Origin: Candidatus Tayloriibacteriota bacterium | Lineage (GTDB): Bacteria > Patescibacteriota > Minisyncoccia > Phycocordibacterales > PALSA-1337 | Direction: 5' to 3' | DNA: 63,618 nucleotides | NCBI GenBank assembly: GCA_037130865.1 | Contig: JBAXSG010000003.1 | Span: 1 to 63,618, forward strand | Shown here: piece by piece, positions 1 to 63,618 of the stretch | Layout of the letters: every line of letters starts with the position of its first letter | How positions within the stretch are numbered: the stretch's first letter is position 1 | Notes under the pieces: generated by a model | The model's database searches: none | What the model saw: only the letters and a program-made list of their open reading frames with translations | What the model was told of the DNA's origin: nothing | Translations under genes and position numbers: made by a program

Positions 1-224
1 TCAACGTGATCATCTCTCACGGGTCTCAACGATACCTAATCTTGGGGCCGGCTTCGCACTTATATGCTTTCAGTGCTTATCCGATCCAGACATAGCTACC
101 CTACGGTGCCGTTGGCACGACAGCAGGTAGACCAGAGGTCTGTTCAACTCGGTCCTCTCGTACTAGAGTCAATTCCCCTCAAGTATCAACGCCTACAGTA
201 GATAGGAGACCAACCTGTCTCACG

Positions 225-682
225 CATGTTATCAATGATTACTCATTGCATTGGACTATAGCTTCACCAAAACGATTAAACAATTCAACAATGGAACTAT
301 TTAACTATTTAGGCTGTCGATGTTTAGTCTCTACGGGCTGATTACTAGCTTGCGCCAATGATCATTCCCTCGGTATTATCCCTTACAGGATTCCACCGAT
401 ATAAATCGACTTGTTCACAATGTTTCGCGTTGTGATGATGCGCCTTGCGCCTTTCACCTTGCACTTAACTTTGTGACCGCCGTGATATGATTGTTCTTTC
501 CTTTCTATTTTCATTAGACATACTAAGACTCTTCGCCAGATTTTACTCTGGCAAAAATTTCTCTCGAAGTGATTCAGACTGTCGAACATTCAATGTTCTC
601 GAGTCCAATGTTGCTTCACACATTTTTCACACCTGTTCGATGTGATTCGATATCTTACATTGGTCATTCCATTGATTGCTCA
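225..682 (-). other. 458-nt insertion in 23S rRNA at the E. coli-equivalent position 2593/2594; candidate group I intron without an intact endonuclease ORF
   Basis: GCTGGGTTCAGACCGT (rc 683-698) and CGTGAGACAGGTTGG (rc 210-224) are contiguous in other bacterial 23S rRNAs but are separated here. The upstream exon ends in U and the insert ends in G, as at group I splice sites. Only a 68-aa ORF (383..589) lies inside. Confidence 0.55.
437..464 (-). repeat. Copy of the dispersed GC-rich GCGCAAGGTGAAAG-type repeat, inside the 23S insertion
   Basis: rc of 437-464 reads GTGCAAGGTGAAAGGCGCAAGGCGCATC, near-identical to the copies at 7158-7184 and 7614-7640. Confidence 0.6.
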
Positions 683-714
<32 letters not shown>

Positions 715-2089
715 TTGGCGAACAGCCAAACCTTTGGGAGCTTCTCCACCCCCAGGATGTGGTGAGCCGACATCGAGGTGCCGAACTCCGCCGTCGATAT
801 GAACTCTTAGGCGGAACTAGCCTGTTATCCCTAGAGTAGCTTTTATCCGATAATCTTCCCCAGCATCTAATGCCTAGGGTCGGTTCGCTTGGCTCTGCTT
901 TCGCATCTGCTCGACACGTACGTCTTGCAGTCAATCCAGCTTGTGCCCATACACTATCGCCATGGTTTCCATTCACGGCTAGCTGAACTTAATAGGCTCC
1001 TCCGTTACCATTTAGGAGGATAGCGCCCCACTAAAACTGTCCACCAGATACTGTCTCCCGCCGTTTATGCCGGCGAGGTTAGAATATACATTTTTAAAGA
1101 ATGGTGTTTCATCGACGGATCCATCTACCCCAAAAGGTAAACTTCAAATCCTACCATCTACGCTACGCATCAAAAACGTATAGTCAATATCAAGTTACAG
1201 TAAAGCTTCTAGGGTCTTTTCGTCTAACTGTAGGTAACCGGCATCTTCACCGGTATTGTATTTTCACCGAGCTGGTCTCCGAGACAGTTCTCCAGTCATT
1301 ACACTATTCAACGCGTCGGAACTTACCCGACAAGGAATTGCGCTACCTTAGGATCGTTATAGTTACGACCGACATTCACGAGGGCTTATAACAGTCACCA
1401 TGTAATCTTGCGACCACACAACGCCGTTATTTGACCTTCTCGCATTGGTCAAGTGTCACCCCCTATACATTCTCTTACGAGTTCGCAGGGAGCTGTGTTT
1501 TTGTTAAACAGTTGCCAGAGATACTTTCGCTGAGGCCCATATTGCTATGGGCAAGCCTTATTCCGAAGTTACGGCTGCTTTTTTGCCGAGTTCCTTGGAG
1601 ACCACTCACTCGTTCGCCTTGGTCTACTCGACCTGATCACCTGTGTCGGTTTGCGGTACGGTTTGCATGAACATAATTTTAGAAGATTTTCTTGAAAGCG
1701 TGCTTTGTTCTTTCCCTCTTTTTACGGAAGTCACGGAATAGCTTGGGGGCGGCATTGAAGCCAGGATCCGGATTTGCCAAGACCCACCCTTACTACCACG
1801 ACGTCAAATCCAATAATGCGCAGAACATACTACACTTCGTCCCTCCATCAATCTTCATGCAAGTTATGGAATATTAACCATATGTCCATCGGGTGCGGCG
1901 TTTGCCATCCCCTTAGGACCGACTAACCCTTGGCTGATATACATTGCCAAGGAAACCTTGATCTTTCGGCGTGCAGGATTCTCACCTGCATTGCGGTTAC
2001 TTGTGCCAACATTCTTACTTCGCAGCGCTCCAGTGTGGGTCACCCCTTCACCTTCATCGCAGTGCGAATACTCTCCTACCGCTTGTGCG

Positions 2090-2649
2090 CTTCATTGTGG
2101 AGGCGAATCGTATAGACTCGCCTTTGTTGTGGCAAGAAATCACTCTTGCCAACGGAACTGTGAAAGTTTTTACTAATCAAAAACTTTCGAAAAAATGGTC
2201 AGAAGGGAGGGTTTTGGACCCACACCTAGATAGTGAGCATTTAACAGCTGGTAGTTTTCGTTTCACCCCGTTTGTGATCTTCTCAAACCAGCCGTCCCGG
2301 ATAATACATACCGATTCTCACTTACCTTAAGTAAGGTCACCCGACCTTCCCCCTGATCAGAACTTAAAACTAGAGCTAGAGATGGGGAGCTGCGTCTACA
2401 TTCCGCACTGGCTCCCGATTTTCGTTCAGCACAGGCCGAACCGCGAAAGGTGTACGCCGGCAGACCGCATTATCAATGTCGCAGTTGCCGCTTCGCCCCG
2501 CTTGAAAAGCCTCGTCATTGGACATCTCATCAGCCGACCGCCATGGAGGATCGACCGAATCTTGCCTTAACGAGCACCCCACGCTCACAAAGAACTAATG
2601 CGAGATGAATATCTCGCTAAATTTGATTTATTTACTTTCCACAATGAAG
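2090..2649 (-). other. 560-nt intervening sequence replacing the loop of 23S helix 45
   Basis: The native helix GCTTGTGCG / CACACAAGC (2081-2089 / 2650-2658) is extended by the perfect inverted repeat CTTCATTGTGG / CCACAATGAAG (2090-2100 / 2639-2649), which closes the insert. Flanking sequence matches the helix-45 region (ACCGAAACTGAGGG...GGTAGGAGAGTATTC in rRNA sense). The interior holds many local hairpins and a GC-rich core at 2380-2580. Confidence 0.6.
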
Positions 2650-3341
2650 CACACAAGCCCTCAGTTTCGGTACAACGTTTGAGCCCCGATTATCTGCGGC
2701 GCGAAATTTCTCGATGAGTAAGCTGTTACGCTATTTTTGAATGGTGGCTGCTTCTAAGCCTACATCCTCATTGTCATAGAAATTTCACTACCTTAAGCGC
2801 ACTTAACGTTGATTTAGGGACCTTAAATAGAGATCTTGGGCTGTTTCCCTTTTGTCCAATGGAGCTTAGCCCCCACAGACTAACTGCTAGATAATGACTT
2901 ATTGTATTCGGAGTTTGATAGGTGTCGTGAGATTTCTCCCGTTCGAAACCTTCCAGTGCTCTACCCCAATAAGGTACATCTAACGCGAACCCAAAAGTTC
3001 TTTCGGAGAGAACCAGCTATTACCGAATTCGATTAGCTTATCACTCCTTACCACACGTCATCCGATAGTTTTGCACGGCTAAACGGTTCGGGCCTCCATC
3101 AGCCTTTCGGCTAACTTCACCCTGCGCGTGGCAAGCTCATCCGGCTTCGGGTCTTATGTATACTACAAACGCCCTATTCAGACTTGGTTTCCCTGTGACT
3201 CCGGACTCTCGTCCTTAGTCAGCAGCATACATAAACTCGTTGGCTCATTCTTCAATAGGCACGCCGTGACGGATATAAATACCCGCTCCGACTCCTTGTA
3301 GGCATATGGTTTCAGATCTATTTCACCGCCCTTCCGGGCTG

Positions 3342-3381
<40 letters not shown>

Positions 3382-4281
3382 TAGAAAAATATTTAGACTT
3401 GCCAGTTAGTTCTGGCAGATTCCCCCGAGCTTTTCGTGTCCCGGGGTACTTAAGAATAGAGACAAAGAAGGTTTTTTGTTTTCGCATACGGGACTATCAC
3501 CCACTAGGGTCGATCTTTCCAGATCATTCTGCTAACAAAAAACTTTTTGACTTCTCTGCTATAAATAGCACGTCTCTACCTTGCAACCCTCAACCAAATA
3601 AATGGTTAAGTTTAGTCTTCTCCGCTTTCGCTCGCCGCTACTTACGGAATGCATGTTTGTTTATCTTCCTCCTGGTACTGAAATGTTTTACTTCCCAGGG
3701 TACGCTCCTATTACAAAATAATAGGCAATACGAGTTCGTCGTATTAGGTTTCCCCGTTCGGAGATCTTCGGATCAAAGGTTGCTAGGCACCTCCCCGAAG
3801 CATATCGCTGCCACGCCACGTCCTTCATCGCTTTTTCTAGCCAAGGCATCCACCATACGCCCTTATATTTCCCATTAGGAAATCTAAGAACCGCTTGTTA
3901 CTTACCTACATTACTTACTTTACAAAGTCATATAAAAACCAAATACATCCACCGCTGGGTTTCATCGGTTTAAAATGACTTATCTAACTTGAAGTATGAA
4001 ATTTTCAAACAACAATCGTTCTGAAAAGAAAAACCGCTTCATTGAGCGGCTACAGGTCACGCTCCATCTCTGGAGTGTGGCTATGGCCGCGCTGTTGAGG
4101 GGTAATTCATATAATTCATTCCGTGCGCATAAGTATACTTGTAGCCATAAAAATGTCAAGGGTTTTTGCTGGTTGGCCAATATGGGGATAAGCTGGGGAG
4201 AAATAAGGAGTGCAGGCGAGGCAAATTTTGAACAAAATCTGATTATTTTTTGAACGTTTCTTGAACTTTTCTTTATCGAAA

Positions 4282-4300
4282 TTTGAGAACTTTTTGAACA
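4282..4300 (+). promoter_or_regulatory. Partial copy of the shared intergenic motif TTTGAGAACTTTTTGA(A/G)CA; possible promoter of the toxin-antitoxin operon
   Basis: TTTGAGAACTTTTTGAACA lies ~30 nt upstream of the 4332 start codon. The same 16-mer occurs in rc at 11603-11618 upstream of a minus-strand gene. Confidence 0.3.
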
Positions 4301-4331
4301 AAATTTTATCTCAAGGGTTTATTATAAAATA

Positions 4332-4640
4332 ATGAAACTAGTAATATTAGACAATGTCGAGGCATTTATTCATGACTTCGATCTAAAAACGTATACAAGG
4401 ATTCGAAGAAATCTAGATATATTGGAAAAATCTGGCCACAACTTACGCATGCCTTATAGTAAAAATATTCTTCCCAATATTTTTGAACTTAGAATAATTG
4501 GCCAAGATAATATCCGGGTAATATATACCTTCAGCAATGATCTAATAGTGGTCTTTTATGCGTTTCTCAAGAAGACTAACCAAATTAGTTTGAAAGATAT
4601 GCGCACAATAAGATCAAAATACTATAACTTGTATTTATGA
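4332..4640 (+). CDS. Type II toxin, RelE/HigB superfamily (phage Gp49-like)
   Basis: 102 aa. Gp49/HigB-like pattern ...IFELRIIGQDNIRVIYTF..LIVVFYAFLKKTNQIS. 4-nt ATGA overlap with the downstream HTH gene. Confidence 0.8.
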   Translation: MKLVILDNVEAFIHDFDLKTYTRIRRNLDILEKSGHNLRMPYSKNILPNIFELRIIGQDNIRVIYTFSNDLIVVFYAFLKKTNQISLKDMRTIRSKYYNLYL

Positions 4641-4960
4641 CTTATACATCATATAATAGTAATGCTATGAAGAAATTAAGATTTAAATACAAAACTTTAG
4701 AAGAAATACACCGGAAGGATATGCGCAATCCCGAATTTAAACGTGAATGGGACGCCCTAGAGGTTGAATTCCAAATCATCCACGACATTCTAGACAAGCG
4801 CATAAAAAAAGACATGACCCAAGCAGAATTGGCTCGCAAGTCTGGCATCGGCCAAGCTACCCTTTCGAGGTTAGAGACCGGAAACTACAATCCTTCCATA
4901 AAGTTCTTGAAGCGTATCGCGAAAGCTTTGGACTTAAAACTGACAGTCAGGATGGTTTAG
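4637..4960 (+). CDS. XRE-family helix-turn-helix antitoxin (HigA-like)
   Basis: 107 aa. HTH segment MTQAELARKSGIGQATLSRLETGNYNPSIKFLKRIAKAL. Translationally coupled to the toxin ORF. Confidence 0.8.
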   Translation: MTYTSYNSNAMKKLRFKYKTLEEIHRKDMRNPEFKREWDALEVEFQIIHDILDKRIKKDMTQAELARKSGIGQATLSRLETGNYNPSIKFLKRIAKALDLKLTVRMV

Positions 4961-5069
4961 TGTCTCAACTTATCAATAGGGATAATGATTATCTTACACA
5001 TAACAGAAAAGCGACCTCTTTCGAGGCCGCCTTTCTTAACACCGCAGATGCGGCGCGCTTTCCAATAGA

Positions 5070-5759
5070 CTATTCCTTACTCAAGACATGAGAAGCTGTC
5101 TTCTCAATCATTCTTGCAGCAGCATCCTTGCCACCAAGACCGAAGGCCAAGCCGAAAGCTAGAGCCAAACCAGCCAAGAGAGGAGTGATGATGATCTGGA
5201 TCAAACCAGGGATAATCACCAACTTATCAAGAGCTGTAACGATAGCAAAAATCCAGATAGACCACTTTGCGACGCGACCGAGCAACTCTGCTGACTTAGA
5301 ATGAGCAGCGAGGGCGCTAGCAACGACAACCTCCTGCAAAGCAGAAGCAACAATAGCAGCAACTAGAAGTACGAGAACTGCGACGATAACATTTGGTAGA
5401 TAGCTAACAATCTGAGCCAAGAATGCATTTACTTGATCAAGTCCAAGCATGCTTAGTGAAGCCATCAAGAAGACGATGATGACAAACCATCTTACCAATG
5501 CTCCAACAAAGACGCCTGAGTTCAAATTGTAACCAGAACGCTTGACGACATCCTCCATACCGGCACCCTTCAAAGCTGTATCAACCTTGAGAGCACGGAA
5601 CAAACTCTCGACGAGTTTCTCGATGAGAGATGCCAATACCCAACCAATGGCGAAGATTATGAGGGCGATGACCAATACTGGTATGAAACGAGCTACACCA
5701 GCCCAAATGCTATTAAGTGAGAGGGTGAATACATCACCCCAGTTCTGAATCAGAATCAT
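5070..5759 (-). CDS. Integral membrane protein with repeated TM-helix segments (small mechanosensitive-channel-like)
   Basis: 229 aa, several long hydrophobic helices, no competing ORF. Confidence 0.65.
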   Translation of the reverse strand: MILIQNWGDVFTLSLNSIWAGVARFIPVLVIALIIFAIGWVLASLIEKLVESLFRALKVDTALKGAGMEDVVKRSGYNLNSGVFVGALVRWFVIIVFLMASLSMLGLDQVNAFLAQIVSYLPNVIVAVLVLLVAAIVASALQEVVVASALAAHSKSAELLGRVAKWSIWIFAIVTALDKLVIIPGLIQIIITPLLAGLALAFGLAFGLGGKDAAARMIEKTASHVLSKE

Positions 5760-5806
5760 ATAATTAAATGATTTTTAACTAATAATTAATGCTAATAATG
5801 TACCAA

Positions 5807-6427
5807 TTATACCACGCCCAGCTTGTCTATGAGAGTCACATGTGGATAGTCCAAAATGTCGCGTACAAGGCGATCATGTATGCCTAAACGGTATTCGAAG
5901 TCTTGTGTATCAAAGGCTGAGTAGGAAACCTCTTTACCAATATCAGCTTCTATGGTCTTGATTATAGCTTCTACCTTTATAAGATTAAGTTCTTCACCAA
6001 CTATAAGTAGGTCCACACGAGAATCCCAGTTCTGTATAAATACACCCGCTGCTACGAGATACTTAATCCTTCCAGCAGAAGAGAAACGCTTTGTGAGAGA
6101 CTCATCGGCTTGAATACTGGCAACTGTTAGCAATGTCTTCAGAGGATTGAGGTATGGAAATTTTTCATTCAAAATATAACCAATACCTTTCACCTTCTTA
6201 ACTGTAATACTCCTACCACGCTTCAACTGTACTTCTTTCGTGACTTTGCGTTTGCGAATAAGATCAGCTTTCACTAATATGGCCAATTCCCTCTTCACTG
6301 TGCTGATTGAGCATTTACTCTTGTATGCAACTTCTTTCAAGAAGAATGGGACACTCTGACTGAAGAGAAAAAGGCGGATTACTCTGACTTTCGATTCAGT
6401 GCCGAATAATGAGGTTAGTGTTTCCAT
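5807..6427 (-). CDS. Putative winged-helix transcriptional regulator
   Basis: 206 aa. N-terminal wHTH-like VRVIRLFLFS...LKEVAYKSKCSISTVKRELAILVKADLIRKR. Confidence 0.55.
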   Translation of the reverse strand: METLTSLFGTESKVRVIRLFLFSQSVPFFLKEVAYKSKCSISTVKRELAILVKADLIRKRKVTKEVQLKRGRSITVKKVKGIGYILNEKFPYLNPLKTLLTVASIQADESLTKRFSSAGRIKYLVAAGVFIQNWDSRVDLLIVGEELNLIKVEAIIKTIEADIGKEVSYSAFDTQDFEYRLGIHDRLVRDILDYPHVTLIDKLGVV

Positions 6428-6439
6428 AGTGGTTGTTGG

Positions 6440-6667
6440 GTTATGCGGTGCATTTTAGCAGAAAACTAGAATAATGAAAGGCGGCCAAGCCACTTGCGCC
6501 ATTCGCGCTTTTATGTAATTATCTTCCCTAAGGCCCATAGACAGAAGGCGCGCCGAACTCGCAAGAGCCAAGCAATAAGACCTTCCGAGGTGCAAACCGA
6601 ATCTCTGGCCTTTTATAAAGGTCGAATAATTAAAAATGGGGCGCGACTATAGGTCGCGCTAAAAACA
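6440..6667 (+). promoter_or_regulatory. Untranslated leader upstream of rplJ (possible L10 leader)
   Basis: ~230 nt without an ORF, locally GC-richer, with hairpins such as GCGCGAC-TATAG-GTCGCGC at 6641-6659. Assigned by position only. Confidence 0.2.
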
Positions 6668-7156
6668 ATGTCTCGTACAAAAATACAAAAGAAAGAGATC
6701 ATTGAGAAACTCTCAAAGATTATGGATGGTGCTAAGTCTATCGTCTTCGTGAACTTTCATGGTCTCAAAGTCTTAGATGCTACAACAATGCGCCGCGCCA
6801 TGAGAAAAGATGGTGTCAGCTATTTTGTCGCCAAGAAATCTTTGACTGCGCGTGCTCTTGCTGAGAAGAAGTACTCTGGAACAATGCCAGAACTTGTCGG
6901 TGAATCTGGTATCGCCTACAGTACAGATTTGATAGCGCCTGCGCGCAATGTCTACGAATTTCAAAAGAAATTCAAGGACCAAGTCAGTATCATAGGTGGA
7001 GTGTTCGATGGTGCATATATGGATAAAGCCGGTATGATATCGATCGCTTCGATACCTTCACTCGACACTCTCCGTGGTATGTTCGTCAATGTCATCAATT
7101 CCCCTATACAAGGATTTGTCATGGCGTTAGACCAGATTGCTAAGAAGAATAAATAA
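6668..7156 (+). CDS. rplJ: 50S ribosomal protein L10
   Basis: 162 aa, L10-like sequence, immediately upstream of rplL. Confidence 0.9.
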   Translation: MSRTKIQKKEIIEKLSKIMDGAKSIVFVNFHGLKVLDATTMRRAMRKDGVSYFVAKKSLTARALAEKKYSGTMPELVGESGIAYSTDLIAPARNVYEFQKKFKDQVSIIGGVFDGAYMDKAGMISIASIPSLDTLRGMFVNVINSPIQGFVMALDQIAKKNK

Positions 7157-7157
7157 G

Positions 7158-7184
7158 GCGCAAGGTGAAAGGCGCAAAGCGCAA
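7158..7184 (+). repeat. GC-rich dispersed repeat directly after the rplJ stop codon
   Basis: GCGCAAGGTGAAAGGCGCAAAGCGCAA, identical to 7614-7640. 7-nt periodicity (GGCGCAA-like units). Confidence 0.8.
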
Positions 7185-7221
7185 TTAACCACAATTAAAA
7201 AATTAACTAATAAATAAAAAC

Positions 7222-7608
7222 ATGGAAAATACAACTGTTGAAATCCCTGCAAAGTTCAAGACACTTGTCGAAACAATCGAGAAGATGTCAGTCCTAGACT
7301 TAAACGAGCTCGTCAAATTACTCGAAAAGAAATTCGGTGTCTCAGCCGCAGCTGTTGCTGTCGCTGCTGCTCCTATTGCCGCCGCTGGTGAAGAGAAGAG
7401 CACATTTGCTGTTCACTTGGCCGCTATTGGTGAGCAGAAGATCGCTGTCATCAAGGTCGTCAAGGAAGTTTTGGCCCTTGGTCTCAAGGAAGCCAAAGAC
7501 CTCGTCGATGCTGCTCCTTCCCTCCTTAAGGATGGTATGAAGAAAGAAGAGGCTGATGCTTTCAAGAAGCAAATCGAGGCCGCTGGTGGTAAGGTCGAGT
7601 TGAAATAA
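7222..7608 (+). CDS. rplL: 50S ribosomal protein L7/L12
   Basis: 128 aa. Ala-rich hinge [18 protein letters not shown] and C-terminal [19 protein letters not shown]...AGGKVELK. Confidence 0.95.
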
Positions 7609-7613
7609 ATAAA

Positions 7614-7640
7614 GCGCAAGGTGAAAGGCGCAAAGCGCAA
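7614..7640 (+). repeat. GC-rich dispersed repeat directly after the rplL stop codon
   Basis: 27-nt copy identical to 7158-7184. The preceding AATAAATAA(G/A) context is also shared. Confidence 0.8.
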
Positions 7641-7663
7641 GTAATCGTAAAGTGTGCGAAAAA

Positions 7664-7695
7664 GAAAATCCCCCGCAAGGGGGTTTTCTTTTTTG
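7664..7695. terminator. Bidirectional rho-independent terminator between rplL and thrC
   Basis: GAAAATCCCCC-GCAA-GGGGGTTTTC followed by a T-run. Confidence 0.7.
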
Positions 7696-7699
7696 TGTG

Positions 7700-8743
7700 C
7701 TATAGGATCGCTTTTTCTAACATTTCCAATGTCGGTTCGATAAGTATAGGTTGGGACATTTCAATAATATCAGGATCCTTCAATCCGTGACCTGTACAAA
7801 CTATTACAATATTCTTACCCTTTGCGTTGAATCTATTCTCTTTGATTTCTTTCATCAAACCAGCCAGTCCGGCAGCTGAAGCTGGCTCTACCCAAATACC
7901 TTCGAGCGCCAGACGTTTTTGAGTAGCGAGTATATCCTTATCATCGACAGCTATTATTTTGCCGCCATGTTTTCTAATAACTTCCAATGCCTGCTCTCCT
8001 CTGGCTGGATTGCCAATTCGAATAGCTGTAGCAATGGTGTCTGGTCTTTCCACAACCTTGCCAATTACAAGAGGTGCGGCTCCGGATGCCTGAACTCCCA
8101 GAAACTGGGGTAGTCCACTTTTCTTTAGTTTATTATATTGATCAAACCCCATGGCATAAGCATTTATGTTTCCCGCATTGCCAACAGGAATACAAAGTAA
8201 ATCTGGAGCCTTACCTAAATCATCTACAATTTCAAATGCCGCAGTTTTTTGTCCTTCTAGACGATACGGGTTTATAGAATTTACTAAAGCAATAGGATGC
8301 TTTTTCGTAATCTCTATAACCAATTTTAATGCATCATCAAAAGATCCTTTTATTTGTATGACCTTAGCTCCATAGACTACTGAGGCCACAAGTTTACCTC
8401 TGGCGACCTTGCCTTCAGGAATTAGAACAATTGCCTTCATACTAGCGCGTGTAGCATATGCTGCAGCAGAAGCAGCTGTGTTTCCAGTAGATGCACAGAT
8501 AACCGTCTTCATCCCTGATCCCAATGCTTCACTTATCGCAGCAACCATTCCACGGTCTTTAAATGAACCTGTTGGATTTAAACCTTCATATTTAACATAC
8601 AAGTCAAATCCCCCACCTAATTCTTGAGCTATTCTTGGTATAGGTATCAACGGTGTATTACCCTCACCGAGACTAATAGCTTTTGTGTGTGCTGGAAGAT
8701 TGAGTAAGGATTTATATTTTTCCAATATGCCAATTGACTTCAT
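7700..8743 (-). CDS. thrC: Threonine synthase
   Basis: 347 aa. PLP-lysine motif LNPTGSFKDRGM, TGNTAASAAAYA. Confidence 0.88.
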   Translation of the reverse strand: MKSIGILEKYKSLLNLPAHTKAISLGEGNTPLIPIPRIAQELGGGFDLYVKYEGLNPTGSFKDRGMVAAISEALGSGMKTVICASTGNTAASAAAYATRASMKAIVLIPEGKVARGKLVASVVYGAKVIQIKGSFDDALKLVIEITKKHPIALVNSINPYRLEGQKTAAFEIVDDLGKAPDLLCIPVGNAGNINAYAMGFDQYNKLKKSGLPQFLGVQASGAAPLVIGKVVERPDTIATAIRIGNPARGEQALEVIRKHGGKIIAVDDKDILATQKRLALEGIWVEPASAAGLAGLMKEIKENRFNAKGKNIVIVCTGHGLKDPDIIEMSQPILIEPTLEMLEKAIL

Positions 8744-8919
8744 GGAACGATTATACCACCGAAGTTCATAGCATTCACACTATTGACTTCCTATCTGCAT
8801 CGTCTATATTAGTAGTCACATTAGAAAACGCCGGCCTGTACGGCGTTTTCCTTTTGTCTAGATATCCCTTTTAATCTTTAGATCCCATGGGCCAATATCA
8901 ACAAGGAATATTGAACATA

Positions 8920-11523
8920 CTACTCCCCACAAAACTTCTTCAGATATTTATCGAAAGCCTCTATGCTGCTAGCAGTACTAGTGGCCGTCTGGTCATTGAC
9001 TGGATCGTAGACAGAGACCCCGCTAGTATCCACTGTCGGCACGACTGATAATGTCGAACTCGCTATAAGATCCGTCGTACCATCTCCATCTATATCTACA
9101 GTAATAACGCTTGCATCCGTTGATGAAGCCGCCTCGATTGTTGTCGTGGCTGTACTCGAGGGTGTCATTGGAATATCAGTGAACTCTGTATGACTCAATG
9201 TAGTTGTGCCTTGAACTTGATCTATGTTCAAAGTAAATGAACCGAAGCCACCACCATTTACCGCCACTGAATATTGTTGACTGGTATCTGATAATGAAAT
9301 AGCAGTGTCAGAACTATCACCTTCAGAGATAAGAGATATATGACTGCCAGGAATATTTTCTTCATAAGCAGTCACAACATTGTCGTCAATACCAGCTGGT
9401 GGATCAACCACGCCGGTATGATTGCCGGCGCTATCCTGAACACTAAGACTAGCCTGCGCATCGACACTAACTACGAGGCGCACTGGTTCCTTCAGAGAAT
9501 CGGTCCAACCCGTAGAGACTCCGACTATAGATACATTATTGGATAATGAACTCCCCGATGAACCGCCTACCAATATATTCTTAATAGTCGCTTGCGTCGT
9601 CGAAGACTCCAATATATTTACATGACTAAAATTCTTTTTCTCTGCTCGCGAAACTGAGGCCAGATCAATCGCGGTAATAGTGGAGCTGGCACCATACGCC
9701 GCACTCGATGCTAGTACTGTACCATCGCCCATACTAGTTGTTAGCTCATAATGAGATAAGACAGTAGAACAGCCGAAATTGAACCAAAATACTCTCAAAC
9801 ACTTCTCTTTATTTATATAGACCAAACTCTTGGGAGTGTCGACATTCCAGCCGACTATTGACCAGCGATATATATTTGCTGGCCAAGAAAAATCTGATAA
9901 TACTGACTGCACAGCGTCACCGGCAGAGGCAAGCATACTATTTCCATTTGCTGGTTGACCTAGGATGAAGCTGGACATATTGGCAAATGATTTTATCGGT
10001 TTAGAGAAAAGTCCCACGGTAGTAGAAGCGAAACTTATGACTGGATCGAGTATTCGCGAAAAATATCCACGCGACGGCAAAAGCGAGTAGGCGCTTGGCA
10101 TGTTTTGACCAAGTTGCCGAGCGACACTAGAATTCAAAATCAAACCACTAGCGATCTCTTGATGATCGCCATGGAGCAAAGCACTTATCGCTGATGGCGT
10201 TCCTAGATATGGAGTTGCCACTGATATAACACTGTCGATAATCCCCGCTTTGCCGATATTTGTCAGCTCTTTCACTAGGTATTCAGCGACTAAACCGCCA
10301 TTACTATGAGCGACTATAGTGACTTTTCCAGTACGCGACCGTGATGCGATATCTCTCGCCACAACAACTAGAGACTCTGTTGTTGTGGCCTTCTTCTCAA
10401 TCCCCGCAACCACCTCCGTGATAGGCTTACGCCAATCATATCCGAAGGACTTCCACTCACCTATCTTTCCATCACTAACCAGACTATCCATAAATCTCAA
10501 AAATGAACTGTATACACCATAAAAGCCAAAGACTTTGTCTATAGGATTACCAGAATAGATAGACGCATCTACGCTTGAACCGTTTGTATCCAAGAAAAGC
10601 TTGCGAACATCGTCATTGCGGTTTGGTGCCCAGAGAGTGTTGGTCGATGTACCACCAATAACTGGGGTGTCACCAAACATAGACACTTCGTCTTTATAGA
10701 GCCAGGTTCCCTCCAATCCAGGTATAAACAAAACACTAGAACAACACGGTGTTGAAGTTGCCTCTATAGTAGGGTCATAATCTAGCCACGGTGTCGTATT
10801 CACTTGGCCAATTACCTTCGACGGCGCATGGTCACTACCCCACCAGTTGTACGCTGCTTTGGTGACACTGGTAGTCTCAGCACTTTTGATATCTGCCAAC
10901 CTATTTTCTGTCAAAGAAGAGTCTGAGATAGTCACTACCGAAGGAGTCATCGGACCGACATCAACTTGGCTAGCACTGTCGCTATAACCATACAGGTATA
11001 CTGGCACCACAGGATCGACATAGACACCATAATCATTGCCGGTTATGCGGCTTCCGACTACGCTGACGTTTCCAGCTTTCACATAGAGGCCGTTCACTGC
11101 TCCAGATATGGTCGAGCTGGAAATAGTGGTGGTGGCATGGTCGATCATCACACCTTTCACTGCATTGATATTCGCTCGTGTAATAGTCGCCTTTGCATAA
11201 TATACATACAGATTATATAAACCGGAAAGAGATACCGGCTGATCGCGCGTGCCATTTACAAAAAGAGTGCCGCCAACAACAAACCCTGGGGCATAACCGA
11301 GGTTCGGATCTTTCTTCACAATGACGCCTGGTCCGATAGTCAGGGTCTTGCCGACTGGTATAGAAACATCTCCAGCCAACAGATACGGGCTACCGCTTAT
11401 ACTCCAAATACCGCCATTTTTCAGAGAACTGTTTGTGATGCGTGTATCTGCATGCACTAGAGCAGGCGTGAGAAAAGTGATAAAAGTAAAAACAAAGGTT
11501 ATCCAGATAAATATCTTATTCAT
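8920..11523 (-). CDS. Secreted protein: N-terminal beta-helix-like region plus alpha/beta-hydrolase (lipase/PGAP1-like) domain
   Basis: The ORF runs to 11568, but the likely start is MNKIFIWITF (signal-like). Nucleophile elbow VTIVAHSNGGLVAEYL. Confidence 0.7.
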   Translation of the reverse strand: MNKIFIWITFVFTFITFLTPALVHADTRITNSSLKNGGIWSISGSPYLLAGDVSIPVGKTLTIGPGVIVKKDPNLGYAPGFVVGGTLFVNGTRDQPVSLSGLYNLYVYYAKATITRANINAVKGVMIDHATTTISSSTISGAVNGLYVKAGNVSVVGSRITGNDYGVYVDPVVPVYLYGYSDSASQVDVGPMTPSVVTISDSSLTENRLADIKSAETTSVTKAAYNWWGSDHAPSKVIGQVNTTPWLDYDPTIEATSTPCCSSVLFIPGLEGTWLYKDEVSMFGDTPVIGGTSTNTLWAPNRNDDVRKLFLDTNGSSVDASIYSGNPIDKVFGFYGVYSSFLRFMDSLVSDGKIGEWKSFGYDWRKPITEVVAGIEKKATTTESLVVVARDIASRSRTGKVTIVAHSNGGLVAEYLVKELTNIGKAGIIDSVISVATPYLGTPSAISALLHGDHQEIASGLILNSSVARQLGQNMPSAYSLLPSRGYFSRILDPVISFASTTVGLFSKPIKSFANMSSFILGQPANGNSMLASAGDAVQSVLSDFSWPANIYRWSIVGWNVDTPKSLVYINKEKCLRVFWFNFGCSTVLSHYELTTSMGDGTVLASSAAYGASSTITAIDLASVSRAEKKNFSHVNILESSTTQATIKNILVGGSSGSSLSNNVSIVGVSTGWTDSLKEPVRLVVSVDAQASLSVQDSAGNHTGVVDPPAGIDDNVVTAYEENIPGSHISLISEGDSSDTAISLSDTSQQYSVAVNGGGFGSFTLNIDQVQGTTTLSHTEFTDIPMTPSSTATTTIEAASSTDASVITVDIDGDGTTDLIASSTLSVVPTVDTSGVSVYDPVNDQTATSTASSIEAFDKYLKKFCGE

Positions 11524-11568
11524 AAAATATGGTTGATTATTATTAATACAGCCATAATAAAACACCAA

Positions 11569-11618
11569 GATAAAATCCTGGTGAAAAAGTTATGAAGAAA
11601 TGCTCAAAAAGTTCTCAA
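11569..11618 (-). promoter_or_regulatory. 50-nt conserved intergenic motif (copy 1), putative promoter
   Basis: GATAAAATCCTGGTGAAAAAGTTATGAAGAAATGCTCAAAAAGTTCTCAA is ~90% identical to 22408-22457. In minus orientation it reads TTGAGA-N18-CATAAC, 45-95 nt upstream of the 11523 start. Confidence 0.4.
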
Positions 11619-11823
11619 CTTTTGTTCAAGACAAGAATTGCTCAGGGTTTGTATTGCCCAACAAAATATATGATCACAAAACTGATGAATAAAATAAATA
11701 CAAAACCAATCAGGAACTTGAAGAATGTTCTATCAAAAGGGTTTTTCATATCTATATTCTATCAAAAAATCGTCCTCTCTGTTTGCCTTTGGAGATCTCA
11801 TCTTATTCCTATCAGACCAAAAC

Positions 11824-11846
11824 AAAAACCGCCCTTGTGGGGCGGC
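11824..11846 (-). terminator. Rho-independent terminator after the 583-aa surface protein gene
   Basis: CCGCCC-CACA-AGGGCGG followed by TTTTT on the minus strand. Confidence 0.6.
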
Positions 11847-11919
11847 TTCTGTTCCAACTTTGTGTATCCCCAGGACGATCTGAAGGATCGCCTGTTGGGA
11901 GGAGAGAGCGTACTCTAGA

Positions 11920-13671
11920 TTATAGAGTGACGTTGCCTGTTGTTCTGAATGTATCAGCAACATAGGTAACACCGTTGATTGACTCAACACGTGCGCTAAC
12001 AAGACCTCCAGCTGGGACATAAACACCGTTAGGACCAGTGAATGCTGTCTGAGCTGTGAAGGTAGCTGTTGAACCGTCAGCAACTACGTAAGGACCGCTT
12101 CCGCTTACGCCAGAAGTAGGCTTGTCATAGATAGCTGAAGTTGTAGCAACTCTACCATTGTTAACATAGATACCAATAACAACTGCATCTGCAGCAGCAA
12201 CACTAACATCTGTGCCTTGTGCACTCAAAGTGAATGTGAATGAAGTTGCGAATGTGCTAGAAGCTGAAGTACCAATCACTGACTTCGTAATTGTTGGGGT
12301 ACCAACAAGTGTGAAGACTGGACCGGCCTTGGTAACTGACAATGTGTTTGCTGTAGCAGAACCTGTAGGAGTGATTCCCAATCCTTGTGAGTTCTGAGCC
12401 TTAACAGCAGAAGCGATGATGAAACCGCTACCGATGCTTGCATTCAAACTACCAGGAGTTGTAGAAGCACTGCGTATATCAACCTTGATTGTGAATGTCT
12501 TTGTTGTGTCAGCAGCGATAACGTAGCCAGTTGTTCCACCAATGTTGGTGAAAGCGGCTGTACCATTTGCTGAAACGGCGACATTGGCAACTAGTGTTGA
12601 ACCATCGTAAAGGTAAGCAGATGTGATAGAGCCAGTAGATATTGTCGTGCTAGCTGAAATATCTGTGACACCAATGGCATCCTTCTTTGCCTTCAAATCG
12701 AATACCAATGCTGTGACCTTATCGGCCTCATCATTGTTTGCACCGCTGTTAGCGATAACAGCTCCTATAGCAGGAGTTGACTGGTTTGTAGAAACAGTCA
12801 AGCTTGCGCTGTCAACCAATGAAGTAGCAATAGTGACTGCCTGTGGGATGGCAGTTGCTGGAGAGTATTGATCAACTCCGGCACCATCAACACCGCGAAC
12901 ACCTTGTACTGGAACAGTGAAAGTATAAGCATGGCGATATGTAGTATCGACGCTTGAATTTACGTTCGCTGTGATCGAAAGATAACGATATGTGTTAGCA
13001 GGAACAACATAGCTGAATCCTGTTATCTGAGCATAGTAGTTACCATCGCTCAACTTGACAATGTTGTTCAAGTTAAGAGGGTAAGAAGCAATAACCTGGC
13101 CATTGTCAGCGACGAGACTAAGACCGTTGAAAGCCTTTGTGACGATCGTTGTTGATGTTCCTAGGTTGATGCTGACTCTCTTGACTGTGATGTCTGAAGT
13201 AAGAGCACGGAGGCGAAGGCTAAGAACTGGAACGTTAACATTGCCTTCGTAGACTGTGGTGTTAGAAATAGCACCCTGGTCAACTGTAAGAGTACCTTCC
13301 AAGCCAACTGTTGAAACTGGAGTAACTGCTCCAGCAACTGGAGTACATGTATATCCTGCTGGGCAGCCTGCTGCTACTGGAGCAACTGCTACACCACCAT
13401 TCAAAGCTGCGCGGGTCAAAGGACCTACGAAACCTGTGGCAGGGACACCCTTAGCGGCCTGGTACTTTTGTACTGCAGCCTTTGTCTGTGAACCGAAGTA
13501 ACCTGTAGCACCTGCTGGGATAGAATAACCGCCAGCGATAAGTGCTGTCTGAAGAGCTGTGACATCTGCACCTCTAGAACCAACTGTAAGGTTAGCACTG
13601 AAAGTAGCAGCTGAAGCAACTACAGCGAAAGCCAATATGGCGACTGTAGAAGCTGTAAGAATCTTTTTCAT
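11920..13671 (-). CDS. Secreted cell-surface protein with an N-terminal peptidoglycan-binding domain
   Basis: 583 aa. Signal peptide MKKILTASTVAILAFAVVASA, PG_binding-like GSRGADVTALQTALIAGGYSIPAGATGYFGSQTKAAVQKYQ, then a long Thr/Ser/Ala/Val-rich beta-type region. Confidence 0.75.
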   Translation of the reverse strand: MKKILTASTVAILAFAVVASAATFSANLTVGSRGADVTALQTALIAGGYSIPAGATGYFGSQTKAAVQKYQAAKGVPATGFVGPLTRAALNGGVAVAPVAAGCPAGYTCTPVAGAVTPVSTVGLEGTLTVDQGAISNTTVYEGNVNVPVLSLRLRALTSDITVKRVSINLGTSTTIVTKAFNGLSLVADNGQVIASYPLNLNNIVKLSDGNYYAQITGFSYVVPANTYRYLSITANVNSSVDTTYRHAYTFTVPVQGVRGVDGAGVDQYSPATAIPQAVTIATSLVDSASLTVSTNQSTPAIGAVIANSGANNDEADKVTALVFDLKAKKDAIGVTDISASTTISTGSITSAYLYDGSTLVANVAVSANGTAAFTNIGGTTGYVIAADTTKTFTIKVDIRSASTTPGSLNASIGSGFIIASAVKAQNSQGLGITPTGSATANTLSVTKAGPVFTLVGTPTITKSVIGTSASSTFATSFTFTLSAQGTDVSVAAADAVVIGIYVNNGRVATTSAIYDKPTSGVSGSGPYVVADGSTATFTAQTAFTGPNGVYVPAGGLVSARVESINGVTYVADTFRTTGNVTL

Positions 13672-14100
13672 ATCTATATTTTTATAATTAATGCGTCATC
13701 TCTTGTTATTAATAAAATAAGAGGTGTTGCGCAGTTTGTAAACTAATAATCTAACCTATGTATGCTCGCGTTCCGAATTTATATTTTTATTATACAAAAA
13801 CGGGTCGACCGCGAAACACTTATTCCACATTTCCATGTCCGTACTATCGACTTCCAGACAAAGAATTTAGTGGGCTAGTAAACAAGACGAACTTTCTATT
13901 TACATTTTTCACACTATGTAATTGTCAAAGTCCGTACCCTTAAAGCTTACGCCTTAAGACGAACGAATATGTCCAAATAAATGGCAAACATACGCATTCG
14001 TTACAAAGCATTATACCCCATAACGGCCTCATATAACAAAAGGTCCAATTGGGGATAACGCAAGTATATTAGGGTAAATAGGGCTAAAAGTCAAGAGTGG

Positions 14101-14200
14101 CTAGAAATATGGGTATATAGACACCTTGCGAGTGCTGGCACGAGCACGAGGAATTTGCCAGCAGGCAAATATCCGTGTGTCTATATACCCATATTTCTAG
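14101..14200. repeat. 100-nt palindromic element (24-bp perfect arms)
   Basis: CTAGAAATATGGGTATATAGACAC (14101-14124) is the exact reverse complement of 14177-14200. The 52-nt centre holds two small hairpins (GTGCT..AGCAC, TTTGCC-AGCA-GGCAAA). Confidence 0.85.
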
Positions 14201-14205
14201 CCTCT

Positions 14206-15090
14206 CTACCTTAGTGAGTAGCGGGACCAGCGGCGCTCACCTTCCTTCTTTATAAGGCCATTGTCGACCATTGCTAGCAGTTCGCGCTGGATAGTCTTTT
14301 CACTACAGCCTTTTATGATCTTGGTGAAGTCCTTTATAGTGAGGCTGGATTGTCCTTTTAAGGCAGTGATAATAAGCTCCTGTCTTTCAGACTTTTTCTC
14401 TTGGACATCCACATGTCCTTTATGAATAGGCTTATTTATAGCCTGCAATTGGCCATGCTGTCCTACTGACTGGTTCGATGAATGACCGGAGGATTGAGTT
14501 CCTGCAGACCCGGTATTGGATTTGAAATCTGTTGAAAAGAGGTTTGGTGTCTTAAAGAAAACATCGGACAAAACATAACCAGCAGTTTCCGCATTGGCGA
14601 TAAGACGATCGCGAAGTAGTCCAAGTATGCCATCTATTTCACGCACCAAAAGACGGTGATTCATCTCTGTAATAAGGCTAGAAACTTTCGCTACATTTAG
14701 AAGTGATATAGTTTCGAGCGCTGCTGTGAAGAGTGACTGGATAACTGTATTTTTATCCCCAGGTAATGTAGATGAGGCTGTAAAGGACGAAGTCAATAAA
14801 TCCATACCCTTATCGCGCAACTCCCACTTGATAGGCTCCTCGTCCTTGAGAAGTCCGGAGACTAGATAAAGTGCTGCTGTTATCTTCTCAACTTTCTTAA
14901 AGACATATAGCAAATATTCCTCTGCACTGAAAAACCCCAATGATTTCCACTTCAAAGGGTCATGTATAGGGAGTTCATTTCCGCTTGAATTGTTGATATT
15001 TCCATTATCCATAGATATGTCTTTATTGTGTCCTTTATTAAAATCAGATGAAATTTTATGTCTGTGATATTTTTCTCTGTGTCTGTTCAA
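14206..15090 (-). CDS. Hypothetical protein with a C-terminal winged-helix DNA-binding domain
   Basis: 294 aa. C-terminus LTIKDFTKIIKGCSEKTIQRELLAMVDNGLIKKEGERRWSRYSL. Start codon uncertain. Confidence 0.6.
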   Translation of the reverse strand: MNRHREKYHRHKISSDFNKGHNKDISMDNGNINNSSGNELPIHDPLKWKSLGFFSAEEYLLYVFKKVEKITAALYLVSGLLKDEEPIKWELRDKGMDLLTSSFTASSTLPGDKNTVIQSLFTAALETISLLNVAKVSSLITEMNHRLLVREIDGILGLLRDRLIANAETAGYVLSDVFFKTPNLFSTDFKSNTGSAGTQSSGHSSNQSVGQHGQLQAINKPIHKGHVDVQEKKSERQELIITALKGQSSLTIKDFTKIIKGCSEKTIQRELLAMVDNGLIKKEGERRWSRYSLR

Positions 15091-15181
15091 TGTCTCTTAG
15101 GTGTCCATTATATGCCTATAAAATAAAGTTGCAAGTATTGACAGCTATTGTGCTATTATTAGTACATAAATAATTATTTTT

Positions 15182-17551
15182 ATGGCAAAGAAAAAAGATC
15201 GAGATTCTGAATTTATAGAAAAGGCAAAGTTCTGGAATGATATGCACGAGGAGACGGTGCAGACCATATTGGCGATATTCGCTTTCATGCTAACTATACT
15301 ATCTCTGTTGGCGGCTTTCGGAAAAGCGGGGGTGCTCGGAGATATGGCCTATACTTTCTTCACAAGACTATGCGGTGTCGGATACTTCTTGATACCAGTC
15401 ATCGCTACTCTTATCGGTATTGCTCTTCTGCGTGGTGTTGAGAAAAGATTCCGAGTATCGAAGACTATTGGGTCACTAGTATTCTTTCTATCAAGCCTTG
15501 GCCTAATCCAAATCGCTAGTGCTGGACATGGTGGGGCTCTCGGCCGTTTGGTCGCCGTACCATTGATAAAAATACTAGATGTTTATGCAAGTTCAATCTT
15601 ATTGATCGTACTTATAGTAGTATCTCTGTTTATTCTTTTCGAAGCGCATTTCACTCTAGAACAGCTGATGTTCTGGAGATACTTCCGTTCCGAGAAATCT
15701 ACCAACGCAAAAGGTGCTGGAGTAGGTAGACATGATGACGATGATGGTGAGATGAATGACAATGAAGAGGCAAAGATTGATCAGGCTTTGGCTGGAGCAC
15801 AGACACCAGCACAGCTGGAGGCGGCCGAAGCAATAGCACGTGCCAAGAAAGTCGAGGAAAGAGCTCGTAGCGCAAATAAGACAAGTGGAAAGGCTGGTGC
15901 ATTGGACTTCAGTGACGAAGACGCCAGTGCTTTCGCTTCAGCTATAACTATTCCATTACTAAAACCTTTTACACCCCCTCCCCTATCACTCCTAGAGAAA
16001 GATCGTGGTAAACCAGAAACGGGAGACATCAAAGCAAATGCCAATATCATCAAGCGTACACTTCAGAACTTCGGCATAACAGTTGAGATGGATGAAATAT
16101 CTATCGGCCCTTCAGTCACGCGCTATTCCCTCAAACCTGCTGAAGGTGTGAAGTTGTCTCGTATTATTACATTGAACAATGATCTATCATTGGCTCTGGC
16201 GGCCCACCCTATCCGTATAGAAGCACCAATCCCTGGTAAATCACTCGTCGGTATAGAAGTACCAAATACTGCCAAGACGACTGTGGGTCTGGCCACATTG
16301 CTTGGTGCAACTGAATATCAAGAATCAGAAAAGCCTCTGTTCGTTTCGCTTGGAAAAGACATCACCGGTCGAGCTCATTTCTGTAACTTGGCCAAGGCAC
16401 CTCATATGCTTATAGCTGGAGCCACCGGCTCTGGTAAATCCGTAAGTATACATGCTCTCATTACTTCCCTTTTGTATCGCAATTCTCCAGAAAATCTGAA
16501 GTTTATAATGATAGATCCTAAGCGCGTGGAGCTAACCTTATACAATAAGATTCCTCACCTTCTTACTCCGGTCATCACTGATCCCAAGAAAGCTATATTA
16601 GCTCTCAAATGGGCTGCCAAAGAAATGAGTCGTCGTTACGATATTCTTGAGAAGAACTCTGCTCGTGATATTGATTCTTATCATAAAAATGTCCTTGCAC
16701 CGGCTGTAAGTAAACTCCAGACTGAGAGTACAAAGAAAAGAGGTGGCATAATCAGTAGTGAAGATGCATCTGGATTACCAGAGACTATGCCATTTATAGC
16801 GATTGTTATAGATGAGTTGGCTGACATTATGCAGACATATCCACGCGAACTTGAAGCCGCTATAGTCCGTCTCGCACAGATGAGCCGCGCAGTTGGTATT
16901 CACTTGATAGTTTCCACACAAAGACCTAGCGTAAATGTCATTACTGGTCTTATCAAAGCCAACATCCCTACTCGTATCGCTTTGCAAGTCGCTTCACAGA
17001 TAGACTCACGAACAATCCTCGATCAGATGGGTGCAGAAAAACTCCTTGGTGCCGGCGATATGCTCTACTTAGGCGGTGAGATGTCTAAGCCGGTTCGTCT
17101 TCAATCTGCTTATATATCCGAAGGAGAGGTCAAAGCCGTGGTGAAGTTCTTGGCTGATCAATACAAAGATGAAATTCTTGGAGAAATAAACCTAAACATG
17201 AGCGAAGCTGGATCTGGAGCTGCGTTCAGTGCAAATATAGACCTAGATAGCGATTCTCTCGAAGATCAAGATGAGCTCTATGAATCCGCCAAGGAAGCTG
17301 TCATCGCTGCTGGCAAAGCTTCGACTTCATATATCCAGCGCAAGCTCGGTGTCGGTTATTCCCGTGCTGCCAAACTTATGGATATTCTCGAAGATCAAGG
17401 TGTTATCGGTCCCGCAAATGGTTCCAAGCCCCGTGAGATTATGGGTGGCGGCTCTTCAAATGGTCCTGGCGGCTCAGACGGCGACCTCGGTGGTCTACCT
17501 GGTGAAAATGGCGGTGAGACTGACAAAATAGCCCAGGAATTGGGATTATAA
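15182..17551 (+). CDS. ftsK: DNA translocase FtsK/SpoIIIE
   Basis: 789 aa. N-terminal TM helices, Walker A GATGSGKS, IVIDELADIM, C-terminal gamma wHTH SYIQRKLGVGYSRAAKLMDILE. Confidence 0.93.
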   Translation: MAKKKDRDSEFIEKAKFWNDMHEETVQTILAIFAFMLTILSLLAAFGKAGVLGDMAYTFFTRLCGVGYFLIPVIATLIGIALLRGVEKRFRVSKTIGSLVFFLSSLGLIQIASAGHGGALGRLVAVPLIKILDVYASSILLIVLIVVSLFILFEAHFTLEQLMFWRYFRSEKSTNAKGAGVGRHDDDDGEMNDNEEAKIDQALAGAQTPAQLEAAEAIARAKKVEERARSANKTSGKAGALDFSDEDASAFASAITIPLLKPFTPPPLSLLEKDRGKPETGDIKANANIIKRTLQNFGITVEMDEISIGPSVTRYSLKPAEGVKLSRIITLNNDLSLALAAHPIRIEAPIPGKSLVGIEVPNTAKTTVGLATLLGATEYQESEKPLFVSLGKDITGRAHFCNLAKAPHMLIAGATGSGKSVSIHALITSLLYRNSPENLKFIMIDPKRVELTLYNKIPHLLTPVITDPKKAILALKWAAKEMSRRYDILEKNSARDIDSYHKNVLAPAVSKLQTESTKKRGGIISSEDASGLPETMPFIAIVIDELADIMQTYPRELEAAIVRLAQMSRAVGIHLIVSTQRPSVNVITGLIKANIPTRIALQVASQIDSRTILDQMGAEKLLGAGDMLYLGGEMSKPVRLQSAYISEGEVKAVVKFLADQYKDEILGEINLNMSEAGSGAAFSANIDLDSDSLEDQDELYESAKEAVIAAGKASTSYIQRKLGVGYSRAAKLMDILEDQGVIGPANGSKPREIMGGGSSNGPGGSDGDLGGLPGENGGETDKIAQELGL

Positions 17552-17618
17552 TATTTGATTTGTTTTTGACTAAAGCGTGTGCTAGATTTCAATTAGAGAA
17601 AGGAAGGAGGCTATAACT

Positions 17619-17822
17619 ATGGCCAATGGACAATGTTGTAAGCACTGTGGCTGGCCAGAAGCTGCGCACATGATGTTCAAACAGGCTGCCCTGGCAACCC
17701 CTCCTCGTGAAAACCCCAAGCATCAAGTTCCTGTCGAAGGATATGAACATGCTTTGAAGGATTGCCAAGGCTTCTCAGCTGAGGATGAATCCGAGGAGTC
17801 AAAAAAGAAAATGCCCCCATAA
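17619..17822 (+). CDS. Small Cys-containing hypothetical protein
   Basis: 67 aa. Strong SD GGAAGGAGG 7-8 nt upstream, followed directly by a terminator hairpin. Confidence 0.5.
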   Translation: MANGQCCKHCGWPEAAHMMFKQAALATPPRENPKHQVPVEGYEHALKDCQGFSAEDESEESKKKMPP

Positions 17823-17865
17823 ACACCCCACCAGGTCTATAGCGTCTGGTGGGGTTCGGTGTTTT
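17822..17865 (+). terminator. Rho-independent terminator
   Basis: CCCCACCAG...CTGGTGGGG stem (17826-17854) with an outer AACACC/GGTGTT extension and a T-run. Confidence 0.6.
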
Positions 17866-17954
17866 AGATGAGTAGAGATTTACCTTTGAATCCGAACACT
17901 TGTAATTCTTCTTCATTTACCTATATACTTGGACTGTATACATTCCCCACTCAA

Positions 17955-18317
17955 ATGAACATAACCCGCACTACATTTCTACGAATAATAAAAACTACTG
18001 CCATCGCCGTGGTAGCTATCATCATCATCACTTACGCAATAGCGCGTTCACTGACTTACGCGCGTGGTCCGAAAATAGACTTAAATGAGCCGGCAGATGG
18101 AGCGGTGGTCTCATCCCCTACTGTGGACTTGGCTGGTATGATAGAACGCGCACACGACCTGACTATAAACGGTAGTGCTGTGTCTATAGATGAACAAGGT
18201 AATTTCAAGCAAACTATCGTGGTTTTTCCAGGCATAAATAAGATAACTCTACGTGCAACTGACCAATTTGATCGCAACACAGAAACTGACATTGTCATAG
18301 TAGGTGCAAATAATTGA
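17955..18317 (+). CDS. Membrane-anchored hypothetical protein
   Basis: Likely start [30 protein letters not shown] (TM anchor), then a beta-rich ectodomain. Confidence 0.55.
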
Positions 18318-18375
18318 TTGTGATATTATAGGCATAAGCCCGCCTCTTATTATAAAAATAAAGAGCGAATTCAAT

Positions 18376-19389
18376 ATGCCAAAAAATACAAAAGAAAGTA
18401 AAGCCTCAAAGTCAATGTCAGAAATAAGTGACGCCTTAGATAGTATCCGTACAAAATTCGGTGAAGAAGCTATTATGAAACTTGGAGATAAGCCGAGAGT
18501 TAATGTCGATGTTATCCCTACTGGTTCTATAGGACTCGACTGGGCGCTCGGCATCGGTGGCTTCCCCCGCGGTCGCATTGTGGAGATATTCGGTCCAGAA
18601 TCCTCTGGTAAAACAACGCTGGCACTGCACGCGGTCGCCGAAGCACAGAAGCGCGGAGGTGTTTGCGCCTACATAGACGCGGAACACGCTATGGATCCAG
18701 AATACTCAAAGAAGATTGGCGTGAAGATCGAGGAACTCCTCATATCACAACCAGACACAGGCGAACAGGCGCTCGATATAGTCGAGAGTCTCATCCGCAC
18801 AAATAAGATGGATATTATCGTCATAGACTCCGTGGCCGCACTGACGCCACGAGCAGAGATTGAGGGAGATATGGGTGCATTCCATGTTGGTACACAAGCG
18901 CGTCTTATGTCACAAGCCCTCCGCAAACTTACAGCTATAGTGGCACGTTCGAAGACTGTTGTTATATTCATCAACCAGATTCGTATGCAAATCGGTGTCA
19001 TGTTCGGCAATCCAGAAACAACTCCAGGTGGCAAGGCTTTGAAATTCTACTGTTCAGTACGTCTCGACATTCGCCGCATCGCCCAGATCAAAAAAGGCGA
19101 AGAAGTCATGGGTGGTCGCGTACGCGTGAAGGTTGTGAAAAATAAAGTCGCGGCACCATTTAAACAAACAGAGTTCGATCTTATGTATAACGAAGGTATT
19201 TCCAAGGAAGGAGAAATCATCGCACTCGGTGAGAAGTTCGGTATCGTCGGCAAAAGCGGTGCTTCTTACTCTTTCGGTGAAGAGAAGCTCGGGCGCGGCT
19301 ATGACGCTACCAGACAATTCCTCAAGGAAAATCCAGTCAAACGTGATGAGATCCTCGTAAAGATTCGTGAGAAATTGAGCGCGGAGTAA
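18376..19389 (+). CDS. recA: Recombinase RecA
   Basis: Walker [51 protein letters not shown]. The start is taken at MPKNTKES, inside the longer ORF 18304..19389. Confidence 0.95.
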
Positions 19390-19449
19390 GTCAGAACCAT
19401 AGAACCAGAAATCCCGGTTTACAGTCGAAAGCCGGGTTGTTCTGGTATC

Positions 19450-19477
19450 TTGACTATGTATATACCTGGTATATACT
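19450..19477 (+). promoter_or_regulatory. Near-consensus sigma70-type promoter of the RHH/RelE operon
   Basis: TTGACT-N16-TATACT ends 6 nt before the 19484 start codon, which implies a very short or absent leader. Confidence 0.4.
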
Positions 19478-19483
19478 ATTATT

Positions 19484-19720
19484 ATGAGAACTTCTAAAGT
19501 ACTAATAAATATGGACACAACACTAAAAAAGAAACTTATGGCTAAGGCCAAAAAAGAAGGACTGACCATTAGCTCTTTCTTAAATTTTGCTGCGCGTGAA
19601 TATATAAACGGTAATATCAAGATGACGGTATTCCAGCGAGATCTTGCCGAGGCGCGTGAAGATATTCGAAGGGGCAGATACATGACAGCTGAAGAAGTAT
19701 TCGAAAAACTCGGACTATAG
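19484..19720 (+). CDS. Ribbon-helix-helix antitoxin (CopG/RelB-like)
   Basis: 78 aa. KVLINMDTTLKKKLMAKAKKEGLTISSFLNFAAREYI. Immediately precedes the RelE-like ORF. Confidence 0.7.
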   Translation: MRTSKVLINMDTTLKKKLMAKAKKEGLTISSFLNFAAREYINGNIKMTVFQRDLAEAREDIRRGRYMTAEEVFEKLGL

Positions 19721-19721
19721 C

Positions 19722-19967
19722 ATGAATATATACATCACAAGAAAAGCTCAGATAGAGCTCGCTTCTTTATCGACCGAAATACAGAATCGCATATCAGATA
19801 AGATCCGTTTCTTTGCACAATACCGAGATCCACAAGTCTTCGCAAAATACATACCCACAGAAAAAGTATACCGCTGGCGAGTCGGGAATTATCGTATATT
19901 CTACGAAAGACACGACGGTGATTTCTTCATCATGAAAATCTCCCGCAGAGATAAAGCGTATGATTGA
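19722..19967 (+). CDS. Type II toxin, RelE/ParE family
   Basis: 81 aa. YRWRVGNYRIFYERHDGDFFIMKISRRDKAY, typical of RelE/ParE. Confidence 0.8.
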   Translation: MNIYITRKAQIELASLSTEIQNRISDKIRFFAQYRDPQVFAKYIPTEKVYRWRVGNYRIFYERHDGDFFIMKISRRDKAYD

Positions 19968-20010
19968 GTAGATATTGAAATGACCTCTAGATTCATAAGA
20001 TAATTCCTAC

Positions 20011-20112
20011 ATGAGAAAACGTACAAAAAATAAACAAAGGAGCTGTCCCCTATGCAAACCCCACAAAACTGGTATGCGGAAATGCTCTTGGCAGGGGATG
20101 CAAGAGTATTGA
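20011..20112 (+). CDS. 33-aa basic Cys-containing peptide (hypothetical)
   Basis: ATG..TGA encodes MRKRTKNKQRSCPLCKPHKTGMRKCSWQGMQEY and is followed by a terminator. Below the ORF-track length cutoff. Confidence 0.3.
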   Translation: MRKRTKNKQRSCPLCKPHKTGMRKCSWQGMQEY

Positions 20113-20121
20113 GGACTCAAA

Positions 20122-20153
20122 ATGACGCAGAGATCGCATATCTGCGTCATTTT
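20122..20153 (+). terminator. Rho-independent terminator
   Basis: ATGACGCAGA...TCTGCGTCAT stem followed by TTT. Confidence 0.6.
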
Positions 20154-20208
20154 ATGTTACATCCCGTCGTCCCTTGCCATATACCCTATCCTCGTATAGA
20201 ATGCTCCC

Positions 20209-20781
20209 ATGTCACTCCTAGAATACAGCGAAGTTACCGAAAAGAAATATATCGTCCACGATGGTCAGCCGTATGAAGTCATTTCATCGCATGTATTTCG
20301 CAAGCAGCAACGTAAGCCAGTAAATGCCACCAAACTTAAGAACCTTATGACTGGCAAGGTGACTGAGTTCTCATTCCACGTCTCCGACAAAGTCGAGGAA
20401 GCAGAGATAGAAACCCGTGAAGTGAAATATCTCTATAACAGCCGTGGCGAATGGTGGTTCTGTGAATCAGAAGATCCTTCCAAGCGATTCAAGGTGACTG
20501 AGGAGCAAGTTGGACCTCAAGGAAAATTCCTCAAGCCAAATACTGTGATAGAACAACTCCTCTTCAGAGATACCCCGATGAGCTTCGACATGCCTATAAC
20601 CGCTGAATTAAAAGTCACCGAGGCACCTCCTGGAATCAAAGGCGATACAGCTACTGGTGGTCAAAAAGTGGTCACTCTCGAGACTGGCGCTACTATAAAC
20701 GTTCCCCTATTCGTAAATGAAGGCGACGTCATCCGCATCAATACAGAATCTGGCGAGTATCGTGAAAGGGTTGGAAAATAA
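20209..20781 (+). CDS. efp: Elongation factor P
   Basis: 190 aa. EF-P pattern ...VNATKLKNLMTGKV...GDTATGGQKVVTLETGATINVPLFVNEGDVIRINT. Confidence 0.92.
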   Translation: MSLLEYSEVTEKKYIVHDGQPYEVISSHVFRKQQRKPVNATKLKNLMTGKVTEFSFHVSDKVEEAEIETREVKYLYNSRGEWWFCESEDPSKRFKVTEEQVGPQGKFLKPNTVIEQLLFRDTPMSFDMPITAELKVTEAPPGIKGDTATGGQKVVTLETGATINVPLFVNEGDVIRINTESGEYRERVGK

Positions 20782-20845
20782 AAAGGAAAAGAATCTTGAG
20801 GAGACATCTCGCAAGGAATCTTCAGCAGAAGATTCCTGAGAATTA

Positions 20846-20869
20846 GAAGAGCCCCTGCAGGGGCTCTTC
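20846..20869. terminator. Convergent terminator between efp and rpsR
   Basis: GAAGAGCCCCTGCAGGGGCTCTTC perfect palindrome. Confidence 0.6.
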
Positions 20870-20904
20870 GTGTCTTCGAAAGATTACTTTTCCTTTTTGC
20901 TTAC

Positions 20905-21108
20905 TTACCTCGCTACGTACGGCAGTAATCCCATAAATCTTGCGCGTTTAACAGCAGTAGCTAACTGGCGCTGATATTTGGCAGAGATTCCTGTGCGCTT
21001 ACGGCTGACCATACGACCGTGTGGGTTTATGAATTTCTTCAAAACCTCTGTGTCTTTGTAGTCGATATGCTCGATATTATGCTGATTGAAGTAACATTGT
21101 TTTTTCAT
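20905..21108 (-). CDS. rpsR: 30S ribosomal protein S18
   Basis: 67 aa. [50 protein letters not shown]. Confidence 0.95.
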
Positions 21109-21145
21109 GGTAATTGTTTAGTTGTTCCTTTGTTTAATAGTTTGA

Positions 21146-21616
21146 TTAAAATGGTATGTCGTCAGGATTTATTTCTTCGCTTGGATACTCTATCTTCTCG
21201 CCAGATTCGATAGGAGGCATCTCCCCTGCACCCTTGGCATCTGCGCCTTGAGCACCGGAAGCAGCACTCGATGATGATCCTGCACCACCTGTAGGTCTGG
21301 ATCCGAATTGGATACCGTCTGCTACTACTTCTGTGCGATACTTCTTTTGACCATCAGCTTCCCAAGAACGGGTTTGCATACGACCTTCTATAAGTGCTTG
21401 AGAACCTTTCTTCAAATATTGCGCGGCCAACTCAGCGATTCTACCGAATACTACGATATTGTGGAATTCTGTGGCATCTTGGCGCTGACCATCTTTGTTT
21501 TTGAAGACACGATTTGTGGCCATACCGAAACTACAGACCTTGGAACCAGATGGTAAAGCCTTCAGTTCTGGATCGCGTGTCAGGTTACCTATTATAAATA
21601 CTTTGTTTAGATACAT
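21146..21616 (-). CDS. ssb: Single-stranded DNA-binding protein
   Basis: 156 aa. MYLNKVFIIGNLTRDPELK..., acidic tail ending DDIPF. Confidence 0.95.
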   Translation of the reverse strand: MYLNKVFIIGNLTRDPELKALPSGSKVCSFGMATNRVFKNKDGQRQDATEFHNIVVFGRIAELAAQYLKKGSQALIEGRMQTRSWEADGQKKYRTEVVADGIQFGSRPTGGAGSSSSAASGAQGADAKGAGEMPPIESGEKIEYPSEEINPDDIPF

Positions 21617-21657
21617 AGATTTGAGGATTAAAATTTAATTTTAATGATATAAGATAA

Positions 21658-22215
21658 TTATACCTCTTTAACCATTGCATCGATACTTTTGTCCATATCC
21701 TCGACTGACGCTGGCGCTGAAGGAGCGACTTTCTCGTCTTCATTTGCCTTCGTTATCAAGAAAGGTGCTTTCTCTGTTGGAGCAACTCTATCTGTTCTGT
21801 CGGCAGAAAATCTCTTATTTGTAGAGACAAATTCTGCAGCGATAGCTGATGCACGCTTACCGAGATAAGTATTTTCCTTAACTGTAGAGATCATAAGCAT
21901 TCTTAGAACTGATGGATATACTTCCACCTCTTTCTTTATCGACTCGACCGTGTTCGAACCGACTTCGAACTTGATCCAACCGAAATAAGCAGTGTTGTAC
22001 TTATCATATGAGCCAGAAACTGTCTTCTTGCGCATAGTATAAGCAAGGTTCTCCAAATGAGGTATCTCCTCGGCAATGACCGAAGCTCCTGCTTTTGTAA
22101 TAATGCTCTTAACAGCTTCTGCTTCAGAAGAAACTTTCTCTTCTGGAACTGAAGAAGCTATCAAATACCCGATCTCATACACATTCATACGAACATCGTC
22201 TTGTGATTCATTCAT
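21658..22215 (-). CDS. rpsF: 30S ribosomal protein S6 with a C-terminal extension
   Basis: S6-like N-terminal half (YEIGYLI...), in the conserved rpsF-ssb-rpsR order. The start could be the internal MNVYEIG. Confidence 0.85.
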   Translation of the reverse strand: MNESQDDVRMNVYEIGYLIASSVPEEKVSSEAEAVKSIITKAGASVIAEEIPHLENLAYTMRKKTVSGSYDKYNTAYFGWIKFEVGSNTVESIKKEVEVYPSVLRMLMISTVKENTYLGKRASAIAAEFVSTNKRFSADRTDRVAPTEKAPFLITKANEDEKVAPSAPASVEDMDKSIDAMVKEV

Positions 22216-22407
22216 AGTTTTTTGCAGTCAGTGCTCCGCTTAAAATAAATCTGCGGAATCCTTCTCTACTGTAGAATGGCCTTATTAAGCCATATATACA
22301 ACAAATCAGGAACTTACTGCGATTACTTGTAATGCCATGAGATTAACACAAAACTTCATCCTCTGCAATGGTTTTAATGAGAGGACCACAATATCATAAA
22401 CCTTAGA

Positions 22408-22457
22408 GATAAAATCCAGATGAAAAAGTTATGAAGAAATGCTAAAGAAATTCTCAA
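22408..22457 (-). promoter_or_regulatory. 50-nt conserved intergenic motif (copy 2), putative promoter upstream of rpsF
   Basis: GATAAAATCCAGATGAAAAAGTTATGAAGAAATGCTAAAGAAATTCTCAA has 45/50 identity to 11569-11618. Confidence 0.4.
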
Positions 22458-22502
22458 ATATCGCTCAAAAATACATAAAAAGACTTTGGAGAGCTCCGCC
22501 GA

Positions 22503-23324
22503 TCACTGCAAGCCGAAGAATTTGACTGCATTTTCGAGTACCTGTTTTGCAATAGCAGTCTCACCATCCTCGTGGATATTTGCCAATGCCTTCACAACTT
22601 CAATCACATAGACTGGCTCATTGCGCTTGCCGCGATATGGTATCGGTGAAACATATGGGCAATCGGTCTCTGACATAATATTCTCGAGCGGTATATGTTT
22701 GATGATATTGTCGTAATCTCTTGTGAAAGTTATCACTCCAGTAAATGAAACCATGCCACCAATATCGATTATCGCCTCAACATCTTCTCTCGTACCTGCG
22801 AAGAAATGAAAATTGGCACGAACTTTCGCATGTTGTTTCAATATTGAAACAGCTTCTCTATATGCGCTGATCTGAGTGGTACTGCTGTTTCTCACATGGA
22901 GCATAAGAGGTTTATTGACCTCATTTGCCAGCTTGATATGTTCCAAAAACATCGCTAGTTGAGCATCGTGATCTATATGAGTTCCGGACATAGATTTCGG
23001 ATGGAAATAATCGAGACCACACTCCCCTATAGCCACAACTTTAGGGTTCAACGCCAAAGCTTTGAAACGATCGTAATCAAATATCTGTACAACACCTGGT
23101 TTACCACAAACATCATCTGTTGGATGAACACCGACTGTTGCCCAGACATTTTCATATTGTGAGGCGAGCTCGACAGCCTTCTTGGAGGACTCGAAGTCTG
23201 TACCAATAATAATCATACCTACTCCAGCATCTTTTGCGCGTGTAAAAACTGCTTCACGATCGATATCATATACGGAAAAATTCACATGTCCGTGTATATC
23301 TATATATTTGATCTTATTTATCAT
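22503..23324 (-). CDS. tatD: TatD-family metal-dependent hydrolase
   Basis: 273 aa. IDIHGHVNF (HxH), GECGLDYF, downstream of metG as in many bacteria. Confidence 0.85.
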   Translation of the reverse strand: MINKIKYIDIHGHVNFSVYDIDREAVFTRAKDAGVGMIIIGTDFESSKKAVELASQYENVWATVGVHPTDDVCGKPGVVQIFDYDRFKALALNPKVVAIGECGLDYFHPKSMSGTHIDHDAQLAMFLEHIKLANEVNKPLMLHVRNSSTTQISAYREAVSILKQHAKVRANFHFFAGTREDVEAIIDIGGMVSFTGVITFTRDYDNIIKHIPLENIMSETDCPYVSPIPYRGKRNEPVYVIEVVKALANIHEDGETAIAKQVLENAVKFFGLQ

Positions 23325-24817
23325 TATTTTCTCAAGAACAGTGGCGACGACGGCATCTTATTGTTCTCTACACATTCAAGAATCATAGCTGCTGTATCTG
23401 GCATAAATGGCTTCAAAGCGACTCCTACAGTGTATATATTCCCTAATAGAGCTGATATACAGGCCTCACCCTCTGATTTATCAGCCTGATCTACTGACTT
23501 TACCAATTTAAATGGTTGCTTCACTTGTATAAGCTTGTCAGACTCGGCGATAATGTCCCATATAGAATCCATTGATTTTTTAAGATTGTACTCGGAAAAA
23601 CCAGCTTCGTATCCAGCTGGAAATACGACCTTTATCCCTGGTGTAATCCTGATACCGCTTGTCTCGGCCATCTTCATAATACGACTTACTAAGTTACCAA
23701 GTCCATTGGCTAAGTTGGCATTGTACGAATCTTTGAAGCGTTCTGCTGTGCATGGACTATCTTCAAATGGTTGTAATTCTCGTAAACAATAATATCTCAT
23801 CGCATCAGTTCCAAATTCTTTCACCAGAGCGATCGGATCGACGGAATTACCAAGAGACTTGGACATTTTCACACCGCCATCACCTGTGACGAAACCATCG
23901 ACTATAACAGTCTTAGATGTTGGTAGACCGGCTGCCATTAACATCGCTTGCCACATAGCTGACTGCTGACGAAGATTGTCTTTACCACAGTATTGGATCA
24001 TACCACCAGTTTGTACAGACCATTTTTCGAATATCCCTGGAATCTTCACTGGCTTACTACCATCTTTTCCAGCTATAACATCATCTGGCCAACCGATAGC
24101 GGAGACATAATTTACCAGAGCATCGAACCAGACATACATCACTTGCTCTTCGTCGTCTGGTACAGATATACCCCAGGGCATTTTCGACTTCAGACGAGAA
24201 ACACTAAAATCTTCCAATCCTCTCTCGACGAAAGTACGAATCTCTTTTTGGCGAGACTCTGGTATGACGAATGAAGGCTTTTCATATAGATCCAACAACT
24301 TTTTACCAAAGGCGCTAAATTTAAAGAAATAATTCTCTTCATTGATCAGTTCGATTTCTTGCAGGGGGTGTAGTGGACACTTCCCATCTACAAGCTCAGA
24401 CTCCGTCTTCTCAAGCTCGCAACCAATACAATATTTCACCGAATAATTCTTTTTGTATATATAGCCGTTTTTTTCTACTACACGCCAGAATTCTTGTGCA
24501 GCCTTCATATGGTGTTCATCTGTGGTGCGAATGAAGTTTACATCTGGACTTATACCAAGGATTGGCAGGAGCTCCTTGAACTTGGCTGTCATAGCATCGA
24601 CAAAAGCTTGTGTGGGTATATTTGCTTGTGCAGCTTTCTGGAATATTTTCAGACCGTGTTCATCTGTACCTGTATTGAAAAATACATCATAGCCACTGAG
24701 TTTCTTCCACCTAGCGACAGAGTCAGCACGAATAAACTCAAGGGCGTGACCTAAATGTGCTTCAGCATTCACATAAGGTAATGTGGTGGTTATATAAAAA
24801 GGTTTAGGGTTTGGCAT
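23324..24817 (-). CDS. metG: Methionine--tRNA ligase
   Basis: HIGH-type motif AHLGHALE, KMSKS motif VKMSKSLGN. Start taken at MPNPKPFYITT to avoid overlap with the upstream gene. Confidence 0.93.
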   Translation of the reverse strand: MPNPKPFYITTTLPYVNAEAHLGHALEFIRADSVARWKKLSGYDVFFNTGTDEHGLKIFQKAAQANIPTQAFVDAMTAKFKELLPILGISPDVNFIRTTDEHHMKAAQEFWRVVEKNGYIYKKNYSVKYCIGCELEKTESELVDGKCPLHPLQEIELINEENYFFKFSAFGKKLLDLYEKPSFVIPESRQKEIRTFVERGLEDFSVSRLKSKMPWGISVPDDEEQVMYVWFDALVNYVSAIGWPDDVIAGKDGSKPVKIPGIFEKWSVQTGGMIQYCGKDNLRQQSAMWQAMLMAAGLPTSKTVIVDGFVTGDGGVKMSKSLGNSVDPIALVKEFGTDAMRYYCLRELQPFEDSPCTAERFKDSYNANLANGLGNLVSRIMKMAETSGIRITPGIKVVFPAGYEAGFSEYNLKKSMDSIWDIIAESDKLIQVKQPFKLVKSVDQADKSEGEACISALLGNIYTVGVALKPFMPDTAAMILECVENNKMPSSPLFLRK

Positions 24818-24824
24818 ATAAGAT

Positions 24825-25886
24825 TTACTGTATGTGTTCCAATTTCTTTCTCTTCTCAATATCACTGATATATTCCATCAATGCTGCAGAAAGTGGTACA
24901 GCCAGTATAGCTCCGAGTACTCCAGCTAGTTTAGCACCTATAACCAAAGCCAATATGACGATGATTGGCGATATGCCAACTATCTTCTTAACGACTAGAG
25001 GATAGAACAACTGACTTTCAAACTGATATATGAGGACATATAGGCCCATCAACAAGAAACCTGTGCCGACACCGACATCTGTAAATGTGACTAGAATGGC
25101 TGGTATGGAAGATATGATCGGTCCGAAGACTGGAATGATCTCAAATATACCAGCGAAGAGTGCTAGAACAAGAGCGTGTGGTATTCCGAGTATAGCTAAA
25201 ACCAGATAGACCAACAGACCAACAACTATTCCAAGTATGATCTGTCCTTGAAGCCAAAAAGCTATCTTACGTTGCGAACGATGCCAGAGATCGATGATAT
25301 AGTCTTTGTGTTTTACTGGAGTGACCAAACTCAAGAAATCCTCCACACCTTCTTCTTTTACTGAAAGATAGAAAGACAGAACAGCGATGAGGATGAAGCT
25401 CAAGAACCCTCCAAAGACCATGCTGGCAGTCTGGAATACACCAACTCCAGTACCACCACCGAAGAATGAACGCAGTCCGACCACAAAATCTTCCACGGAT
25501 ATAGTATGTGCGGCCAGTGATCCAGCACCTGTACCAAAATCCCTGATCGGAGCCCATAATTCTCCAAGAGATATAGACTTCGGTGCGGCCGCGAGGAAGG
25601 CTGTTACATCATTTATAACTACCGGCATGAAGAATATCAATATTGTCGCCAATACTGTAGCAAGAATGATATACACGATAAGTGCCCCAACAACCCTATG
25701 AACGCCATAGCGTTTCAGACGTCTCACAGCGGGTTCAACAGCTGTAGCTATAATCACCGCAGCTAAGACAACTAGAAGCACGTCAGAGAGATAATAGAGC
25801 GCTACAATGGCTATAAGTATGACAAAGAAGCGTATAATAGTGCCGCTACTTATATTTATATGAAAATCCTTAGGTGATTCAGCCAT
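24825..25886 (-). CDS. AI-2E family transporter (PerM/UPF0118)
   Basis: 353 aa polytopic membrane protein with AI-2E-like organisation (...LQGQIILGIVVG..., IFEIIPVFGPIIS). Confidence 0.75.
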   Translation of the reverse strand: MAESPKDFHINISSGTIIRFFVILIAIVALYYLSDVLLVVLAAVIIATAVEPAVRRLKRYGVHRVVGALIVYIILATVLATILIFFMPVVINDVTAFLAAAPKSISLGELWAPIRDFGTGAGSLAAHTISVEDFVVGLRSFFGGGTGVGVFQTASMVFGGFLSFILIAVLSFYLSVKEEGVEDFLSLVTPVKHKDYIIDLWHRSQRKIAFWLQGQIILGIVVGLLVYLVLAILGIPHALVLALFAGIFEIIPVFGPIISSIPAILVTFTDVGVGTGFLLMGLYVLIYQFESQLFYPLVVKKIVGISPIIVILALVIGAKLAGVLGAILAVPLSAALMEYISDIEKRKKLEHIQ

Positions 25887-25913
25887 GCGTTCATTATAAT
25901 GCCGCGAAGGAGT

Positions 25914-27185
25914 TTAGTCTACCGAGAAGTATTTTCTAAATGACTCAGAGTCCTTGTATCTACCAATGAGTGCCATGTTCATGCCTTTGTTCACGAAGAT
26001 TTCGCGGGCGAGCTTTTGCACATCCTTCACGGTGACTGCACGCACCTTGGCTATAAGCTCATCTGGGGACTCTACAGAACCCCTGATTGCGTCTTGGTAA
26101 CCACAAAATTCAGCGCGTGCATCGGAAGTCTCTAGGCCAAGCAGTGTGGTTCCAGATATATAATCCTTCACTTTAACAAGTTCTTCAGCACCGACGGATT
26201 CAGTCTTGATGCGACGGCATTCTTCGAGAATACCTTTTATACCCTCTTCTACGCGGCTGTTGTCGACACCGGCGGAAATAGAGACGTAGCCGTGGTCTGT
26301 GAGAGAGTCATTGTCCGCTTTTATGTAATAGCAGATGCCTAACTGATCGCGCATCTTCGAGAAAAGTCGTGAGCTCATGCCACCGCCAAGAATACCCATC
26401 AGAACATACATGACTGGTGCTCTTTTATCATTTACATCAAATGACCTAAACCCGATGATTAAGTGCGTCTGATCCGTCTCTTTGTAAGAAATAACAATAG
26501 CTGGAGCGGACTGCGCTTCTTTGACCGGTAGTTTCGATGCTGATTGTTTAGTATCAGCTTTTTCGAAAGCTTTCGTGATCTGGGCAATAGTTTCTTTTTC
26601 ATTAAATGAACCAGACACTATGACCGTAGTCGCTGGAGCCGTATAATGCGCTGCGCGATATGCAATCATTTGCTCTCTAGTCATGGACTTCACTGTTTCT
26701 TCCGGCCCGGCAATGCTCCAACCCGCAGGCTGATCGCCGAAAAGGAGACTTGTAAGGACATAGTAAACTTTGCGCTGCGGTAGATCGTTGCACATACGAA
26801 TCTCTTCCACAATTACACCCTTTTCTTTCTCAAGTTCTTTTGCGTCGAAAATCGGATGCAGGTACATGTCAGAAATTACGTCGATGACTTTCTCGGCGTG
26901 CTTCGATGCCGCCTTCGCATAATAGCCAGTGTATTCCATACTGGTGAAGGCATTGTAGTTCGCCCCGATCGAGTCTAGTTCACGCGAAATATCACTAGCT
27001 TTCGGTCTGCGTTCGGTACCCTTGAAACACATGTGTTCTAGAAAATGCGAAAGACCATTTATGTCTTTCGTCTCATATTTTGATCCGGCACGAACCATGA
27101 CAAGGACTGTCACAGATGGATTGTCCTGCATTGGGACTGTGATGATACGGAGGCCGCTTGGTAATGTGATGGTTTTGAAGGTCAT
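25914..27185 (-). CDS. M16-family zinc peptidase (pitrilysin/insulinase-like)
   Basis: 423 aa. Inverted zinc motif HFLEHMCFKGT. Confidence 0.88.
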   Translation of the reverse strand: MTFKTITLPSGLRIITVPMQDNPSVTVLVMVRAGSKYETKDINGLSHFLEHMCFKGTERRPKASDISRELDSIGANYNAFTSMEYTGYYAKAASKHAEKVIDVISDMYLHPIFDAKELEKEKGVIVEEIRMCNDLPQRKVYYVLTSLLFGDQPAGWSIAGPEETVKSMTREQMIAYRAAHYTAPATTVIVSGSFNEKETIAQITKAFEKADTKQSASKLPVKEAQSAPAIVISYKETDQTHLIIGFRSFDVNDKRAPVMYVLMGILGGGMSSRLFSKMRDQLGICYYIKADNDSLTDHGYVSISAGVDNSRVEEGIKGILEECRRIKTESVGAEELVKVKDYISGTTLLGLETSDARAEFCGYQDAIRGSVESPDELIAKVRAVTVKDVQKLAREIFVNKGMNMALIGRYKDSESFRKYFSVD

Positions 27186-27198
27186 GGGTTTACTCAGT

Positions 27199-28617
27199 CT
27201 ACTTCACCTTCCCTAGTAAATATCCAACCAATTCCCCTTCAGCAACACGCTCCTGTTTTCCAGAATCACGATCACGCACGGTGACACCGGCGGATTTTTC
27301 TATAGTATCGAAATCGACCGTCACACAGAAAGGTGTACCGACCTCATCTTGTCGGCGATAGCGCTTGCCGATATTACCATTGTCATCGAAAGCGACTCCT
27401 TGGATACCTGCACGTGCGAATTCAGCCTTGAGTGTGGCGAAAACCTCACGAGCCTTGGCGACTAGAACTGGCTTATTCTTGAGCAATGGAAAGACTGCAA
27501 CTTTATATGGCGCGACTGAAGGTGACAACTTGAGGAAAACGCGCTTTTCTTTCTCGGCGCCAGCCGCATCACTTCCCATGGTATCTTCAGTATAAGCATC
27601 TGCCAAAACGGCCAAAACAGTTCGATCTAGACCAAATGAAGGCTCTATACAGTGTGGCACAAAGCGCTCTTTTGTCTCTTCATCATAATAAGAAATATCT
27701 ACCTTACTAAACTCAGCATGCTGTTTCAGATCAAAATCAGTACGATATGCCAAACCATAAAGTTCTTTTTTACCAAAAGGAAAATCAAATTCGAAATCTA
27801 TCGTGCGCTTGGAATAATGAGCACGTTCGCCATCTGGAACTTCGAGTTCATGAACCTTCGAAGCGGTCAAGCCGACATCGGCGATGAAACCATGAACCTG
27901 TTCGCGGAAACTATCGAAGACCTTGGACCATTCCATATCTTTTGCGTCCTTCGGCGGCTTTACGAAATATTCTATCTCCATCTGTTCGAACTCGCGTGCA
28001 CGAAAGAGGAAGTCGCGTGGTGCGATTTCATTCCTAAAGGCCTTCCCTATCTGGGCCATACCAAAAGGTAGGGTTGGATGAAATATATCCAGAACATTTT
28101 TGAAATTCACAAACATACCTTGAGCTGTCTCCGGTCTAAGATAAGAAACTGCGGAGGCATCTTCAGCGGCACCAACATGTGTCTTGAACATCATATTGAA
28201 TTGACGAACCTCACCAAGTGCACCACCACAGTCCGGGCACTTTTTTGCTGACGCAACTGCGCTAGCCGCTTTGCCGTCGTCACTTGAGAGCTGATCCGCA
28301 CGAAAACGATGTTGGCATTTTTTGCATTCAACCAGAGGATCAGCAAAGCCGCCCACATGGCCGCTTGCCTCCCAAGTACGCTGATTCATAAGAATAGCCG
28401 CATCTACACCATACATATCGTCACGGTTATCGACAAAACGCTTCCACCAAATATTTTTTATATTGTTTTTGAGAGCGAGACCAAGAGGTGCATAATCCCA
28501 AGTACCAGCCAAGCCACCATATATCTCAGATCCTTGAAATATAAAGCCGCGTCTCTTGCAAAGAGAGACTAGTGACTCCATGACATCATTTTGTGGCACT
28601 ACTGGTTCTTTTGACAT
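27199..28617 (-). CDS. glyQS: Glycine--tRNA ligase (single-chain GlyQS type)
   Basis: 472 aa. RGFIFQGSEIYGGLAGTWDYAPLG, class II motifs, FRNEIAPR. Confidence 0.93.
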   Translation of the reverse strand: MSKEPVVPQNDVMESLVSLCKRRGFIFQGSEIYGGLAGTWDYAPLGLALKNNIKNIWWKRFVDNRDDMYGVDAAILMNQRTWEASGHVGGFADPLVECKKCQHRFRADQLSSDDGKAASAVASAKKCPDCGGALGEVRQFNMMFKTHVGAAEDASAVSYLRPETAQGMFVNFKNVLDIFHPTLPFGMAQIGKAFRNEIAPRDFLFRAREFEQMEIEYFVKPPKDAKDMEWSKVFDSFREQVHGFIADVGLTASKVHELEVPDGERAHYSKRTIDFEFDFPFGKKELYGLAYRTDFDLKQHAEFSKVDISYYDEETKERFVPHCIEPSFGLDRTVLAVLADAYTEDTMGSDAAGAEKEKRVFLKLSPSVAPYKVAVFPLLKNKPVLVAKAREVFATLKAEFARAGIQGVAFDDNGNIGKRYRRQDEVGTPFCVTVDFDTIEKSAGVTVRDRDSGKQERVAEGELVGYLLGKVK

Positions 28618-28663
28618 AAGAGGATTGTATATTAAAAGCTACTGGCACACAACGAGCAGAAAA

Positions 28664-30613
28664 TCACTGTGCGACGATACCATCGGCGATCTTGAAGGTT
28701 GGATCCGTACTGAAGCTGGTCAACAAAACATTTTGTGTACTTTGGAGTTGGGAGCCAGTAAATCCATCGAGGGCTGTCAGTGTGGTTTGATTGACCAATA
28801 TCGGAGTTTGACCTATCAGATCGACTCCAGGCAGAAGAGAAATTTGGAAGGCGATCTCTCTACGGCGCAAGGAGCTGTTAGAATAATCACTCAAACTACC
28901 TATATTCCAAGAGACCGTACCGGAATTACTATCAAATGATAATGTCTCGCTTGAAGGGCTGACATTCCCAAGCCATTTTACATAAGCTGGCAATGTAGCC
29001 GTGACCTTGGCACTTCCGACAGAATTTGAAGTATTGTCGACAGTCCAGATGATGGTATAGCTAGTCTCATGTTCGGCTTGTGGCGGTATTGGACCAATAT
29101 TTGCAAATGGTCCTGTTGAACGGACTACACGTCCTGACAAAGATATATTTGAGGAGACTCGTATATTTCTAGAAGCTATAGATGATAGTACCTCTGGAAC
29201 CTGTGTCTCCTGACTTCTATTTCCAGATACATTGGCTGAGACGCTTATTGTTGGATTGACGAGTTGGTTGGAGCCATTATTTAAATCTCTTGGAATCAAT
29301 GAAAATATAATATGCCCAGATCCTCCAGCATCAATCCTTGCCAATTCCGGAGTGGTTTGTTGATTCCAGATAATATCATCTGTAAGTGATTGGAAATATC
29401 CACCGCCTGGCGAGATGGAATTCTTGTCATAAGCATTCCCTGAAATATGAGCAGTGATGACTGCATTTGTTACAGGAACTGCCAAATTATTGAACCATGA
29501 GACAGTCACTTGATGTCTATGACCGAAATCTCCTATAAAATCAGCTGTGGTATTGTCGCTATCTATGGAAATGCCTAACGATACAAACGGTTTCTGAATA
29601 ATGATATTTTGCTGAATAGACATATATCCAGTGCCAATATTCTTCAGATTTGTAGAATCTTGAGCACCAACAGAAAATCTGAAAGATTTCGAATCACTGT
29701 CTTCACCTTGCAACTTTCCGTGGATGATAATATTGCGCTCACCGCCAGATGGTATGTCCCCTATCTTCCATGATGTATTATCGCTAGAAAATGGTCTGAG
29801 ATTGGATGACATAAACATAAAACCGAAAGGATAACTAGATGTGAGCAAGATATTCTTCAGAGTCTGATTTGAGTTGGACTTTATGTTTACAGTCATATCA
29901 AACTCTTGACCGGAAGTTACCTCTTTAAATGAAGAGGCCGTGACTATTATCGGCGAGGAGTTGATGAGCACATCGTAGGTCTTTGTCTTCGTGAAAACCG
30001 CCGAAGAACCTTTTACACTGTAAGTCAAAGCGACCTGTATCTGCTTCTGTATATTCTCTTCTCCGAACATTATCGCCTTCACTGTCTCACGAGAAGTGTC
30101 GCCGGTTCGAAGGTCGCCTATGAACTGTGTGTACTTCTTCAACACTTGAGTCGAATCTGCTGGATCTGTAGTACCATCTGGAAAATTCACAGCCATATCT
30201 ACTGACTGAAGATCGACACTGTTGTTGTTTGTTAAAGCAATATCAAATGACACCGGAGCCCCACCAGGTATGGAGACTGGACCGTTTATGGTTATGTTTA
30301 TGTTGTTGGCTGAGATCAGATTGGCTCCATTGAAGAAAAGGTAGACTCCGACACCGACAGCGACGATACAAAATATGACTGAACCAATCAATAATTTAGT
30401 GAAAAATGTCATGGAATGACTCCCGTTTTGCTTATCGGTTGGTCTATGAAAATTCTCTGGAACTTCCTCTTCAGCTATTGTCTTCCAGGATTTTTGAACC
30501 GTAGAATCGTCATCATGGAATCGCAATTTACGGTGCGTTCGTACATCTGGCGCCGTTCTAGAATAGAGCGACTTCTTCAAATCTTCAATACTACTTTTTT
30601 CATCTGGAGGCAT
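28664..30613 (-). CDS. Membrane-anchored protein with repeated beta-sandwich-like segments, function unknown
   Basis: 649 aa. Single N-terminal TM helix (LLIGSVIFCIVAVGVGVYLFF) then a Ser/Thr/Asn-rich beta-type region. Confidence 0.7.
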   Translation of the reverse strand: MPPDEKSSIEDLKKSLYSRTAPDVRTHRKLRFHDDDSTVQKSWKTIAEEEVPENFHRPTDKQNGSHSMTFFTKLLIGSVIFCIVAVGVGVYLFFNGANLISANNINITINGPVSIPGGAPVSFDIALTNNNSVDLQSVDMAVNFPDGTTDPADSTQVLKKYTQFIGDLRTGDTSRETVKAIMFGEENIQKQIQVALTYSVKGSSAVFTKTKTYDVLINSSPIIVTASSFKEVTSGQEFDMTVNIKSNSNQTLKNILLTSSYPFGFMFMSSNLRPFSSDNTSWKIGDIPSGGERNIIIHGKLQGEDSDSKSFRFSVGAQDSTNLKNIGTGYMSIQQNIIIQKPFVSLGISIDSDNTTADFIGDFGHRHQVTVSWFNNLAVPVTNAVITAHISGNAYDKNSISPGGGYFQSLTDDIIWNQQTTPELARIDAGGSGHIIFSLIPRDLNNGSNQLVNPTISVSANVSGNRSQETQVPEVLSSIASRNIRVSSNISLSGRVVRSTGPFANIGPIPPQAEHETSYTIIWTVDNTSNSVGSAKVTATLPAYVKWLGNVSPSSETLSFDSNSGTVSWNIGSLSDYSNSSLRRREIAFQISLLPGVDLIGQTPILVNQTTLTALDGFTGSQLQSTQNVLLTSFSTDPTFKIADGIVAQ

Positions 30614-30652
30614 TTGACTACTATTTTACTACGAAACAGACACAATGCACAG

Positions 30653-31240
30653 CTAGAGATGTGACTCTTTCAAGGCCTTGTTGATATGCTGATTTATTGA
30701 GGTTCTCTTGCGCATAGCCAGATCCAATAGACTTGGCGTGAAGTCATTTGAATAGATAAAGCCATGAATATCCTTGTCATCACCAATATAGCCGAGCGTA
30801 TGCAGGATGCGAATCACTAGAAGGGATTCGACAGTATCGAGATCTGGCTTTTTATCGATATCAACTTCCTTCAGAAAAGTATTACATGCGAGAAGTGCAT
30901 CAAACAGCTGTGCGTTTGCTTCTTCACCTTGTAAAAGTCGGCGCAAGAGGACGGAGATCTGCGCCCAGAAAGATTGAACCAAGCCATCGTTGTTTGGGGA
31001 GCTAGCGAAATTGCTCTGCGCACTGGTCAATCTCCAGACCTCTTTTCCTCGGACCAGAGAAAATGTTCCGAATGAATAATCAGTTGTATGATAGCGTAGT
31101 TTCGATTTCTCGAAACGAATTCCTTGTGCCACCGCTCTCACCAATCCCATTTCTCGTGTAAAAATCGATATGAGTTTTCCCGCTTCGCCATATTGGCCGG
31201 AACCGACAATAAAACCTGGAGTTGTGTAAATGGCGTGCAT
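30653..31240 (-). CDS. recO: DNA repair protein RecO
   Basis: 195 aa, RecO-like N-terminal OB region. Start codon overlaps the ileS stop (TAATG). Confidence 0.7.
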   Translation of the reverse strand: MHAIYTTPGFIVGSGQYGEAGKLISIFTREMGLVRAVAQGIRFEKSKLRYHTTDYSFGTFSLVRGKEVWRLTSAQSNFASSPNNDGLVQSFWAQISVLLRRLLQGEEANAQLFDALLACNTFLKEVDIDKKPDLDTVESLLVIRILHTLGYIGDDKDIHGFIYSNDFTPSLLDLAMRKRTSINQHINKALKESHL

Positions 31241-34200
31241 TAGTTCAACTTGATCTTCATAGCAATATCCCCAATCTTTAACGCCTCGCCGCTGACATTT
31301 TCACCTGCAACACTCCCCCATTCAATACCTTTCAACAAAGTCGCACGAGATATTGTATCTTTGTTCTTTTCGATAAATTTGTGGCCAACTTCATCAGTTT
31401 CAACAACGATAGTAGCTTTGTCATCTATAGTGAGGCCTTTTTCTTTGCGAAGATCCTGAATAGCACGGATGAGTTCACGAACCATCCCCTCTTCTTTGAG
31501 CTCCGCAGTCATAGTGACATCTAGTTCAACACTCAATCCAACTGTATCTTGCGCCTCGAATATAACTTCTTTTACATTTACTTCGTCCGCGATAATCGAA
31601 ATCAGATCTTTAGTTAAAACTCCTTGTTTCTTATCTTTTAATGACTTGACCTTGAGAGACTGCAGCGGCTGACGAACATTTATCTTGGCAGACATGCGAG
31701 CTTCGAGACCTTGAGAAGCTATTGTACGCACAAGTTTCATGTCAGCAAGTAGTTCTCCGTCTGTCTTTGTAAGTTTGTCCGCGGTTGGCCATGACTCCAG
31801 ATGTACACTTTCGAGACTTCCAGCTACGATTCCACCACCAACTCTGTTATATATATCCTCTGCAACAAAAGGCATAAATGGTGCCATTATTTTAGCAGTC
31901 TCCATAAGCACAAACTTTGTGGTCTCAAGAGCCGCATTTTTCTCAACCAAATCTTCGGCCTTGAAACGATCGCGTGAGCGACGCAGATACCAAGTAGAAA
32001 GATCGTCCACAAGATCCATAAATGGACGTGCGGCGCGATCCAGCTCACCAGCTTCCAATCCGGCAGTAACTTGGGCAATGGTCTCATTTAGACGCACGAT
32101 AATCCAGAGATCGAGGACATTCTTGCTTGCGCTTTGCGATCCACTTTCCCCTTGCGCCTTGCGCCTTTCCCCTTCATTCCCATACATTTCATAAAATGAA
32201 ACTACATTGAGTAGACGGTTGATTACCTTCTTCGTCACTTCGTCTACACCCTTCTCACTGAAGCACAGGTCTTGTGAATGGACGACTGGTGAAGACATGA
32301 GGTAATATCGGAGCGCATCGGCGCTATATTTCTCTACGATTAACATCGGATCGGGATAATTCTGTTTCGACTTCGACATCTTCTCACCATCTTCGGCAAG
32401 GACCATACCATTTACCAAAACTTTCTTGTATGGAGACGTGCCAAACAAAGCCACTCCAAGTACGAGCATACTGTAGAACCAACCACGTGTCTGATCTTGT
32501 CCTTCAGCTATAAAATCAGCTGGGTAAGCCCTGGATCTACGGAATAATCCGCCTAGTACATTACTTCGAGGATCAAACTTCTTGATATCACCAAATGGAT
32601 AATGATTCGATGCCCATGGCATAGCACCGGATTCGAACCAACAATCGAAGACATCTGAAACACGCGTAAGTTTATTGCCATTTTCTGTACGCAATTCTAT
32701 CTCATCGATGAAAGGACGATGTAGGTCGAGCTCATAGTTGGAGTTGTGAGGAAGTGGAATGAAATCAAGTGCACGGAACTCGGCATTATTTAGATAATTA
32801 TCTTTTTCATATTCAACTGTTTCCATATCACTAAAGCCACGACAGACAGCTGTTAAAACAGTCGCAGGACCACCATGAGTAACTATAAGAATAGTCTTGC
32901 CGGAATATTTACTTTCCATGTCATACATAAATTCACCGATACGCTTCCTAATATCAGAATAATTCTCACCAGATTTTGGACCTTTCGTAAAAGCATCTTC
33001 GGTATGGAATTCCTTGCCGAAATCCTCGACTAGCTTGCCCTCCCATTCACCCATAGCCCTCTCATGCAGACGATTGTCCGTGACTATCGATATTTTCTGG
33101 CCCAATCCACGCAAACCAAGACCATCAGCAACTATTTTAGCGGTCTCTTGTGTCCTCATAAATGGCGAAGCAACAATCGTATCTATGCCAAACTTCTTGA
33201 TTGAAGCTGCAGACTTTTTTACTTGTTCTCTACCAACTGCTGTAAGATGATTCGTCTTTTGTGGATCGCCATTCAAAGTCCCGACGACATTTCCCTCTGA
33301 CTGACCATGTCTCATGACATAGTAAGTATTTTTTGCTTTTGAATATTTCTTAATGTCGGCGAGCGAACCAATAATATGCAGCTCACTTGCGCCTTGCGTC
33401 TTGCGCCCTTCCCCTTCTTCGCGCCATACCGGAATCGGAGCGCCCCAAAAACGAGAACGAGATATAGCCCAGTCGCGAGCACCTTCCAACCAATTACCAA
33501 ATCTACCAGAACCAACTTCCTCTGGAACCCAAGATATTTTTTTATTTACTTTGACCAACTTTTCTTTTATGGCTGTGACTTTCACAAACCAAGAAGAAGA
33601 GGCGTAATTGATAAGCGGAGTCTCACAGCGCCAACAATGCGGATATGAGTGCACCAGCTTCTCTTTTTCAAAGAGTTTTCCGCTGTGTGCCAACCATTTT
33701 ATAACTTCAATATCGGCGTTCTGATGCGCATTTTTATCTTCTGGGGTATCTTTCGGCTTCACATGTTGTCCAGCGAAGTCTGTCACCTCTTTTTTGAATG
33801 TACCATCTACAGCCACATGTTGGACAAATGGCAGGTCATACTTCTTGAGCAAGTCGTAATCATCTGCACCAAATGCCGGAGCAATATGCACGATACCAGT
33901 ACCATCTTCAGTGGTTACGAAATCCGCCGCGTAAATCTTCCAGCCATTTTGAGCATTTTTTAGCCCTTTATCGCCAGCACCGCTGGAATTGCGAGAATAA
34001 TAATCAAATAGTGGCTCATACGAAAGTCCGACGAGATCAGATCCGTGGATTTTCTCGACTATCTCATACGGCTTATCTTTAAATGTCGCAGCTAGTCGTG
34101 ATTCCGCGACTATATAAGTCTCACTAGCTGAACCTATTGGTGTATTTTCCGTAGCAACCAGATGAACTTTTACATAGTCGATTTTCGGATTCACCGCCAG

Positions 34201-34929
34201 AGCTACATTCCCTGGCAATGTCCACGGCGTCGTCGTCCAAGCAATCAAGTAGGTTGCGCCCCGCGCTTCACTTTCGCCTTGCGCCTTGCGCTCTGCGCCT
34301 TCATTAACCTTAAACTTCACATAGACAGAAATATCCGTGATGTCTCTGTATCCCTGCGCTACCTCGAAGTTCGAAAGTGTAGTCTCACAACGAGGACAAA
34401 GATTCATGGACTTGAATCCTTCATAGATCAAACCTTTGTCATACAAATTTTTGAATATCCACCAAACGCTTTCAGTGTAAGACGAGTCCATGGTGCGATA
34501 GTCATGATTCATATCCACGAAACGACCGAGACGTGGTATGACCTTGCGCCATTCGTCTGCGTAACGCATAACGCTTCCACGTGCGGTCTCATTGAATTTT
34601 CCAATACCAAAATCTAGAATATCTTTTTTCGACTTTAGTCCCAACTCTTTTTCAATAAGATTTTCCACTGGTAGACCATGACAATCCCAACCCCAACGAC
34701 GCGCCACGTGATAGCCTTGCATGGTTTTGTAGCGAGGTATGACATCTTTCATCGTGCCAGCCAATAAATGGCCGTAGTGCGGCGTACCAGTAGCAAATGG
34801 GGGCCCGTCATAGAAGGTAAATTCGCCCTTCGGTGCCTTCTTCTCCAGCGTCTTTTCAAAAATACCCTTCTCTTTCCAGAAGGACAATATTCGCTCTTCG
34901 CGGTCGCTATGCGTACTCATGATGAGCAT
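31240..34929 (-). CDS. ileS: Isoleucine--tRNA ligase carrying an inserted histidine-phosphatase domain and three short repeat-derived insertions
   Basis: 1229 aa. HIGH-type PHYGHLLAG, WAISRSRFWGAPIPVW, DCWFESGAMPWA, KMSKS. See the separate domain and repeat features. Confidence 0.93.
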   Translation of the reverse strand: MLIMSTHSDREERILSFWKEKGIFEKTLEKKAPKGEFTFYDGPPFATGTPHYGHLLAGTMKDVIPRYKTMQGYHVARRWGWDCHGLPVENLIEKELGLKSKKDILDFGIGKFNETARGSVMRYADEWRKVIPRLGRFVDMNHDYRTMDSSYTESVWWIFKNLYDKGLIYEGFKSMNLCPRCETTLSNFEVAQGYRDITDISVYVKFKVNEGAERKAQGESEARGATYLIAWTTTPWTLPGNVALAVNPKIDYVKVHLVATENTPIGSASETYIVAESRLAATFKDKPYEIVEKIHGSDLVGLSYEPLFDYYSRNSSGAGDKGLKNAQNGWKIYAADFVTTEDGTGIVHIAPAFGADDYDLLKKYDLPFVQHVAVDGTFKKEVTDFAGQHVKPKDTPEDKNAHQNADIEVIKWLAHSGKLFEKEKLVHSYPHCWRCETPLINYASSSWFVKVTAIKEKLVKVNKKISWVPEEVGSGRFGNWLEGARDWAISRSRFWGAPIPVWREEGEGRKTQGASELHIIGSLADIKKYSKAKNTYYVMRHGQSEGNVVGTLNGDPQKTNHLTAVGREQVKKSAASIKKFGIDTIVASPFMRTQETAKIVADGLGLRGLGQKISIVTDNRLHERAMGEWEGKLVEDFGKEFHTEDAFTKGPKSGENYSDIRKRIGEFMYDMESKYSGKTILIVTHGGPATVLTAVCRGFSDMETVEYEKDNYLNNAEFRALDFIPLPHNSNYELDLHRPFIDEIELRTENGNKLTRVSDVFDCWFESGAMPWASNHYPFGDIKKFDPRSNVLGGLFRRSRAYPADFIAEGQDQTRGWFYSMLVLGVALFGTSPYKKVLVNGMVLAEDGEKMSKSKQNYPDPMLIVEKYSADALRYYLMSSPVVHSQDLCFSEKGVDEVTKKVINRLLNVVSFYEMYGNEGERRKAQGESGSQSASKNVLDLWIIVRLNETIAQVTAGLEAGELDRAARPFMDLVDDLSTWYLRRSRDRFKAEDLVEKNAALETTKFVLMETAKIMAPFMPFVAEDIYNRVGGGIVAGSLESVHLESWPTADKLTKTDGELLADMKLVRTIASQGLEARMSAKINVRQPLQSLKVKSLKDKKQGVLTKDLISIIADEVNVKEVIFEAQDTVGLSVELDVTMTAELKEEGMVRELIRAIQDLRKEKGLTIDDKATIVVETDEVGHKFIEKNKDTISRATLLKGIEWGSVAGENVSGEALKIGDIAMKIKLN
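32121..32176 (-). repeat. GC-rich dispersed repeat inserted in frame in ileS (encodes NEGERRKAQGESGSQSAS)
   Basis: rc reads GAAGGGGAAAGGCGCAAGGCGCAAGGGGAAAGTGGATCGCAAAGCGCAAGC. 7-nt periodicity, and it shares the GCGCAAGGNGAAAG core with 7158-7184. Confidence 0.7.
32755..33327 (-). other. Histidine phosphatase (phosphoglycerate-mutase-like) domain embedded in IleRS (about aa 535-725)
   Basis: YYVMRHGQSEGN (RHG catalytic motif), ASPFMRTQETA, ERAMGEWEG, ILIVTHGGPA (second His). Flanked by the IleRS segments IGSLADIKKYS and ELDLHRPFIDEI. Confidence 0.75.
33384..33425 (-). repeat. GC-rich dispersed repeat inserted in frame in ileS (encodes REEGEGRKTQGASE)
   Basis: rc reads GGCGCGAAGAAGGGGAAGGGCGCAAGACGCAAGGCGCAAGTG. 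Confidence 0.6.
34252..34305 (-). repeat. GC-rich dispersed repeat inserted in frame in ileS (encodes NEGAERKAQGESEARGAT)
   Basis: rc reads AATGAAGGCGCAGAGCGCAAGGCGCAAGGCGAAAGTGAAGCGCGGGGCGCAACC. Confidence 0.65.
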
Positions 34930-34941
34930 ATTCTAGCATTT

Positions 34942-36675
34942 TTACATCCTCTCTGGCACCTTGATTCCAAGCAGATCAAGTCCATTTTCCATAATAGTGG
35001 CAAACACCTGCGTAACCGCGACCTTGTAAGTCGCGCTTGGATCTTTCGCATCGGCAATCAAGACTTGTGAATAGAAGCTATTGAAAAGCGAAGCCAGATT
35101 TATCAAGTAATTCGCAATGATGCTCGGCTTGTATGAAGATCCGGCGAATGAGACAACGTGAGGAAAACGCATGAGATATCTTTCGAGCACATCAAGTTGC
35201 GCGATTTCTGGGCGGGTGCCGGCTGCAGCGCCTTTTGATTTAGCGGTGATTCCAATCTCTCTCGCCTTCTCGATAACAGCTCGCGCACGTACACAGGAAT
35301 ATTGCAGATATGGTCCGGAGTCGCCGGTCATATTCATCATCTCATCCCAATCGAAAACGATATCTTGGATGCTGTCTCGCTTCAGGTCATTGAACTTGAT
35401 TGCGGCGACAGCGACGGCGTCAGCACTGTCGGCATTTATTTTCGAGGCACGCACGACGGCTTCATCAAGTAGATCTTCAAGCCAGATGACATTGCCTTTT
35501 CTGGTGGACATCTTGCCATCCTTGAACCTGTAGAGTCCGTGAGCAATATGAAGGCGCTCCTGGGCTGTGAACCAGCCGAGCATAATCTCCGTCTCTATGA
35601 GCTGACGGAAATAAAGATTTTGTTCAGCTCCGACTTCGTTGATGATCATGGCACCTTTACCATAAGTATCCCGTCTGTAGAGATCCGCAGCCAAGTCACG
35701 AGTGGCATATATAGAAGTGCCATCGCTCTTCTCGACGATGAGTGGAGGATATTTCCATTTCTTTGGATCTTCACTGCCAAAGAAGACGACTTTCGCGCCT
35801 TCACTTTCTTTCATAATACCCTTCGCTGCCAATGCGTCTCTGACCGGCTGAATCTTATCTGGAGTCACGAAGAAGCTTTCGCCAATCTCCGTATCTCCCC
35901 TCTTCGGATCAAATGCCACGCCAAGCCTATCATATATCTTGGTGAATTCTTTTTTGGAAATGTCCACACAAGTCTTCCAGGCGTCAGTGATTTTCTGGTC
36001 TGTGCCGCTTTCGAGAAGTTTAAATTTCGCGCGAGCGATATCCTCCAATACCGGATCTTTCTCCGCTTCATCGTGGAACTTAACATAGAGATCGACGAGA
36101 GCTTTTATCGGCCTCTCGCTTTTCTTGATGCCATCGAGACCACCGATATCAGCACCCCAACGGTCGATAGCCACCAAGAGTTTGCCAAATTGTGTGCCCC
36201 AATCACCGAGGTGATTGTCACGAATAACGGAATAACCGAGTGCACTTAGGATACGCGCAATAGAATCGCCGATGACCGTCGAGCGTAAATGTCCAACAGT
36301 GAAGGGCTTAGCAATATTTGGTGAAGAATATTCTACGAGGATCTTTCGGTTATTGCCGATGTTTGGTATTTGGATATCTCGCACGATCTCTGAAACCGCT
36401 TGTGCCGTCAGAGTGAAGTTAATAAATCCAGGCCCAGCAACGGCGACCGTCTTCACAGAGACTGGCTTATTCTTCTCAAATTCCGCCACAATTTTGCTGG
36501 CCAATTCGACGGGCTTCATGCCTAACTTCTTGGCATTGACCATGGCGACATTTGAGGTGAAGTCACCATGCTCGGCATTTTCAGGAAAATCTAGTGCGAT
36601 TGCAGCGACAGAATCGGCATTGACTCCGAGGGTAGATGCGGCCTTTTGTAAGCTGACTAGCAGTTCATTTTTCAT
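34942..36675 (-). CDS. argS: Arginine--tRNA ligase
   Basis: 577 aa. SSPNIAKPFTVGHLRSTVIGDS (HIGH-type), C-terminal anticodon-binding DALR-type region. Confidence 0.93.
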   Translation of the reverse strand: MKNELLVSLQKAASTLGVNADSVAAIALDFPENAEHGDFTSNVAMVNAKKLGMKPVELASKIVAEFEKNKPVSVKTVAVAGPGFINFTLTAQAVSEIVRDIQIPNIGNNRKILVEYSSPNIAKPFTVGHLRSTVIGDSIARILSALGYSVIRDNHLGDWGTQFGKLLVAIDRWGADIGGLDGIKKSERPIKALVDLYVKFHDEAEKDPVLEDIARAKFKLLESGTDQKITDAWKTCVDISKKEFTKIYDRLGVAFDPKRGDTEIGESFFVTPDKIQPVRDALAAKGIMKESEGAKVVFFGSEDPKKWKYPPLIVEKSDGTSIYATRDLAADLYRRDTYGKGAMIINEVGAEQNLYFRQLIETEIMLGWFTAQERLHIAHGLYRFKDGKMSTRKGNVIWLEDLLDEAVVRASKINADSADAVAVAAIKFNDLKRDSIQDIVFDWDEMMNMTGDSGPYLQYSCVRARAVIEKAREIGITAKSKGAAAGTRPEIAQLDVLERYLMRFPHVVSFAGSSYKPSIIANYLINLASLFNSFYSQVLIADAKDPSATYKVAVTQVFATIMENGLDLLGIKVPERM

Positions 36676-36696
36676 AATTATGATTGTAGCAGAAAA

Positions 36697-37944
36697 TCAA
36701 CTCCTCAACACCTCATCTATCTTCTTCGCGATAGCACGGAAATCTTTCTCCTTTTTGCCACGAGTCGTTTCGGCGGCAGAACCTATGCGGATACCAGATG
36801 GATCGACTGGTGAACGCTTATCAAATGGAATGCCGTTCTTATTCGCGATGATGCCAGCTTTCTCTAGTTTGTCGCTAGCATCCTTGCCAGTTACGGCCCC
36901 GGCGCCCTTGGCGTTTTTGACACCACCATTCCAAGTATCGATAAGAATGAGGTGCGAGTCTGTACCTCCAGATATAAGCCTCCAACCACGCTTATTAAGC
37001 TCGTCGGCGAGCGCTGCGGCATTTTTCACTACTTGCTTGGCATACTTCTTGAAAGATGGACTAGAAGCTTCCTTGAGTGCCACGGCGACTGCAGCAATCT
37101 GATTCTCGTGTGGACCTCCCTGCAACCCCGGGAACACAGCTTTATCTATCTTCTTGTCGAGCTCGCGCGCTGGCATTTGTCCTGGTGCGTCCTTACGAAC
37201 AAATATGAGCGCTGACCTCGGACCACGCAAAGTCTTGTGAGTCGTGGTAGTAACAATATCTGCATATGGAAATGGTGCTGGATATGCCCCACCAGCCACT
37301 AAACCAGCGATGTGAGACATGTCGACCATTAGAAGTGCTGGAATACCATTATTAACCGTACCAACAGCATCGGCGATCTCGCGCATCTTCGCCCAATCGA
37401 TACAACGCGGATATGCCGTGTAACCAGCGACAATGATATTCGGTTTTTCTTGGAGTGCCAATTCACGCAAAGCATCATAATTCAAGACTTCAGTTTTCTC
37501 ATCCAAACCATAAGGAACTTGCAACCAGAATTTTCCGGTGGCAGAAACTTTGTGGCCGTGCGTGAGGTGGCCGCCATGAGCCAAAGACATTCCCATAATC
37601 TTGGCTGGCTTGCCGTCATTGTTCAATCCAAGAACACCAACATACACCGCTAGATTCGCTGGTGAACCGGAGAGCGCCTGCACATTTACATGCCACTTTT
37701 TTGGATCGAGTTTGAAAAGTTTCAATGCGCGATCAATACAAAGACTCTCTATCTTGTCGATTATTTCATTACCACCATAATATCTTTTACCTGGATAACC
37801 CTCAGCATATTTATTCGATAGTTCGGAACCAAGTGCTTCCAAAACATCATCTGAAACAAAATTTTCCGAAGCGATCAGGTTTATCACTTTCTTCTGGCGT
37901 TTCTTCTCGGCATCGAGGAGTTTCTTGATTTGGATGTCTTTCAT
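36697..37944 (-). CDS. glyA: Serine hydroxymethyltransferase
   Basis: 415 aa. NLIASENFVS, YAEGYPGKRYYGG, TTTTHKTLRGPR (PLP lysine). Confidence 0.95.
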   Translation of the reverse strand: MKDIQIKKLLDAEKKRQKKVINLIASENFVSDDVLEALGSELSNKYAEGYPGKRYYGGNEIIDKIESLCIDRALKLFKLDPKKWHVNVQALSGSPANLAVYVGVLGLNNDGKPAKIMGMSLAHGGHLTHGHKVSATGKFWLQVPYGLDEKTEVLNYDALRELALQEKPNIIVAGYTAYPRCIDWAKMREIADAVGTVNNGIPALLMVDMSHIAGLVAGGAYPAPFPYADIVTTTTHKTLRGPRSALIFVRKDAPGQMPARELDKKIDKAVFPGLQGGPHENQIAAVAVALKEASSPSFKKYAKQVVKNAAALADELNKRGWRLISGGTDSHLILIDTWNGGVKNAKGAGAVTGKDASDKLEKAGIIANKNGIPFDKRSPVDPSGIRIGSAAETTRGKKEKDFRAIAKKIDEVLRS

Positions 37945-38457
37945 GTTGATAAGATTGGCAAGCTATTAGCCAGATATTAATAATTAAATTGTAGCATAAA
38001 AATGAAAAAGACCGACGCCCACCGTTTGAATCGGGATAGTGTGCGTCGGTCCCCATAGGACACCTAAAACCAGGAGACGTAAAACTCGGTTTCGGTTTGT
38101 CCTTGGTAGGAGGAAATTGTGGAAGGAGTGTCGGTTGCAGGTCATAAGCCATTAACTGAACTCCATTCCCCAGAGACTGATAAAGTCATCGTTGGTAAGG
38201 ATGATTCGAACACCGCAGCCAAGTATCAGTTAGCTGTCTCTAGTGCCGACATCAGCAGTACACGATAAACATTTCAGTTAGGATCGTTGGTGAGATCCTT
38301 TTTTACATCCCCATAAGCCCGGGGACCTGGCGCGCATCTTTGAGAATGCACCTCCTTATGTCATCCGCCTTAAGGCTTTTTCAATACCTCAGGCAAACAG
38401 AACAACCAATGACTAGTATACATAATGCTTATTTGCTTGCAAGGGTTGGAAATACAC
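37945..38457 (-). promoter_or_regulatory. ~510-nt structured untranslated region between thyA and glyA; unclassified leader or small RNA
   Basis: No credible ORF. Strong minus-strand terminator (see 38004-38051) ~60 nt before the glyA ATG. An alternative pairing ATGGGGA / TCCCGAT competes with the terminator stem. A plus-strand hairpin plus T6 lies at 38281-38304. Confidence 0.4.
38004..38051 (-). terminator. Rho-independent terminator/attenuator immediately upstream of glyA
   Basis: Minus strand: GACCGACGCACAC...GGTGGGCGTCGGTC followed by TTTTT. Confidence 0.6.
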
Positions 38458-39462
38458 CTATTTCCCCTTCTTGGCATCAAAAGATTTCCTATCTTTTTCA
38501 TCGAAACCACCGGCGACAGTCATCTTGGCTTTCAAAGGTGGGTGTGGGTCATAATCCGTAAGTGTGACCATCTCTGGTCTGAAGCTGGCTAGATCTTTTA
38601 TATCATCACTCAAGACAAGTTTTGGAAAAGGTTTAGGTGTTCTTTGTATCTGTTCTTTCACTTGATCAAAATGGTCATGATATATGTGAGCATCACCAAG
38701 GGTATGTATAAACTCTCCTGGTTCATATCCGCAAATCTTAGCGACGATCATAGTAAGAGCAGCGTAACTGGCTATGTTAAATGGAACGCCAAGGAACATA
38801 TCGCATGATCGCTGATATAGAAGACATGAAAGCTTATTTCCAGAAACATTGAAATGAAAAAGTATATGACAAAGTGGATATGCCAGAGCTTCTCCTGGAT
38901 TGGCCATAGCGTAGAGAAATTGCGGATTCCAAGCTGAGAGGATGGCATGCTTGCGTTCTGGAAGATTCTTCAATGTATCCATAACCCAAGATAGCTGGTC
39001 TATCTTGCGACCATCGGCAGCCGGCCAAGCGCGCCATTGTTCACCATATATGCGAGGAAGTTCTCCATGTGCCTTCGCGAAAGCATCATCGGTTCTAATC
39101 TTCTCCACAAATTCTTCAAGTGTCATCTGCGGCAATCCATCAGGAGCACCTGCGCCTTTGTCGGCTTTTTTCTTGTATATCTTAAAAGGATAATCATTCC
39201 AGATCGGAACTTTATGATCGACTAGATATTTAACATTGGTTTGTCCGGACATGAACCAGTAGAGCTCATGCATAATACTATTCCAAGGAACTTTTTTCGT
39301 AGTGAGTAATGGAAAACCTTTCGATAAATCGAAGCGTATCTGGCGGCCAAAAACGCTGGTAAGTCCGATACCTGTATTGTGATCATGCTTCACCGTGCCA
39401 TTTTCCAGGATATCTTTCAATAAATCCAGATATTGTTGTTCAGGGTGTTTCATTTTATTCAC
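38458..39462 (-). CDS. thyA: Thymidylate synthase (ThyA)
   Basis: 334 aa. QQYLDLLKDILENG, LYQRSCDMFLGVPFNIASYA, with a C-terminal basic extension. Confidence 0.92.
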   Translation of the reverse strand: MNKMKHPEQQYLDLLKDILENGTVKHDHNTGIGLTSVFGRQIRFDLSKGFPLLTTKKVPWNSIMHELYWFMSGQTNVKYLVDHKVPIWNDYPFKIYKKKADKGAGAPDGLPQMTLEEFVEKIRTDDAFAKAHGELPRIYGEQWRAWPAADGRKIDQLSWVMDTLKNLPERKHAILSAWNPQFLYAMANPGEALAYPLCHILFHFNVSGNKLSCLLYQRSCDMFLGVPFNIASYAALTMIVAKICGYEPGEFIHTLGDAHIYHDHFDQVKEQIQRTPKPFPKLVLSDDIKDLASFRPEMVTLTDYDPHPPLKAKMTVAGGFDEKDRKSFDAKKGK

Positions 39463-39472
39463 TAATTATCGC

Positions 39473-40084
39473 TTATTTCTTACTACTCTTACCTACTTTG
39501 GTATCCTTCGTCTTGCTTGGCATCTTCTTTAATTTATCTTCATCTTCTTTCGGATCGACGAAATGTTGCCAATCTCTGCCATGATATCTACCTGTAGTCT
39601 TATAGTCTTTCGTTGGAGTGCTTGATAATTGCGAGAAAAGTATCTGACCAATACGCATTTGCGGTCTGAGTATTATAGGTACATGGTTAAGATTGCAAAG
39701 CTCAAATGTAATGTTAAGAAAATGACCAGGATTTATTATACCGGCAGTATTGTGGATAATAAGTCCAAGACGAGCCAAGCTACTCTTACCGGAAAGGTGT
39801 ATCAAGTATTTATCAGATCCAAAATAATCGACTGAAGTACCAAGTATGCTAATACCTGGGTGTAGAACAAACATTTCGGAATCTCCAATAATAATTTCTT
39901 TTGTCTCTGGAAATATTTTTTTGACTGGATCTATTGCCAATGTCTTTTCTGTATTGCTGACAATAAATTTATTCCCAAGCAAAATATCATAACTAGCTGG
40001 CTGAAGGCGTGCCTCGTCGAAATTATTTATAACTATATCCCCTGCTTCCAAAGCCTTCTTTATGTCTCTGTCTGCTAAAAACAT
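39473..40084 (-). CDS. dcd: dCTP deaminase family protein
   Basis: 203 aa. LADRDIKKALEAGDIVI...RLQPASYDILLG. Confidence 0.85.
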   Translation of the reverse strand: MFLADRDIKKALEAGDIVINNFDEARLQPASYDILLGNKFIVSNTEKTLAIDPVKKIFPETKEIIIGDSEMFVLHPGISILGTSVDYFGSDKYLIHLSGKSSLARLGLIIHNTAGIINPGHFLNITFELCNLNHVPIILRPQMRIGQILFSQLSSTPTKDYKTTGRYHGRDWQHFVDPKEDEDKLKKMPSKTKDTKVGKSSKK

Positions 40085-40122
40085 GTTATTGGTAGATTAA
40101 TTAAATATAAAAACAGTATTGG

Positions 40123-40803
40123 CTATTTTACAGTAAAAGTATTTTCCGTGCCATAATACTCCGGCCAATGCGCATTGTAATAAGCGAACATTCTCTCTAG
40201 ACGATCTTGTGGCAACTCTTCCACACCAAGCTCCTTCATGAAGGCTATAAGCTCTTTGTGAGCCTTGTCGGAATCGGCTTTGTCGGATATCACTTTTTCA
40301 AACTCCACCAAGTATCCATAACCAGCGTTCTTGTCCATGCAGATATGAATATCACCGTCGGCGTATTCTTCTCTGGCACGAGACCATTTAGCTTGATATG
40401 AGCACCCAGCACCAAGTAGAGCTTTGTCTAGCTCTTCCAAGCTCTTCCCTTTCAACTCCGCTTCAAACTCTATTCTCTGAACACCGTTGGCACTAGTATC
40501 GCCTCCTATAGAAGCCTTCAACACCAGGATAACTTTACCATCAGCATCACGGGTCCTAAGAGAGATTTTATTTCCATGTTCAAGAATATTTTTCAAAGAG
40601 TCCTTCTTCTCCGATGGAACCATGTCTATAAGAGCATTTTCCAAAATCTTGAGATCTTTTGCTAGATTGAAATAATGATTCAACTGACGGCCTTCAGATA
40701 CAAGCTTCATTTTTGGTCGCGCAGATTGCAATCTCTTTTTGAATTCCTCCGCAACTTCTTTTGCTCCTAGTAGACTTTTTATTTCTATCTCAAATGAATT
40801 CAT
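40123..40803 (-). CDS. CYTH-domain protein (CyaB/thiamine-triphosphatase-like)
   Basis: 226 aa. N-terminal EIEIK signature and an alternating acidic/basic beta-strand pattern. Confidence 0.6.
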   Translation of the reverse strand: MNSFEIEIKSLLGAKEVAEEFKKRLQSARPKMKLVSEGRQLNHYFNLAKDLKILENALIDMVPSEKKDSLKNILEHGNKISLRTRDADGKVILVLKASIGGDTSANGVQRIEFEAELKGKSLEELDKALLGAGCSYQAKWSRAREEYADGDIHICMDKNAGYGYLVEFEKVISDKADSDKAHKELIAFMKELGVEELPQDRLERMFAYYNAHWPEYYGTENTFTVK

Positions 40804-40901
40804 GGGTTTATTTTAAATGCGTGGTTTAAGTATAATCCAATCATTCTGGGACGCAACGATGACAGACAGGAAAATCCGTATCAAAATGTTATAATAGGAT
40901 T

Positions 40902-41435
40902 ATGATCTGCTTCATCACAGCCGCATTGTCCGCCGATGGATATATAGCCAAAGATTCTGCTCATGCGGCTTTTTGGACCAGCAAAGAAGATAAGAAGCGT
41001 TTTATCGAGATAACCAAGCGTGCCGGTGTAGTTGTAATGGGACTCAATACTTATAAAACCCTAGGCAAGCCCCTCAAAGGCCGTGTAAACATAGTCTATT
41101 CTCCAGATCCAGTCGTCGACGCAGCCGTCGAGTCAAATACCGTGGAGATGGGTAGTTTGGAAGTTACCACTAAACCACCTCGAGAACTTATCCGAGATTT
41201 GGAGGCTCGTGGATTCAAGGAAGTTGCTATCTGTGGTGGTTCTCAAATATATTCAATGTTCATGGAAAGCGGTGTTGTAAGCGAACTCTATCTTACGATC
41301 GAACCGATAGTATTCGGATCTGGCTTGAAGCTTTTCAACAAAGACCTGCATTACCAGCTTACTCTCAAAAGCTTTTCGCAGACTGGCGGCGGTTCCCTAC
41401 TTCTGCATTATCACGTAAATCACGCTGGAACTTAG
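40902..41435 (+). CDS. Dihydrofolate-reductase-family protein (RibD C-terminal-domain type)
   Basis: 177 aa. ALSADGYIA...VVVMGLNTYKTLGKPLKGRVNIVYS...ICGGSQIYSMF. Confidence 0.75.
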   Translation: MICFITAALSADGYIAKDSAHAAFWTSKEDKKRFIEITKRAGVVVMGLNTYKTLGKPLKGRVNIVYSPDPVVDAAVESNTVEMGSLEVTTKPPRELIRDLEARGFKEVAICGGSQIYSMFMESGVVSELYLTIEPIVFGSGLKLFNKDLHYQLTLKSFSQTGGGSLLLHYHVNHAGT

Positions 41436-41467
41436 AGAGTATTAAAAGGAATTAAAATAAATTAAAA

Positions 41468-41505
41468 TCGCCGCGGCTCCCCAAACTCTGGGAACCGCGG
41501 CTTTT
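41468..41505. terminator. Convergent terminator hairpin
   Basis: GCCGCGGCTCCCC-AAACTC-TGGGAACCGCGGC followed by TTTT. Confidence 0.55.
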
Positions 41506-41513
41506 ATCAACGC

Positions 41514-42026
41514 TTATGTTGGCGCAACCTCGGGAGATACTTGCTCAGCTGCTTCGAGTTTCTGACGCTTCTCTACCCATTCAGCTACAGACGCAAATAT
41601 GCCGTCGATAGCAAAATACTTAATCGGATCTGGCATCTCCGTGGCCTTCAGGTCAAATGGACTTGTGCGTCGCTGCCGATAGTACATTAGACAGCTTTCA
41701 ATCCAATTGGAGACACTCCCTTTGTGAGGAACGAATATCCTAATCGGTTTGCGAAGCTCGCAACGCCAGACAATTTCAGACACTAAGTCGTCTTCCATAC
41801 TGTGGTACACGACGACGACCAGATCAGCAGTATTCACATTAGCCAGGACTTTACCGAAGGCATCAGAGGAATTCTCACTTTCTCCGATTACCACACGCCC
41901 CCAATCATGGAGTACCTCCACATTCGACAATGCATTTATTCGTGCACGTAGATTCGTCATACCGACGAAAAAGTTGGCTTGGGTACATCCTGTTGAATAC
42001 GCTAATAATATCTTAATCGTTTTCAA
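41514..42026 (-). CDS. Hypothetical protein (possibly nucleoside 2-deoxyribosyltransferase-like Rossmann fold)
   Basis: 170 aa. The fold guess rests only on the pattern VVVVYHSMEDDLVSEIVWRCELRKPIRIF. Confidence 0.5.
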   Translation of the reverse strand: MKTIKILLAYSTGCTQANFFVGMTNLRARINALSNVEVLHDWGRVVIGESENSSDAFGKVLANVNTADLVVVVYHSMEDDLVSEIVWRCELRKPIRIFVPHKGSVSNWIESCLMYYRQRRTSPFDLKATEMPDPIKYFAIDGIFASVAEWVEKRQKLEAAEQVSPEVAPT

Positions 42027-42136
42027 TCAAATCACCGCCTTTCTTTGGTTAACTTCTGTATTCAACGCTACCACGGTTTTGGGCGCGAAACAAGAAAGCC
42101 CCGACTCATCGCCGGGGCTTTCATTTAAATGAAATA

Positions 42137-42559
42137 TTATTTGACATCAACACCCATAGAGCGGGCTGTACCAGCTACGACTTTCATCGCGGCTTCGACA
42201 TCGTTTGCATTTAGATCTGGAAGTTTCTTCTCGGCGATTTCCTTGAGTTGAGCCTTCGTGAGAGTACCTATCTTGCTCAAATTTGGCTTGCCTGAACCCT
42301 TCTCTTTCTTCAATGCCTTCAAAATAAGACTAGAAGCTGGAGGAGTCTTCAAGACGAAACTGTAAGTACGATCATCGTAAACTGTGATAACAACTGGAAT
42401 AAGATCACCGATCATGTTCTTGGTGGCGTCATTGAACTTCTTTGTGAAGTCACCAATGTTAACGCCGGCCTGACCTAGAGTAGGACCGAGTGGTGGCGCT
42501 GGGGTTGCCTTCCCTGCTGGGGCTATAACCTTGACTGTTTTTATGATTTTCTTTGCCAT
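42137..42559 (-). CDS. rplK: 50S ribosomal protein L11
   Basis: 140 aa. [30 protein letters not shown]. Confidence 0.96.
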
Positions 42560-42581
42560 GATATTGTTGGGTTAGCTTACA

Positions 42582-43127
42582 TTAAACTTTCTTAACTTGC
42601 AAGAAATCTAGCTCAACCGGCGTTTCGCGACCGAACATCGAGACCAAGACCTTGATCTTACCTCTTTGTGTATCAACTTCGCTGACTTTGCCTTCGAAAT
42701 CCTTAAATGGACCGTCGGTTATCTTTATCAAATCACCAGCCGACAAATCTATAGTGTGCTCGATTCCACCCTTCGTCATGCGCGCAAACAATGCATCAAC
42801 TTCTTTTGTTTCAAGAGGAACTGGGTATACTCCTGAACCGACGAAACCAGTAACACGAGGAGTGTTGCGTACTACGTACCAAGAATCATCTGTGACGATC
42901 ATATCCACAAGGACATAACCTGGATATATCTTCTCTTCCTCTTCGGCGCGCTTGCCTCCCTTGATCTTGATCTTTTTTTCTGTTGGAACAATGACGGCGA
43001 AAATCTTGTCATTCATAGCCAGAGAATCAATACGTTGCTTCAAGTTACGAGCCACGGCATTTTCATAGCCAGCATAAGTATGTATGGCGTACCAATTTCT
43101 CTCACCTGTTGTGTGTTGTTTTGACAT
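42582..43127 (-). CDS. nusG: Transcription termination/antitermination factor NusG
   Basis: 181 aa. WYAIHTYAGYENAV, KOW segment GDLIKITDGPFKDFEGKVSEV. Confidence 0.95.
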   Translation of the reverse strand: MSKQHTTGERNWYAIHTYAGYENAVARNLKQRIDSLAMNDKIFAVIVPTEKKIKIKGGKRAEEEEKIYPGYVLVDMIVTDDSWYVVRNTPRVTGFVGSGVYPVPLETKEVDALFARMTKGGIEHTIDLSAGDLIKITDGPFKDFEGKVSEVDTQRGKIKVLVSMFGRETPVELDFLQVKKV

Positions 43128-43150
43128 TTTGATTTAGCGCGTGATTTAGT

Positions 43151-43330
43151 TTAATGGAACAAAAGTGTTAGCAATCTTGAAAATACGAAGTCGGCTATAC
43201 CTAATATCGCTGCAACCGCAACAGATGTAAGTATGACCAAAACGGTAAATCTTATAGTCTGCACACGAGTAGGCCAAGTTACATGGCTCATCTCTATCTT
43301 TGTCTCTCTGAAATAATTTATAATTCCCAT
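43151..43330 (-). CDS. secE: Preprotein translocase subunit SecE
   Basis: 59-aa ORF found by hand (below the ORF-track cutoff): MGIINYFRETKIEMSHVTWPTRVQTIRFTVLVILTSVAVAAILGIADFVFSRLLTLLFH. One TM helix, in the conserved secE-nusG-rplK order. Confidence 0.85.
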   Translation of the reverse strand: MGIINYFRETKIEMSHVTWPTRVQTIRFTVLVILTSVAVAAILGIADFVFSRLLTLLFH

Positions 43331-43644
43331 GTTTTTGATGATTTTGTTTAATGTCGTGGCGCCAGCCCTGCGGCGGCGATTTCTATTAAAAAACCCCTGC
43401 TGGGGTGGTTACGATGAGTATAGTAGCACGAATTGGATAAAAAGCAAATAACTTAAAAATCAACAAAAATACCGTCTTCATGACAGTACTTTTGTTATGC
43501 CTGCTTTCGGCTTAGGAATTCCTTAGCTGAACGGGGCTTACGCCCACAGGCATAATCACAGTATACCAGATCTTGTTTCTAATAGTAATTTCTACTGACG
43601 ATTATTAGCCACAAAATCTCTCCTGAGGTATGGGTACCTACTTT

Positions 43645-43812
43645 AAAACAGCCTTTTAGAAATAATCTATCCACGAGGTACCTAAGCTTAAGCTACACAT
43701 AGGCAACTGTTTAATTGTGACTATTCCGTGCTAATAAACCCAGTAATATATAGGGAGTACCTCGGCTATAAATTATTTCTAAAAGGCTGTTTTGGAGGTG
43801 GGTGTGTCCCGG
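43645..43812 (-). repeat. Hairpin element copy A (MITE-like or structured RNA), directly 3' of the DGR template repeat
   Basis: 22-bp perfect arms AAAACAGCCTTTTAGAAATAAT (43645-43666) / ATTATTTCTAAAAGGCTGTTTT (43772-43793). Inner stem CGAGGTAC / GTACCTCG. ~80% identical to the inverted copy at 61506-61665, including the flank GGA(G/A)GTG..TGTGTCCCG. Confidence 0.8.
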
Positions 43813-43922
43813 CGGCACTCTTGCCGTTTCGGACCGCTTAAATTACCTTTAGATCGATAACGCAATCCATAAACAAAACTCCCTCGAACTGGATATACCC
43901 AGACGAAGGAGAAATGAAAAGA

Positions 43923-44055
43923 TTTGCGGAGAGCGAAGACCCAGTGGTTGTCGCCATTCCAAGACTTGCGAGGCTTCGCGGTGTTCGTGTTCAGCTTGAG
44001 CTCGGCACCATTCCGGTTCAGGTTGAAGACGTTCGGGTTGCCATCACGGTCATTA
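43923..44055 (-). repeat. DGR template repeat (TR)
   Basis: 133-nt ungapped match to 44401-44533. All 18 mismatches are T on the plus strand here (A on the minus/sense strand). Not inside a credible CDS. Confidence 0.9.
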
Positions 44056-44300
44056 TGTATAGGATGCCATCCATGCCACCACCCTTAGAAACCGCACAAT
44101 GGCGATGATCTCGGGGTTGAATCGAATTTGGTATCATAATACCCTAGCATCTATACCAAGTATCTTCATTTTTTGAAGTGTCTACATAAGCCCTCCGTCT
44201 GAAGCCGTAACCGCAGACGCTCTCAGCTTATGGATACTGGATTCGGTAGCCGGAAGCCTTGACCGCCGGCATATTCACCTACTACCACGACTAGTATAAC

Positions 44301-44325
44301 AAAACTGCGCGCCAAAGGCGCGCAG
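44301..44325 (-). terminator. GC-rich hairpin plus T-run downstream of the DGR target gene and VR
   Basis: CTGCGCGCC-AAA-GGCGCGCAG (44305-44325). On the minus strand it is followed by TTTT. It lies ~75 nt 3' of the VR end. Confidence 0.6.
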
Positions 44326-44397
44326 TTAAGAGCAAAGTTCAAAGTGTCAAAGTGCAAAAATGCAAGAACAAAGTGACTGAAGGACTAAGTACTGAAG

Positions 44398-46248
44398 CTA
44401 CTTGCGGAGAGCGAAGACCCAGCGGTAGCCGCCATCCCAAGACCTGCGAGGCTCCGCGGTGCTCGTGTGCAGCCGGAGCTCGGCACCAACCCGGTACAGG
44501 TAGAAGACGTGCGGGTAGCCAGCACGGTCATTAATAGGCTTCATTCCAATAAATGTCCAATCTGATATGGAAGTAACAAGTCTTAATCTTGGTCCAACTT
44601 CCGGAGAACATAATTCCAAACCCATTTCCTCTGCTCTCTTGTAAATCTCCTCTGTAGTCGCGGTATCTGAAAATCCCATATCTTTGACCGTAAGTCTCAC
44701 AAGGTCGACCTGTTCAGTATTCTCCGAAGTTTGGAAATCTCTACTGTCCATCAAATATTTTGCATATGAATAAACCTGGATATTTTTCTCTTTGAGCTCT
44801 TTTTTAAGATTATCTTTCGATTTTCCGCCAATTTCGATATTATATTTCTGGATTTTTCCTTCTGGAAATGAGGTGTAAATGTGCTCGAGGCCACGCTTGA
44901 AGACGCCTGGGAAAAGTTTGCCTATGTAGGCTTTGGTGTTTTCTTTTACATCTTCTGGTGTAACAGCGATCTGGTCTGAAGAACATCCAAGCACGATTGG
45001 CGCGTCTTCTTTTGGATTACGGGTTTTTCTCAACTCAGTAATGCGAGGATCTCTATCGTAACCGAGGCCTTCGATAGTAGCCTCGATTTCGTAAAGGAAA
45101 ATAAGGTCGTCTTTTGTAAATTGTTCACTCTTTTCTTGTTTCTTCGTAAGCTCCGTCATTTTCTTCATATCCGCCGACTTCTTATCGAACTTTTCCCCAC
45201 CTGGCAATGAATGATATTTCTCTGTGGCAACATCTACCAGAGCTGGTTCAAGTTCTTGACGATGATTGACACCCCGGACCTCGGCAACGCTGTCGCCTTC
45301 CATCCTGATGGCAATTCTAGGCTCAGAATAGACGCCCGATTTACCACGAGTGAAATATACCCAGAAATCACCACCTTGGAGATGAGCAGGCGCACTTCCC
45401 TCAGCAGTACACCAACCTGTACCTTTGCCATGCAAAGAATCCTCCAGTTTGTGATAATCCGAACCTTGAGGATATTTCACCCATTCACCTTGAAGCGATT
45501 CACGGTTGAGTGCGCCAGCCGTTTCTATCTGGGCAAATGTGTAGAGTTTTATGAAATCTTTCTTTTCAATAAGATTGGCTAGTTGTTCGCGCCTATCCGG
45601 AGTATTGATGAATTCTTGATGTCCAATACCAGTGGTAAGCATACGGTATACGAAGCCTAGTGCTTCCGAGTTTACTTCAGGAAACGGAGCTATCGTATAG
45701 TCAGTTCTCTTTCCATATTCACCCTTTTCTTTGTCCAATGCCCCCATCTTCTGTAGATTACGGACCACAAAATACCTGAACCATGTCGGATAATGGCCGT
45801 CATTTTCTTCAAGATAGTCCAGCCATGAACCTAAAGTCTTTTCTTGTATATCGTGCTTTTCCTTGGTAAGTCCTTTGTAACGCTCGATGATACCACCTTG
45901 TTCTCCGAGTTCATCATCTATTCTGGCGACATCATTGCCCCTTCCTTGTTCTATTGCTAGCCGTTTTTCGGATTCATAAAGACCGGTAGCAATCTTAGTC
46001 ATGGTTTCTTCATCATCTGTATCTATAACAAACTCTTTTATGATTTTGTTTTTGAGGAGTTCCCAACCGCGTTCATCCTTCACTATACGGTCAAGCCTAT
46101 CCAGATACGCTTGAATACGCTCAGAACGATCATGTGGAGCGAATTTCCTCTCTGGATCGTGCATAGCTTTTTTTACCGCGCGTTCCACGGGTTTTGATCC
46201 CGGCATGTCTGGATATTTTTTGTCTAAGAATTCAGGTTTTTCTGACAT
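44398..46248 (-). CDS. DGR target protein (variable C-terminus), N-terminal region of unknown function
   Basis: 616-aa ORF. The last 44 codons are the VR. The C-terminal ...RSWDGGYRWVFALRK resembles the ends of CLec-fold DGR variable proteins. Confidence 0.85.
   Translation of the reverse strand: MSEKPEFLDKKYPDMPGSKPVERAVKKAMHDPERKFAPHDRSERIQAYLDRLDRIVKDERGWELLKNKIIKEFVIDTDDEETMTKIATGLYESEKRLAIEQGRGNDVARIDDELGEQGGIIERYKGLTKEKHDIQEKTLGSWLDYLEENDGHYPTWFRYFVVRNLQKMGALDKEKGEYGKRTDYTIAPFPEVNSEALGFVYRMLTTGIGHQEFINTPDRREQLANLIEKKDFIKLYTFAQIETAGALNRESLQGEWVKYPQGSDYHKLEDSLHGKGTGWCTAEGSAPAHLQGGDFWVYFTRGKSGVYSEPRIAIRMEGDSVAEVRGVNHRQELEPALVDVATEKYHSLPGGEKFDKKSADMKKMTELTKKQEKSEQFTKDDLIFLYEIEATIEGLGYDRDPRITELRKTRNPKEDAPIVLGCSSDQIAVTPEDVKENTKAYIGKLFPGVFKRGLEHIYTSFPEGKIQKYNIEIGGKSKDNLKKELKEKNIQVYSYAKYLMDSRDFQTSENTEQVDLVRLTVKDMGFSDTATTEEIYKRAEEMGLELCSPEVGPRLRLVTSISDWTFIGMKPINDRAGYPHVFYLYRVGAELRLHTSTAEPRRSWDGGYRWVFALRK
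44401..44533 (-). repeat. DGR variable repeat (VR)
   Basis: See TR. VR peptide NDRAGYPHVFYLYRVGAELRLHTSTAEPRRSWDGGYRWVFALRK versus the TR-encoded NDRDGNPNVFNLNRNGAELKLNTNTAKPRKSWNGDNHWVFALRK. Confidence 0.9.
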
Positions 46249-46286
46249 GATACGATAACAGTATCATACTATCGTTTCGCCCGAAA

Positions 46287-47126
46287 CTACTCTATCTCAT
46301 ACACAATCGTCACATTGCTGGTTATCTTTTGTTCACCAGTTGAGATTTCAGGTGCTACTGCTAGAGCCTTGGATGAGGAAACACCCATTCCCATATCATA
46401 TCTGATCGGATAAGGCATATTTCCTGACTCCGAGAAACTTATAACACGGACAATGCGCACACCTAGAGCTTTCGCCAAGACATTGGCTTTCGATCTAGCC
46501 TGATCTATTGCTATAGCACGAGCTTCAGCCTGTGTTGCCTCCGGCTTATCTACTGAGAATGAAGGTCCGCTGACATTTTGTACTCCATTTGAACCGATGA
46601 GAGTCAGTAGATCGCCGACCTTCTTCAGATCACGAACTTTTATGTTTGTACTCTGACTGACATCATAGCCAGTTATGACTGGGTTAGATGGTGGGCAAAT
46701 ACCATTTGAAGAACAGACACTGCTCTGCTGATATTCATAATGAGGATTGATGTTATAAGAAGTTGTCTGGATATCCTTTTCAGCGACGCCAGATTTCTTG
46801 AGCGCAGCGACAGTAGTATTTACTTTCGTTGTAGCCAGTGTCTGTGCATCAGCTACAGCCTTAGCTGTCTCTGTTACTGTAAATGAAAGTGTGGCAATGT
46901 CAGGAATAGCTACAGCATCACCTGTACCATCTACAGATATCGTATGACTCTGTGTTGGATCTGTGCCGACATAGGAGATGGATTTCAATTCTTTAATGGA
47001 AAGCACCACCAAATATATGGCAATTAATATGCCGACAAGCTTCAATACTTTTCGAGGCTTATGGCAGCAGTCTTTTATATCGCAACAATTTTTTGTATCA
47101 CAACAATTTTTTTCTTGTGGGTTCAT
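46287..47126 (-). CDS. SIMPL-domain (DUF541) protein with a Cys-rich N-terminus and a TM anchor
   Basis: 279 aa. NCCDTKNCCDIKDCC, TM LVGILIAIYLVVL, SIMPL-like ...AEARAIAIDQARSKANVLAKALGVRIVRVISFSE. Confidence 0.75.
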   Translation of the reverse strand: MNPQEKNCCDTKNCCDIKDCCHKPRKVLKLVGILIAIYLVVLSIKELKSISYVGTDPTQSHTISVDGTGDAVAIPDIATLSFTVTETAKAVADAQTLATTKVNTTVAALKKSGVAEKDIQTTSYNINPHYEYQQSSVCSSNGICPPSNPVITGYDVSQSTNIKVRDLKKVGDLLTLIGSNGVQNVSGPSFSVDKPEATQAEARAIAIDQARSKANVLAKALGVRIVRVISFSESGNMPYPIRYDMGMGVSSSKALAVAPEISTGEQKITSNVTIVYEIE

Positions 47127-47203
47127 AATATGTAAGACGTTAGTTTAATAATGTCATTACATTTTAGCATATATACAAAAATCTTTTCATAAGATAAAAA
47201 CAT

Positions 47204-47236
47204 CCGGCAGGGAGGATTTTCTCCCTGCCGGTTTTT
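47204..47236. terminator. Terminator hairpin after the small Cys-rich ORF
   Basis: CCGGCAGGGAG-GATTTT-CTCCCTGCCGG flanked by an A-run and a T-run. Confidence 0.6.
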
Positions 47237-47249
47237 GTTAGTAATAGAC

Positions 47250-47492
47250 CTACGACGACTTCAACTTGCGGCGAGGTTGGACCGGATCTCCTTTTTCATA
47301 AGAATCACATGTCCCAAACTGGTCTACCTCATCGCAATAGCTCGGCTTTGCTGGATCGATACAGGCCAATCTGCATGCAAGAATGGGGTTGTTTGTGCCT
47401 TCTCGAACCATTCCAAGATAACGATTCTTGCAGTTGTGACAACCGTATGGAATATTTTGAACACAATAGTTGACTACGTTTCGTGGCAACAT
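47250..47492 (-). CDS. Small Cys-rich hypothetical protein (8 Cys in 80 aa)
   Basis: Strong SD (GGGAGGTGG) upstream on the minus strand, terminator downstream. Confidence 0.5.
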   Translation of the reverse strand: MLPRNVVNYCVQNIPYGCHNCKNRYLGMVREGTNNPILACRLACIDPAKPSYCDEVDQFGTCDSYEKGDPVQPRRKLKSS

Positions 47493-47529
47493 TATACCAC
47501 CTCCCTTCTATTATCCAGACTAGCACTTA

Positions 47530-48459
47530 TTACTTAAAAGTCCACCTCGCAAATATTCCGCAAGGCAAAGAACGACCAGTGGCGCCACTAGCGCCGTCGG
47601 CTCCGGATTTTTCAGTAAGAGTTAATTCCCCTTTTTCGATCTTGCCACCATACTTGGCGACCAAAGGTCGCAAGGCATTCTCATACGCCATAGCGGAATA
47701 TCCGGCGGCGTAGCCATTTACAAGGAAAAAGAGCGGGCCGGAAGTTGGCGTTTTATCCGCCAAGATAGAGTAGCAAGCCTCGATAAGCTTCATGAAATCC
47801 TCCTCGAGCTTCCAAACTTCATTGTCAGGACCATGACCAAATGATGGCGGATCCATGATGATTCCGTGATATTTGCGGCCACGCTTGATCTCACGCTTCA
47901 CGAAAGCACGCGCATCGTCGAGTATCCATCTAACCGGCTTTTTTTCGAGACCAGAGAGCTCTGCATTTTCACGAGCCCAAGTGATAGCCGCTTTCGATCC
48001 ATCTATATGTACAACCTTTGCTCCGGCTTGCGCACATGCTAGCGTAGCGCCGCCAGTATAACCGAAGAGATTCAGGACTTCGATATCGGCTGACGCCGCA
48101 TCCGTGTCCAATTGTCCAATTGTTCCTTTGTTAAATTGTTTAATTTTTTCCCTCATCCAATCCCAATTTGTCGCCTGTTCCGGAAATAATCCTACATGTT
48201 TAAAAGGTGTAGGCTTTATCCAAAATTTCAATCCAGAAAAATCTATACTCCAACGAGATGGCAAACCGGCCTTAAGCGACCAGCCGCCGCTGTTGCCGCC
48301 ACTTTTCTCGTCACGTGTGAAAGTTCCATCTGCTTTTTTCCATTCTTCCTCCGACAAAAGTTTGCGCCACAAAGCTTGTGGATCTGGACGCGCCAAAACA
48401 TATTCGCCGAAGCGTTCAAGTTTCTCGCCATCACCAGAATCTATAAGTTCGTAGTCCAT
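47530..48459 (-). CDS. Class I SAM-dependent (rRNA) methyltransferase, RlmI/RlmK-like
   Basis: LNLFGYTGGATLACAQAGAKVVHIDGS, IIMDPPSFG. Start taken at MDYELIDSGDG, inside the longer ORF. Confidence 0.8.
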   Translation of the reverse strand: MDYELIDSGDGEKLERFGEYVLARPDPQALWRKLLSEEEWKKADGTFTRDEKSGGNSGGWSLKAGLPSRWSIDFSGLKFWIKPTPFKHVGLFPEQATNWDWMREKIKQFNKGTIGQLDTDAASADIEVLNLFGYTGGATLACAQAGAKVVHIDGSKAAITWARENAELSGLEKKPVRWILDDARAFVKREIKRGRKYHGIIMDPPSFGHGPDNEVWKLEEDFMKLIEACYSILADKTPTSGPLFFLVNGYAAGYSAMAYENALRPLVAKYGGKIEKGELTLTEKSGADGASGATGRSLPCGIFARWTFK

Positions 48460-48944
48460 TGATATTTGCGCAAAGCCACGCAGGCCAAGATAAATAGCGT
48501 GGTCGAAGTCAGGGCTGAGCCTAGACAGTATGCACAATAGGAATGTATCACAAAAATCTGCAAAAAGGTGAACCACAGCGAAGCAATAAATCCGAACACT
48601 GTTATGAGTAGAGAATATCTAAATATCTTTTCATGCTTCCCTTCTAGATATGCCAAAGCTCCAGCAGCCACGAGGATATAAAATAATGCTCCAGGCAATG
48701 ACACTGGTATGCCGAGAACTTCCGAGTAGGAGCTGCTCAAAACCTGTTCACATCCAGAAGTTATACTACAAGGCGGTGTTACACCTTGAAAATGTTCAAT
48801 CGCTAAATATGAAGCGTCGGCAAAGCCAATAAGTGCTACCACCAATATAGCAATAGCTATACTAGAGTGAACTGGACGAAGCGGCTTGATCAATAAGTTT
48901 TTTAAAGTCTGCATAACTTGAAGGATTAACGATAGCTTTACCAT
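48441..48944 (-). CDS. Vitamin K epoxide reductase (VKOR) family membrane protein
   Basis: 167 aa. Loop Cys pair CSITSGC, active-site CAYC within TM helices. Start uncertain because the ORF overlaps the upstream DsbA-like ORF. Confidence 0.75.
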   Translation of the reverse strand: MVKLSLILQVMQTLKNLLIKPLRPVHSSIAIAILVVALIGFADASYLAIEHFQGVTPPCSITSGCEQVLSSSYSEVLGIPVSLPGALFYILVAAGALAYLEGKHEKIFRYSLLITVFGFIASLWFTFLQIFVIHSYCAYCLGSALTSTTLFILACVALRKYQWTTNL

Positions 48945-49533
48945 TGATAAAAAATGTCGGCGTAGAGTTTATGCCCGCAATCTGACCACTCTCTAAGTCA
49001 GCGTCTATATGTGCTACCAAAGCAGGATTTTTGATATCAGCTGTAAACTTCGCTATATCCAATCCTAGAGAAGTCGCATAACCTACAAAAATCGGTGAAG
49101 AATTTGCAAGTTCTGTCCACTCTGCGTGATTCTTGAAGAGAAGCTCATACATCTCCCAGAATTTACCCTGCAAACCAGCGGCTTCAGCAGCCATGGCGGC
49201 TGGTCTAGCATTTGCGTGTTGTGACAGTGGAAAATGTCTATAAATGAAACGCAAAGTGGTTGTCGGTTCGTCCTGCAAGAGCTTTGCCACAGAATAATAA
49301 AAGACCTCACAAGCTGGACACTGGAAATCACTATACTCTATAAGAGTCACCTTTGCATTTACATAACCTGTTGTAGGATTCTGACCATATACATGATCGC
49401 TCGACAATACAGGAGATACTGTTCCGATAGGAACGCCATTTACAGCTACAGGTCTATTCATGGCCACGACCAAACCCCAGACGATAAGCGCCAGGATAAT
49501 CAAGAAGCAAATCCAAAAGATGATGCGTTTCAT
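48862..49533 (-). CDS. DsbA-family thiol:disulfide oxidoreductase
   Basis: 223 aa. N-terminal TM/signal, thioredoxin-fold CPAC motif (YSDFQCPACEVF). Confidence 0.85.
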   Translation of the reverse strand: MKRIIFWICFLIILALIVWGLVVAMNRPVAVNGVPIGTVSPVLSSDHVYGQNPTTGYVNAKVTLIEYSDFQCPACEVFYYSVAKLLQDEPTTTLRFIYRHFPLSQHANARPAAMAAEAAGLQGKFWEMYELLFKNHAEWTELANSSPIFVGYATSLGLDIAKFTADIKNPALVAHIDADLESGQIAGINSTPTFFINGKAIVNPSSYADFKKLIDQAASSSSL

Positions 49534-49539
49534 GTCTGT

Positions 49540-50079
49540 CTATAGATAAAATTCACCACTATAAGCAAAAGGAACCTCTTTCATGGTGGATGTCCCCTTA
49601 ACGCCTTGTATCAATACAGTATATGGCTCTTTCGATGCTTTCACCGATAAGCTTATCGTCGTCGATCCAACTGTTGTCGTTGCTTTAACTGTCTTCGAAG
49701 CGGCATTGCCTTTCGAATCCAACAATAAAAGTGCAACCTGTTTTGAAGTAAAATCCGGTGATGTGTTCCATACAACCTTTACTGATGACTTAAGATTGAT
49801 ATGATCCCCTTGTTTAGGAGATACCACTTGTATACTGTCAGACTTTTTGGCTCCAAGAATATCTTGAAGAGTACAATCTGAAATCCTACACATACCACGG
49901 CTTGATTGTAATAGTGTCTCTTGTGAGAACTGGTACAACTGTGACTGGGTTTCATTCATCTTCTCTACTACCATACCAACGTAAAATGCCATGGCTGGTA
50001 GAACTCCAATAAATATAATTATTGCCCAAAATCTTGAATGTGGAGTGACTTTGTCCCAGATGATGTTTATCTCTTTCAT
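49540..50079 (-). CDS. Membrane-anchored hypothetical protein
   Basis: 179 aa, one TM (FWAIIIFIGVLPAMAFYVGMVV), beta-rich C-terminal domain. Confidence 0.55.
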   Translation of the reverse strand: MKEINIIWDKVTPHSRFWAIIIFIGVLPAMAFYVGMVVEKMNETQSQLYQFSQETLLQSSRGMCRISDCTLQDILGAKKSDSIQVVSPKQGDHINLKSSVKVVWNTSPDFTSKQVALLLLDSKGNAASKTVKATTTVGSTTISLSVKASKEPYTVLIQGVKGTSTMKEVPFAYSGEFYL

Positions 50080-50097
50080 ATAAAATATTACTTCGCT

Positions 50098-50397
50098 TTA
50101 GTTTACTTTAGTTTTTGATACGATGTTCTGTGTAGGAGAAACCTGCATGTAGGAACGTGGTGGTAATTTGGTGACTACTTTGGAAGTTTTTGAGTAAGAG
50201 AAAAATAGTATAGCAGTAGCAATGACACATATACCCAGTACCACTATAAGAAATATGTCTGCTGCTTTTTCATCTTTAGCAAAACCATACTTCATGAGCA
50301 ATCTGACAAGAGAAGAACCCTTCTTCTTGTTCTGTTGTGCCTGAACACCGCTCGAGGTGTTAATCAAAGGATTTTCGTCTAAAATTTCTACTGACAT
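50098..50397 (-). CDS. Small membrane protein, hypothetical
   Basis: 99 aa with one TM (IFLIVVLGICVIATAILFF). Confidence 0.45.
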   Translation of the reverse strand: MSVEILDENPLINTSSGVQAQQNKKKGSSLVRLLMKYGFAKDEKAADIFLIVVLGICVIATAILFFSYSKTSKVVTKLPPRSYMQVSPTQNIVSKTKVN

Positions 50398-50434
50398 ATA
50401 TGTATATTATAACAGATTCTCTACAAAAGCTCAT

Positions 50435-50794
50435 CTACTGGATAAGTCCGCCAAGGTCCAAACTCGCATTGTCTATGGCTGTCTGGACGATATTTCTGGT
50501 CCAGACCACAGCGAACCAATATGTAAATACTGTGGACAAAATAAGGAGTGTTAATGCTATAACCCCAATAGATTTGGACTTCTTATCACCAGATCTTATA
50601 TATTTTAACCCTTTCCATCTGGTTACCATGATGAAACAGATGGATGGAAGAATGATACTGAATAAATATAGACCAACTTGAGACCAGAAAGAAGTAGACA
50701 GCGGCCTTTCTTGAAGACCGTGCCCGCAATTTGGACAGAAATAATATTGTGGAAGTATTGGTTGGTGACAGACAGGACAATCTATAGGATTCAT
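50435..50794 (-). CDS. Zinc-ribbon membrane protein
   Basis: 119 aa. CPVCHQP...FCPNCGH followed by two TM helices. Confidence 0.6.
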   Translation of the reverse strand: MNPIDCPVCHQPILPQYYFCPNCGHGLQERPLSTSFWSQVGLYLFSIILPSICFIMVTRWKGLKYIRSGDKKSKSIGVIALTLLILSTVFTYWFAVVWTRNIVQTAIDNASLDLGGLIQ

Positions 50795-52803
50795 CCGTTG
50801 ATTATAGCAAACTCCAAGATCTTTTTATCGAGGTCGGCCGATATAACTTTGAAGGTTATGGCGTCGCCGAGAGTAAACTTCTGTTTCGTCTTCTCACCGA
50901 CTATAGAATAAGTCTTATCATTGAAGACGAAATAATCCGTGCCAATCTTTGAAATAGGAATCATACCTTCGGACTTAGTTTCCTTTTCCTGAACATATAT
51001 TCCCCACTTAGTCACACCGGAGATGTTACCTTCGAAGACCTGACCGACTCGTTCGCTCATATATTCGACTTGCTTGAGTTTCTTCGAAGCACGCTCGGCT
51101 TCGGAGGCATTGATCTCGCGTTCGGTTGAGCTCTCCGCCATCTTCTGCAAAGCCACAATCTCACGATCTCCAAAAGGTTCATTTTTGAGATGACGAGCCA
51201 ATATACGCTGAACAAGTAGGTCCGGATAACGACGAATCGGCGAAGTAAAGTGTGTGTAGAAAGAGAAAGCCAAACCGAAGTGGCCAACATTTTTTGTGGA
51301 ATAAACAGCCTTCTGCATAGAACGGATTGTCGCGGTGCGTATAAGCGATTCGTGTGGTGTATCTTCGATCTGGTCCAATAGATGGTTTATATCGTGAGCC
51401 GTGACTTCGCCATTTTTCAATCGAAGCTCATAACCAAGCGCCTTCACAAAAGTGGCTAGGTTTGCGATCTTTTCTTTGTCTGGAACATCATGAATACGAT
51501 AAATAGCACCGGTGTCACGCTTCCCTTTCTTCTTTATGGAATCAAATATATACTTTGCAACTTCTCTGTTTGCAAGAAGCATGTATTCCTCGACTAGTTT
51601 GTGTGTATCCAAACGCTCCTTAGCATAGACGCCGATCGGCTTGCCTTTTTCATCCAGACGAAACTTGATTTCTTCTTGCTCAAACTCAATGGCTCCTTGA
51701 GAAGCATTTTGCTTACGCAATGTCTTCGCTAGGCGGTTCAAGGTGACGAGTTCATCGTGGTATTTTGCGCCTTCAAATATATCCGTGCCGGATTTTCCAT
51801 CTATCACTTCTTGAGCATTTTCATATGTAAATCTCTGATCAGAGTTGATGACAGTCCTACCAAACCATCGTGAATGCACTTTTGCATGTTCATCTATAGT
51901 GAATATTGCTGAAAAAGTAAGCTTGTCTTCATGTGGATTCAAGCTACAGACATCATTTGAGAGGACTTCCGGCAACATGGGAATTGTGCGGTCTACAAGA
52001 TATATAGAACAGCCGCGCTTCACAGCTTCCTTATCGAGTGCCGAGCCTTCACGAACATAGTGAGAAACATCGGCGATATGTACGCCAATCTCATAAAGTT
52101 GCGTACTTGGTGCTCCGTCGAGTTTTTTGAAAGAAATAGCATCATCGAAATCTTTTGCATCAAAAGGATCTATGGTAAATGTCAGAACTCCTCGCATATC
52201 TCTACGCTTAGAGATTTCCAGAGCGATAGATGCTTTGTCTGCTTCAATAGCTTCAGCTTCTTTCTCAACCGCGGCTGGAAAACCGATCTCAAATCCTTTA
52301 TCAAGGACGATCGACTCCATTTCCACATCATTAATACCCTTCTGGCCTAAAATGCGAACGATCTCACCGACAGGATTCTTCTTCGGATCAGTCCAAGGTT
52401 TCATTCGTACATAGACTTTGTCATCTTTCTTGGCCTTACCAGCCACAACGGAAATCGATACATACATCTTGCGATCATCGGCAACAACAACTAGACCATC
52501 ATTTACTGTACCGACAAAAAGTTCCTTGGAGCGCTGGATGACCTTGGTAACTTCTCCAATCTTCGTGGTAACACCGCGAATCTTCTTGGTCATAACCGTA
52601 AATTCAACAGTGTCTCCATTTAAAGCGGTGTTGAGTTTTCCTGGTTCTATATATACTGACTCTTTCTTCGGGTCTGGATCATCAATATAACCGGCGCCTT
52701 TTTGCGTCGTCGATATGACCCCCTTATGATTGTGGTATGTATTTTTATTCACCGGATGAATATAGCAAGTTAGCCCAATATGAGACGAATAGCTGCGCGG
52801 CAC
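50791..52803 (-). CDS. rnr: Ribonuclease R
   Basis: 670 aa. RNB catalytic region FTIDPFDAKDFDDAIS, C-terminal S1 domain. Confidence 0.92.
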   Translation of the reverse strand: MPRSYSSHIGLTCYIHPVNKNTYHNHKGVISTTQKGAGYIDDPDPKKESVYIEPGKLNTALNGDTVEFTVMTKKIRGVTTKIGEVTKVIQRSKELFVGTVNDGLVVVADDRKMYVSISVVAGKAKKDDKVYVRMKPWTDPKKNPVGEIVRILGQKGINDVEMESIVLDKGFEIGFPAAVEKEAEAIEADKASIALEISKRRDMRGVLTFTIDPFDAKDFDDAISFKKLDGAPSTQLYEIGVHIADVSHYVREGSALDKEAVKRGCSIYLVDRTIPMLPEVLSNDVCSLNPHEDKLTFSAIFTIDEHAKVHSRWFGRTVINSDQRFTYENAQEVIDGKSGTDIFEGAKYHDELVTLNRLAKTLRKQNASQGAIEFEQEEIKFRLDEKGKPIGVYAKERLDTHKLVEEYMLLANREVAKYIFDSIKKKGKRDTGAIYRIHDVPDKEKIANLATFVKALGYELRLKNGEVTAHDINHLLDQIEDTPHESLIRTATIRSMQKAVYSTKNVGHFGLAFSFYTHFTSPIRRYPDLLVQRILARHLKNEPFGDREIVALQKMAESSTEREINASEAERASKKLKQVEYMSERVGQVFEGNISGVTKWGIYVQEKETKSEGMIPISKIGTDYFVFNDKTYSIVGEKTKQKFTLGDAITFKVISADLDKKILEFAIING

Positions 52804-53051
52804 ATGTCTGGAACAAGACCGCTGACGAATTTGTTATTGTCTTCGATCCTGACTTTCGTATGATTCTTAGGATATACAATGAAACCCCCTTCCATATATG
52901 CGATCTTATCTCCAGCAGCATTGAAAGCTTCTTTAGCTGAAAAATAAGCAACCTTTTTGCCAGTATGGTCGAATATATGAGTATCTTCAATCCATCCTAT
53001 CTTGATTCCTCCGCGTTTTATGTCGTTATCTATGATTTGAATCATGTGCAA
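52770..53051 (-). CDS. Hypothetical protein
   Basis: 93-aa ORF co-directional with rnr. No recognisable motif. Confidence 0.4.
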   Translation of the reverse strand: MHMIQIIDNDIKRGGIKIGWIEDTHIFDHTGKKVAYFSAKEAFNAAGDKIAYMEGGFIVYPKNHTKVRIEDNNKFVSGLVPDMCRAAIRLILG

Positions 53052-53152
53052 ACTATAGCATTATAAACCCTTTTAGTCTATAAGGTAGTCATAAGATAAG
53101 CAAAATCCCCCACTACGAGGGATTTTACTAAGTATCCAAACCAAAAATAGTC

Positions 53153-53254
53153 TTAACGACCTCTCTTGGCAGTACGCTTCTTTGATTTCTTTGTTGTCTT
53201 CTTGGCAACCTTCTTGCTCTTTGTAACGCGAGATTTAGAATTTTTCTTTTTCAT
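53153..53254 (-). CDS. 33-aa highly basic peptide (hypothetical)
   Basis: MKKKNSKSRVTKSKKVAKKTTKKSKKRTAKRGR, found by hand. Followed by the hairpin AAAATCCC..GGGGATTTT (53102-53126). Confidence 0.3.
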   Translation of the reverse strand: MKKKNSKSRVTKSKKVAKKTTKKSKKRTAKRGR

Positions 53255-53416
53255 TTTGATTTGATGCGATCTGTGTCGCATGTGAGTATTCATTTTTAAA
53301 CAGAATAAATTATTTCTTCGACATGTATGCGCTTCCGCACAAAAATAATTTCTGACTACTGTTGATTATGACAGTATGTACAGATAATGCAATGTGTGTA
53401 TAACAAAAAAGTGGTT

Positions 53417-53668
53417 TTATATATTTGAGATTAGGTTATTACTCTTCAAATATTCCAAAACTTGTTCTTTGTCTGAGTCGGCAATAATATAACCGTCGAT
53501 ATCTAGAGTCGGCGTCTTTGTCTGGCCTGATTTTTTTACAAGCTCATCAAAATATACTTTATTGGCAAGCACTTCACGCTCTTCATAAGCGATATTATTT
53601 TCTGCAAACAACTTCAATACCCCGGCACACCACGGACAACCTGTTTTTGTATACAGAATTATTTTCAT
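53417..53668 (-). CDS. Glutaredoxin/NrdH-like thioredoxin-fold protein
   Basis: 83 aa. KIILYTKTGCPWCAGV (CPWC). Confidence 0.8.
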   Translation of the reverse strand: MKIILYTKTGCPWCAGVLKLFAENNIAYEEREVLANKVYFDELVKKSGQTKTPTLDIDGYIIADSDKEQVLEYLKSNNLISNI

Positions 53669-53867
53669 ACTCCAAGTATAGCAGAAGTTATATTCCTAAA
53701 TGGTGTCACTATCTAAACTTTATTATAACCGTGCTAGAAAATAGAGAATATATGGCTAACTTGCAGACACAATTGAACTCGATTAAACAGTTTTTAGTTT
53801 TGTGAGTTATATATACAAAAAACTGAAAACTAATGGCATATAGGGTGTGATTCGGTTTATTGATTAC

Positions 53868-54635
53868 TTAATCGATGAGTGTTAATATCCCAGCCTTATA
53901 AACATCCCTCTTTACTAATTCTCTTCGCGCTTTCTGCTGGATATGGCTATCGTCTCCTACGGTCTGGCCCTTTATTAGATTATCACTCACATATAAAAGA
54001 GCTGCACTTGGAACATTAAAATGTTTAGAGACAGAGAAGGTTGTTGCGGTCTCCATCTCTACACCGTAATACCCTTTTTCCGACCAAGATTTCACATCCT
54101 CCCACGTCTCTCCCATCATTGCCTGATTAGTTATTATTGGACCATTCCATACTTTATGATTATTAGGAACATTATCCTTTAGTTTCTTGACGAGCGAAGT
54201 ATCCGCATAATGTTTGAAATCTTTTGCATCTGGTTCATAAGTTCTGGTCGTGCTCTCATTTCCATAACTCCAAGTCGGCAGGATTAATTCCATATTATCG
54301 ATTTTTGATGAAAGACCACCGCAACTACCTATGTGAATATTCTTCTTTGAACCAAATAGACAAGCAAGATGTGTCATTTCGGAAAGAAGAGCTCCGCCAT
54401 ACATGACTGTAAACCAATATTTCTTGCTACCGATATTTATTTCAAATATATGTTCTAGAAAACCGTGTAATTTACCAACGGAAAATTCAATATTCAATTC
54501 TTTTAATACATCCTTGATATTTGTGCGTTGTTTTTCAATATCCCATGCGCCATATGACAAAAATCCATCTACCACATAATCTTCTGGTAACTCAAACATT
54601 TTTCTAAAATCTGAACGGGTAAAGGTCTTATACAT
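53868..54635 (-). CDS. Nucleoside phosphorylase family protein (PNP/UDP type)
   Basis: IHIGSCGGL and YYGVEMETA motifs. Start taken at MYKTFTRSDF. Confidence 0.75.
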   Translation of the reverse strand: MYKTFTRSDFRKMFELPEDYVVDGFLSYGAWDIEKQRTNIKDVLKELNIEFSVGKLHGFLEHIFEINIGSKKYWFTVMYGGALLSEMTHLACLFGSKKNIHIGSCGGLSSKIDNMELILPTWSYGNESTTRTYEPDAKDFKHYADTSLVKKLKDNVPNNHKVWNGPIITNQAMMGETWEDVKSWSEKGYYGVEMETATTFSVSKHFNVPSAALLYVSDNLIKGQTVGDDSHIQQKARRELVKRDVYKAGILTLID

Positions 54636-54711
54636 GAAAAAAGTATAACACAAGTTCAATTCCTGTTAGTACCCTTCTATAAGACGCCTCAATAAGGCCT
54701 CGAAAAACGTG

Positions 54712-54783
54712 GGTGCCCAGAGAGAATCGAACTCTCGAGACCAGCTCCACAAGCTGGAGTTTTGCCACTAAACTATGGGCACC
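54712..54783 (-). tRNA. tRNA-His (GTG), with encoded G-1
   Basis: Cloverleaf by hand: G-1 + GTGCCCA/TGGGCAC acceptor, anticodon arm CCAGC-TTGTGGA-GCTGG, T arm GAGAG-TTCGATT-CTCTC, discriminator C. Confidence 0.85.
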
Positions 54784-54818
54784 ATATATTACTCATTAAT
54801 CACCGAAGTTGTGGACTA

Positions 54819-55382
54819 TCAATACTTCGGCGACACCTCATTTTTACCATAGATATGGTTACTTAGTCTAGTGAGTGCATAAAGCAATGAGGACAACCTA
54901 TTCAAATATGCGAGCATATTCCCGTCCACTTTCACCAGACCTTCTTCAGAAACAGCGATAACTCTGCGCTCTGCCCTACGTGCAAGTGTTCGTGCAAAGT
55001 CTAGTGAAGCCGCAAGTTCTGTACCGCCACTTATAAAAAAAGTTTTTATCGGTGGCAAAGTTTTTTCTATAGAATCAACCGTCGCCTCAATCTCTTTGAC
55101 GGAATTTTCGCTCACCATCTTCTCTGCCCCAGCAACTTCAGCTTGGATGATAAACAGGTTTTCTTGAGCCTGGTGAAGCATCGCCTCAAGTTTTTTCAGA
55201 TCAGCAACTTTTTGTTGACTAGCCATCACCTTCACCACACCCAAATACGAATTCACCTCATCCAAAACACCGAGCGCTTCAGCTATCGCCGAACTTTTCG
55301 AGATGCGTTGATCACAACCAAACTTGCCACCGCCGGACGCAAGTCCCGTCGTACCATCGTCACCTTTTCGTGTATATAACAT
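54819..55382 (-). CDS. ATP:cob(I)alamin adenosyltransferase, PduO type
   Basis: MLYTRKGDDGTTGL start. The longer ORF to 55430 overlaps the tRNA-Leu gene and is rejected. Confidence 0.8.
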   Translation of the reverse strand: MLYTRKGDDGTTGLASGGGKFGCDQRISKSSAIAEALGVLDEVNSYLGVVKVMASQQKVADLKKLEAMLHQAQENLFIIQAEVAGAEKMVSENSVKEIEATVDSIEKTLPPIKTFFISGGTELAASLDFARTLARRAERRVIAVSEEGLVKVDGNMLAYLNRLSSLLYALTRLSNHIYGKNEVSPKY

Positions 55383-55383
55383 G

Positions 55384-55467
55384 TGCGCGGGAGAAGACTC
55401 GAACTTCCATGCCCAAATGGGCGCTACCACCTCAAGGTAGTGCGTCTACCAATTTCGCCACCCGCGC
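55384..55467 (-). tRNA. tRNA-Leu (GAG), class II with a long variable arm
   Basis: Acceptor GCGCGGG/CCCGCGC, anticodon arm CTACC-TTGAGGT-GGTAG, T arm GGAAG-TTCGAGT-CTTCT. Confidence 0.85.
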
Positions 55468-55613
55468 ATAATTAAAAGATCTAACCTGTTTATCTCTAAC
55501 TCGCCAATCATAGCGGAGATGGGGCTTATTTTCAACCTTTTTAAGTTTGGGCAACAACTTGACCTTTGGAGACGTTTGGAATAGTGTGGAGATAGAGAAA
55601 GGAGGCGGTGAAC

Positions 55614-56025
55614 ATGTTAGCAAAAAACAAGTTAGTAGTTTGTAAGTTTCCCGGTAATGATGTCTGGAAGATGTTATGTCCTACATGTAGGACATCCATC
55701 ACTTACGGTATATATGCATTGGTAACCGTCGATGACGAAGAAAAAAATAACTGGTGCTATAACTGATCCTTATGGATACCGTTGCAGTAACAAGAAATGC
55801 TCTGGTCCACGTTGGCTCAATGGCCCAATGTTGGCAAATAGCAAAGAAGAGGTCACCAAATACCTCAAGATAACATTCGTCTACTTGTCGCAGTTTGCGA
55901 AAGAAGTAGAAGTTATCCCGATCGAAACTGTTTCTTGCTTCTGGAATGCCCAGCCCATATACCTGCCAATCAAAAACATAGTGCTCGCGAAATCTGTTCC
56001 AAATCCACAAACAGTTCCGCGATAA
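55614..56025 (+). pseudogene. Cys-rich (zinc-ribbon-like) small protein gene split by a frameshift in an A7 run
   Basis: ORF a is 55614-55766, with SD GAAAGGAGG and peptide MLAKNKLVVCKFPGNDVWKMLCPTCRTS... ORF b is 55732..56025 (..YRCSNKKCSG..). They overlap at AAAAAAA (55741-55747), and loss of one A fuses them. A terminator follows at 56027-56068. Confidence 0.4.
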
Positions 56026-56090
56026 AACCGCCACTCCTCTCGAAGGATTGGCGGTTTCGGTTTTTTATTTGTATTTTATTTGAGATGCGC

Positions 56091-56519
56091 TTACTTAGCA
56101 GCTTCCTTCTTCTCTTCTGCGACTGGTGCTGCTGGTGCCTCTACTGCCTCTTCTTCATATTTAGCATTCATAGTGCGGCGCATCTGCTTACGAATCTCCT
56201 TGGCAGCCTCTTCACGTACGAAGTAAAGCTTTGCGCGGCGGACCTTGGAACGGCGAACCATTTCGACAGAGTCGATCATAGGAGAATATAGTGGGAATGT
56301 GCGCTCGACACCGATACCATCGATGACTTTGCGTACTGTAAATGTAGCACCTGCTTCTTTACCATGCTTACGTGCCAAAACAAGTCCTTCAAATGCTTGA
56401 AGACGGAATTTACCCTTGGCTTCCTCGATTTTCTGCCAGACACGGACAGTATCACCTGGACGGACGTCCAATTTCTTACGGAAATCTACATTTGCTGGGG
56501 TTATTACCTTGGTTGTCAT
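56091..56519 (-). CDS. rplS: 50S ribosomal protein L19 with an acidic/Ala-rich C-terminal extension
   Basis: 142 aa. [15 protein letters not shown]-type core ([30 protein letters not shown]). Confidence 0.93.
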
Positions 56520-56559
56520 AGTGGGGATAGATTAACACGGTCGCTTGGAAAACTCAAGT

Positions 56560-58371
56560 TTATTTGAATCCGTCGTTGCGACGAGCTTTTGCCTTGTCCA
56601 AAACCGTGAGTAACTTCTTGCGCAAACGCACATTCTTCGGAGTGATTTCTAGATATTCATCACCACGCATAAGTTCCAAACCACGCTCAATATCCAGCTT
56701 GTAAGGCGGTGTCAGAAGCAATGCTTCGTCAGTACCAGATGAGCGCATGTTCGTGAGCTGCTTTCCTTTGCAAGGATTTACTTCCATATCTTCGCCGCGT
56801 GCAACATCACCAACGACCATTCCTTGATAGACTTCAACAGCGGGATCGATAAAAAGTCTTCCACGGTTTTGTAGATTCCAAAGGGAGAATCCGAGCGATT
56901 TTCCGGAAACCATGGAGGTCATTGAGCCAGTCTCGCGCTTTTGGATCTCACCAGCATAAGGACGGAATTCTATGAATCGGCTAGCAAGTATTCCCTCGCC
57001 TTTTGTGTCTATGGTAAATGCATTGCGATAGCCGAGTAATCCGCGAGTTGGAATCTCGAAGAGCATGCGCGTAAGTTTCTCACGAGTCTTCATCTCTGTC
57101 ATAAGAGCTTTGCGCTTGCCGAGCTTTTCTATGACAGCTCCGGAATATTCCTCTGGTATGTCTATTGTCAATTCTTCAAAAGGCTCCATCTTCACAATAC
57201 TGCCATCGGCGGCTTTTTCATCCTTCACGATAACTTCTGGTTGTGAGACTTGTAGTTCATAACCTTCACGACGCATGTTTTCTATGAGAATAGCCACATG
57301 CAATTCACCACGACCATAAACTTTAAAATAATCATTTGCAGAAAAATCAACTTTGAGACCAACGTTGATCTCCAGTTCTTTCTCTAAACGCTCGCGAATC
57401 TGGCGACCAGTGACGAAAGTTCCCTCTTGGCCAGCAAATGGTGAATTGTTCACCAAAAAGTTTAGCGAAATAGTTGGCTCATCGATCTTGATAGCTGGCA
57501 ATGCCTTCGCATCTGTGGAATCAGCTATAGTCTCACCGATATATATGTTCGGTAATCCAGCGATCATGACAATATCGCCAGCAGCAGCTTGTGCTACTTC
57601 AACACGCTTCTTACCTTCGAAAGTGAAAAGTTTGGTTATTTTTCCAGTAAATGTCTCTCCATTTATATCTTTTACAAAAACATTTTGACCATCGCTGATG
57701 ACACCGTCATAAACTCTGCAAACACCGAGACGGCCAAGGAAATTGTCATAACCCAAGTTGAAAACTTGAGCCGCGAGAGGCTTCGTAGCTTGCTCTGGAG
57801 TATTGGCTGGTGATACGTGCTTCAAAATAGTATCAAGCAAAGGTGTAAGGTCTTTGGCTTCATCTTTCAAGTTCATAACAGCAGTTCCTTGACGACCAAT
57901 TGCATAGACGGTAGGAAAATCTATCTGCTTGTCGTGCGCACCAAGTTCCAAGAAAAGTTCCAACACATGTTCATGTGCTAGATTTGGATTGGCGGCTGGC
58001 TTGTCGATTTTGTTAATAATCACTATCGGCTTTAAACCGAGTTCTAGCGACTTCTTCAGCACAAAGCGTGTTTGTGGCATAGGGCCTTCTTGAGCATCCA
58101 CCACGAGGAGCACACAGTCGATAGAACGCAATACACGTTCAACCTCTGAGCCGAAGTCCGCGTGACCTGGAGTGTCAACGATGTTGATCTTTGTACCTTT
58201 GTACATAACCGAAGTATTCTTCGCATATATCGTAATGCCGCGTTCTTGTTCAAGAGCGTTCGAGTCCATGCTCCCTTCATCCGCGTGACCACACTGCGTC
58301 ATAATGGCGTCAGTGAGCGTCGTCTTTCCGTGGTCGACGTGAGCGATGATTGCGATGTTTCGGATTTCCAT
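56560..58371 (-). CDS. typA: Translational GTPase TypA/BipA
   Basis: IRNIAIIAHVDHGKTTLTD, DTPGHADFG, NKIDK. Start taken at MEIRNIA. Confidence 0.95.
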   Translation of the reverse strand: MEIRNIAIIAHVDHGKTTLTDAIMTQCGHADEGSMDSNALEQERGITIYAKNTSVMYKGTKINIVDTPGHADFGSEVERVLRSIDCVLLVVDAQEGPMPQTRFVLKKSLELGLKPIVIINKIDKPAANPNLAHEHVLELFLELGAHDKQIDFPTVYAIGRQGTAVMNLKDEAKDLTPLLDTILKHVSPANTPEQATKPLAAQVFNLGYDNFLGRLGVCRVYDGVISDGQNVFVKDINGETFTGKITKLFTFEGKKRVEVAQAAAGDIVMIAGLPNIYIGETIADSTDAKALPAIKIDEPTISLNFLVNNSPFAGQEGTFVTGRQIRERLEKELEINVGLKVDFSANDYFKVYGRGELHVAILIENMRREGYELQVSQPEVIVKDEKAADGSIVKMEPFEELTIDIPEEYSGAVIEKLGKRKALMTEMKTREKLTRMLFEIPTRGLLGYRNAFTIDTKGEGILASRFIEFRPYAGEIQKRETGSMTSMVSGKSLGFSLWNLQNRGRLFIDPAVEVYQGMVVGDVARGEDMEVNPCKGKQLTNMRSSGTDEALLLTPPYKLDIERGLELMRGDEYLEITPKNVRLRKKLLTVLDKAKARRNDGFK

Positions 58372-58446
58372 AATAATAGGCGCTTGCGCGCGGAGGTGTA
58401 ATTTAATCAAAAAAAGAGGCTTTTGTAAAGGGTTCCGTAAGATTGA

Positions 58447-59412
58447 TCACAGATTTTTGATACACCGCTTCAGTTTCTGTGTATTTCCATGACTCAATAG
58501 ACCAAGATAAGACTGAACAATTTCCGGTTTTTTCGGATTCTCTTCCAACCTATTCAACATTCTCTTCTTTGTAGTTGTGCGTAGCGTCTTATGATCAGGA
58601 AAATGAACCCAGCCAAGGAAATCGATCCCTGAAGCGAGAGTTGTAATGCTCAACTTTTTAGGATGAAGCTGTAAAGCCAAATCGTCTGCCAAGAACTTTT
58701 GAATCATTGGAACGATACCGACTAACCAGTCTTTGTCTGTATTCATAATGACAAAATCATCTGCATAACGGATGTAATATTCCGCTCTTATGGCCTGCTT
58801 CATAAAATGGTCAAACTTATTCATGTAGATATTTACGAGCAGTTGCGATGTGAGATTTCCAAGAGGTAATCCTTTTACTGGTGCGACACCCTTGAAACTT
58901 TGCACCACATTCTGGATGAGCCAAATAACATCTAAATCGACAACATATTTCTCTAATATGTGTATAAGAATATCTTGGTCAATAGAAGCAAAAAACTTTT
59001 TAACATCGCACTTCAAAACCCATAGCGTCTTTGTATGATTTTTACTGGCTACGCGAGAGAAGTGAGTAAATCTTTTCAATGCTCGATGAGTTCCTCGTCT
59101 TTTCCTGCATGAATATGAGTCGTAGATAAATGTAGGATCAAAATACGGATATAATCGACGATAGATCGCGTGTTGAAGCAGTCTATCTCGGACCGAGGCT
59201 TTATGAATATCCCTCTCTTTTGGCTCAAATACTTTGAAATGATGATAGTCGCCATGAGCATATGTCTTATTTCTCAAATCCTCGTGCAATCCAAGAATGT
59301 TATCAGCCAATCTATATTGAAAATCTTGAACATCTTTCTTTTTTCGTTTGCCTTTCAAAAATTCTTTCCAGGCAGCGAGCAAATTATCGGTAGAAATGAT
59401 ATTGTTATACAT
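58447..59412 (-). CDS. DGR-type reverse transcriptase
   Basis: 321 aa. RT motifs include GLPLGNLTSQLLVNIYM (DGR-diagnostic [LIV]GxxxSQ) and IRYADDFVIM (YxDD). No intron-RNA or maturase features. Confidence 0.88.
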   Translation of the reverse strand: MYNNIISTDNLLAAWKEFLKGKRKKKDVQDFQYRLADNILGLHEDLRNKTYAHGDYHHFKVFEPKERDIHKASVRDRLLQHAIYRRLYPYFDPTFIYDSYSCRKRRGTHRALKRFTHFSRVASKNHTKTLWVLKCDVKKFFASIDQDILIHILEKYVVDLDVIWLIQNVVQSFKGVAPVKGLPLGNLTSQLLVNIYMNKFDHFMKQAIRAEYYIRYADDFVIMNTDKDWLVGIVPMIQKFLADDLALQLHPKKLSITTLASGIDFLGWVHFPDHKTLRTTTKKRMLNRLEENPKKPEIVQSYLGLLSHGNTQKLKRCIKNL

Positions 59413-59484
59413 TATTATTGAAGTAATTTAATATTATGACCGAAATAAAAACACAAACCGTTATGACCCCCCCGCTTAGTTCCT

Positions 59485-59844
59485 GTGGTGCTAAAGTTGA
59501 AAGATGCCTACGGCGTTTGGCAAGATTGCCTCTCTAGCTTTCCGAAGGCGCATCGCTTTACTATCGGCTCGAAGATAGACACTCTATTCCTTGACGCTAT
59601 CGAGCATGCATTCGTCGCAAGCTACACGAATGTCGCAGAGAAACAACCGCATATAAATATCAGTATAGTTAAAGTTGATCTGATCAAGCTCCTTCTGCAG
59701 CTAGCTTGGGAAATAAAAGCTATAGACAATAATAGATATATGACCTTATCTGAAAACTTCGCAGAAATAGGAAAAATGCTTGGTGGCTGGAAAAGACAAC
59801 TGATAAACAAAACTCCTGCAGACAAGCCACAGGAGAAACGTTGA
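59485..59844 (+). CDS. avd: Avd-like four-helix-bundle protein (23S rRNA IVS protein family)
   Basis: 119 aa (GTG start). FPKAHRFTIGSKIDTLFLDAIEH..., ...LSENFAEIGKMLGGWKRQL. Divergent from the RT gene with 72 nt between them. Confidence 0.75.
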   Translation: MVLKLKDAYGVWQDCLSSFPKAHRFTIGSKIDTLFLDAIEHAFVASYTNVAEKQPHINISIVKVDLIKLLLQLAWEIKAIDNNRYMTLSENFAEIGKMLGGWKRQLINKTPADKPQEKR

Positions 59845-60335
59845 TAGTAGCGAACGGCCAGGAAGCGATAGTTGGAGTTCCAATCATTGTCCCACCAACT
59901 GAGGTTGAGGCCCCGCGCCGAGCTGCCCCCGAACAAGTACGGGACATGGCGGAAGACATAGACCCTGCCAACGGAGCCGAGAGCAATGATCGGATTGCTG
60001 CGTTGTGCGTCGGGGTTCAATTTTCCGAACACAAGCAAATGAGCCAACCGGGCCGGCATCCACGGGTTGTTTGCGTCATCGCCCTTCATGCGTTCAATTG
60101 CATCAGGTGACGACACCGAACCCTTCGGATCCCAGAGATTGTATTCCCATTCACCGCCATCTTCGGCAGTGATCGGAAACCGTTTCTCCGTGATGTCGTC
60201 GTCGAACCAGTTGTTGGCGCACTCGGCCAACAGGGTTTTGAAGCCTTTGGTCGGATCGACGAGCATGGTGTTATTGTCCATGGTCAGTCCTTTCTTTGAA
60301 ACGGCTTTGGGGCCGGCTGTTTGTTTTGGCATCAA
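59845..60335 (-). CDS. Candidate second DGR target (small, GC-rich, CLec/DUF1566-like C-terminus), possibly degenerate
   Basis: The ORF 60335..59622 has an expected end near 59850: ...FGGSSARGLNLSWWDNDWNSNYRFLAVRY resembles the target-1 end (..WVFALRK). No stop codon follows, so the frame runs 220 nt antisense into avd. The segment is clearly GC-richer than its flanks. Confidence 0.45.
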
Positions 60336-60487
60336 TCCGCCACAGCAGAGAAAAGCCCATGAATTGAGCTACTTTCTGCTATGGTGAATCTGCCAATAAC
60401 TTTTATTCGCAAGATTGTGAAGATCTGAAACTGTGTATATTATACACCTATAAATACCCATTTGTCAAGGAAAAGTGTATGAAACGG

Positions 60488-61291
60488 CTATATACAGCCA
60501 TTTTCCTCACAAGCCCTCTTGAAATCCGCAGGAAGTGGCCCGTCGAGCTTAATACGCTCACCTTTCACATTTGTGAATTCGATATGTTTGGCATGCAAAG
60601 CAGTGCGTTCGAAGCCGAGCGCATATGGTCTATTTTCCGCATAGAGCATATCCCCTACGACTGGATGATGTATTGCCAGGAAATGCACACGGATCTGGTG
60701 AGTGCGACCTGTCTTCGGTTCAGCTTCGAGAAGTGAGAATTTTTCATCACGCACGGTGCCCGCTTCTTGCTCGCCACTGGCAACAACATATTTCACCGAG
60801 GCACGGAAAGTCTTCAGCCTCGTCCAATAAGTCTCCGCCTTTCGTGGAATGCCGCGAGTGCCTCTTTGCGCTGACCATTTACGAAAATCGCTACCAGAAC
60901 GACCAATCGGTCTGTTTATGGTGCCGAAATCTTCAGTGAATTCTCCCCAAACAAATGCCAAATATTTCTTTGTGATTGTTCGTGCCTTGAACTGTGCCTT
61001 GAGACAAGCGTGACCCTTCGCGGTCTTCGCCACCAACATCACACCGGAAGTTTCGCGGTCGAGGCGATGCACGATGCCGGGTCGAATAATCTGTTCACCA
61101 GCTGGAGTCAGCATGGACTCGCCTACATTTTTAATTCGTGGATATTTCTTCACCAACCAATCCGTGAGGAATGGTCCCTTCGATCTACCATCCGGATGCA
61201 CCATGAGGCCCGCCGGCTTATCTATAGCGACAATATGCGTGTCTTCGTAGAGGATATCTATCTTTGGCGCCTTGGTGGCTGATTTGCTCAT
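60488..61291 (-). CDS. RluA-family pseudouridine synthase (RluD-like, lacking the S4 domain)
   Basis: 267 aa. HRLDRETSGVMLVAKT catalytic Asp motif. Confidence 0.88.
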   Translation of the reverse strand: MSKSATKAPKIDILYEDTHIVAIDKPAGLMVHPDGRSKGPFLTDWLVKKYPRIKNVGESMLTPAGEQIIRPGIVHRLDRETSGVMLVAKTAKGHACLKAQFKARTITKKYLAFVWGEFTEDFGTINRPIGRSGSDFRKWSAQRGTRGIPRKAETYWTRLKTFRASVKYVVASGEQEAGTVRDEKFSLLEAEPKTGRTHQIRVHFLAIHHPVVGDMLYAENRPYALGFERTALHAKHIEFTNVKGERIKLDGPLPADFKRACEENGCI

Positions 61292-61352
61292 ATGATGAAT
61301 ATACGCTAATCTGTGTTAAAATCAAAATCGTTCTTTGGGATAGTGATCACAT

Positions 61353-61425
61353 GCGCCCTTAGCTCAGTTGGTAGAGCAATTCATTTACACTGAAAAGGTC
61401 GGGGGTTCGAATCCCTCAGGGCGCA
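61353..61425 (+). tRNA. tRNA-Val (TAC)
   Basis: GCGCCCT/AGGGCGC acceptor, D arm GCTC-AGTTGGTA-GAGC, anticodon loop TTTACAC, T arm GGGGG-TTCGAAT-CCCTC. Confidence 0.88.
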
Positions 61426-61505
61426 CATTTAATACTTATTCAGGTTGATGAGGTTTTGTCCTCATTGGGGGCTTTTTCATTTTAGGCTAGTAAAGGGTGT
61501 GATCG

Positions 61506-61665
61506 GGACACATACACTTCCAAAACAGCACTTTTGAAATAATTTACAGCCGAGGTACCGCCTATATATTACTAGGTTTATTGGCACAGAATAGTCACTG
61601 TCATCGAGCTGATTATGTGTGGCTTAAGCTGAGGTACCTCGTGGATAAATTATTTTAAAAACCCT
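61506..61665 (+). repeat. Hairpin element copy B (inverted relative to copy A)
   Basis: CGGGACACATACACTTCCAAAACAGCACTTTTGAAATAATTTACAGCCGAGGTACC...GGTACCTCGTGGATAAATTATTTT. The outer right arm is degraded and overlaps the last codons of the chorismate mutase gene. Confidence 0.75.
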
Positions 61666-61982
61666 TTTTTAAAGTGCATGCTCACCCCTCGTCGCCAAAC
61701 GACGCCCTGCACATCTCTCGAATCCTTGAATATGTGCCTAAAGATTTTTCTCACAAGATCTGCGCTTACGCCGACTTTTTTAGCTAGATCAGCTTTCTTC
61801 TCCAGAATCTCCCGTTCCCTTTCTGGTTGATATATCTTGAGGCCATTTTCTTTTTTATATTTTCCAATCACAGCCGAACAATCGCGCCGCTTGGCCAAAA
61901 GCTCAACTATTTCAATGTCGATCTTATCTATTTCTTTGCGTGATTTTTCCAGTTTCATTTTCAGTTTCATTTTCATTTCCAT
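61650..61982 (-). CDS. Chorismate mutase (AroQ class)
   Basis: 110 aa. LEKSRKEIDKIDIEIVELLAKRRDCSAVIGKYKKENGLKIYQPEREREIL. Confidence 0.8.
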   Translation of the reverse strand: MEMKMKLKMKLEKSRKEIDKIDIEIVELLAKRRDCSAVIGKYKKENGLKIYQPEREREILEKKADLAKKVGVSADLVRKIFRHIFKDSRDVQGVVWRRGVSMHFKKGFLK

Positions 61983-61985
61983 ATT

Positions 61986-62735
61986 TTATAAATTACTATT
62001 CCACTCTTGACCCTGCCTTTTTAAAATCTGCTCAACCTCCGGCTTATCCTTCTCTAGATTCTCCACTATTTTGGCTGCCACTACATCTGGATCCATGAAA
62101 TCATCGAAGTCGGCTGGTTTAGCAGCATCGAACATGCTCGTCTTGATACCGCCAGGATACACCCCGATGACGGTTATCTTGCCGGCGGCATTGTCTGGCA
62201 TGAGCAATTCCTCTCTTATAGAATCCGTAAAACCTTTCGCGGCATGTTTACTAGCCGAATAGACGCTCTGATTCGGTCTCCCCTGCAAAGCGGAGGTGGA
62301 AATAATATTGACGATCATTCCATCACCCATCCTATCACCACGCTTCTTCATGGCCGTGATAGCTGCGCGCACTCCGTAAATAGTACCGAAAAGATTTACC
62401 TCGATAAGTTCATGAGCCTTCTTCATATCGATCTCTTCAATCGGCATCTTCGGCAACCAAACGCCGGCATTATTTATCCAAATGTCGATACGGCCAAACT
62501 TCTCCATAGCCATATCAGCGATATGAATGACCTCATTTTCTTTTGTAATGTCGGCGACCACAGCCAATACCTTTACCTTCTTGGAGATCTCCTCGGCTAC
62601 TTCTTCCAAATCTTTTTTATTCCTTCCAGAGATTACCAGTTTTGCACCTTTCGAAGCCAAAACATTGGCCAATGACTTACCCAAACCACGGCTAGCGCCG
62701 GTAATGACCACAACTTTGTCTTGTATAAAACCCAT
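61986..62735 (-). CDS. Short-chain dehydrogenase/reductase (SDR)
   Basis: VVVITGASRGLGKSLA (TGxxxGxG), YSASKHAAKGF (YxxxK). Start taken at MGFIQDK. Confidence 0.88.
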   Translation of the reverse strand: MGFIQDKVVVITGASRGLGKSLANVLASKGAKLVISGRNKKDLEEVAEEISKKVKVLAVVADITKENEVIHIADMAMEKFGRIDIWINNAGVWLPKMPIEEIDMKKAHELIEVNLFGTIYGVRAAITAMKKRGDRMGDGMIVNIISTSALQGRPNQSVYSASKHAAKGFTDSIREELLMPDNAAGKITVIGVYPGGIKTSMFDAAKPADFDDFMDPDVVAAKIVENLEKDKPEVEQILKRQGQEWNSNL

Positions 62736-62846
62736 GCAAAAAGTATAGCACGGGGCCGACACGCGCGAAAAAGTGTGCGAAAAAGAAAACGCGCCAGCTT
62801 TCGCCGACGCGCTTCCTTGTGCTTACGCACTAACTGATCAGAAAAA

Positions 62847-63071
62847 CTATATCTGAGGAGCAGATGGTGCTGCTGGTGCTGAACAACCCTTGCAATCCTT
62901 GTTGTGTGACACTGCGAGCCATACAGCTGAAAGTCCTACCAAGACATAGACTATCTTTGCGATAGCTACACCGAGATAAGTAACGACGTTGAGATCGAAT
63001 AAACCGATCAAAAGCCAGTTAAGACCACCAATCACCAAAAGAGTGAAGGCAACGACATGAACCATTTTCAT
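62847..63071 (-). CDS. DUF378-family small membrane protein
   Basis: 74 aa. VIGGLNWLLIGLFDLNVVTYL. Confidence 0.75.
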   Translation of the reverse strand: MKMVHVVAFTLLVIGGLNWLLIGLFDLNVVTYLGVAIAKIVYVLVGLSAVWLAVSHNKDCKGCSAPAAPSAPQI

Positions 63072-63173
63072 AGTATTTTTGTTAATTAATTGCTAATAAA
63101 TAATAGACCTTACTAGGTTAATTATAGCACACCTAGTTTAGACACAATAAGACAATCCACAGTTTATACACTT

Positions 63174-63300
63174 TGTCCGCCTGGAGGGAATCGCCCTCGC
63201 CTCTCGGCTGACCAGTCAGCCTCGGGCTGGGCACCGCCTCACCATCTCGCCTGCTGGCTCGATATGGCTCCGGCGTTCTCATCCCTCCAGGCCGGCACTA
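63174..63300 (-). ncRNA. GC-rich ~125-nt hairpin element ending in a copy of the tRNA-Arg 3' end (tRNA-derived pseudogene, att-like scar or unknown RNA)
   Basis: TGTCCGCCTGGAGGGAATCG (63174-63193) is identical to 63321-63340. CCTGGAGGGA pairs with TCCCTCCAGG (~63282-63291) to close a very GC-rich hairpin in an AT-rich genome. Confidence 0.4.
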
Positions 63301-63322
63301 CGTTCGTTTCACTCACTTCGTG

Positions 63323-63394
63323 TCCGCCTGGAGGGAATCGAACCCCCATCAATGCCTTAGAAGAGCACTGCTCTATCCATTGAGCTACAAGCGG
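63323..63394 (-). tRNA. tRNA-Arg (TCT)
   Basis: Acceptor CCGCTTG/CAGGCGG, D arm GCTC-AATGGATA-GAGC, anticodon arm GTGCT-CTTCTAA-GGCAT, T arm GGGGG-TTCGATT-CCCTC. Confidence 0.85.
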
Positions 63395-63449
63395 AATCTA
63401 TTGTGGCGCCGAGGCCACCACATAACCGTAACATATTTATAATAACTGG

Positions 63450-63617
63450 TCACCTTATATCGTTGATACTAAGCTTTTCGGCTATACGCTTTAACTCTAC
63501 AACATCTATCATCGGCAATGGTCGACTTGAAGCCGTAAGATCAGAAACAGATGATGCTGCTTGACCAACATCTATATAAGCAAAAATACCTATTATTATC
63601 ATAATTGTAATGATAAA
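63450..63617 (-). CDS. Small or partial membrane-protein ORF at the window edge
   Basis: Frame read by hand: ..FIITIMIIIGIFAYIDVGQAASSVSDLTASSRPLPMIDVVELKRIAEKLSINDIR-stop. It may continue beyond the window. Confidence 0.25.
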   Translation of the reverse strand, partial: FIITIMIIIGIFAYIDVGQAASSVSDLTASSRPLPMIDVVELKRIAEKLSINDIR

Positions 63618-63618
63618 C

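Follow-up and report, generated by a model that had tools for sequence, protein, structure and literature searches.

A split-layout diversity-generating retroelement in Candidatus Tayloriibacteriota with template and target 14 kb from the reverse transcriptase

Here, we describe a genuine template/variable repeat pair (TR1/VR1) of a diversity-generating retroelement (DGR) that recodes the final 44 codons of a target gene in a member of Candidatus Tayloriibacteriota (Patescibacteria, CPR). The locus is a new member of a known CPR DGR clade and has a split layout. The whole stretch of DNA that was analysed, hereafter called the window, comprises 63,618 nt of contig JBAXSG010000003.1 (assembly GCA_037130865.1) and is part of the genome. 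With a probability of roughly 75%, the locus as a whole is best explained as a CPR-clade DGR in which TR1 RNA acts in trans and VR1 is recoded. Systems of this type are common in Patescibacteria, the sole oddity here being a reverse transcriptase (RT) encoded 14 kb from the template, and the established DGR mechanism is unchanged by the locus. DGRs are, to our knowledge, the only natural means of targeted protein hypermutation known in prokaryotes, and no group is richer in them than CPR bacteria. CPR DGRs were reportedly first surveyed by Paul et al. in 2017; we know of hardly any studies of their targets and RNA requirements.

A repeat search of the window returned the direct repeat 43910-44055/44388-44533, and neither this search nor a relaxed blastn revealed any other TR1-related repeat of at least 40 nt in the window. 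The ungapped pairing of 43923-44055 with 44401-44533 that the initial annotation had described was reproduced by computed alignment, with 18 mismatches in 133 nt and no gaps. At all 18 mismatches TR1 has T on the plus strand, i.e., A on the coding minus strand, and the plus-strand changes from TR1 to VR1 are T>C (nine), T>A (five), and T>G (four), which corresponds to coding-strand A replaced by G, T, and C. Tabulation by template base upheld the claim that mismatches are restricted to adenines: 18/18 fall on A and none of the 97 non-A positions differs (hypergeometric P = 1.1e-12 for 18/18 mismatches on 36 A among 133 positions). The estimate of about 36 template adenines, around half of them changed, was accurate as well (36 counted, 18 differing), and both peptide strings that had been quoted, for the template and for the gene, were recovered exactly. 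The 616-aa reading frame on the minus strand was confirmed, with VR1 as its final 44 codons. The upstream copy had been called non-coding and indeed contains no minus-strand gene; it lies inside a conserved structured RNA instead (Table 1). Because the mismatch at 43923/44401 is the terminal aligned base, where homology stops, the core of the repeat counts 17 mismatches in 132 nt. Stretching the alignment to 43910 adds five non-A mismatches, which are mere flank.

Table 1. Features of the DGR locus and of the RT-side cassette, in order of position in the window
Feature	Position	Strand	Description
3' hairpin and U tract	43869..43911	-	11 nt past TR1; CTCCTTCGTCTGG GTATAT CCAGTTCGAGGGAG TTTTGTTTAT; terminator-like
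TR1, template repeat	43923..44055	-	non-coding; core 43924-44055; ungapped match to VR1
TR leader domain B	44057-44156	-	12-bp long-range helix closing two hairpins; stops 1 nt short of TR1
A-rich linker	44157-44176	-	invariant ACTTGGT; between leader domains A and B
TR leader domain A	44177..44238	-	nested helices, conserved loop CGGYYAMGGCTT
GC-rich hairpin and T tract	44303..44327	-	~70 nt past target stop; 11 pairs, 8 G-C; tail TTGTTATACT
Target gene (TGT), 616 aa	44398..46248	-	conserved Patescibacteria family; VR in C-terminal domain (~190 aa)
VR1, variable repeat	44401..44533	-	last 44 codons of target gene; ungapped match to TR1
DGR-type RT, 321 aa	58447..59412	-	intact; LGNLTSQ, YADD; Pfam RVT_1 5.9e-28
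Avd, 119 aa	59485..59844	+	divergent from RT; Pfam bAvd PF22296, 52.7 bits (cut-off 40)
G2 gene, second DGR target type	59622..60335	-	stop codon lost; ORF continues antisense through avd
TR2-type hairpin and U tract	59803..59835	-	CTCCTGTGGCTTGTCTGCAGGAG TTTTGTTTAT; antisense to the avd 3' end, which it overlaps
VR2/TR2 chimera, G2 3' end	59847..59978	-	59898-59978 diversified at TR2 adenine sites

The pseudo-peptide of TR1 is rich in Asn (NDRDGNPNVFNLNRNG...) and all 36 adenines are retained, 35 of them at codon positions 1 (16) or 2 (19) and one at position 3. The 21 A-containing codons of TR1, with 10 Asn AAY codons, would allow ~10^20.6 peptides. The final 21 nt are the same in both repeats (43924-43944 and 44402-44422), with total divergence beyond. 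Since the repeat ends are identical and no IMH/IMH* difference lies inside the repeat, any discrimination between donor and recipient would have to reside in the flanks.

A second VR allele shows the same pattern. The relative L010, which comes from another sample and has 95% nt identity over 2.1 kb, has a different VR. This VR differs from TR1 of the window at 19 sites, 19/19 at adenines, and from VR1 at 21 sites, all A-templated; the remaining gene differs at 48/1716 nt. That many A-templated differences between the VRs of 95%-identical relatives indicate homing after or around their split. The identical target protein, VR included, was found on seven contigs from at least four samples, and the consensus VR is thus stable there. 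The sequence and layout of the locus are the same in independent ENA and Logan assemblies, and the decayed relatives L013 and L022 have 12 and 19 non-A TR/VR mismatches, respectively. The system may well be still active, or very recently active. The initial interpretation of the repeats as part of a DGR is borne out by the adenine-only pattern, the L010 allele, the DGR-type RT and Avd in the window, and ~35 homologous loci.

The target family is large, with at least 1380 homologues and 508 matches among 185,579 species-representative genomes. No Pfam match was found for any of the 78 aligned family members and no NCBIfam match for the window protein, for which neither a signal peptide nor a transmembrane segment is predicted; the protein is apparently cytoplasmic. 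The structural model of its C-terminal domain (pLDDT 96.4, pTM 0.91) had best PDB matches with E values of at least 0.19 and TM scores of 0.35-0.45, nearly all of the top matches being C-type lectin-like. Fold searches with the full-length and C-terminal models against PDB and with the C-terminal model against BFVD gave no match with E < 0.1, and in BFVD nothing at all. The PDB fold matches included neither Mtd nor TvpA nor any other solved variable protein, and a sequence-profile search of PDB with the target protein returned nothing. The modelled fold of the VR domain can therefore not confidently be called C-type lectin, the C-type-lectin-like matches being weak. The hairpin downstream of the target stop resembles an intrinsic terminator and might double as a post-VR hairpin. 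A second 616-aa ORF (56560-58410), considered as a paralogous target, was rejected as it encodes the unrelated GTPase TypA/BipA.

TR1 is embedded in an RNA that is conserved as a unit, in the order structured leader (at least 190 nt), TR, and terminator-like hairpin. Across 43 base pairs, 93.2% of the alignment cells are paired as compared to 34-47% with partners slid, and cells with double changes number 331 as compared to 52-78 (0/500 shuffles). In domain A, helices 1-3 are paired in 87-97% of the cells and 18/22 pairs have compensatory changes. The single-sequence fold of the 391-nt unit is not significantly stabler than shuffles (z -1.1), and the evidence for structure therefore is covariation only. 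Covariance model R1 matches 44050-44206 on the minus strand with 105 bits as its sole match in the window, and R1 matches directly precede the TR in another 45 loci, whose targets vary. An automatic scan located a hairpin and U tract after the TR in 32/35 loci; their stem sequences differ. TR1 has the frame TTTCTCC-hairpin-GGAGTTTTGTTTAT in common with the TR2 remnant near the RT. The leader RNA family, too, is common to the TGT and G2 cassette types. The hairpin past TR1 might represent the 3' end of the TR RNA or a handle for RT-Avd.

On the window and on seven related loci, no Rfam family attained its gathering score, and seven further loci, scanned at E-values up to 1, gave no match to an RT family. 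Filing the leader under RT-9 was rejected, because the only sub-threshold match (44160-44221; 23.3 vs 46.1 bits) does not recur in relatives. A promoter scan for the TR RNA returned no convincing site. A remnant of avd beside TR1 was likewise considered and rejected: an HMM derived from 32 Avd sequences found nothing in the six-frame translation of 43331-43960, and the 14 identical nt that 43869-43882 shares with the 3' end of avd belong to a common hairpin-U-tract RNA element and do not reflect protein homology.

A single RT is visible in the window, and no second one was found there. Its LGNLTSQ and YADD conform to the hallmarks of the DGR clade, [I/L/V]GxxxSQ in motif 4 and the catalytic motif YxDD. 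The top NCBIfam match of this RT is a group II intron RT, below cut-off, and Avd matches NF033474 (DivGenRetAVD) with E 8.7e-18 and 64.6 bits, under the cut-off of 80. Both ORFs are intact and have low dN/dS values (RT 0.08, avd 0.01). Homologues of the RT (43-78% identity) adjoin adenine-biased TR/VR pairs in 54/62 loci, with the TR at most 800 nt upstream of the RT. In the window, TR1 and RT are 14.4 kb apart with ~12 kb of housekeeping genes in between, and the RT locus has neither an intact TR nor a leader RNA. This departure from the adjacency that is the norm in the clade counts against the preferred reading. The identity of the window proteins to those of G2-type cassettes is 62-63% for RT and 66-67% for Avd, as compared to 52-60% and 29-42%, respectively, for RT and Avd that adjoin TGT genes. 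Because the window RT and Avd are nearer to the G2 type, they may or may not be compatible with TR1 RNA, which counts against service in trans.

The cassette beside the RT is broken. Homologues of the G2 gene end in YRFLAVRK followed by a stop codon. Within the chimera that forms the 3' end of G2 in the window, the part 59847-59897 shows no difference from the undiversified TR2 of the relative L092. As G2 ends in this chimera, the RT-side cassette is without an intact template. The 3' part of TR2 and its hairpin occupy the position expected for architecture B3, yet are fused to G2 coding sequence and have no leader. Repeat search and relaxed blastn detected no second copy related to the G2 3' end in the window, and a metagenome pattern scan for intact TR2 recovered five loci, none of them from the strain of the window. 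By ancestry, the RT-Avd pair probably belongs to this neighbouring G2-type cassette, whose template would have been lost via the VR2/TR2 fusion. A VR/TR collapse was observed in L091, on a scaffold with an N gap. The initial annotation had named neither an enzyme (RT and Avd are 14.4 kb off) nor the structured RNA unit nor the broken RT-side cassette.

The ~35 related loci anchored on TGT have adenine-biased TR/VR pairs and form a compact cassette in the order target, TR, antisense avd, RT. Besides the window, the TR is split from avd and RT in only two of these loci (L021 and L057). The avd of the window is divergent from the RT as in B3, yet TR1 does not adjoin its 3' end, whereas the TR is placed beyond the avd 3' end and on the RT strand in L092, L094, and the ~35 TGT loci. 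A 198-nt inverted-repeat element was considered as the cause of the split and rejected, because inversion between its copies would not join TR1 to avd; a genome-collection scan gave no match to this element. Among the relatives, L101 has lost avd and TR, and the MAG E14_metabat.bin.256 has a TGT homologue (L053) on one contig and an RT (L141), which has a cassette of its own, on another.

It is plausible to propose that TR1 is transcribed within a self-contained non-coding RNA, in which domains A and B make up a leader of 190 nt or more, followed by the template of 132 nt and then by the hairpin and its U tract. An RT-Avd complex would reverse-transcribe the template with misincorporation opposite adenines, and the cDNA would replace VR1, so that as many as 21 C-terminal codons of the 616-aa target would be recoded. 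Leader and 3' hairpin could provide the elements for RT-Avd recognition and priming, and the TR RNA would act in trans. As the most likely source of the enzymes we mildly favour the RT and Avd encoded at 58447-59844, at a distance of 14.4 kb. More tentatively, and at somewhat less than even odds, the template could be a free-standing small RNA gene, composed of a covarying two-domain 5' leader absent from Rfam, the TR, and a terminator-like 3' hairpin, that is recognised in trans by RT-Avd, here a G2-derived pair.

We consider it unlikely that the DGR is orphaned and inactive, i.e., that its cognate avd-RT was lost, its VR became fixed, and the distant RT is part of the decaying G2 cassette alone. 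Such an orphan would fit the unlinked TR, unlike that of ~33/35 related target loci, the identical VR on seven contigs from at least four samples, and the phylogenetic affiliation of RT and Avd with the G2 type. DGR decay is also frequent in this lineage, as seen in L101, in the degraded pairs of L013 and L022, and in the fused TR2 of the window. However, neither VR has a mismatch at any of the 97 non-A positions, as compared to ~2.7 expected from the gene divergence of 2.8% (P ~0.07) and to the 12-19 found in decayed relatives. All 36 TR adenines, the leader (105-bit R1 match), the 3' hairpin, RT, and avd are intact, and the 21 A-templated differences between the VRs of 95%-identical relatives likewise speak against an orphan.

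To a similar degree we doubt that the DGR is active and served by another RT-Avd outside the 63.6-kb window, in which case 58447-59412 would be irrelevant to TR1. The window represents a fraction of the genome, its RT and Avd cluster with those of G2-type cassettes, and MAG E14_metabat.bin.256 illustrates that a TGT gene (L053) and an RT with its cassette (L141) can occur on different contigs. However, one RT only is seen in the window, TR1 and the TR2 remnant are alike in their 3' frame, both cassette types have the same leader RNA family, and an RT-Avd pair that is without a template would not be expected to remain intact. The reading that no DGR exists, and that the repeats stem from an assembly duplication, an ordinary diverged segmental duplication, or a gene-conversion tract, could invoke the VR/TR collapse known from the same data sets (L091, N gap) and is already effectively refuted by 18/18 mismatches on one base of one copy with three replacement bases (P 1e-12), a second VR allele that is likewise adenine-only, and homologous loci in which the repeats have the same geometry and are accompanied by RT and avd; assembly duplication, which the initial annotation had named as what would overturn its interpretation, is excluded by the adenine-specific pattern together with the identical sequence in independent ENA and Logan assemblies.

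The locus adds a large uncharacterised family of targets, with a variable domain without confident match to solved folds. It also represents a natural separation of template plus target from RT-Avd, which RT-anchored DGR finders would miss or mis-assign. The structured TR RNA, present at ~90 loci, is a testable candidate for an RT-Avd recognition element beyond the Bordetella model. If the TR RNA is indeed free-standing, modules of template plus target could part from the enzyme genes and use the RT-Avd of another cassette, and the main RNA handle would precede the template, opposite to the layout in Bordetella.

CPR DGRs are of architecture B3 of Wu 2018 (PMC5758913) and of DGR clade 2 of Roux 2021 (PMC8144416). 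The locus agrees with them in host group, in an RT with [I/L]GxxxSQ and YADD motifs, in a single C-terminal VR of ~130 nt, and in an Avd gene that diverges from the RT; in relatives, the TR follows past the avd 3' end on the RT strand. Like the CPR targets in Roux 2021 (PMC8144416), TGT is without transmembrane or known domains. Unlike in CPR B3 systems, TR1 accompanies the target gene at a distance of 14.4 kb from avd and RT, and the RT-proximal template is destroyed by fusion. Adjacency of TR and RT is described for DGRs as 'usually' found and is not obligatory (Wu 2018, PMC5758913). Rfam motifs RT-1 to RT-19, including RT-10 and RT-9, are structured RNAs beside bacterial RT genes, and their authors speculated that more of these motifs belong to DGRs (Weinberg 2017, PMC5737381). 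None of these motifs reached gathering score on the window, the TR1 leader having a sub-threshold RT-9 match only.

With the DGR of Bordetella phage BPP-1 (mtd-avd-TR-brt), the locus has in common adenine-specific mutagenesis of a C-terminal VR, an invariant TR, and RT plus Avd. In BPP-1, RNA segments that flank the template are needed for cDNA synthesis, according to a preprint (bioRxiv 10.1101/2023.10.23.563531), and Bordetella avd, TR, and brt were shown experimentally to function in trans from a plasmid (cited in PMC5758913). The main structured element in Bordetella is the Sp spacer, Rfam RT-10, downstream of the TR (PMC5737381); at TR1, in contrast, the large structured domain is upstream and only a short hairpin and U tract are downstream. 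Furthermore, avd, TR, and brt are co-oriented in Bordetella, whereas avd is antisense here, the target is no phage tail fibre, and no IMH/IMH* difference exists within the TR1/VR1 repeat. Non-adjacent or remote targets, as in Treponema and the Legionella lineage, account for 45/372 DGRs in Wu 2018 (PMC5758913). As in these remote-target DGRs, parts of the proposed system would act across kilobases of chromosome. In those systems, however, the VR is remote and the TR is beside the RT, whereas here TR and VR are together and RT-Avd is remote.

The target gene, TGT, and the non-coding sequence beyond its stop codon hold the single long direct repeat of the region, and a repeat search of the whole window found no further repeats of this family of at least 40 nt. 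Ungapped alignment of the template repeat TR1 with the variable repeat VR1 gives 18 mismatches in 133 nt, and at all 18 the upstream copy carries T on the plus strand, i.e., A on the gene-bearing minus strand, while the gene copy carries C (9), A (5), or G (4). TR1 contains 36 adenines, and the probability that 18 random mismatches would all fall on them is 1.1e-12. The initial annotation had described this gapless, adenine-only match from a manual alignment; the computed alignment, tabulated by template base, reproduced it, and both peptide strings were recovered exactly. None of the 97 other template positions differs, so mismatches at non-adenines in comparable numbers, which would speak against a diversity-generating retroelement (DGR), are not seen, and the DGR interpretation of the repeat pair was right. 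The mismatch at 43923 lies on the edge of homology and may be mere flank, which leaves a core of 17 mismatches in 132 nt. The template adenines occupy first (16), second (19), and third (1) codon positions in 21 codons, ten of them Asn AAY, and about 10^20.6 peptides are possible.

No RT-coding gene adjoins TR1. On the minus strand, TR1 is followed 3' by 592 nt of non-coding DNA and then by secE, nusG, and rplK. The next ORF encodes 170 aa without a Pfam match; this position is normally occupied by rplA (L1). L1 may be missing altogether, or the ORF may represent a divergent version or a replacement of it. In a six-frame motif scan, LGNLTSQ and YADD occurred together in one ORF, the 321-aa RT (Pfam RVT_1, 5.9e-28), and no second RT is visible in the window. 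A divergently transcribed 119-aa ORF beside it is, by its profile matches, the accessory protein Avd (Pfam bAvd 52.7 bits, exceeding the family cut-off; NCBIfam DGR Avd model E 8.7e-18). TR1 and RT are 14.4 kb apart. The interval holds the target gene along with some 12 kb of housekeeping genes, among them those for SIMPL, a methyltransferase, VKOR, DsbA, an RNB-family ribonuclease, L19, and BipA. Both neighbourhoods were recovered in independent assemblies (L001/L002 and L006), which share the stretch between the genes for DsbA and the methyltransferase.

Coordinates of DGR components and other features in the window and in related loci
Feature	Position	Strand	Remark
Long direct repeat	43910-44055 and 44388-44533	 	
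TR1	43923-44055	minus	
VR1	44401-44533	minus	last 44 codons of target gene
Target gene (TGT)	44398-46248	minus	616 aa
Two-domain leader	44057-44270	minus	
Leader domain A	44238-44177	minus	
A-rich linker	44176-44157	minus	
Leader domain B	44156-44057	minus	ends 1 nt 5' of TR1
R1 match	44050-44206	minus	105 bits
Post-TR1 hairpin and U tract	43869-43911	minus	
RT	58447-59412	minus	
Avd	59485-59844	plus	
G2 ORF	60335 down to 59622	minus	
VR-like segment of G2 3' end	59898-59978	minus	15 changes at TR2 adenines, 1 at G; 5' flank likewise VR-like
TR2-identical segment	59847-59897	minus	identical to undiversified TR2
G2-end 3' flank	59803-59835	minus	TR2 hairpin and U tract, then antisense avd
Chimera comparison	window 59803-59978; L092:3173-3309; L081:7440-7700; L093:3050-3290	minus (window)	
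DGR decay stages	L013:2091-2400; L022:12078-12370; L101:3300-3860		
Leader RNA examples	L114:5303-5456; L092:3024-3185		
MITE-like element, copy 1	43625-43822	plus	about 50 nt past TR1 hairpin
MITE-like element, copy 2	61493-61690	inverted	between tRNA-Val and chorismate mutase gene
23S rRNA gene	636-3877	minus	3242 nt
170-aa ORF	41514-42026	minus	after secE-nusG-rplK
52-nt GCGCC/TTGCGC-rich motif	32127-34305		3 copies within 1229-aa ORF 31240-34929
41-nt GC-rich intergenic repeat	7148-7188 and 7604-7644		two copies
76-nt sequence	11554-11629 and 22393-22468		upstream of two unrelated genes

Several features of the window lie outside the DGR components. A MITE-like element, about 175-198 nt long and with inverted arms of 37 nt, is present in two copies that are 79% identical; it also occurs in the relative L091, and its 25-nt core had no match in a scan of genome representatives. 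The 23S rRNA gene exceeds the 2925-nt bacterial model by an insertion of about 300 nt, which may be an intron or an expansion such as those reported for rRNA genes of Patescibacteria (CPR). Three further short repeats are listed in the table.

TR1 forms part of a conserved structured RNA. The 228 nt 5' of the TR, aligned for 35 loci, are strongly conserved with an invariant ACTTGGT, and the RNAalifold prediction is a six-helix structure of 43 base pairs, 34 of which show compensatory changes. On the predicted structure 93.2% of cells pair, as compared to 34-47% with partners slid by 1-3 columns, and double-change cells number 331 versus 52-78; none of 500 shuffles reached the observed values. 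As conservation continues further upstream of the two domains, the leader measures at least 190 nt. A covariance model of linker and domain B (R1) has a single match in the window; it also matches target loci outside the training set, the position directly 5' of the TR in cassettes of the second target type (G2), and 45 sites in 85 additional DGR loci with other targets. The match abuts the 5' end of the TR in every locus with both mapped. In every locus, a U-rich stretch, a GC hairpin, and a U tract follow 11 nt 3' of the TR; an automatic scan detects this element in 32 of the 35 loci, stem sequences differ, and where the cassette is compact the C-terminal codons of avd lie antisense to the 3' arm and U tract of this element. 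Leader and hairpin recur in about 90 related loci, where the leader accompanies several unrelated target genes. Three independently assembled Logan contigs (L007, L008, L009) all stop 141 nt past the target stop codon, at about 44256, the 5' edge of the conserved leader; this shared endpoint could stem from a local polymorphism or from a second TR unit, with a similar leader, at another site of the genome.

At the gathering score no Rfam family matched the window or 7 relatives, and an E-value scan of 7 more relatives gave no RT-family match; identity with RT-9 was rejected (23.3 bits against a threshold of 46.1 in the window, without recurrence in the relatives scanned). These scans gave no Rfam counterpart of the structured RNA, and a limited literature search returned no description of it. 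TR1 would be transcribed as a discrete RNA between the leader and the terminator-like hairpin, both of which could serve as handles for RT-Avd. A discrete TR RNA with its own handles would make action in trans, and hence genomic separation, mechanistically easy. A scan identified no promoter for this RNA, and its single-sequence fold is unexceptional.

Does the distant RT-Avd pair serve TR1? The RT resembles RTs of G2-type cassettes at 62-63% and those on the TGT side at 52-60%, and Avd shows 66-67% versus 29-42%. TR1 and the remnant of the G2-cassette template, TR2, have a common 3' frame of TTTCTCC, a hairpin, and GGAGTTTTGTTTAT, and one leader RNA family is common to both cassette types. 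Neither RT nor avd is disrupted, and their dN/dS values against a relative are 0.08 and 0.01, respectively. The common frame, the common leader family, and the intact genes favour shared use of RT-Avd. A further RT may, however, lie beyond the window, which weakens this reading, and we put the probability that RT-Avd is the partner of TR1 at about 0.55.

Evidence for recent activity comes from a second VR allele. A 94%-identical homologue of the target protein (P0001) is encoded on contig L010 from a different sample (ERZ19026949), with 95% DNA identity to the window over 2.1 kb. The L010 VR differs from TR1 at 19 positions, all at template adenines, and from VR1 at 21, all adenine-templated; 5' of the VR, 48 of 1716 nt of the gene differ. 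One template sequence has hence given rise to two different VR alleles. These different alleles in close relatives and the clean non-adenine positions of TR1/VR1 favour recent activity; the TR/VR pairs of L013 and L022, with truncated or absent RT, carry 12 and 19 non-adenine mismatches. Against this, the exact target protein including its VR occurs on 7 contigs from at least four samples without a difference in gene DNA, i.e., the consensus VR1 is stable among them. On balance, present activity of the DGR is marginally favoured.

The enzymes themselves lie beside a degraded second cassette. The 3' end of the G2 ORF occupies the position 5' of avd where a TR would be expected in the B3 architecture (TR, antisense avd, RT). 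The G2 family is small (21 homologues); normal members end in YRFLAVRK(VKKS) and have a hypervariable C-terminus. A syntenic relative (L092; 87-92% nucleotide identity, Avd 98% at the amino acid level, RT on L091/L099 93%) has the complete cassette of two tandem G2 targets, leader RNA, TR2, and antisense avd, and its TR2 shows 19 and 14 mismatches, which are confined to adenines. Similar arrangements occur in L094 and in five metagenome loci. By base-by-base comparison, the G2 3' end of the window is a VR2/TR2 chimera, for which recombination between VR2 and TR2 would account. G2 lacks its normal stop codon, terminator, and leader (R1 detects none at this locus), and the ORF continues antisense through avd. 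The chimeric junction is identical in four assemblies from three pipelines (L001-L004), and the metagenome collection yielded no intact TR2 from the window strain. VR/TR assembly collapse does occur, as in the L091 scaffold, and the chimera is thus provisional pending read support. G2-like ORFs of L081 and L093 run into a TR-like, undiversified Asn-rich end, reflecting either recurrent VR-TR recombination or recurrent assembly collapse. In L101, which has the closest relative of the RT (78%), the RT and a G2 target persist but avd and TR are gone; decay of cassettes is evidently common in the lineage.

The TGT family is large and confined to Patescibacteria, with at least 1380 homologues and 508 matches in species-representative genomes. 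The target protein has no Pfam or NCBIfam match, and Pfam also matched none of 78 family members. Its hydrophilic N-terminus and the absence of any hydrophobic segment (the maximum Kyte-Doolittle 19-residue mean is 0.61) make a cytoplasmic location probable, in agreement with the CPR targets of Roux et al. 2021 (PMC8144416). AlphaFold modelled both the full length (pLDDT 88.5) and the C-terminal 189 aa (pLDDT 96.4, pTM 0.91) with confidence. Foldseek found no PDB match to the models below E 0.19 and the BFVD fold search no match; the weak top PDB matches (TM 0.35-0.45) were mostly C-type lectin-like (EMS16, rhodocetin, BDCA2, MCL, NKG2D, CD72). The variable domain may thus have a very divergent CLec fold or something else. 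G2 and partial TGT matches in other cassettes (L116, L122) suggest that a variable C-terminal module is common to different N-terminal domains.

Of 80 fetched TGT loci searched for adenine-biased repeats, RT, and Avd, about 35 carry TR/VR pairs 120-150 nt in length, in which template adenines account for 75-100% of the mismatches. Their usual layout is the target with its VR, 300-500 nt, the TR, 10-60 nt, avd on the opposite strand, and the RT on the TR strand, although the TR-avd-RT module at times has the reverse orientation with respect to the target. It corresponds to the B3 architecture, which makes up 90% of CPR DGRs (Wu et al. 2018, PMC5758913). Just two loci, L021 and L057, are like the window in having target and TR but neither avd nor RT within 10 kb, and an adenine-biased TR ends no more than 800 nt from the RT start in 54 of the 62 RT-anchored relatives with enough upstream sequence; the layout of the window is therefore real but a minority one. 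Non-adjacent targets were found in 45 of 372 DGRs (Wu et al. 2018, PMC5758913), and avd, TR, and brt of Bordetella function in trans according to work cited there. In kind, the window element is an unsurprising member of a well-documented CPR DGR clade. Less ordinary are the conserved structured RNA surrounding the TR and the split layout, in which the template stays with the target and the enzymes lie 14 kb off, beside the collapsed second cassette. Among the RT-associated motifs of Weinberg et al. 2017 (PMC5737381), RT-10 is the Bordetella spacer downstream of the TR, whereas the RNA element of the window lies mainly upstream of it.

Follow-up and report, generated by a model that had tools for sequence, protein, structure and literature searches.

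A candidate diversity-generating retroelement with unlinked template and enzyme genes in Candidatus Tayloriibacteriota

Gene content of the window

The window analysed here, a stretch of 63,618 nucleotides (63.6 kb), encodes a single reverse transcriptase (RT) and a single avd gene, along with two groups of diversity-generating retroelement (DGR) features that lie far apart (Table 1). Module A (46248..43869, minus strand) comprises a target gene with its variable repeat (VR), followed by a self-contained gene for a template repeat (TR) RNA, and includes neither RT nor avd. Cassette B (60468..58447) holds the RT and avd and is a target-TR-(avd)-RT cassette of type B3. The RT stop and the TR start are separated by 14.4 kb, which carry typA, rplS, rnr, DsbA/VKOR and SIMPL genes (Pfam labels) and two tRNAs. 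In DGRs the TR usually directly neighbours the RT (Wu et al. 2018, PMC5758913); here the functional TR is 14.4 kb off, and only a partnerless hybrid remnant of the repeats lies within 1 kb of the RT. The best reading of this layout is a DGR with unlinked parts, namely module A and cassette B.

Table 1. Features of cassette B and module A, with their positions in the window
Feature	Position	Strand	Evidence or remark
DGR-clade reverse transcriptase, 321 aa, intact	58447..59412	-	LGNLTSQ, YADD; Pfam RVT_1 E 5.9e-28
RT/avd divergent intergenic region, 72 nt	59413..59484	.	sequence; homologous to the stub remaining in L012
avd, bAvd four-helix-bundle accessory gene, 119 aa	59485..59844	+	Pfam bAvd E 7e-14
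237-aa ORF: small target-like protein, in-frame through the hybrid repeat into antisense avd	59622..60335	-	no stop after the repeat
TR-3' hairpin and U-run of cassette B, CTCCTG..CAGGAG TTTTGTTTAT	59803..59835	-	terminator scan; within the 3' end of avd
VR/TR hybrid repeat, one copy, at the canonical TR position	59847..59978	-	tblastn; four-way alignment
Putative consensus sigma-70-like promoter, TTGACA-18-TATAAT	60439..60468	-	12/12 matches, consensus match only; upstream of the 237-aa ORF
TR-3' hairpin and U-run, CTCCTTCG..CGAGGGAG TTTTGTTTAT	43869..43911	-	clade-typical TR RNA end
TR (template repeat), 133 nt, in use	43923..44055	-	TR/VR comparison
TR-leader RNA, conserved structured domain before the TR in the DGR clade	44111..44281	-	covariance model
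Target-gene terminator hairpin	44293..44327	-	overlaps the extended -10-like TGTTATACT, 12 nt before the leader
Short CTTNG repeat array directly 3' of the VR	44328..44397	-	sequences
616-aa DGR target protein	44398..46248	-	family widespread in CPR
VR, last 44 codons of the 616-aa ORF	44401..44533	-	TR/VR comparison

An earlier note on this DNA had described a sole RT of DGR type with GNLTSQ and YADD motifs, an adjoining Avd-like gene, and a TR some 14.4 kb away across housekeeping genes, all of which is borne out by the Pfam matches, the motifs and the measured distance. The RT displays the motif 4 ((I/L)GxxxSQ) and YxDD signatures of the DGR clade, its best match among solved structures is 8ub7_A (E 2e-39, vs 1e-18 for RTs of the retron type or of group II introns), and most of its 80 closest relatives (43-78% identity) adjoin A-biased TR/VR pairs and bAvd. 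It shares its clade with the CPR-type DGR RTs of clade 2 (Roux et al. 2021, PMC8144416). The same note had considered two features odd, the inversion of avd, which is divergent from the RT, and the lack of a TR in the RT-avd gap. Neither is unusual, as most of the 80 closest relatives are built alike, VR..TR-(avd reversed)-RT, an arrangement that corresponds to architecture B3, TR-(avd)-RT, found in 90% of CPR DGRs (Wu et al. 2018, PMC5758913). No TR is to be expected in this intergenic region, which presumably contains the promoters of both genes.

Nor is the RT without a TR, as had been thought: a TR-derived repeat abuts the avd stop codon, collapsed with its own VR. The 5' half of this hybrid repeat is VR-like and its 3' half is A-rich and TR-like in a four-way alignment with both copies of L108 (copy 1 and copy 2) and the L012 VR, and no second copy was found in the window. 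By tblastn, residues 23-162 of the 237-aa ORF match the target and VR of L013, L023 and L017, while residues 116-233 match the TR and antisense avd of the same three loci. Homologues of this ORF in L012 (2809..3501) and L108 (7819..8457) have a stop directly after the VR, and the 237-aa ORF is probably a dead target. As in B3 cassettes, TR and RT flank a reversed avd whose 3' end adjoins the TR, the hybrid repeat ending 3 nt past the avd stop codon in the same layout as in relatives; unlike in B3 cassettes, there is one repeat copy instead of a separate VR and TR with spacer and leader between them, and no leader lies near the RT. In the best reading, recombination between the VR and TR of cassette B has left one hybrid repeat, deleting the spacer and leader and removing the target stop codon while keeping RT and avd intact. 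These two genes are under strong purifying selection between lineages, although the cis cassette is degenerate: at a dS of 0.44-0.61 for RT/avd, dN/dS is 0.077 for the RT against the 93% relative L108, and 0.012 (dS 0.61) for avd, which is 98% identical to L108 avd.

A remote gene for the template RNA

The 616-aa target protein of module A displayed no Pfam domain or PDB sequence match, and its homologues are DGR targets in five other loci (L027, L033, L094, L095, and L112). The VR lies in the target coding sequence at its C-terminal end, the usual position in DGRs. Between 44055..43923 and 44533..44401, each of the 18 mismatches in the 133-nt core (18/18) replaces an A of the TR with another base in the VR, the adenine-specific pattern of a DGR, which confirms the earlier identification of this TR as a used one. 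Given that about 25% of the TR is A, the chance of all 18 falling at A is ~1e-11. The CTTNG motif found directly after the VR averages 2.47 occurrences per 110 nt after 66 VRs, vs 0.47 in the background, and the array may possibly act as a target-site recognition element.

Downstream, the remote site is a complete TR-RNA gene, including a -10 element, a 171-nt leader, the TR, and a terminator hairpin. A -10-like element is found in the same place in L027, L033, L092, L094, L095 and L103, and transcription would start there. A covariance model of the leader, built from 23 relatives with the window left out, had one match in the window (44281..44111, 169 bits, E 1.4e-36), and none near the RT, in L001 (the extension past the window end), or in L108. 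Compensatory changes affect 25 of the 30 pairs, and 93.6% of cells pair, compared to 70% when shuffled and 35-45% when slid. Over the leaders of eight relatives, all Rfam families stayed below their gathering scores; the best-scoring one, Rfam RT-9 (RF03080), was considered and rejected, with 23.3 bits against a threshold of 46.1 (E 0.31) across 44160-44221 only. The hairpin after the TR differs from that of L097 by two substitutions, neither of which breaks a pair (C-G to U.G; U.G to C-G). The expectation that a remote TR would need its own promoter and recruitment signal agrees with what flanks it: a putative -10 element and a covarying leader on one side and a 3' hairpin on the other, leader and hairpin being likely recognition signals of RT/Avd.

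Two other candidate signals were discarded. A ~185-nt hairpin element after the remote TR (43812..43628), with an 83% copy at 61497-61680, was rejected as a recruitment signal or recombination scar because it is missing at the same site in L097, which identifies it as an inserted MITE-like element; inverting the segment between its two copies would also leave the RT-TR distance unchanged. The 14-mer GGAGTTTTGTTTAT is found only after the hybrid repeat (59803..59835) and after the remote TR (0.01 expected), and was dropped as a sign of specific RT-TR co-adaptation, the motif being also present in L013 and near-identical across the clade.

Diversification in related lineages and the enzyme behind it

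A second lineage, with ~90% identical DNA, displays the split layout as well. L097 has the same RT-less junction, TR-hairpin-GGATTGCG..-secE-nusG, and L108 a syntenic RT/avd; the two overlap by 4421 nt at 99.84% identity, which places RT and TR ~17.8 kb apart in this lineage, in a layout that is a composite of these two assemblies and not a single contig. Between the window and L097, the TR is identical (132/132), at a dS of 0.094 for the adjacent target gene, and the VRs differ at TR-adenine positions only, with all non-A sites identical. The dN/dS of the VR is 11.4, vs 0.19 for the remainder of the target gene. A third VR variant, in P0001, differs from that of the window at TR-adenine codons only, and three VR variants (window, L097 and P0001) therefore document diversification between related genomes. 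By these comparisons, VR turnover postdates both the lineage split and the origin of the RT-less state. Meanwhile, the cis cassette has degenerated in three ways: the window has a hybrid repeat, L108 a VR-like sequence fused at the TR position, and L012 a deletion of TR and avd. L012 is the closest genome, at 78% RT identity, and its RT may already be decaying.

The earlier note had left two options, an RT/Avd acting in trans on a distant TR RNA, or another RT outside the window. The used TR is indeed unlinked from any RT, and the enzyme of module A is best sought in the local RT/Avd, while a second RT elsewhere is the alternative. We favor, with a probability of roughly 0.6, a model in which the RT/Avd of the window works in trans on the TR RNA of module A. 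Under this model, RT and Avd would be made from divergent promoters and would bind the leader and 3' hairpin of the module-A TR RNA, itself a separate transcript. They would copy this RNA into an adenine-mutagenised cDNA, which would then replace the VR; the distance from the VR down to the TR is 345 nt. Co-transcription of TR and RT is not a requirement (Wu et al. 2018, PMC5758913). In this clade the two probably never share a transcript, because a terminator hairpin and the convergent avd lie in between. With the TR RNA transcribed separately, moving the TR by 14 kb would change little mechanistically.

The remote TR could instead depend on another, cognate DGR RT/Avd located beyond the window, with 58447-59844 either the leftover of a dying DGR or dedicated to another template, and we consider this rather unlikely. 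The module-A leader is closer to the leaders of more distant RT sublineages (75-79% identity) than to the leader type of the RT's own lineage (~60-63%; L012 remnant and L013), so that module A probably derives from a different DGR, and some CPR genomes in the relative set do have two RT loci (JBAYJO01 and CAIWKF01, as well as L060). Cassette B is also clearly degenerate, and avd has been lost in L012. A dying element would, however, hardly show purifying selection on RT and avd over a dS of 0.44-0.61 with the cis template gone in both lineages, and the leader core and 3' hairpin are kept across the whole clade, which makes cross-recognition plausible. The 5.5 kb past the window end (L001) contained no RT or avd, leaving no further copy of either and no second DGR RT near the TR in a total stretch of ~69 kb; tblastn at relaxed settings, with four queries each for RT and Avd, detected no fragments elsewhere in the window, and a search for RT or avd pseudogene remains beside the remote TR likewise found none. 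In CAIPWS01, the closest genome, a single RT locus of the clade was identified, which weighs weakly against a second RT since this genome is an incomplete MAG and the scan was pattern-based.

It is less probable still, and in our view improbable, that the remote TR/VR is a fossil, diversified when an RT adjoined it and now inactive. No RT adjoins it today, and VR consensus sequences are identical among assemblies of the exact strain, with no variation found there. Yet the RT-less junction is common to the window and L097, whose VRs differ at many TR-adenine sites and nowhere else, and the fully identical TR and the third VR variant are contrary to a fossil, as is the pairing of leader and hairpin preserved by compensatory changes between the two lineages. 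The possibility that the split is an assembly artefact, either a chimeric join, as the earlier note had cautioned, or a collapsed repeat beside avd, draws on the fact that assemblies often break or collapse at TR/VR repeats, and several contigs here do stop near the VR or TR. Nonetheless, an RT protein identical to that of the window, flanked by the same genes, is found in five places in assemblies of independent origin (ENA, JGI, and Logan), and the TR side recurs at 100% identity in several further ones, which makes a mis-assembly very unlikely. In addition, Logan contig L003 spans the hybrid repeat uninterrupted, the two halves of this repeat differ (VR-like, then TR-like) as fits a real recombination and not the collapse of near-identical repeats, and the second lineage has the same large-scale layout.

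Relation to known DGRs and implications

RT clade, bAvd, an avd reversed between TR and RT, a VR at the 3' end of the target, and adenine-only substitutions are all shared between the window and CPR-type B3 DGRs. Cassette B has exactly the B3 layout, and the remote module resembles the left half of a B3 cassette. The window departs from this type in that its functional TR, leader, and terminator are 14.4 kb from RT/avd, while the canonical TR has merged with the VR. A single RT serving a distant locus is also a feature of the DGRs with "non-adjacent target genes" known from Treponema, Legionella, and others (Wu et al. 2018, PMC5758913). In those systems, however, the VR alone is distant from the RT and the TR remains next to it, whereas in the window the template is remote and travels with the target. 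Incomplete DGR loci in Thiohalocapsa PB-PSB1 have been proposed to diversify in trans through an RT and/or TR located elsewhere (Dore et al. 2024, PMC10907252). They resemble module A in being RT-less loci with diversification for which trans action is invoked, but involve an RT of clade 5 and transposon-driven rearrangements, and their clearest trans cases use a remote TR beside the RT. The window instead displays an RT-less TR-RNA gene conserved across lineages and paired with an RT whose own template is dead.

The RNA of the BPP-1 DGR consists of the avd 3' end, TR, and spacer, and plasmid trans-complementation with avd-TR-brt works, i.e. its components function when given in trans. Because such trans-complementation is already known experimentally, the present case does not overturn the DGR mechanism. 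As in the window, the BPP-1 TR is flanked by a structured RNA that cDNA synthesis presumably requires, although the flanks in the window, a 171-nt 5' leader and a 3' terminator hairpin, have a different structure. In BPP-1, the stretch from TR to brt contains the Rfam RT-10 motif (Weinberg et al. 2017, PMC5737381).

RT-less target-VR-leader-TR modules were also found in L092 and L103. A metagenome scan for relatives of the target identified at least 10 loci, and among the matches listed, 3 of the ~8 TR-bearing lineages in the target family have RT-less modules. A broader interpretation, which we advance tentatively and at somewhat less than even odds, is that CPR DGRs are modular: a target and its TR-RNA gene, equipped with a promoter of its own, a covarying leader and a terminator, would form an autonomous unit. 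Such a unit could be kept, transferred or gained independently of an RT, and any compatible RT/Avd present in the cell could serve it. In the window, two DGRs would have degenerated in complementary ways into a single split system. DGR surveys start from the RT and ask for a repeat no more than about 1 kb away (Roux et al. 2021, PMC8144416), and template-plus-target modules far from an RT are therefore missed by design.

Overall, the window provides a natural case of a template RNA gene unlinked from RT/Avd. According to the comparative evidence, the template most likely remains in use, with the enzyme genes retained to serve it. A covarying leader and a 3' hairpin are the likely RNA signals by which the RT could find its template in trans, and template recognition in this large CPR DGR clade is now directly testable. 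They also suggest a compact and portable "TR gene" design for engineered targeted mutagenesis. If the modular interpretation is true, current DGR finders miss RT-less modules, and the number of DGR-diversified genes in CPR would be substantially undercounted.

The split and the usual layout of the clade

The TR/VR pair is the window's only long repeat of DGR character, and all 18 mismatches (18/18) in its 133-nt core replace an A of the TR by another base in the VR. It is separated from the reverse transcriptase (RT) by 14.4 kb holding typA, rplS, tRNAs, rnr, DsbA/VKOR and SIMPL genes, which places the functional TR outside the 1 kb around the RT that is the adjacency usual in DGR detection. 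Five occurrences of the exact RT protein, drawn from independent assemblies, share its gene neighbourhood, and several further assemblies match the TR side identically, so that the split described in the earlier note is real and the assembly artefact it had considered is very unlikely. The DGR character of the enzyme also held: in a search against solved structures, the top match was 8ub7_A (E 2e-39), presumably the RT of the Bordetella phage DGR, while retron-type and group II intron RTs scored about 1e-18.

Coordinates of features in the window (forward-strand numbering)
Feature	Position	Strand	Remark
23S rRNA match	636-3877	-	3242 nt vs 2925-nt model
GC-rich direct repeats	7148-7188 / 7604-7644; 32127-34305		short families, TTGCGCC/GCGCAAGG units
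76-nt repeat	11554-11629; 22393-22468		80% identity
Long-hairpin element (~185 nt)	43628-43812	-	83% identity to other copy
TR	44055..43923	-	long repeat paired with VR
Leader	44281..44111	-	covariance model, single match, 169 bits, E 1.4e-36
-10-like element	44301-44293	-	TGTTATACT; shared by eight modules
CTTNG motifs	44328-44397	-	
VR	44533..44401	-	last 44 codons of 616-aa ORF
RT	58447..59412	-	321 aa; Pfam RVT_1 E 5.9e-28; LGNLTSQ, YADD
avd	59485..59844	+	bAvd protein, Pfam bAvd E 7e-14
ORF with hybrid repeat	60335..59622	-	
Open avd-antisense frame	59622-59846	-	74 codons, in phase with TR
Hybrid repeat	59978..59847	-	in-frame end of the ORF; GC-rich, CLec-like, ..LSWWDNDWNSNYRFLAVRY
Long-hairpin element (~185 nt)	61497-61680	+	opposite orientation

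We examined 80 loci with RT relatives (43-78% identity; CPR/Patescibacteria MAGs by label in almost every case) for RT, avd, and repeat pairs with an A bias. The recurring order was target and VR (same strand as the RT), a spacer of 300-450 nt, TR, a hairpin with U-run, avd, ~70 nt, and RT, with avd on the opposite strand and convergent with the TR. Given this shared layout, and the presence of architecture B3, “TR-(avd)-RT”, in 90% of CPR DGRs (Wu et al. 2018, PMC5758913), the inverted avd and the TR-free RT-avd spacer (here 72 nt between divergent genes), both previously taken as anomalies, are instead the rule of the clade. Because TR and RT are separated in B3 cassettes by a terminator hairpin and by a convergently oriented avd, canonical loci too probably transcribe the TR RNA separately, and co-transcription of TR and RT is not required (Wu et al. 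2018, PMC5758913). Unlinking the TR from the RT is a small mechanistic step.

The split layout recurs in a second lineage, as a synteny comparison in related CPR genomes revealed. Its RT side (L108, a 37-kb ENA scaffold; RT 93%, Avd 98%) sits between rluD and typA, in synteny with the window, and its TR side (L097, a 63-kb JGI contig) reads rnr..SIMPL-target-VR-TR-secE-nusG, syntenic with the window at ~91% DNA identity. These sequences overlap by 4421 nt at 99.84% identity and, joined as a composite of two assemblies, place RT and TR ~17.8 kb apart, indicating that the split is conserved. In L108, the typA-rplS interval and the stretch directly past rplS (12944-15639, vs window 56100-56560) contain a RhuM-like gene and a LAGLIDADG-like ORF without counterpart in the window.

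A degenerate cassette next to the RT

The TR of relatives lies directly against the avd 3' end, and the earlier note overlooked what occupies this position here, namely a single repeat where relatives have VR-spacer-TR, with no partner in the window. The ORF containing it has no stop at the repeat and continues for 74 codons through the avd antisense; by tblastn, its residues 23-162 match a small target protein including the VR, and residues 116-233 the TR plus antisense avd, of L013, L023, and L017 (three RT relatives). In a four-way alignment of the window, both L108 gene copies (from the 93% RT relative), and the VR of L012 (a 78% relative), the repeat is a hybrid, with a VR-like 5' half and a pristine, TR-like 3' half (AAC, AGT, AAT, GAT, AAC, AAC, TAT, where the others have A-to-N variants). 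The simplest reading of these sequences would be a VR x TR recombination that removed the spacer and the target stop codon. The cassette is broken differently in each case: L108 carries a fusion of a second, paralogous target copy with the hairpin and avd, the repeat of this copy being fully VR-like with no A-rich TR, and L012 has lost both TR and avd, keeping target-VR, a partial spacer, an avd stub, and the RT. Two tandem paralogous small target genes lie upstream of avd in L108, and the avd-antisense frame is stop-free in many relatives too (tblastn matches, ORF residues 176-234).

A remote template-RNA gene with a diversified VR

Around the remote module, L097 has the window's junction 3' of the TR, and neither RT nor avd lies within 10 kb. 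The TRs are identical (132/132) at a target-gene dS of 0.094, and the many VR differences all fall at TR-adenine positions, non-A positions being all identical; dN/dS is 11.4 in the VR vs 0.19 elsewhere in the gene. A third VR variant (P0001), 94% identical overall, differs mainly at TR-adenine codons. Such variants, with a shared RT-less junction, indicate that retrohoming went on after the RT-less arrangement arose. No VR consensus variation was found among same-strain assemblies.

The promoter and recruitment signal that the earlier note predicted for a remote TR have candidates in a -10-like element, a covarying leader, and a 3' hairpin. VR-TR spacers of eight modules share short CTTNG repeats after the target stop codon, a target terminator, the -10-like element, and conserved sequence up to the TR. 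The leader, a structured RNA of ~171 nt that immediately precedes the TR in this clade of CPR DGRs (window, L013-L052, L092-L095, L103, L112), comprises two GGUYAHGGCUU-loop hairpins, a long-range stem, and an ACUUGGU box. From an alignment of 23 relatives excluding the window and L097, RNAalifold predicted 30 pairs, 25 with compensatory changes; 93.6% of cells pair (70% shuffled, 35-45% with slid partners), and the covariation score of 0.69 exceeds that of shuffles (0.26) and of slid partners (0.15 or less). The covariance model also matched L097 (163 bits), the RT-less modules L092 and L103, the short contig L099, and the canonical L094, L095, and L112, with a 56-bit remnant in the L012 spacer and no match in the window near the RT, in L001 (which extends past the window end), or in L108. 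No Rfam family reached threshold, the best being a 23-bit RT-9 resemblance; some RT-n motifs have been speculated to belong to DGRs (Weinberg et al. 2017, PMC5737381). Between window and L097, a C/G swap in leader helix 1 and two substitutions in the 3' hairpin keep pairing. The remote TR is followed by the clade-typical TCTTTTCATTTCTCC..hairpin..GGAGTTTTGTTTAT, a 14-mer of which occurs twice in the window, 3' of each TR (expected 0.01).

CTTNG motifs (ACTTTGA, CCCTTGG and similar, ~8-11 nt apart) follow DGR target stop codons, averaging 2.47 per 110 nt after the VR vs 0.47 in background (66 modules of L013-L112). The array may be a target-site recognition element, a role held in BPP-1 by IMH and cruciform.

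Outside the DGR, the ~185-nt hairpin element looks like a MITE-like insertion; the copy 3' of the remote TR is absent from syntenic L097, the other is conserved in L108 (6403-6585), and its weak Rfam match to a miRNA hairpin of plants carries no meaning. Position 43550, between this element and secE, is the exact start of three Logan contigs (L008, L010, L011) that stem from different runs; no repeat of at least 31 nt was found there, suggesting strain polymorphism upstream. By the length of its match, the 23S rRNA gene carries insertion(s) totalling ~300 nt, a frequent trait of rRNA genes in CPR.

Target family and the enzyme acting in trans

The 616-aa target matches nothing in Pfam or PDB and belongs to a family of >1380 homologues. 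Family loci with flanks comprise ones with TR/VR and adjacent (avd)-RT (L027, L033, L094, L095, L112), ones with TR/VR and leader and no RT within 10 kb (window/L097, L092, L103), and ones with full-length homologues (58-61% identity) and no TR/VR in ±10 kb (L101, L102, L113, L114; no leader-model match on the first three). This widespread CPR target family thus has both DGR-diversified and fixed members, and RT-less template modules recur. As the DGR detection of Roux et al. (2021, PMC8144416) requires one repeat ≤1 kb from the RT, such modules are missed by design. Trans use of RT and/or TR has likewise been proposed for incomplete loci, although in a different clade (Dore et al. 2024, PMC10907252), and plasmid trans-complementation of DGR components is established.

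It is very likely that an RT acts in trans on the remote TR, and we favor the RT/Avd pair of this window (probability roughly 0.6). A second, cognate RT elsewhere in the genome is a less likely enzyme, suggested by a module leader nearer to those of several more distant RT lineages (75-79% identity) than to the leader type of the local RT's own lineage (60-63%; L013, L012 remnant); judging from sequence, the module is probably derived from another DGR. However, a search for further RTs found no other copy or fragment of RT or avd in the window (relaxed tblastn, 4 RT and 4 Avd queries) and neither gene in the 5.5 kb beyond. Moreover, RT and avd are under strong constraint (dN/dS 0.077 and 0.012, at dS 0.44-0.61, window vs L108 lineage) though their own cassette has no usable template in either lineage. 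They therefore need a substrate, and no complete TR-RNA gene other than the remote module lies within 69 kb; the loss of avd in L012 is a caveat on RT and Avd as a maintained pair. Overall, the system is a DGR of known clade and known basic architecture in a split state: with the local RT/Avd as the enzyme, the degenerate cassette would supply RT and Avd, and an unlinked, self-contained template-RNA and target module would still be being rewritten by them in trans.
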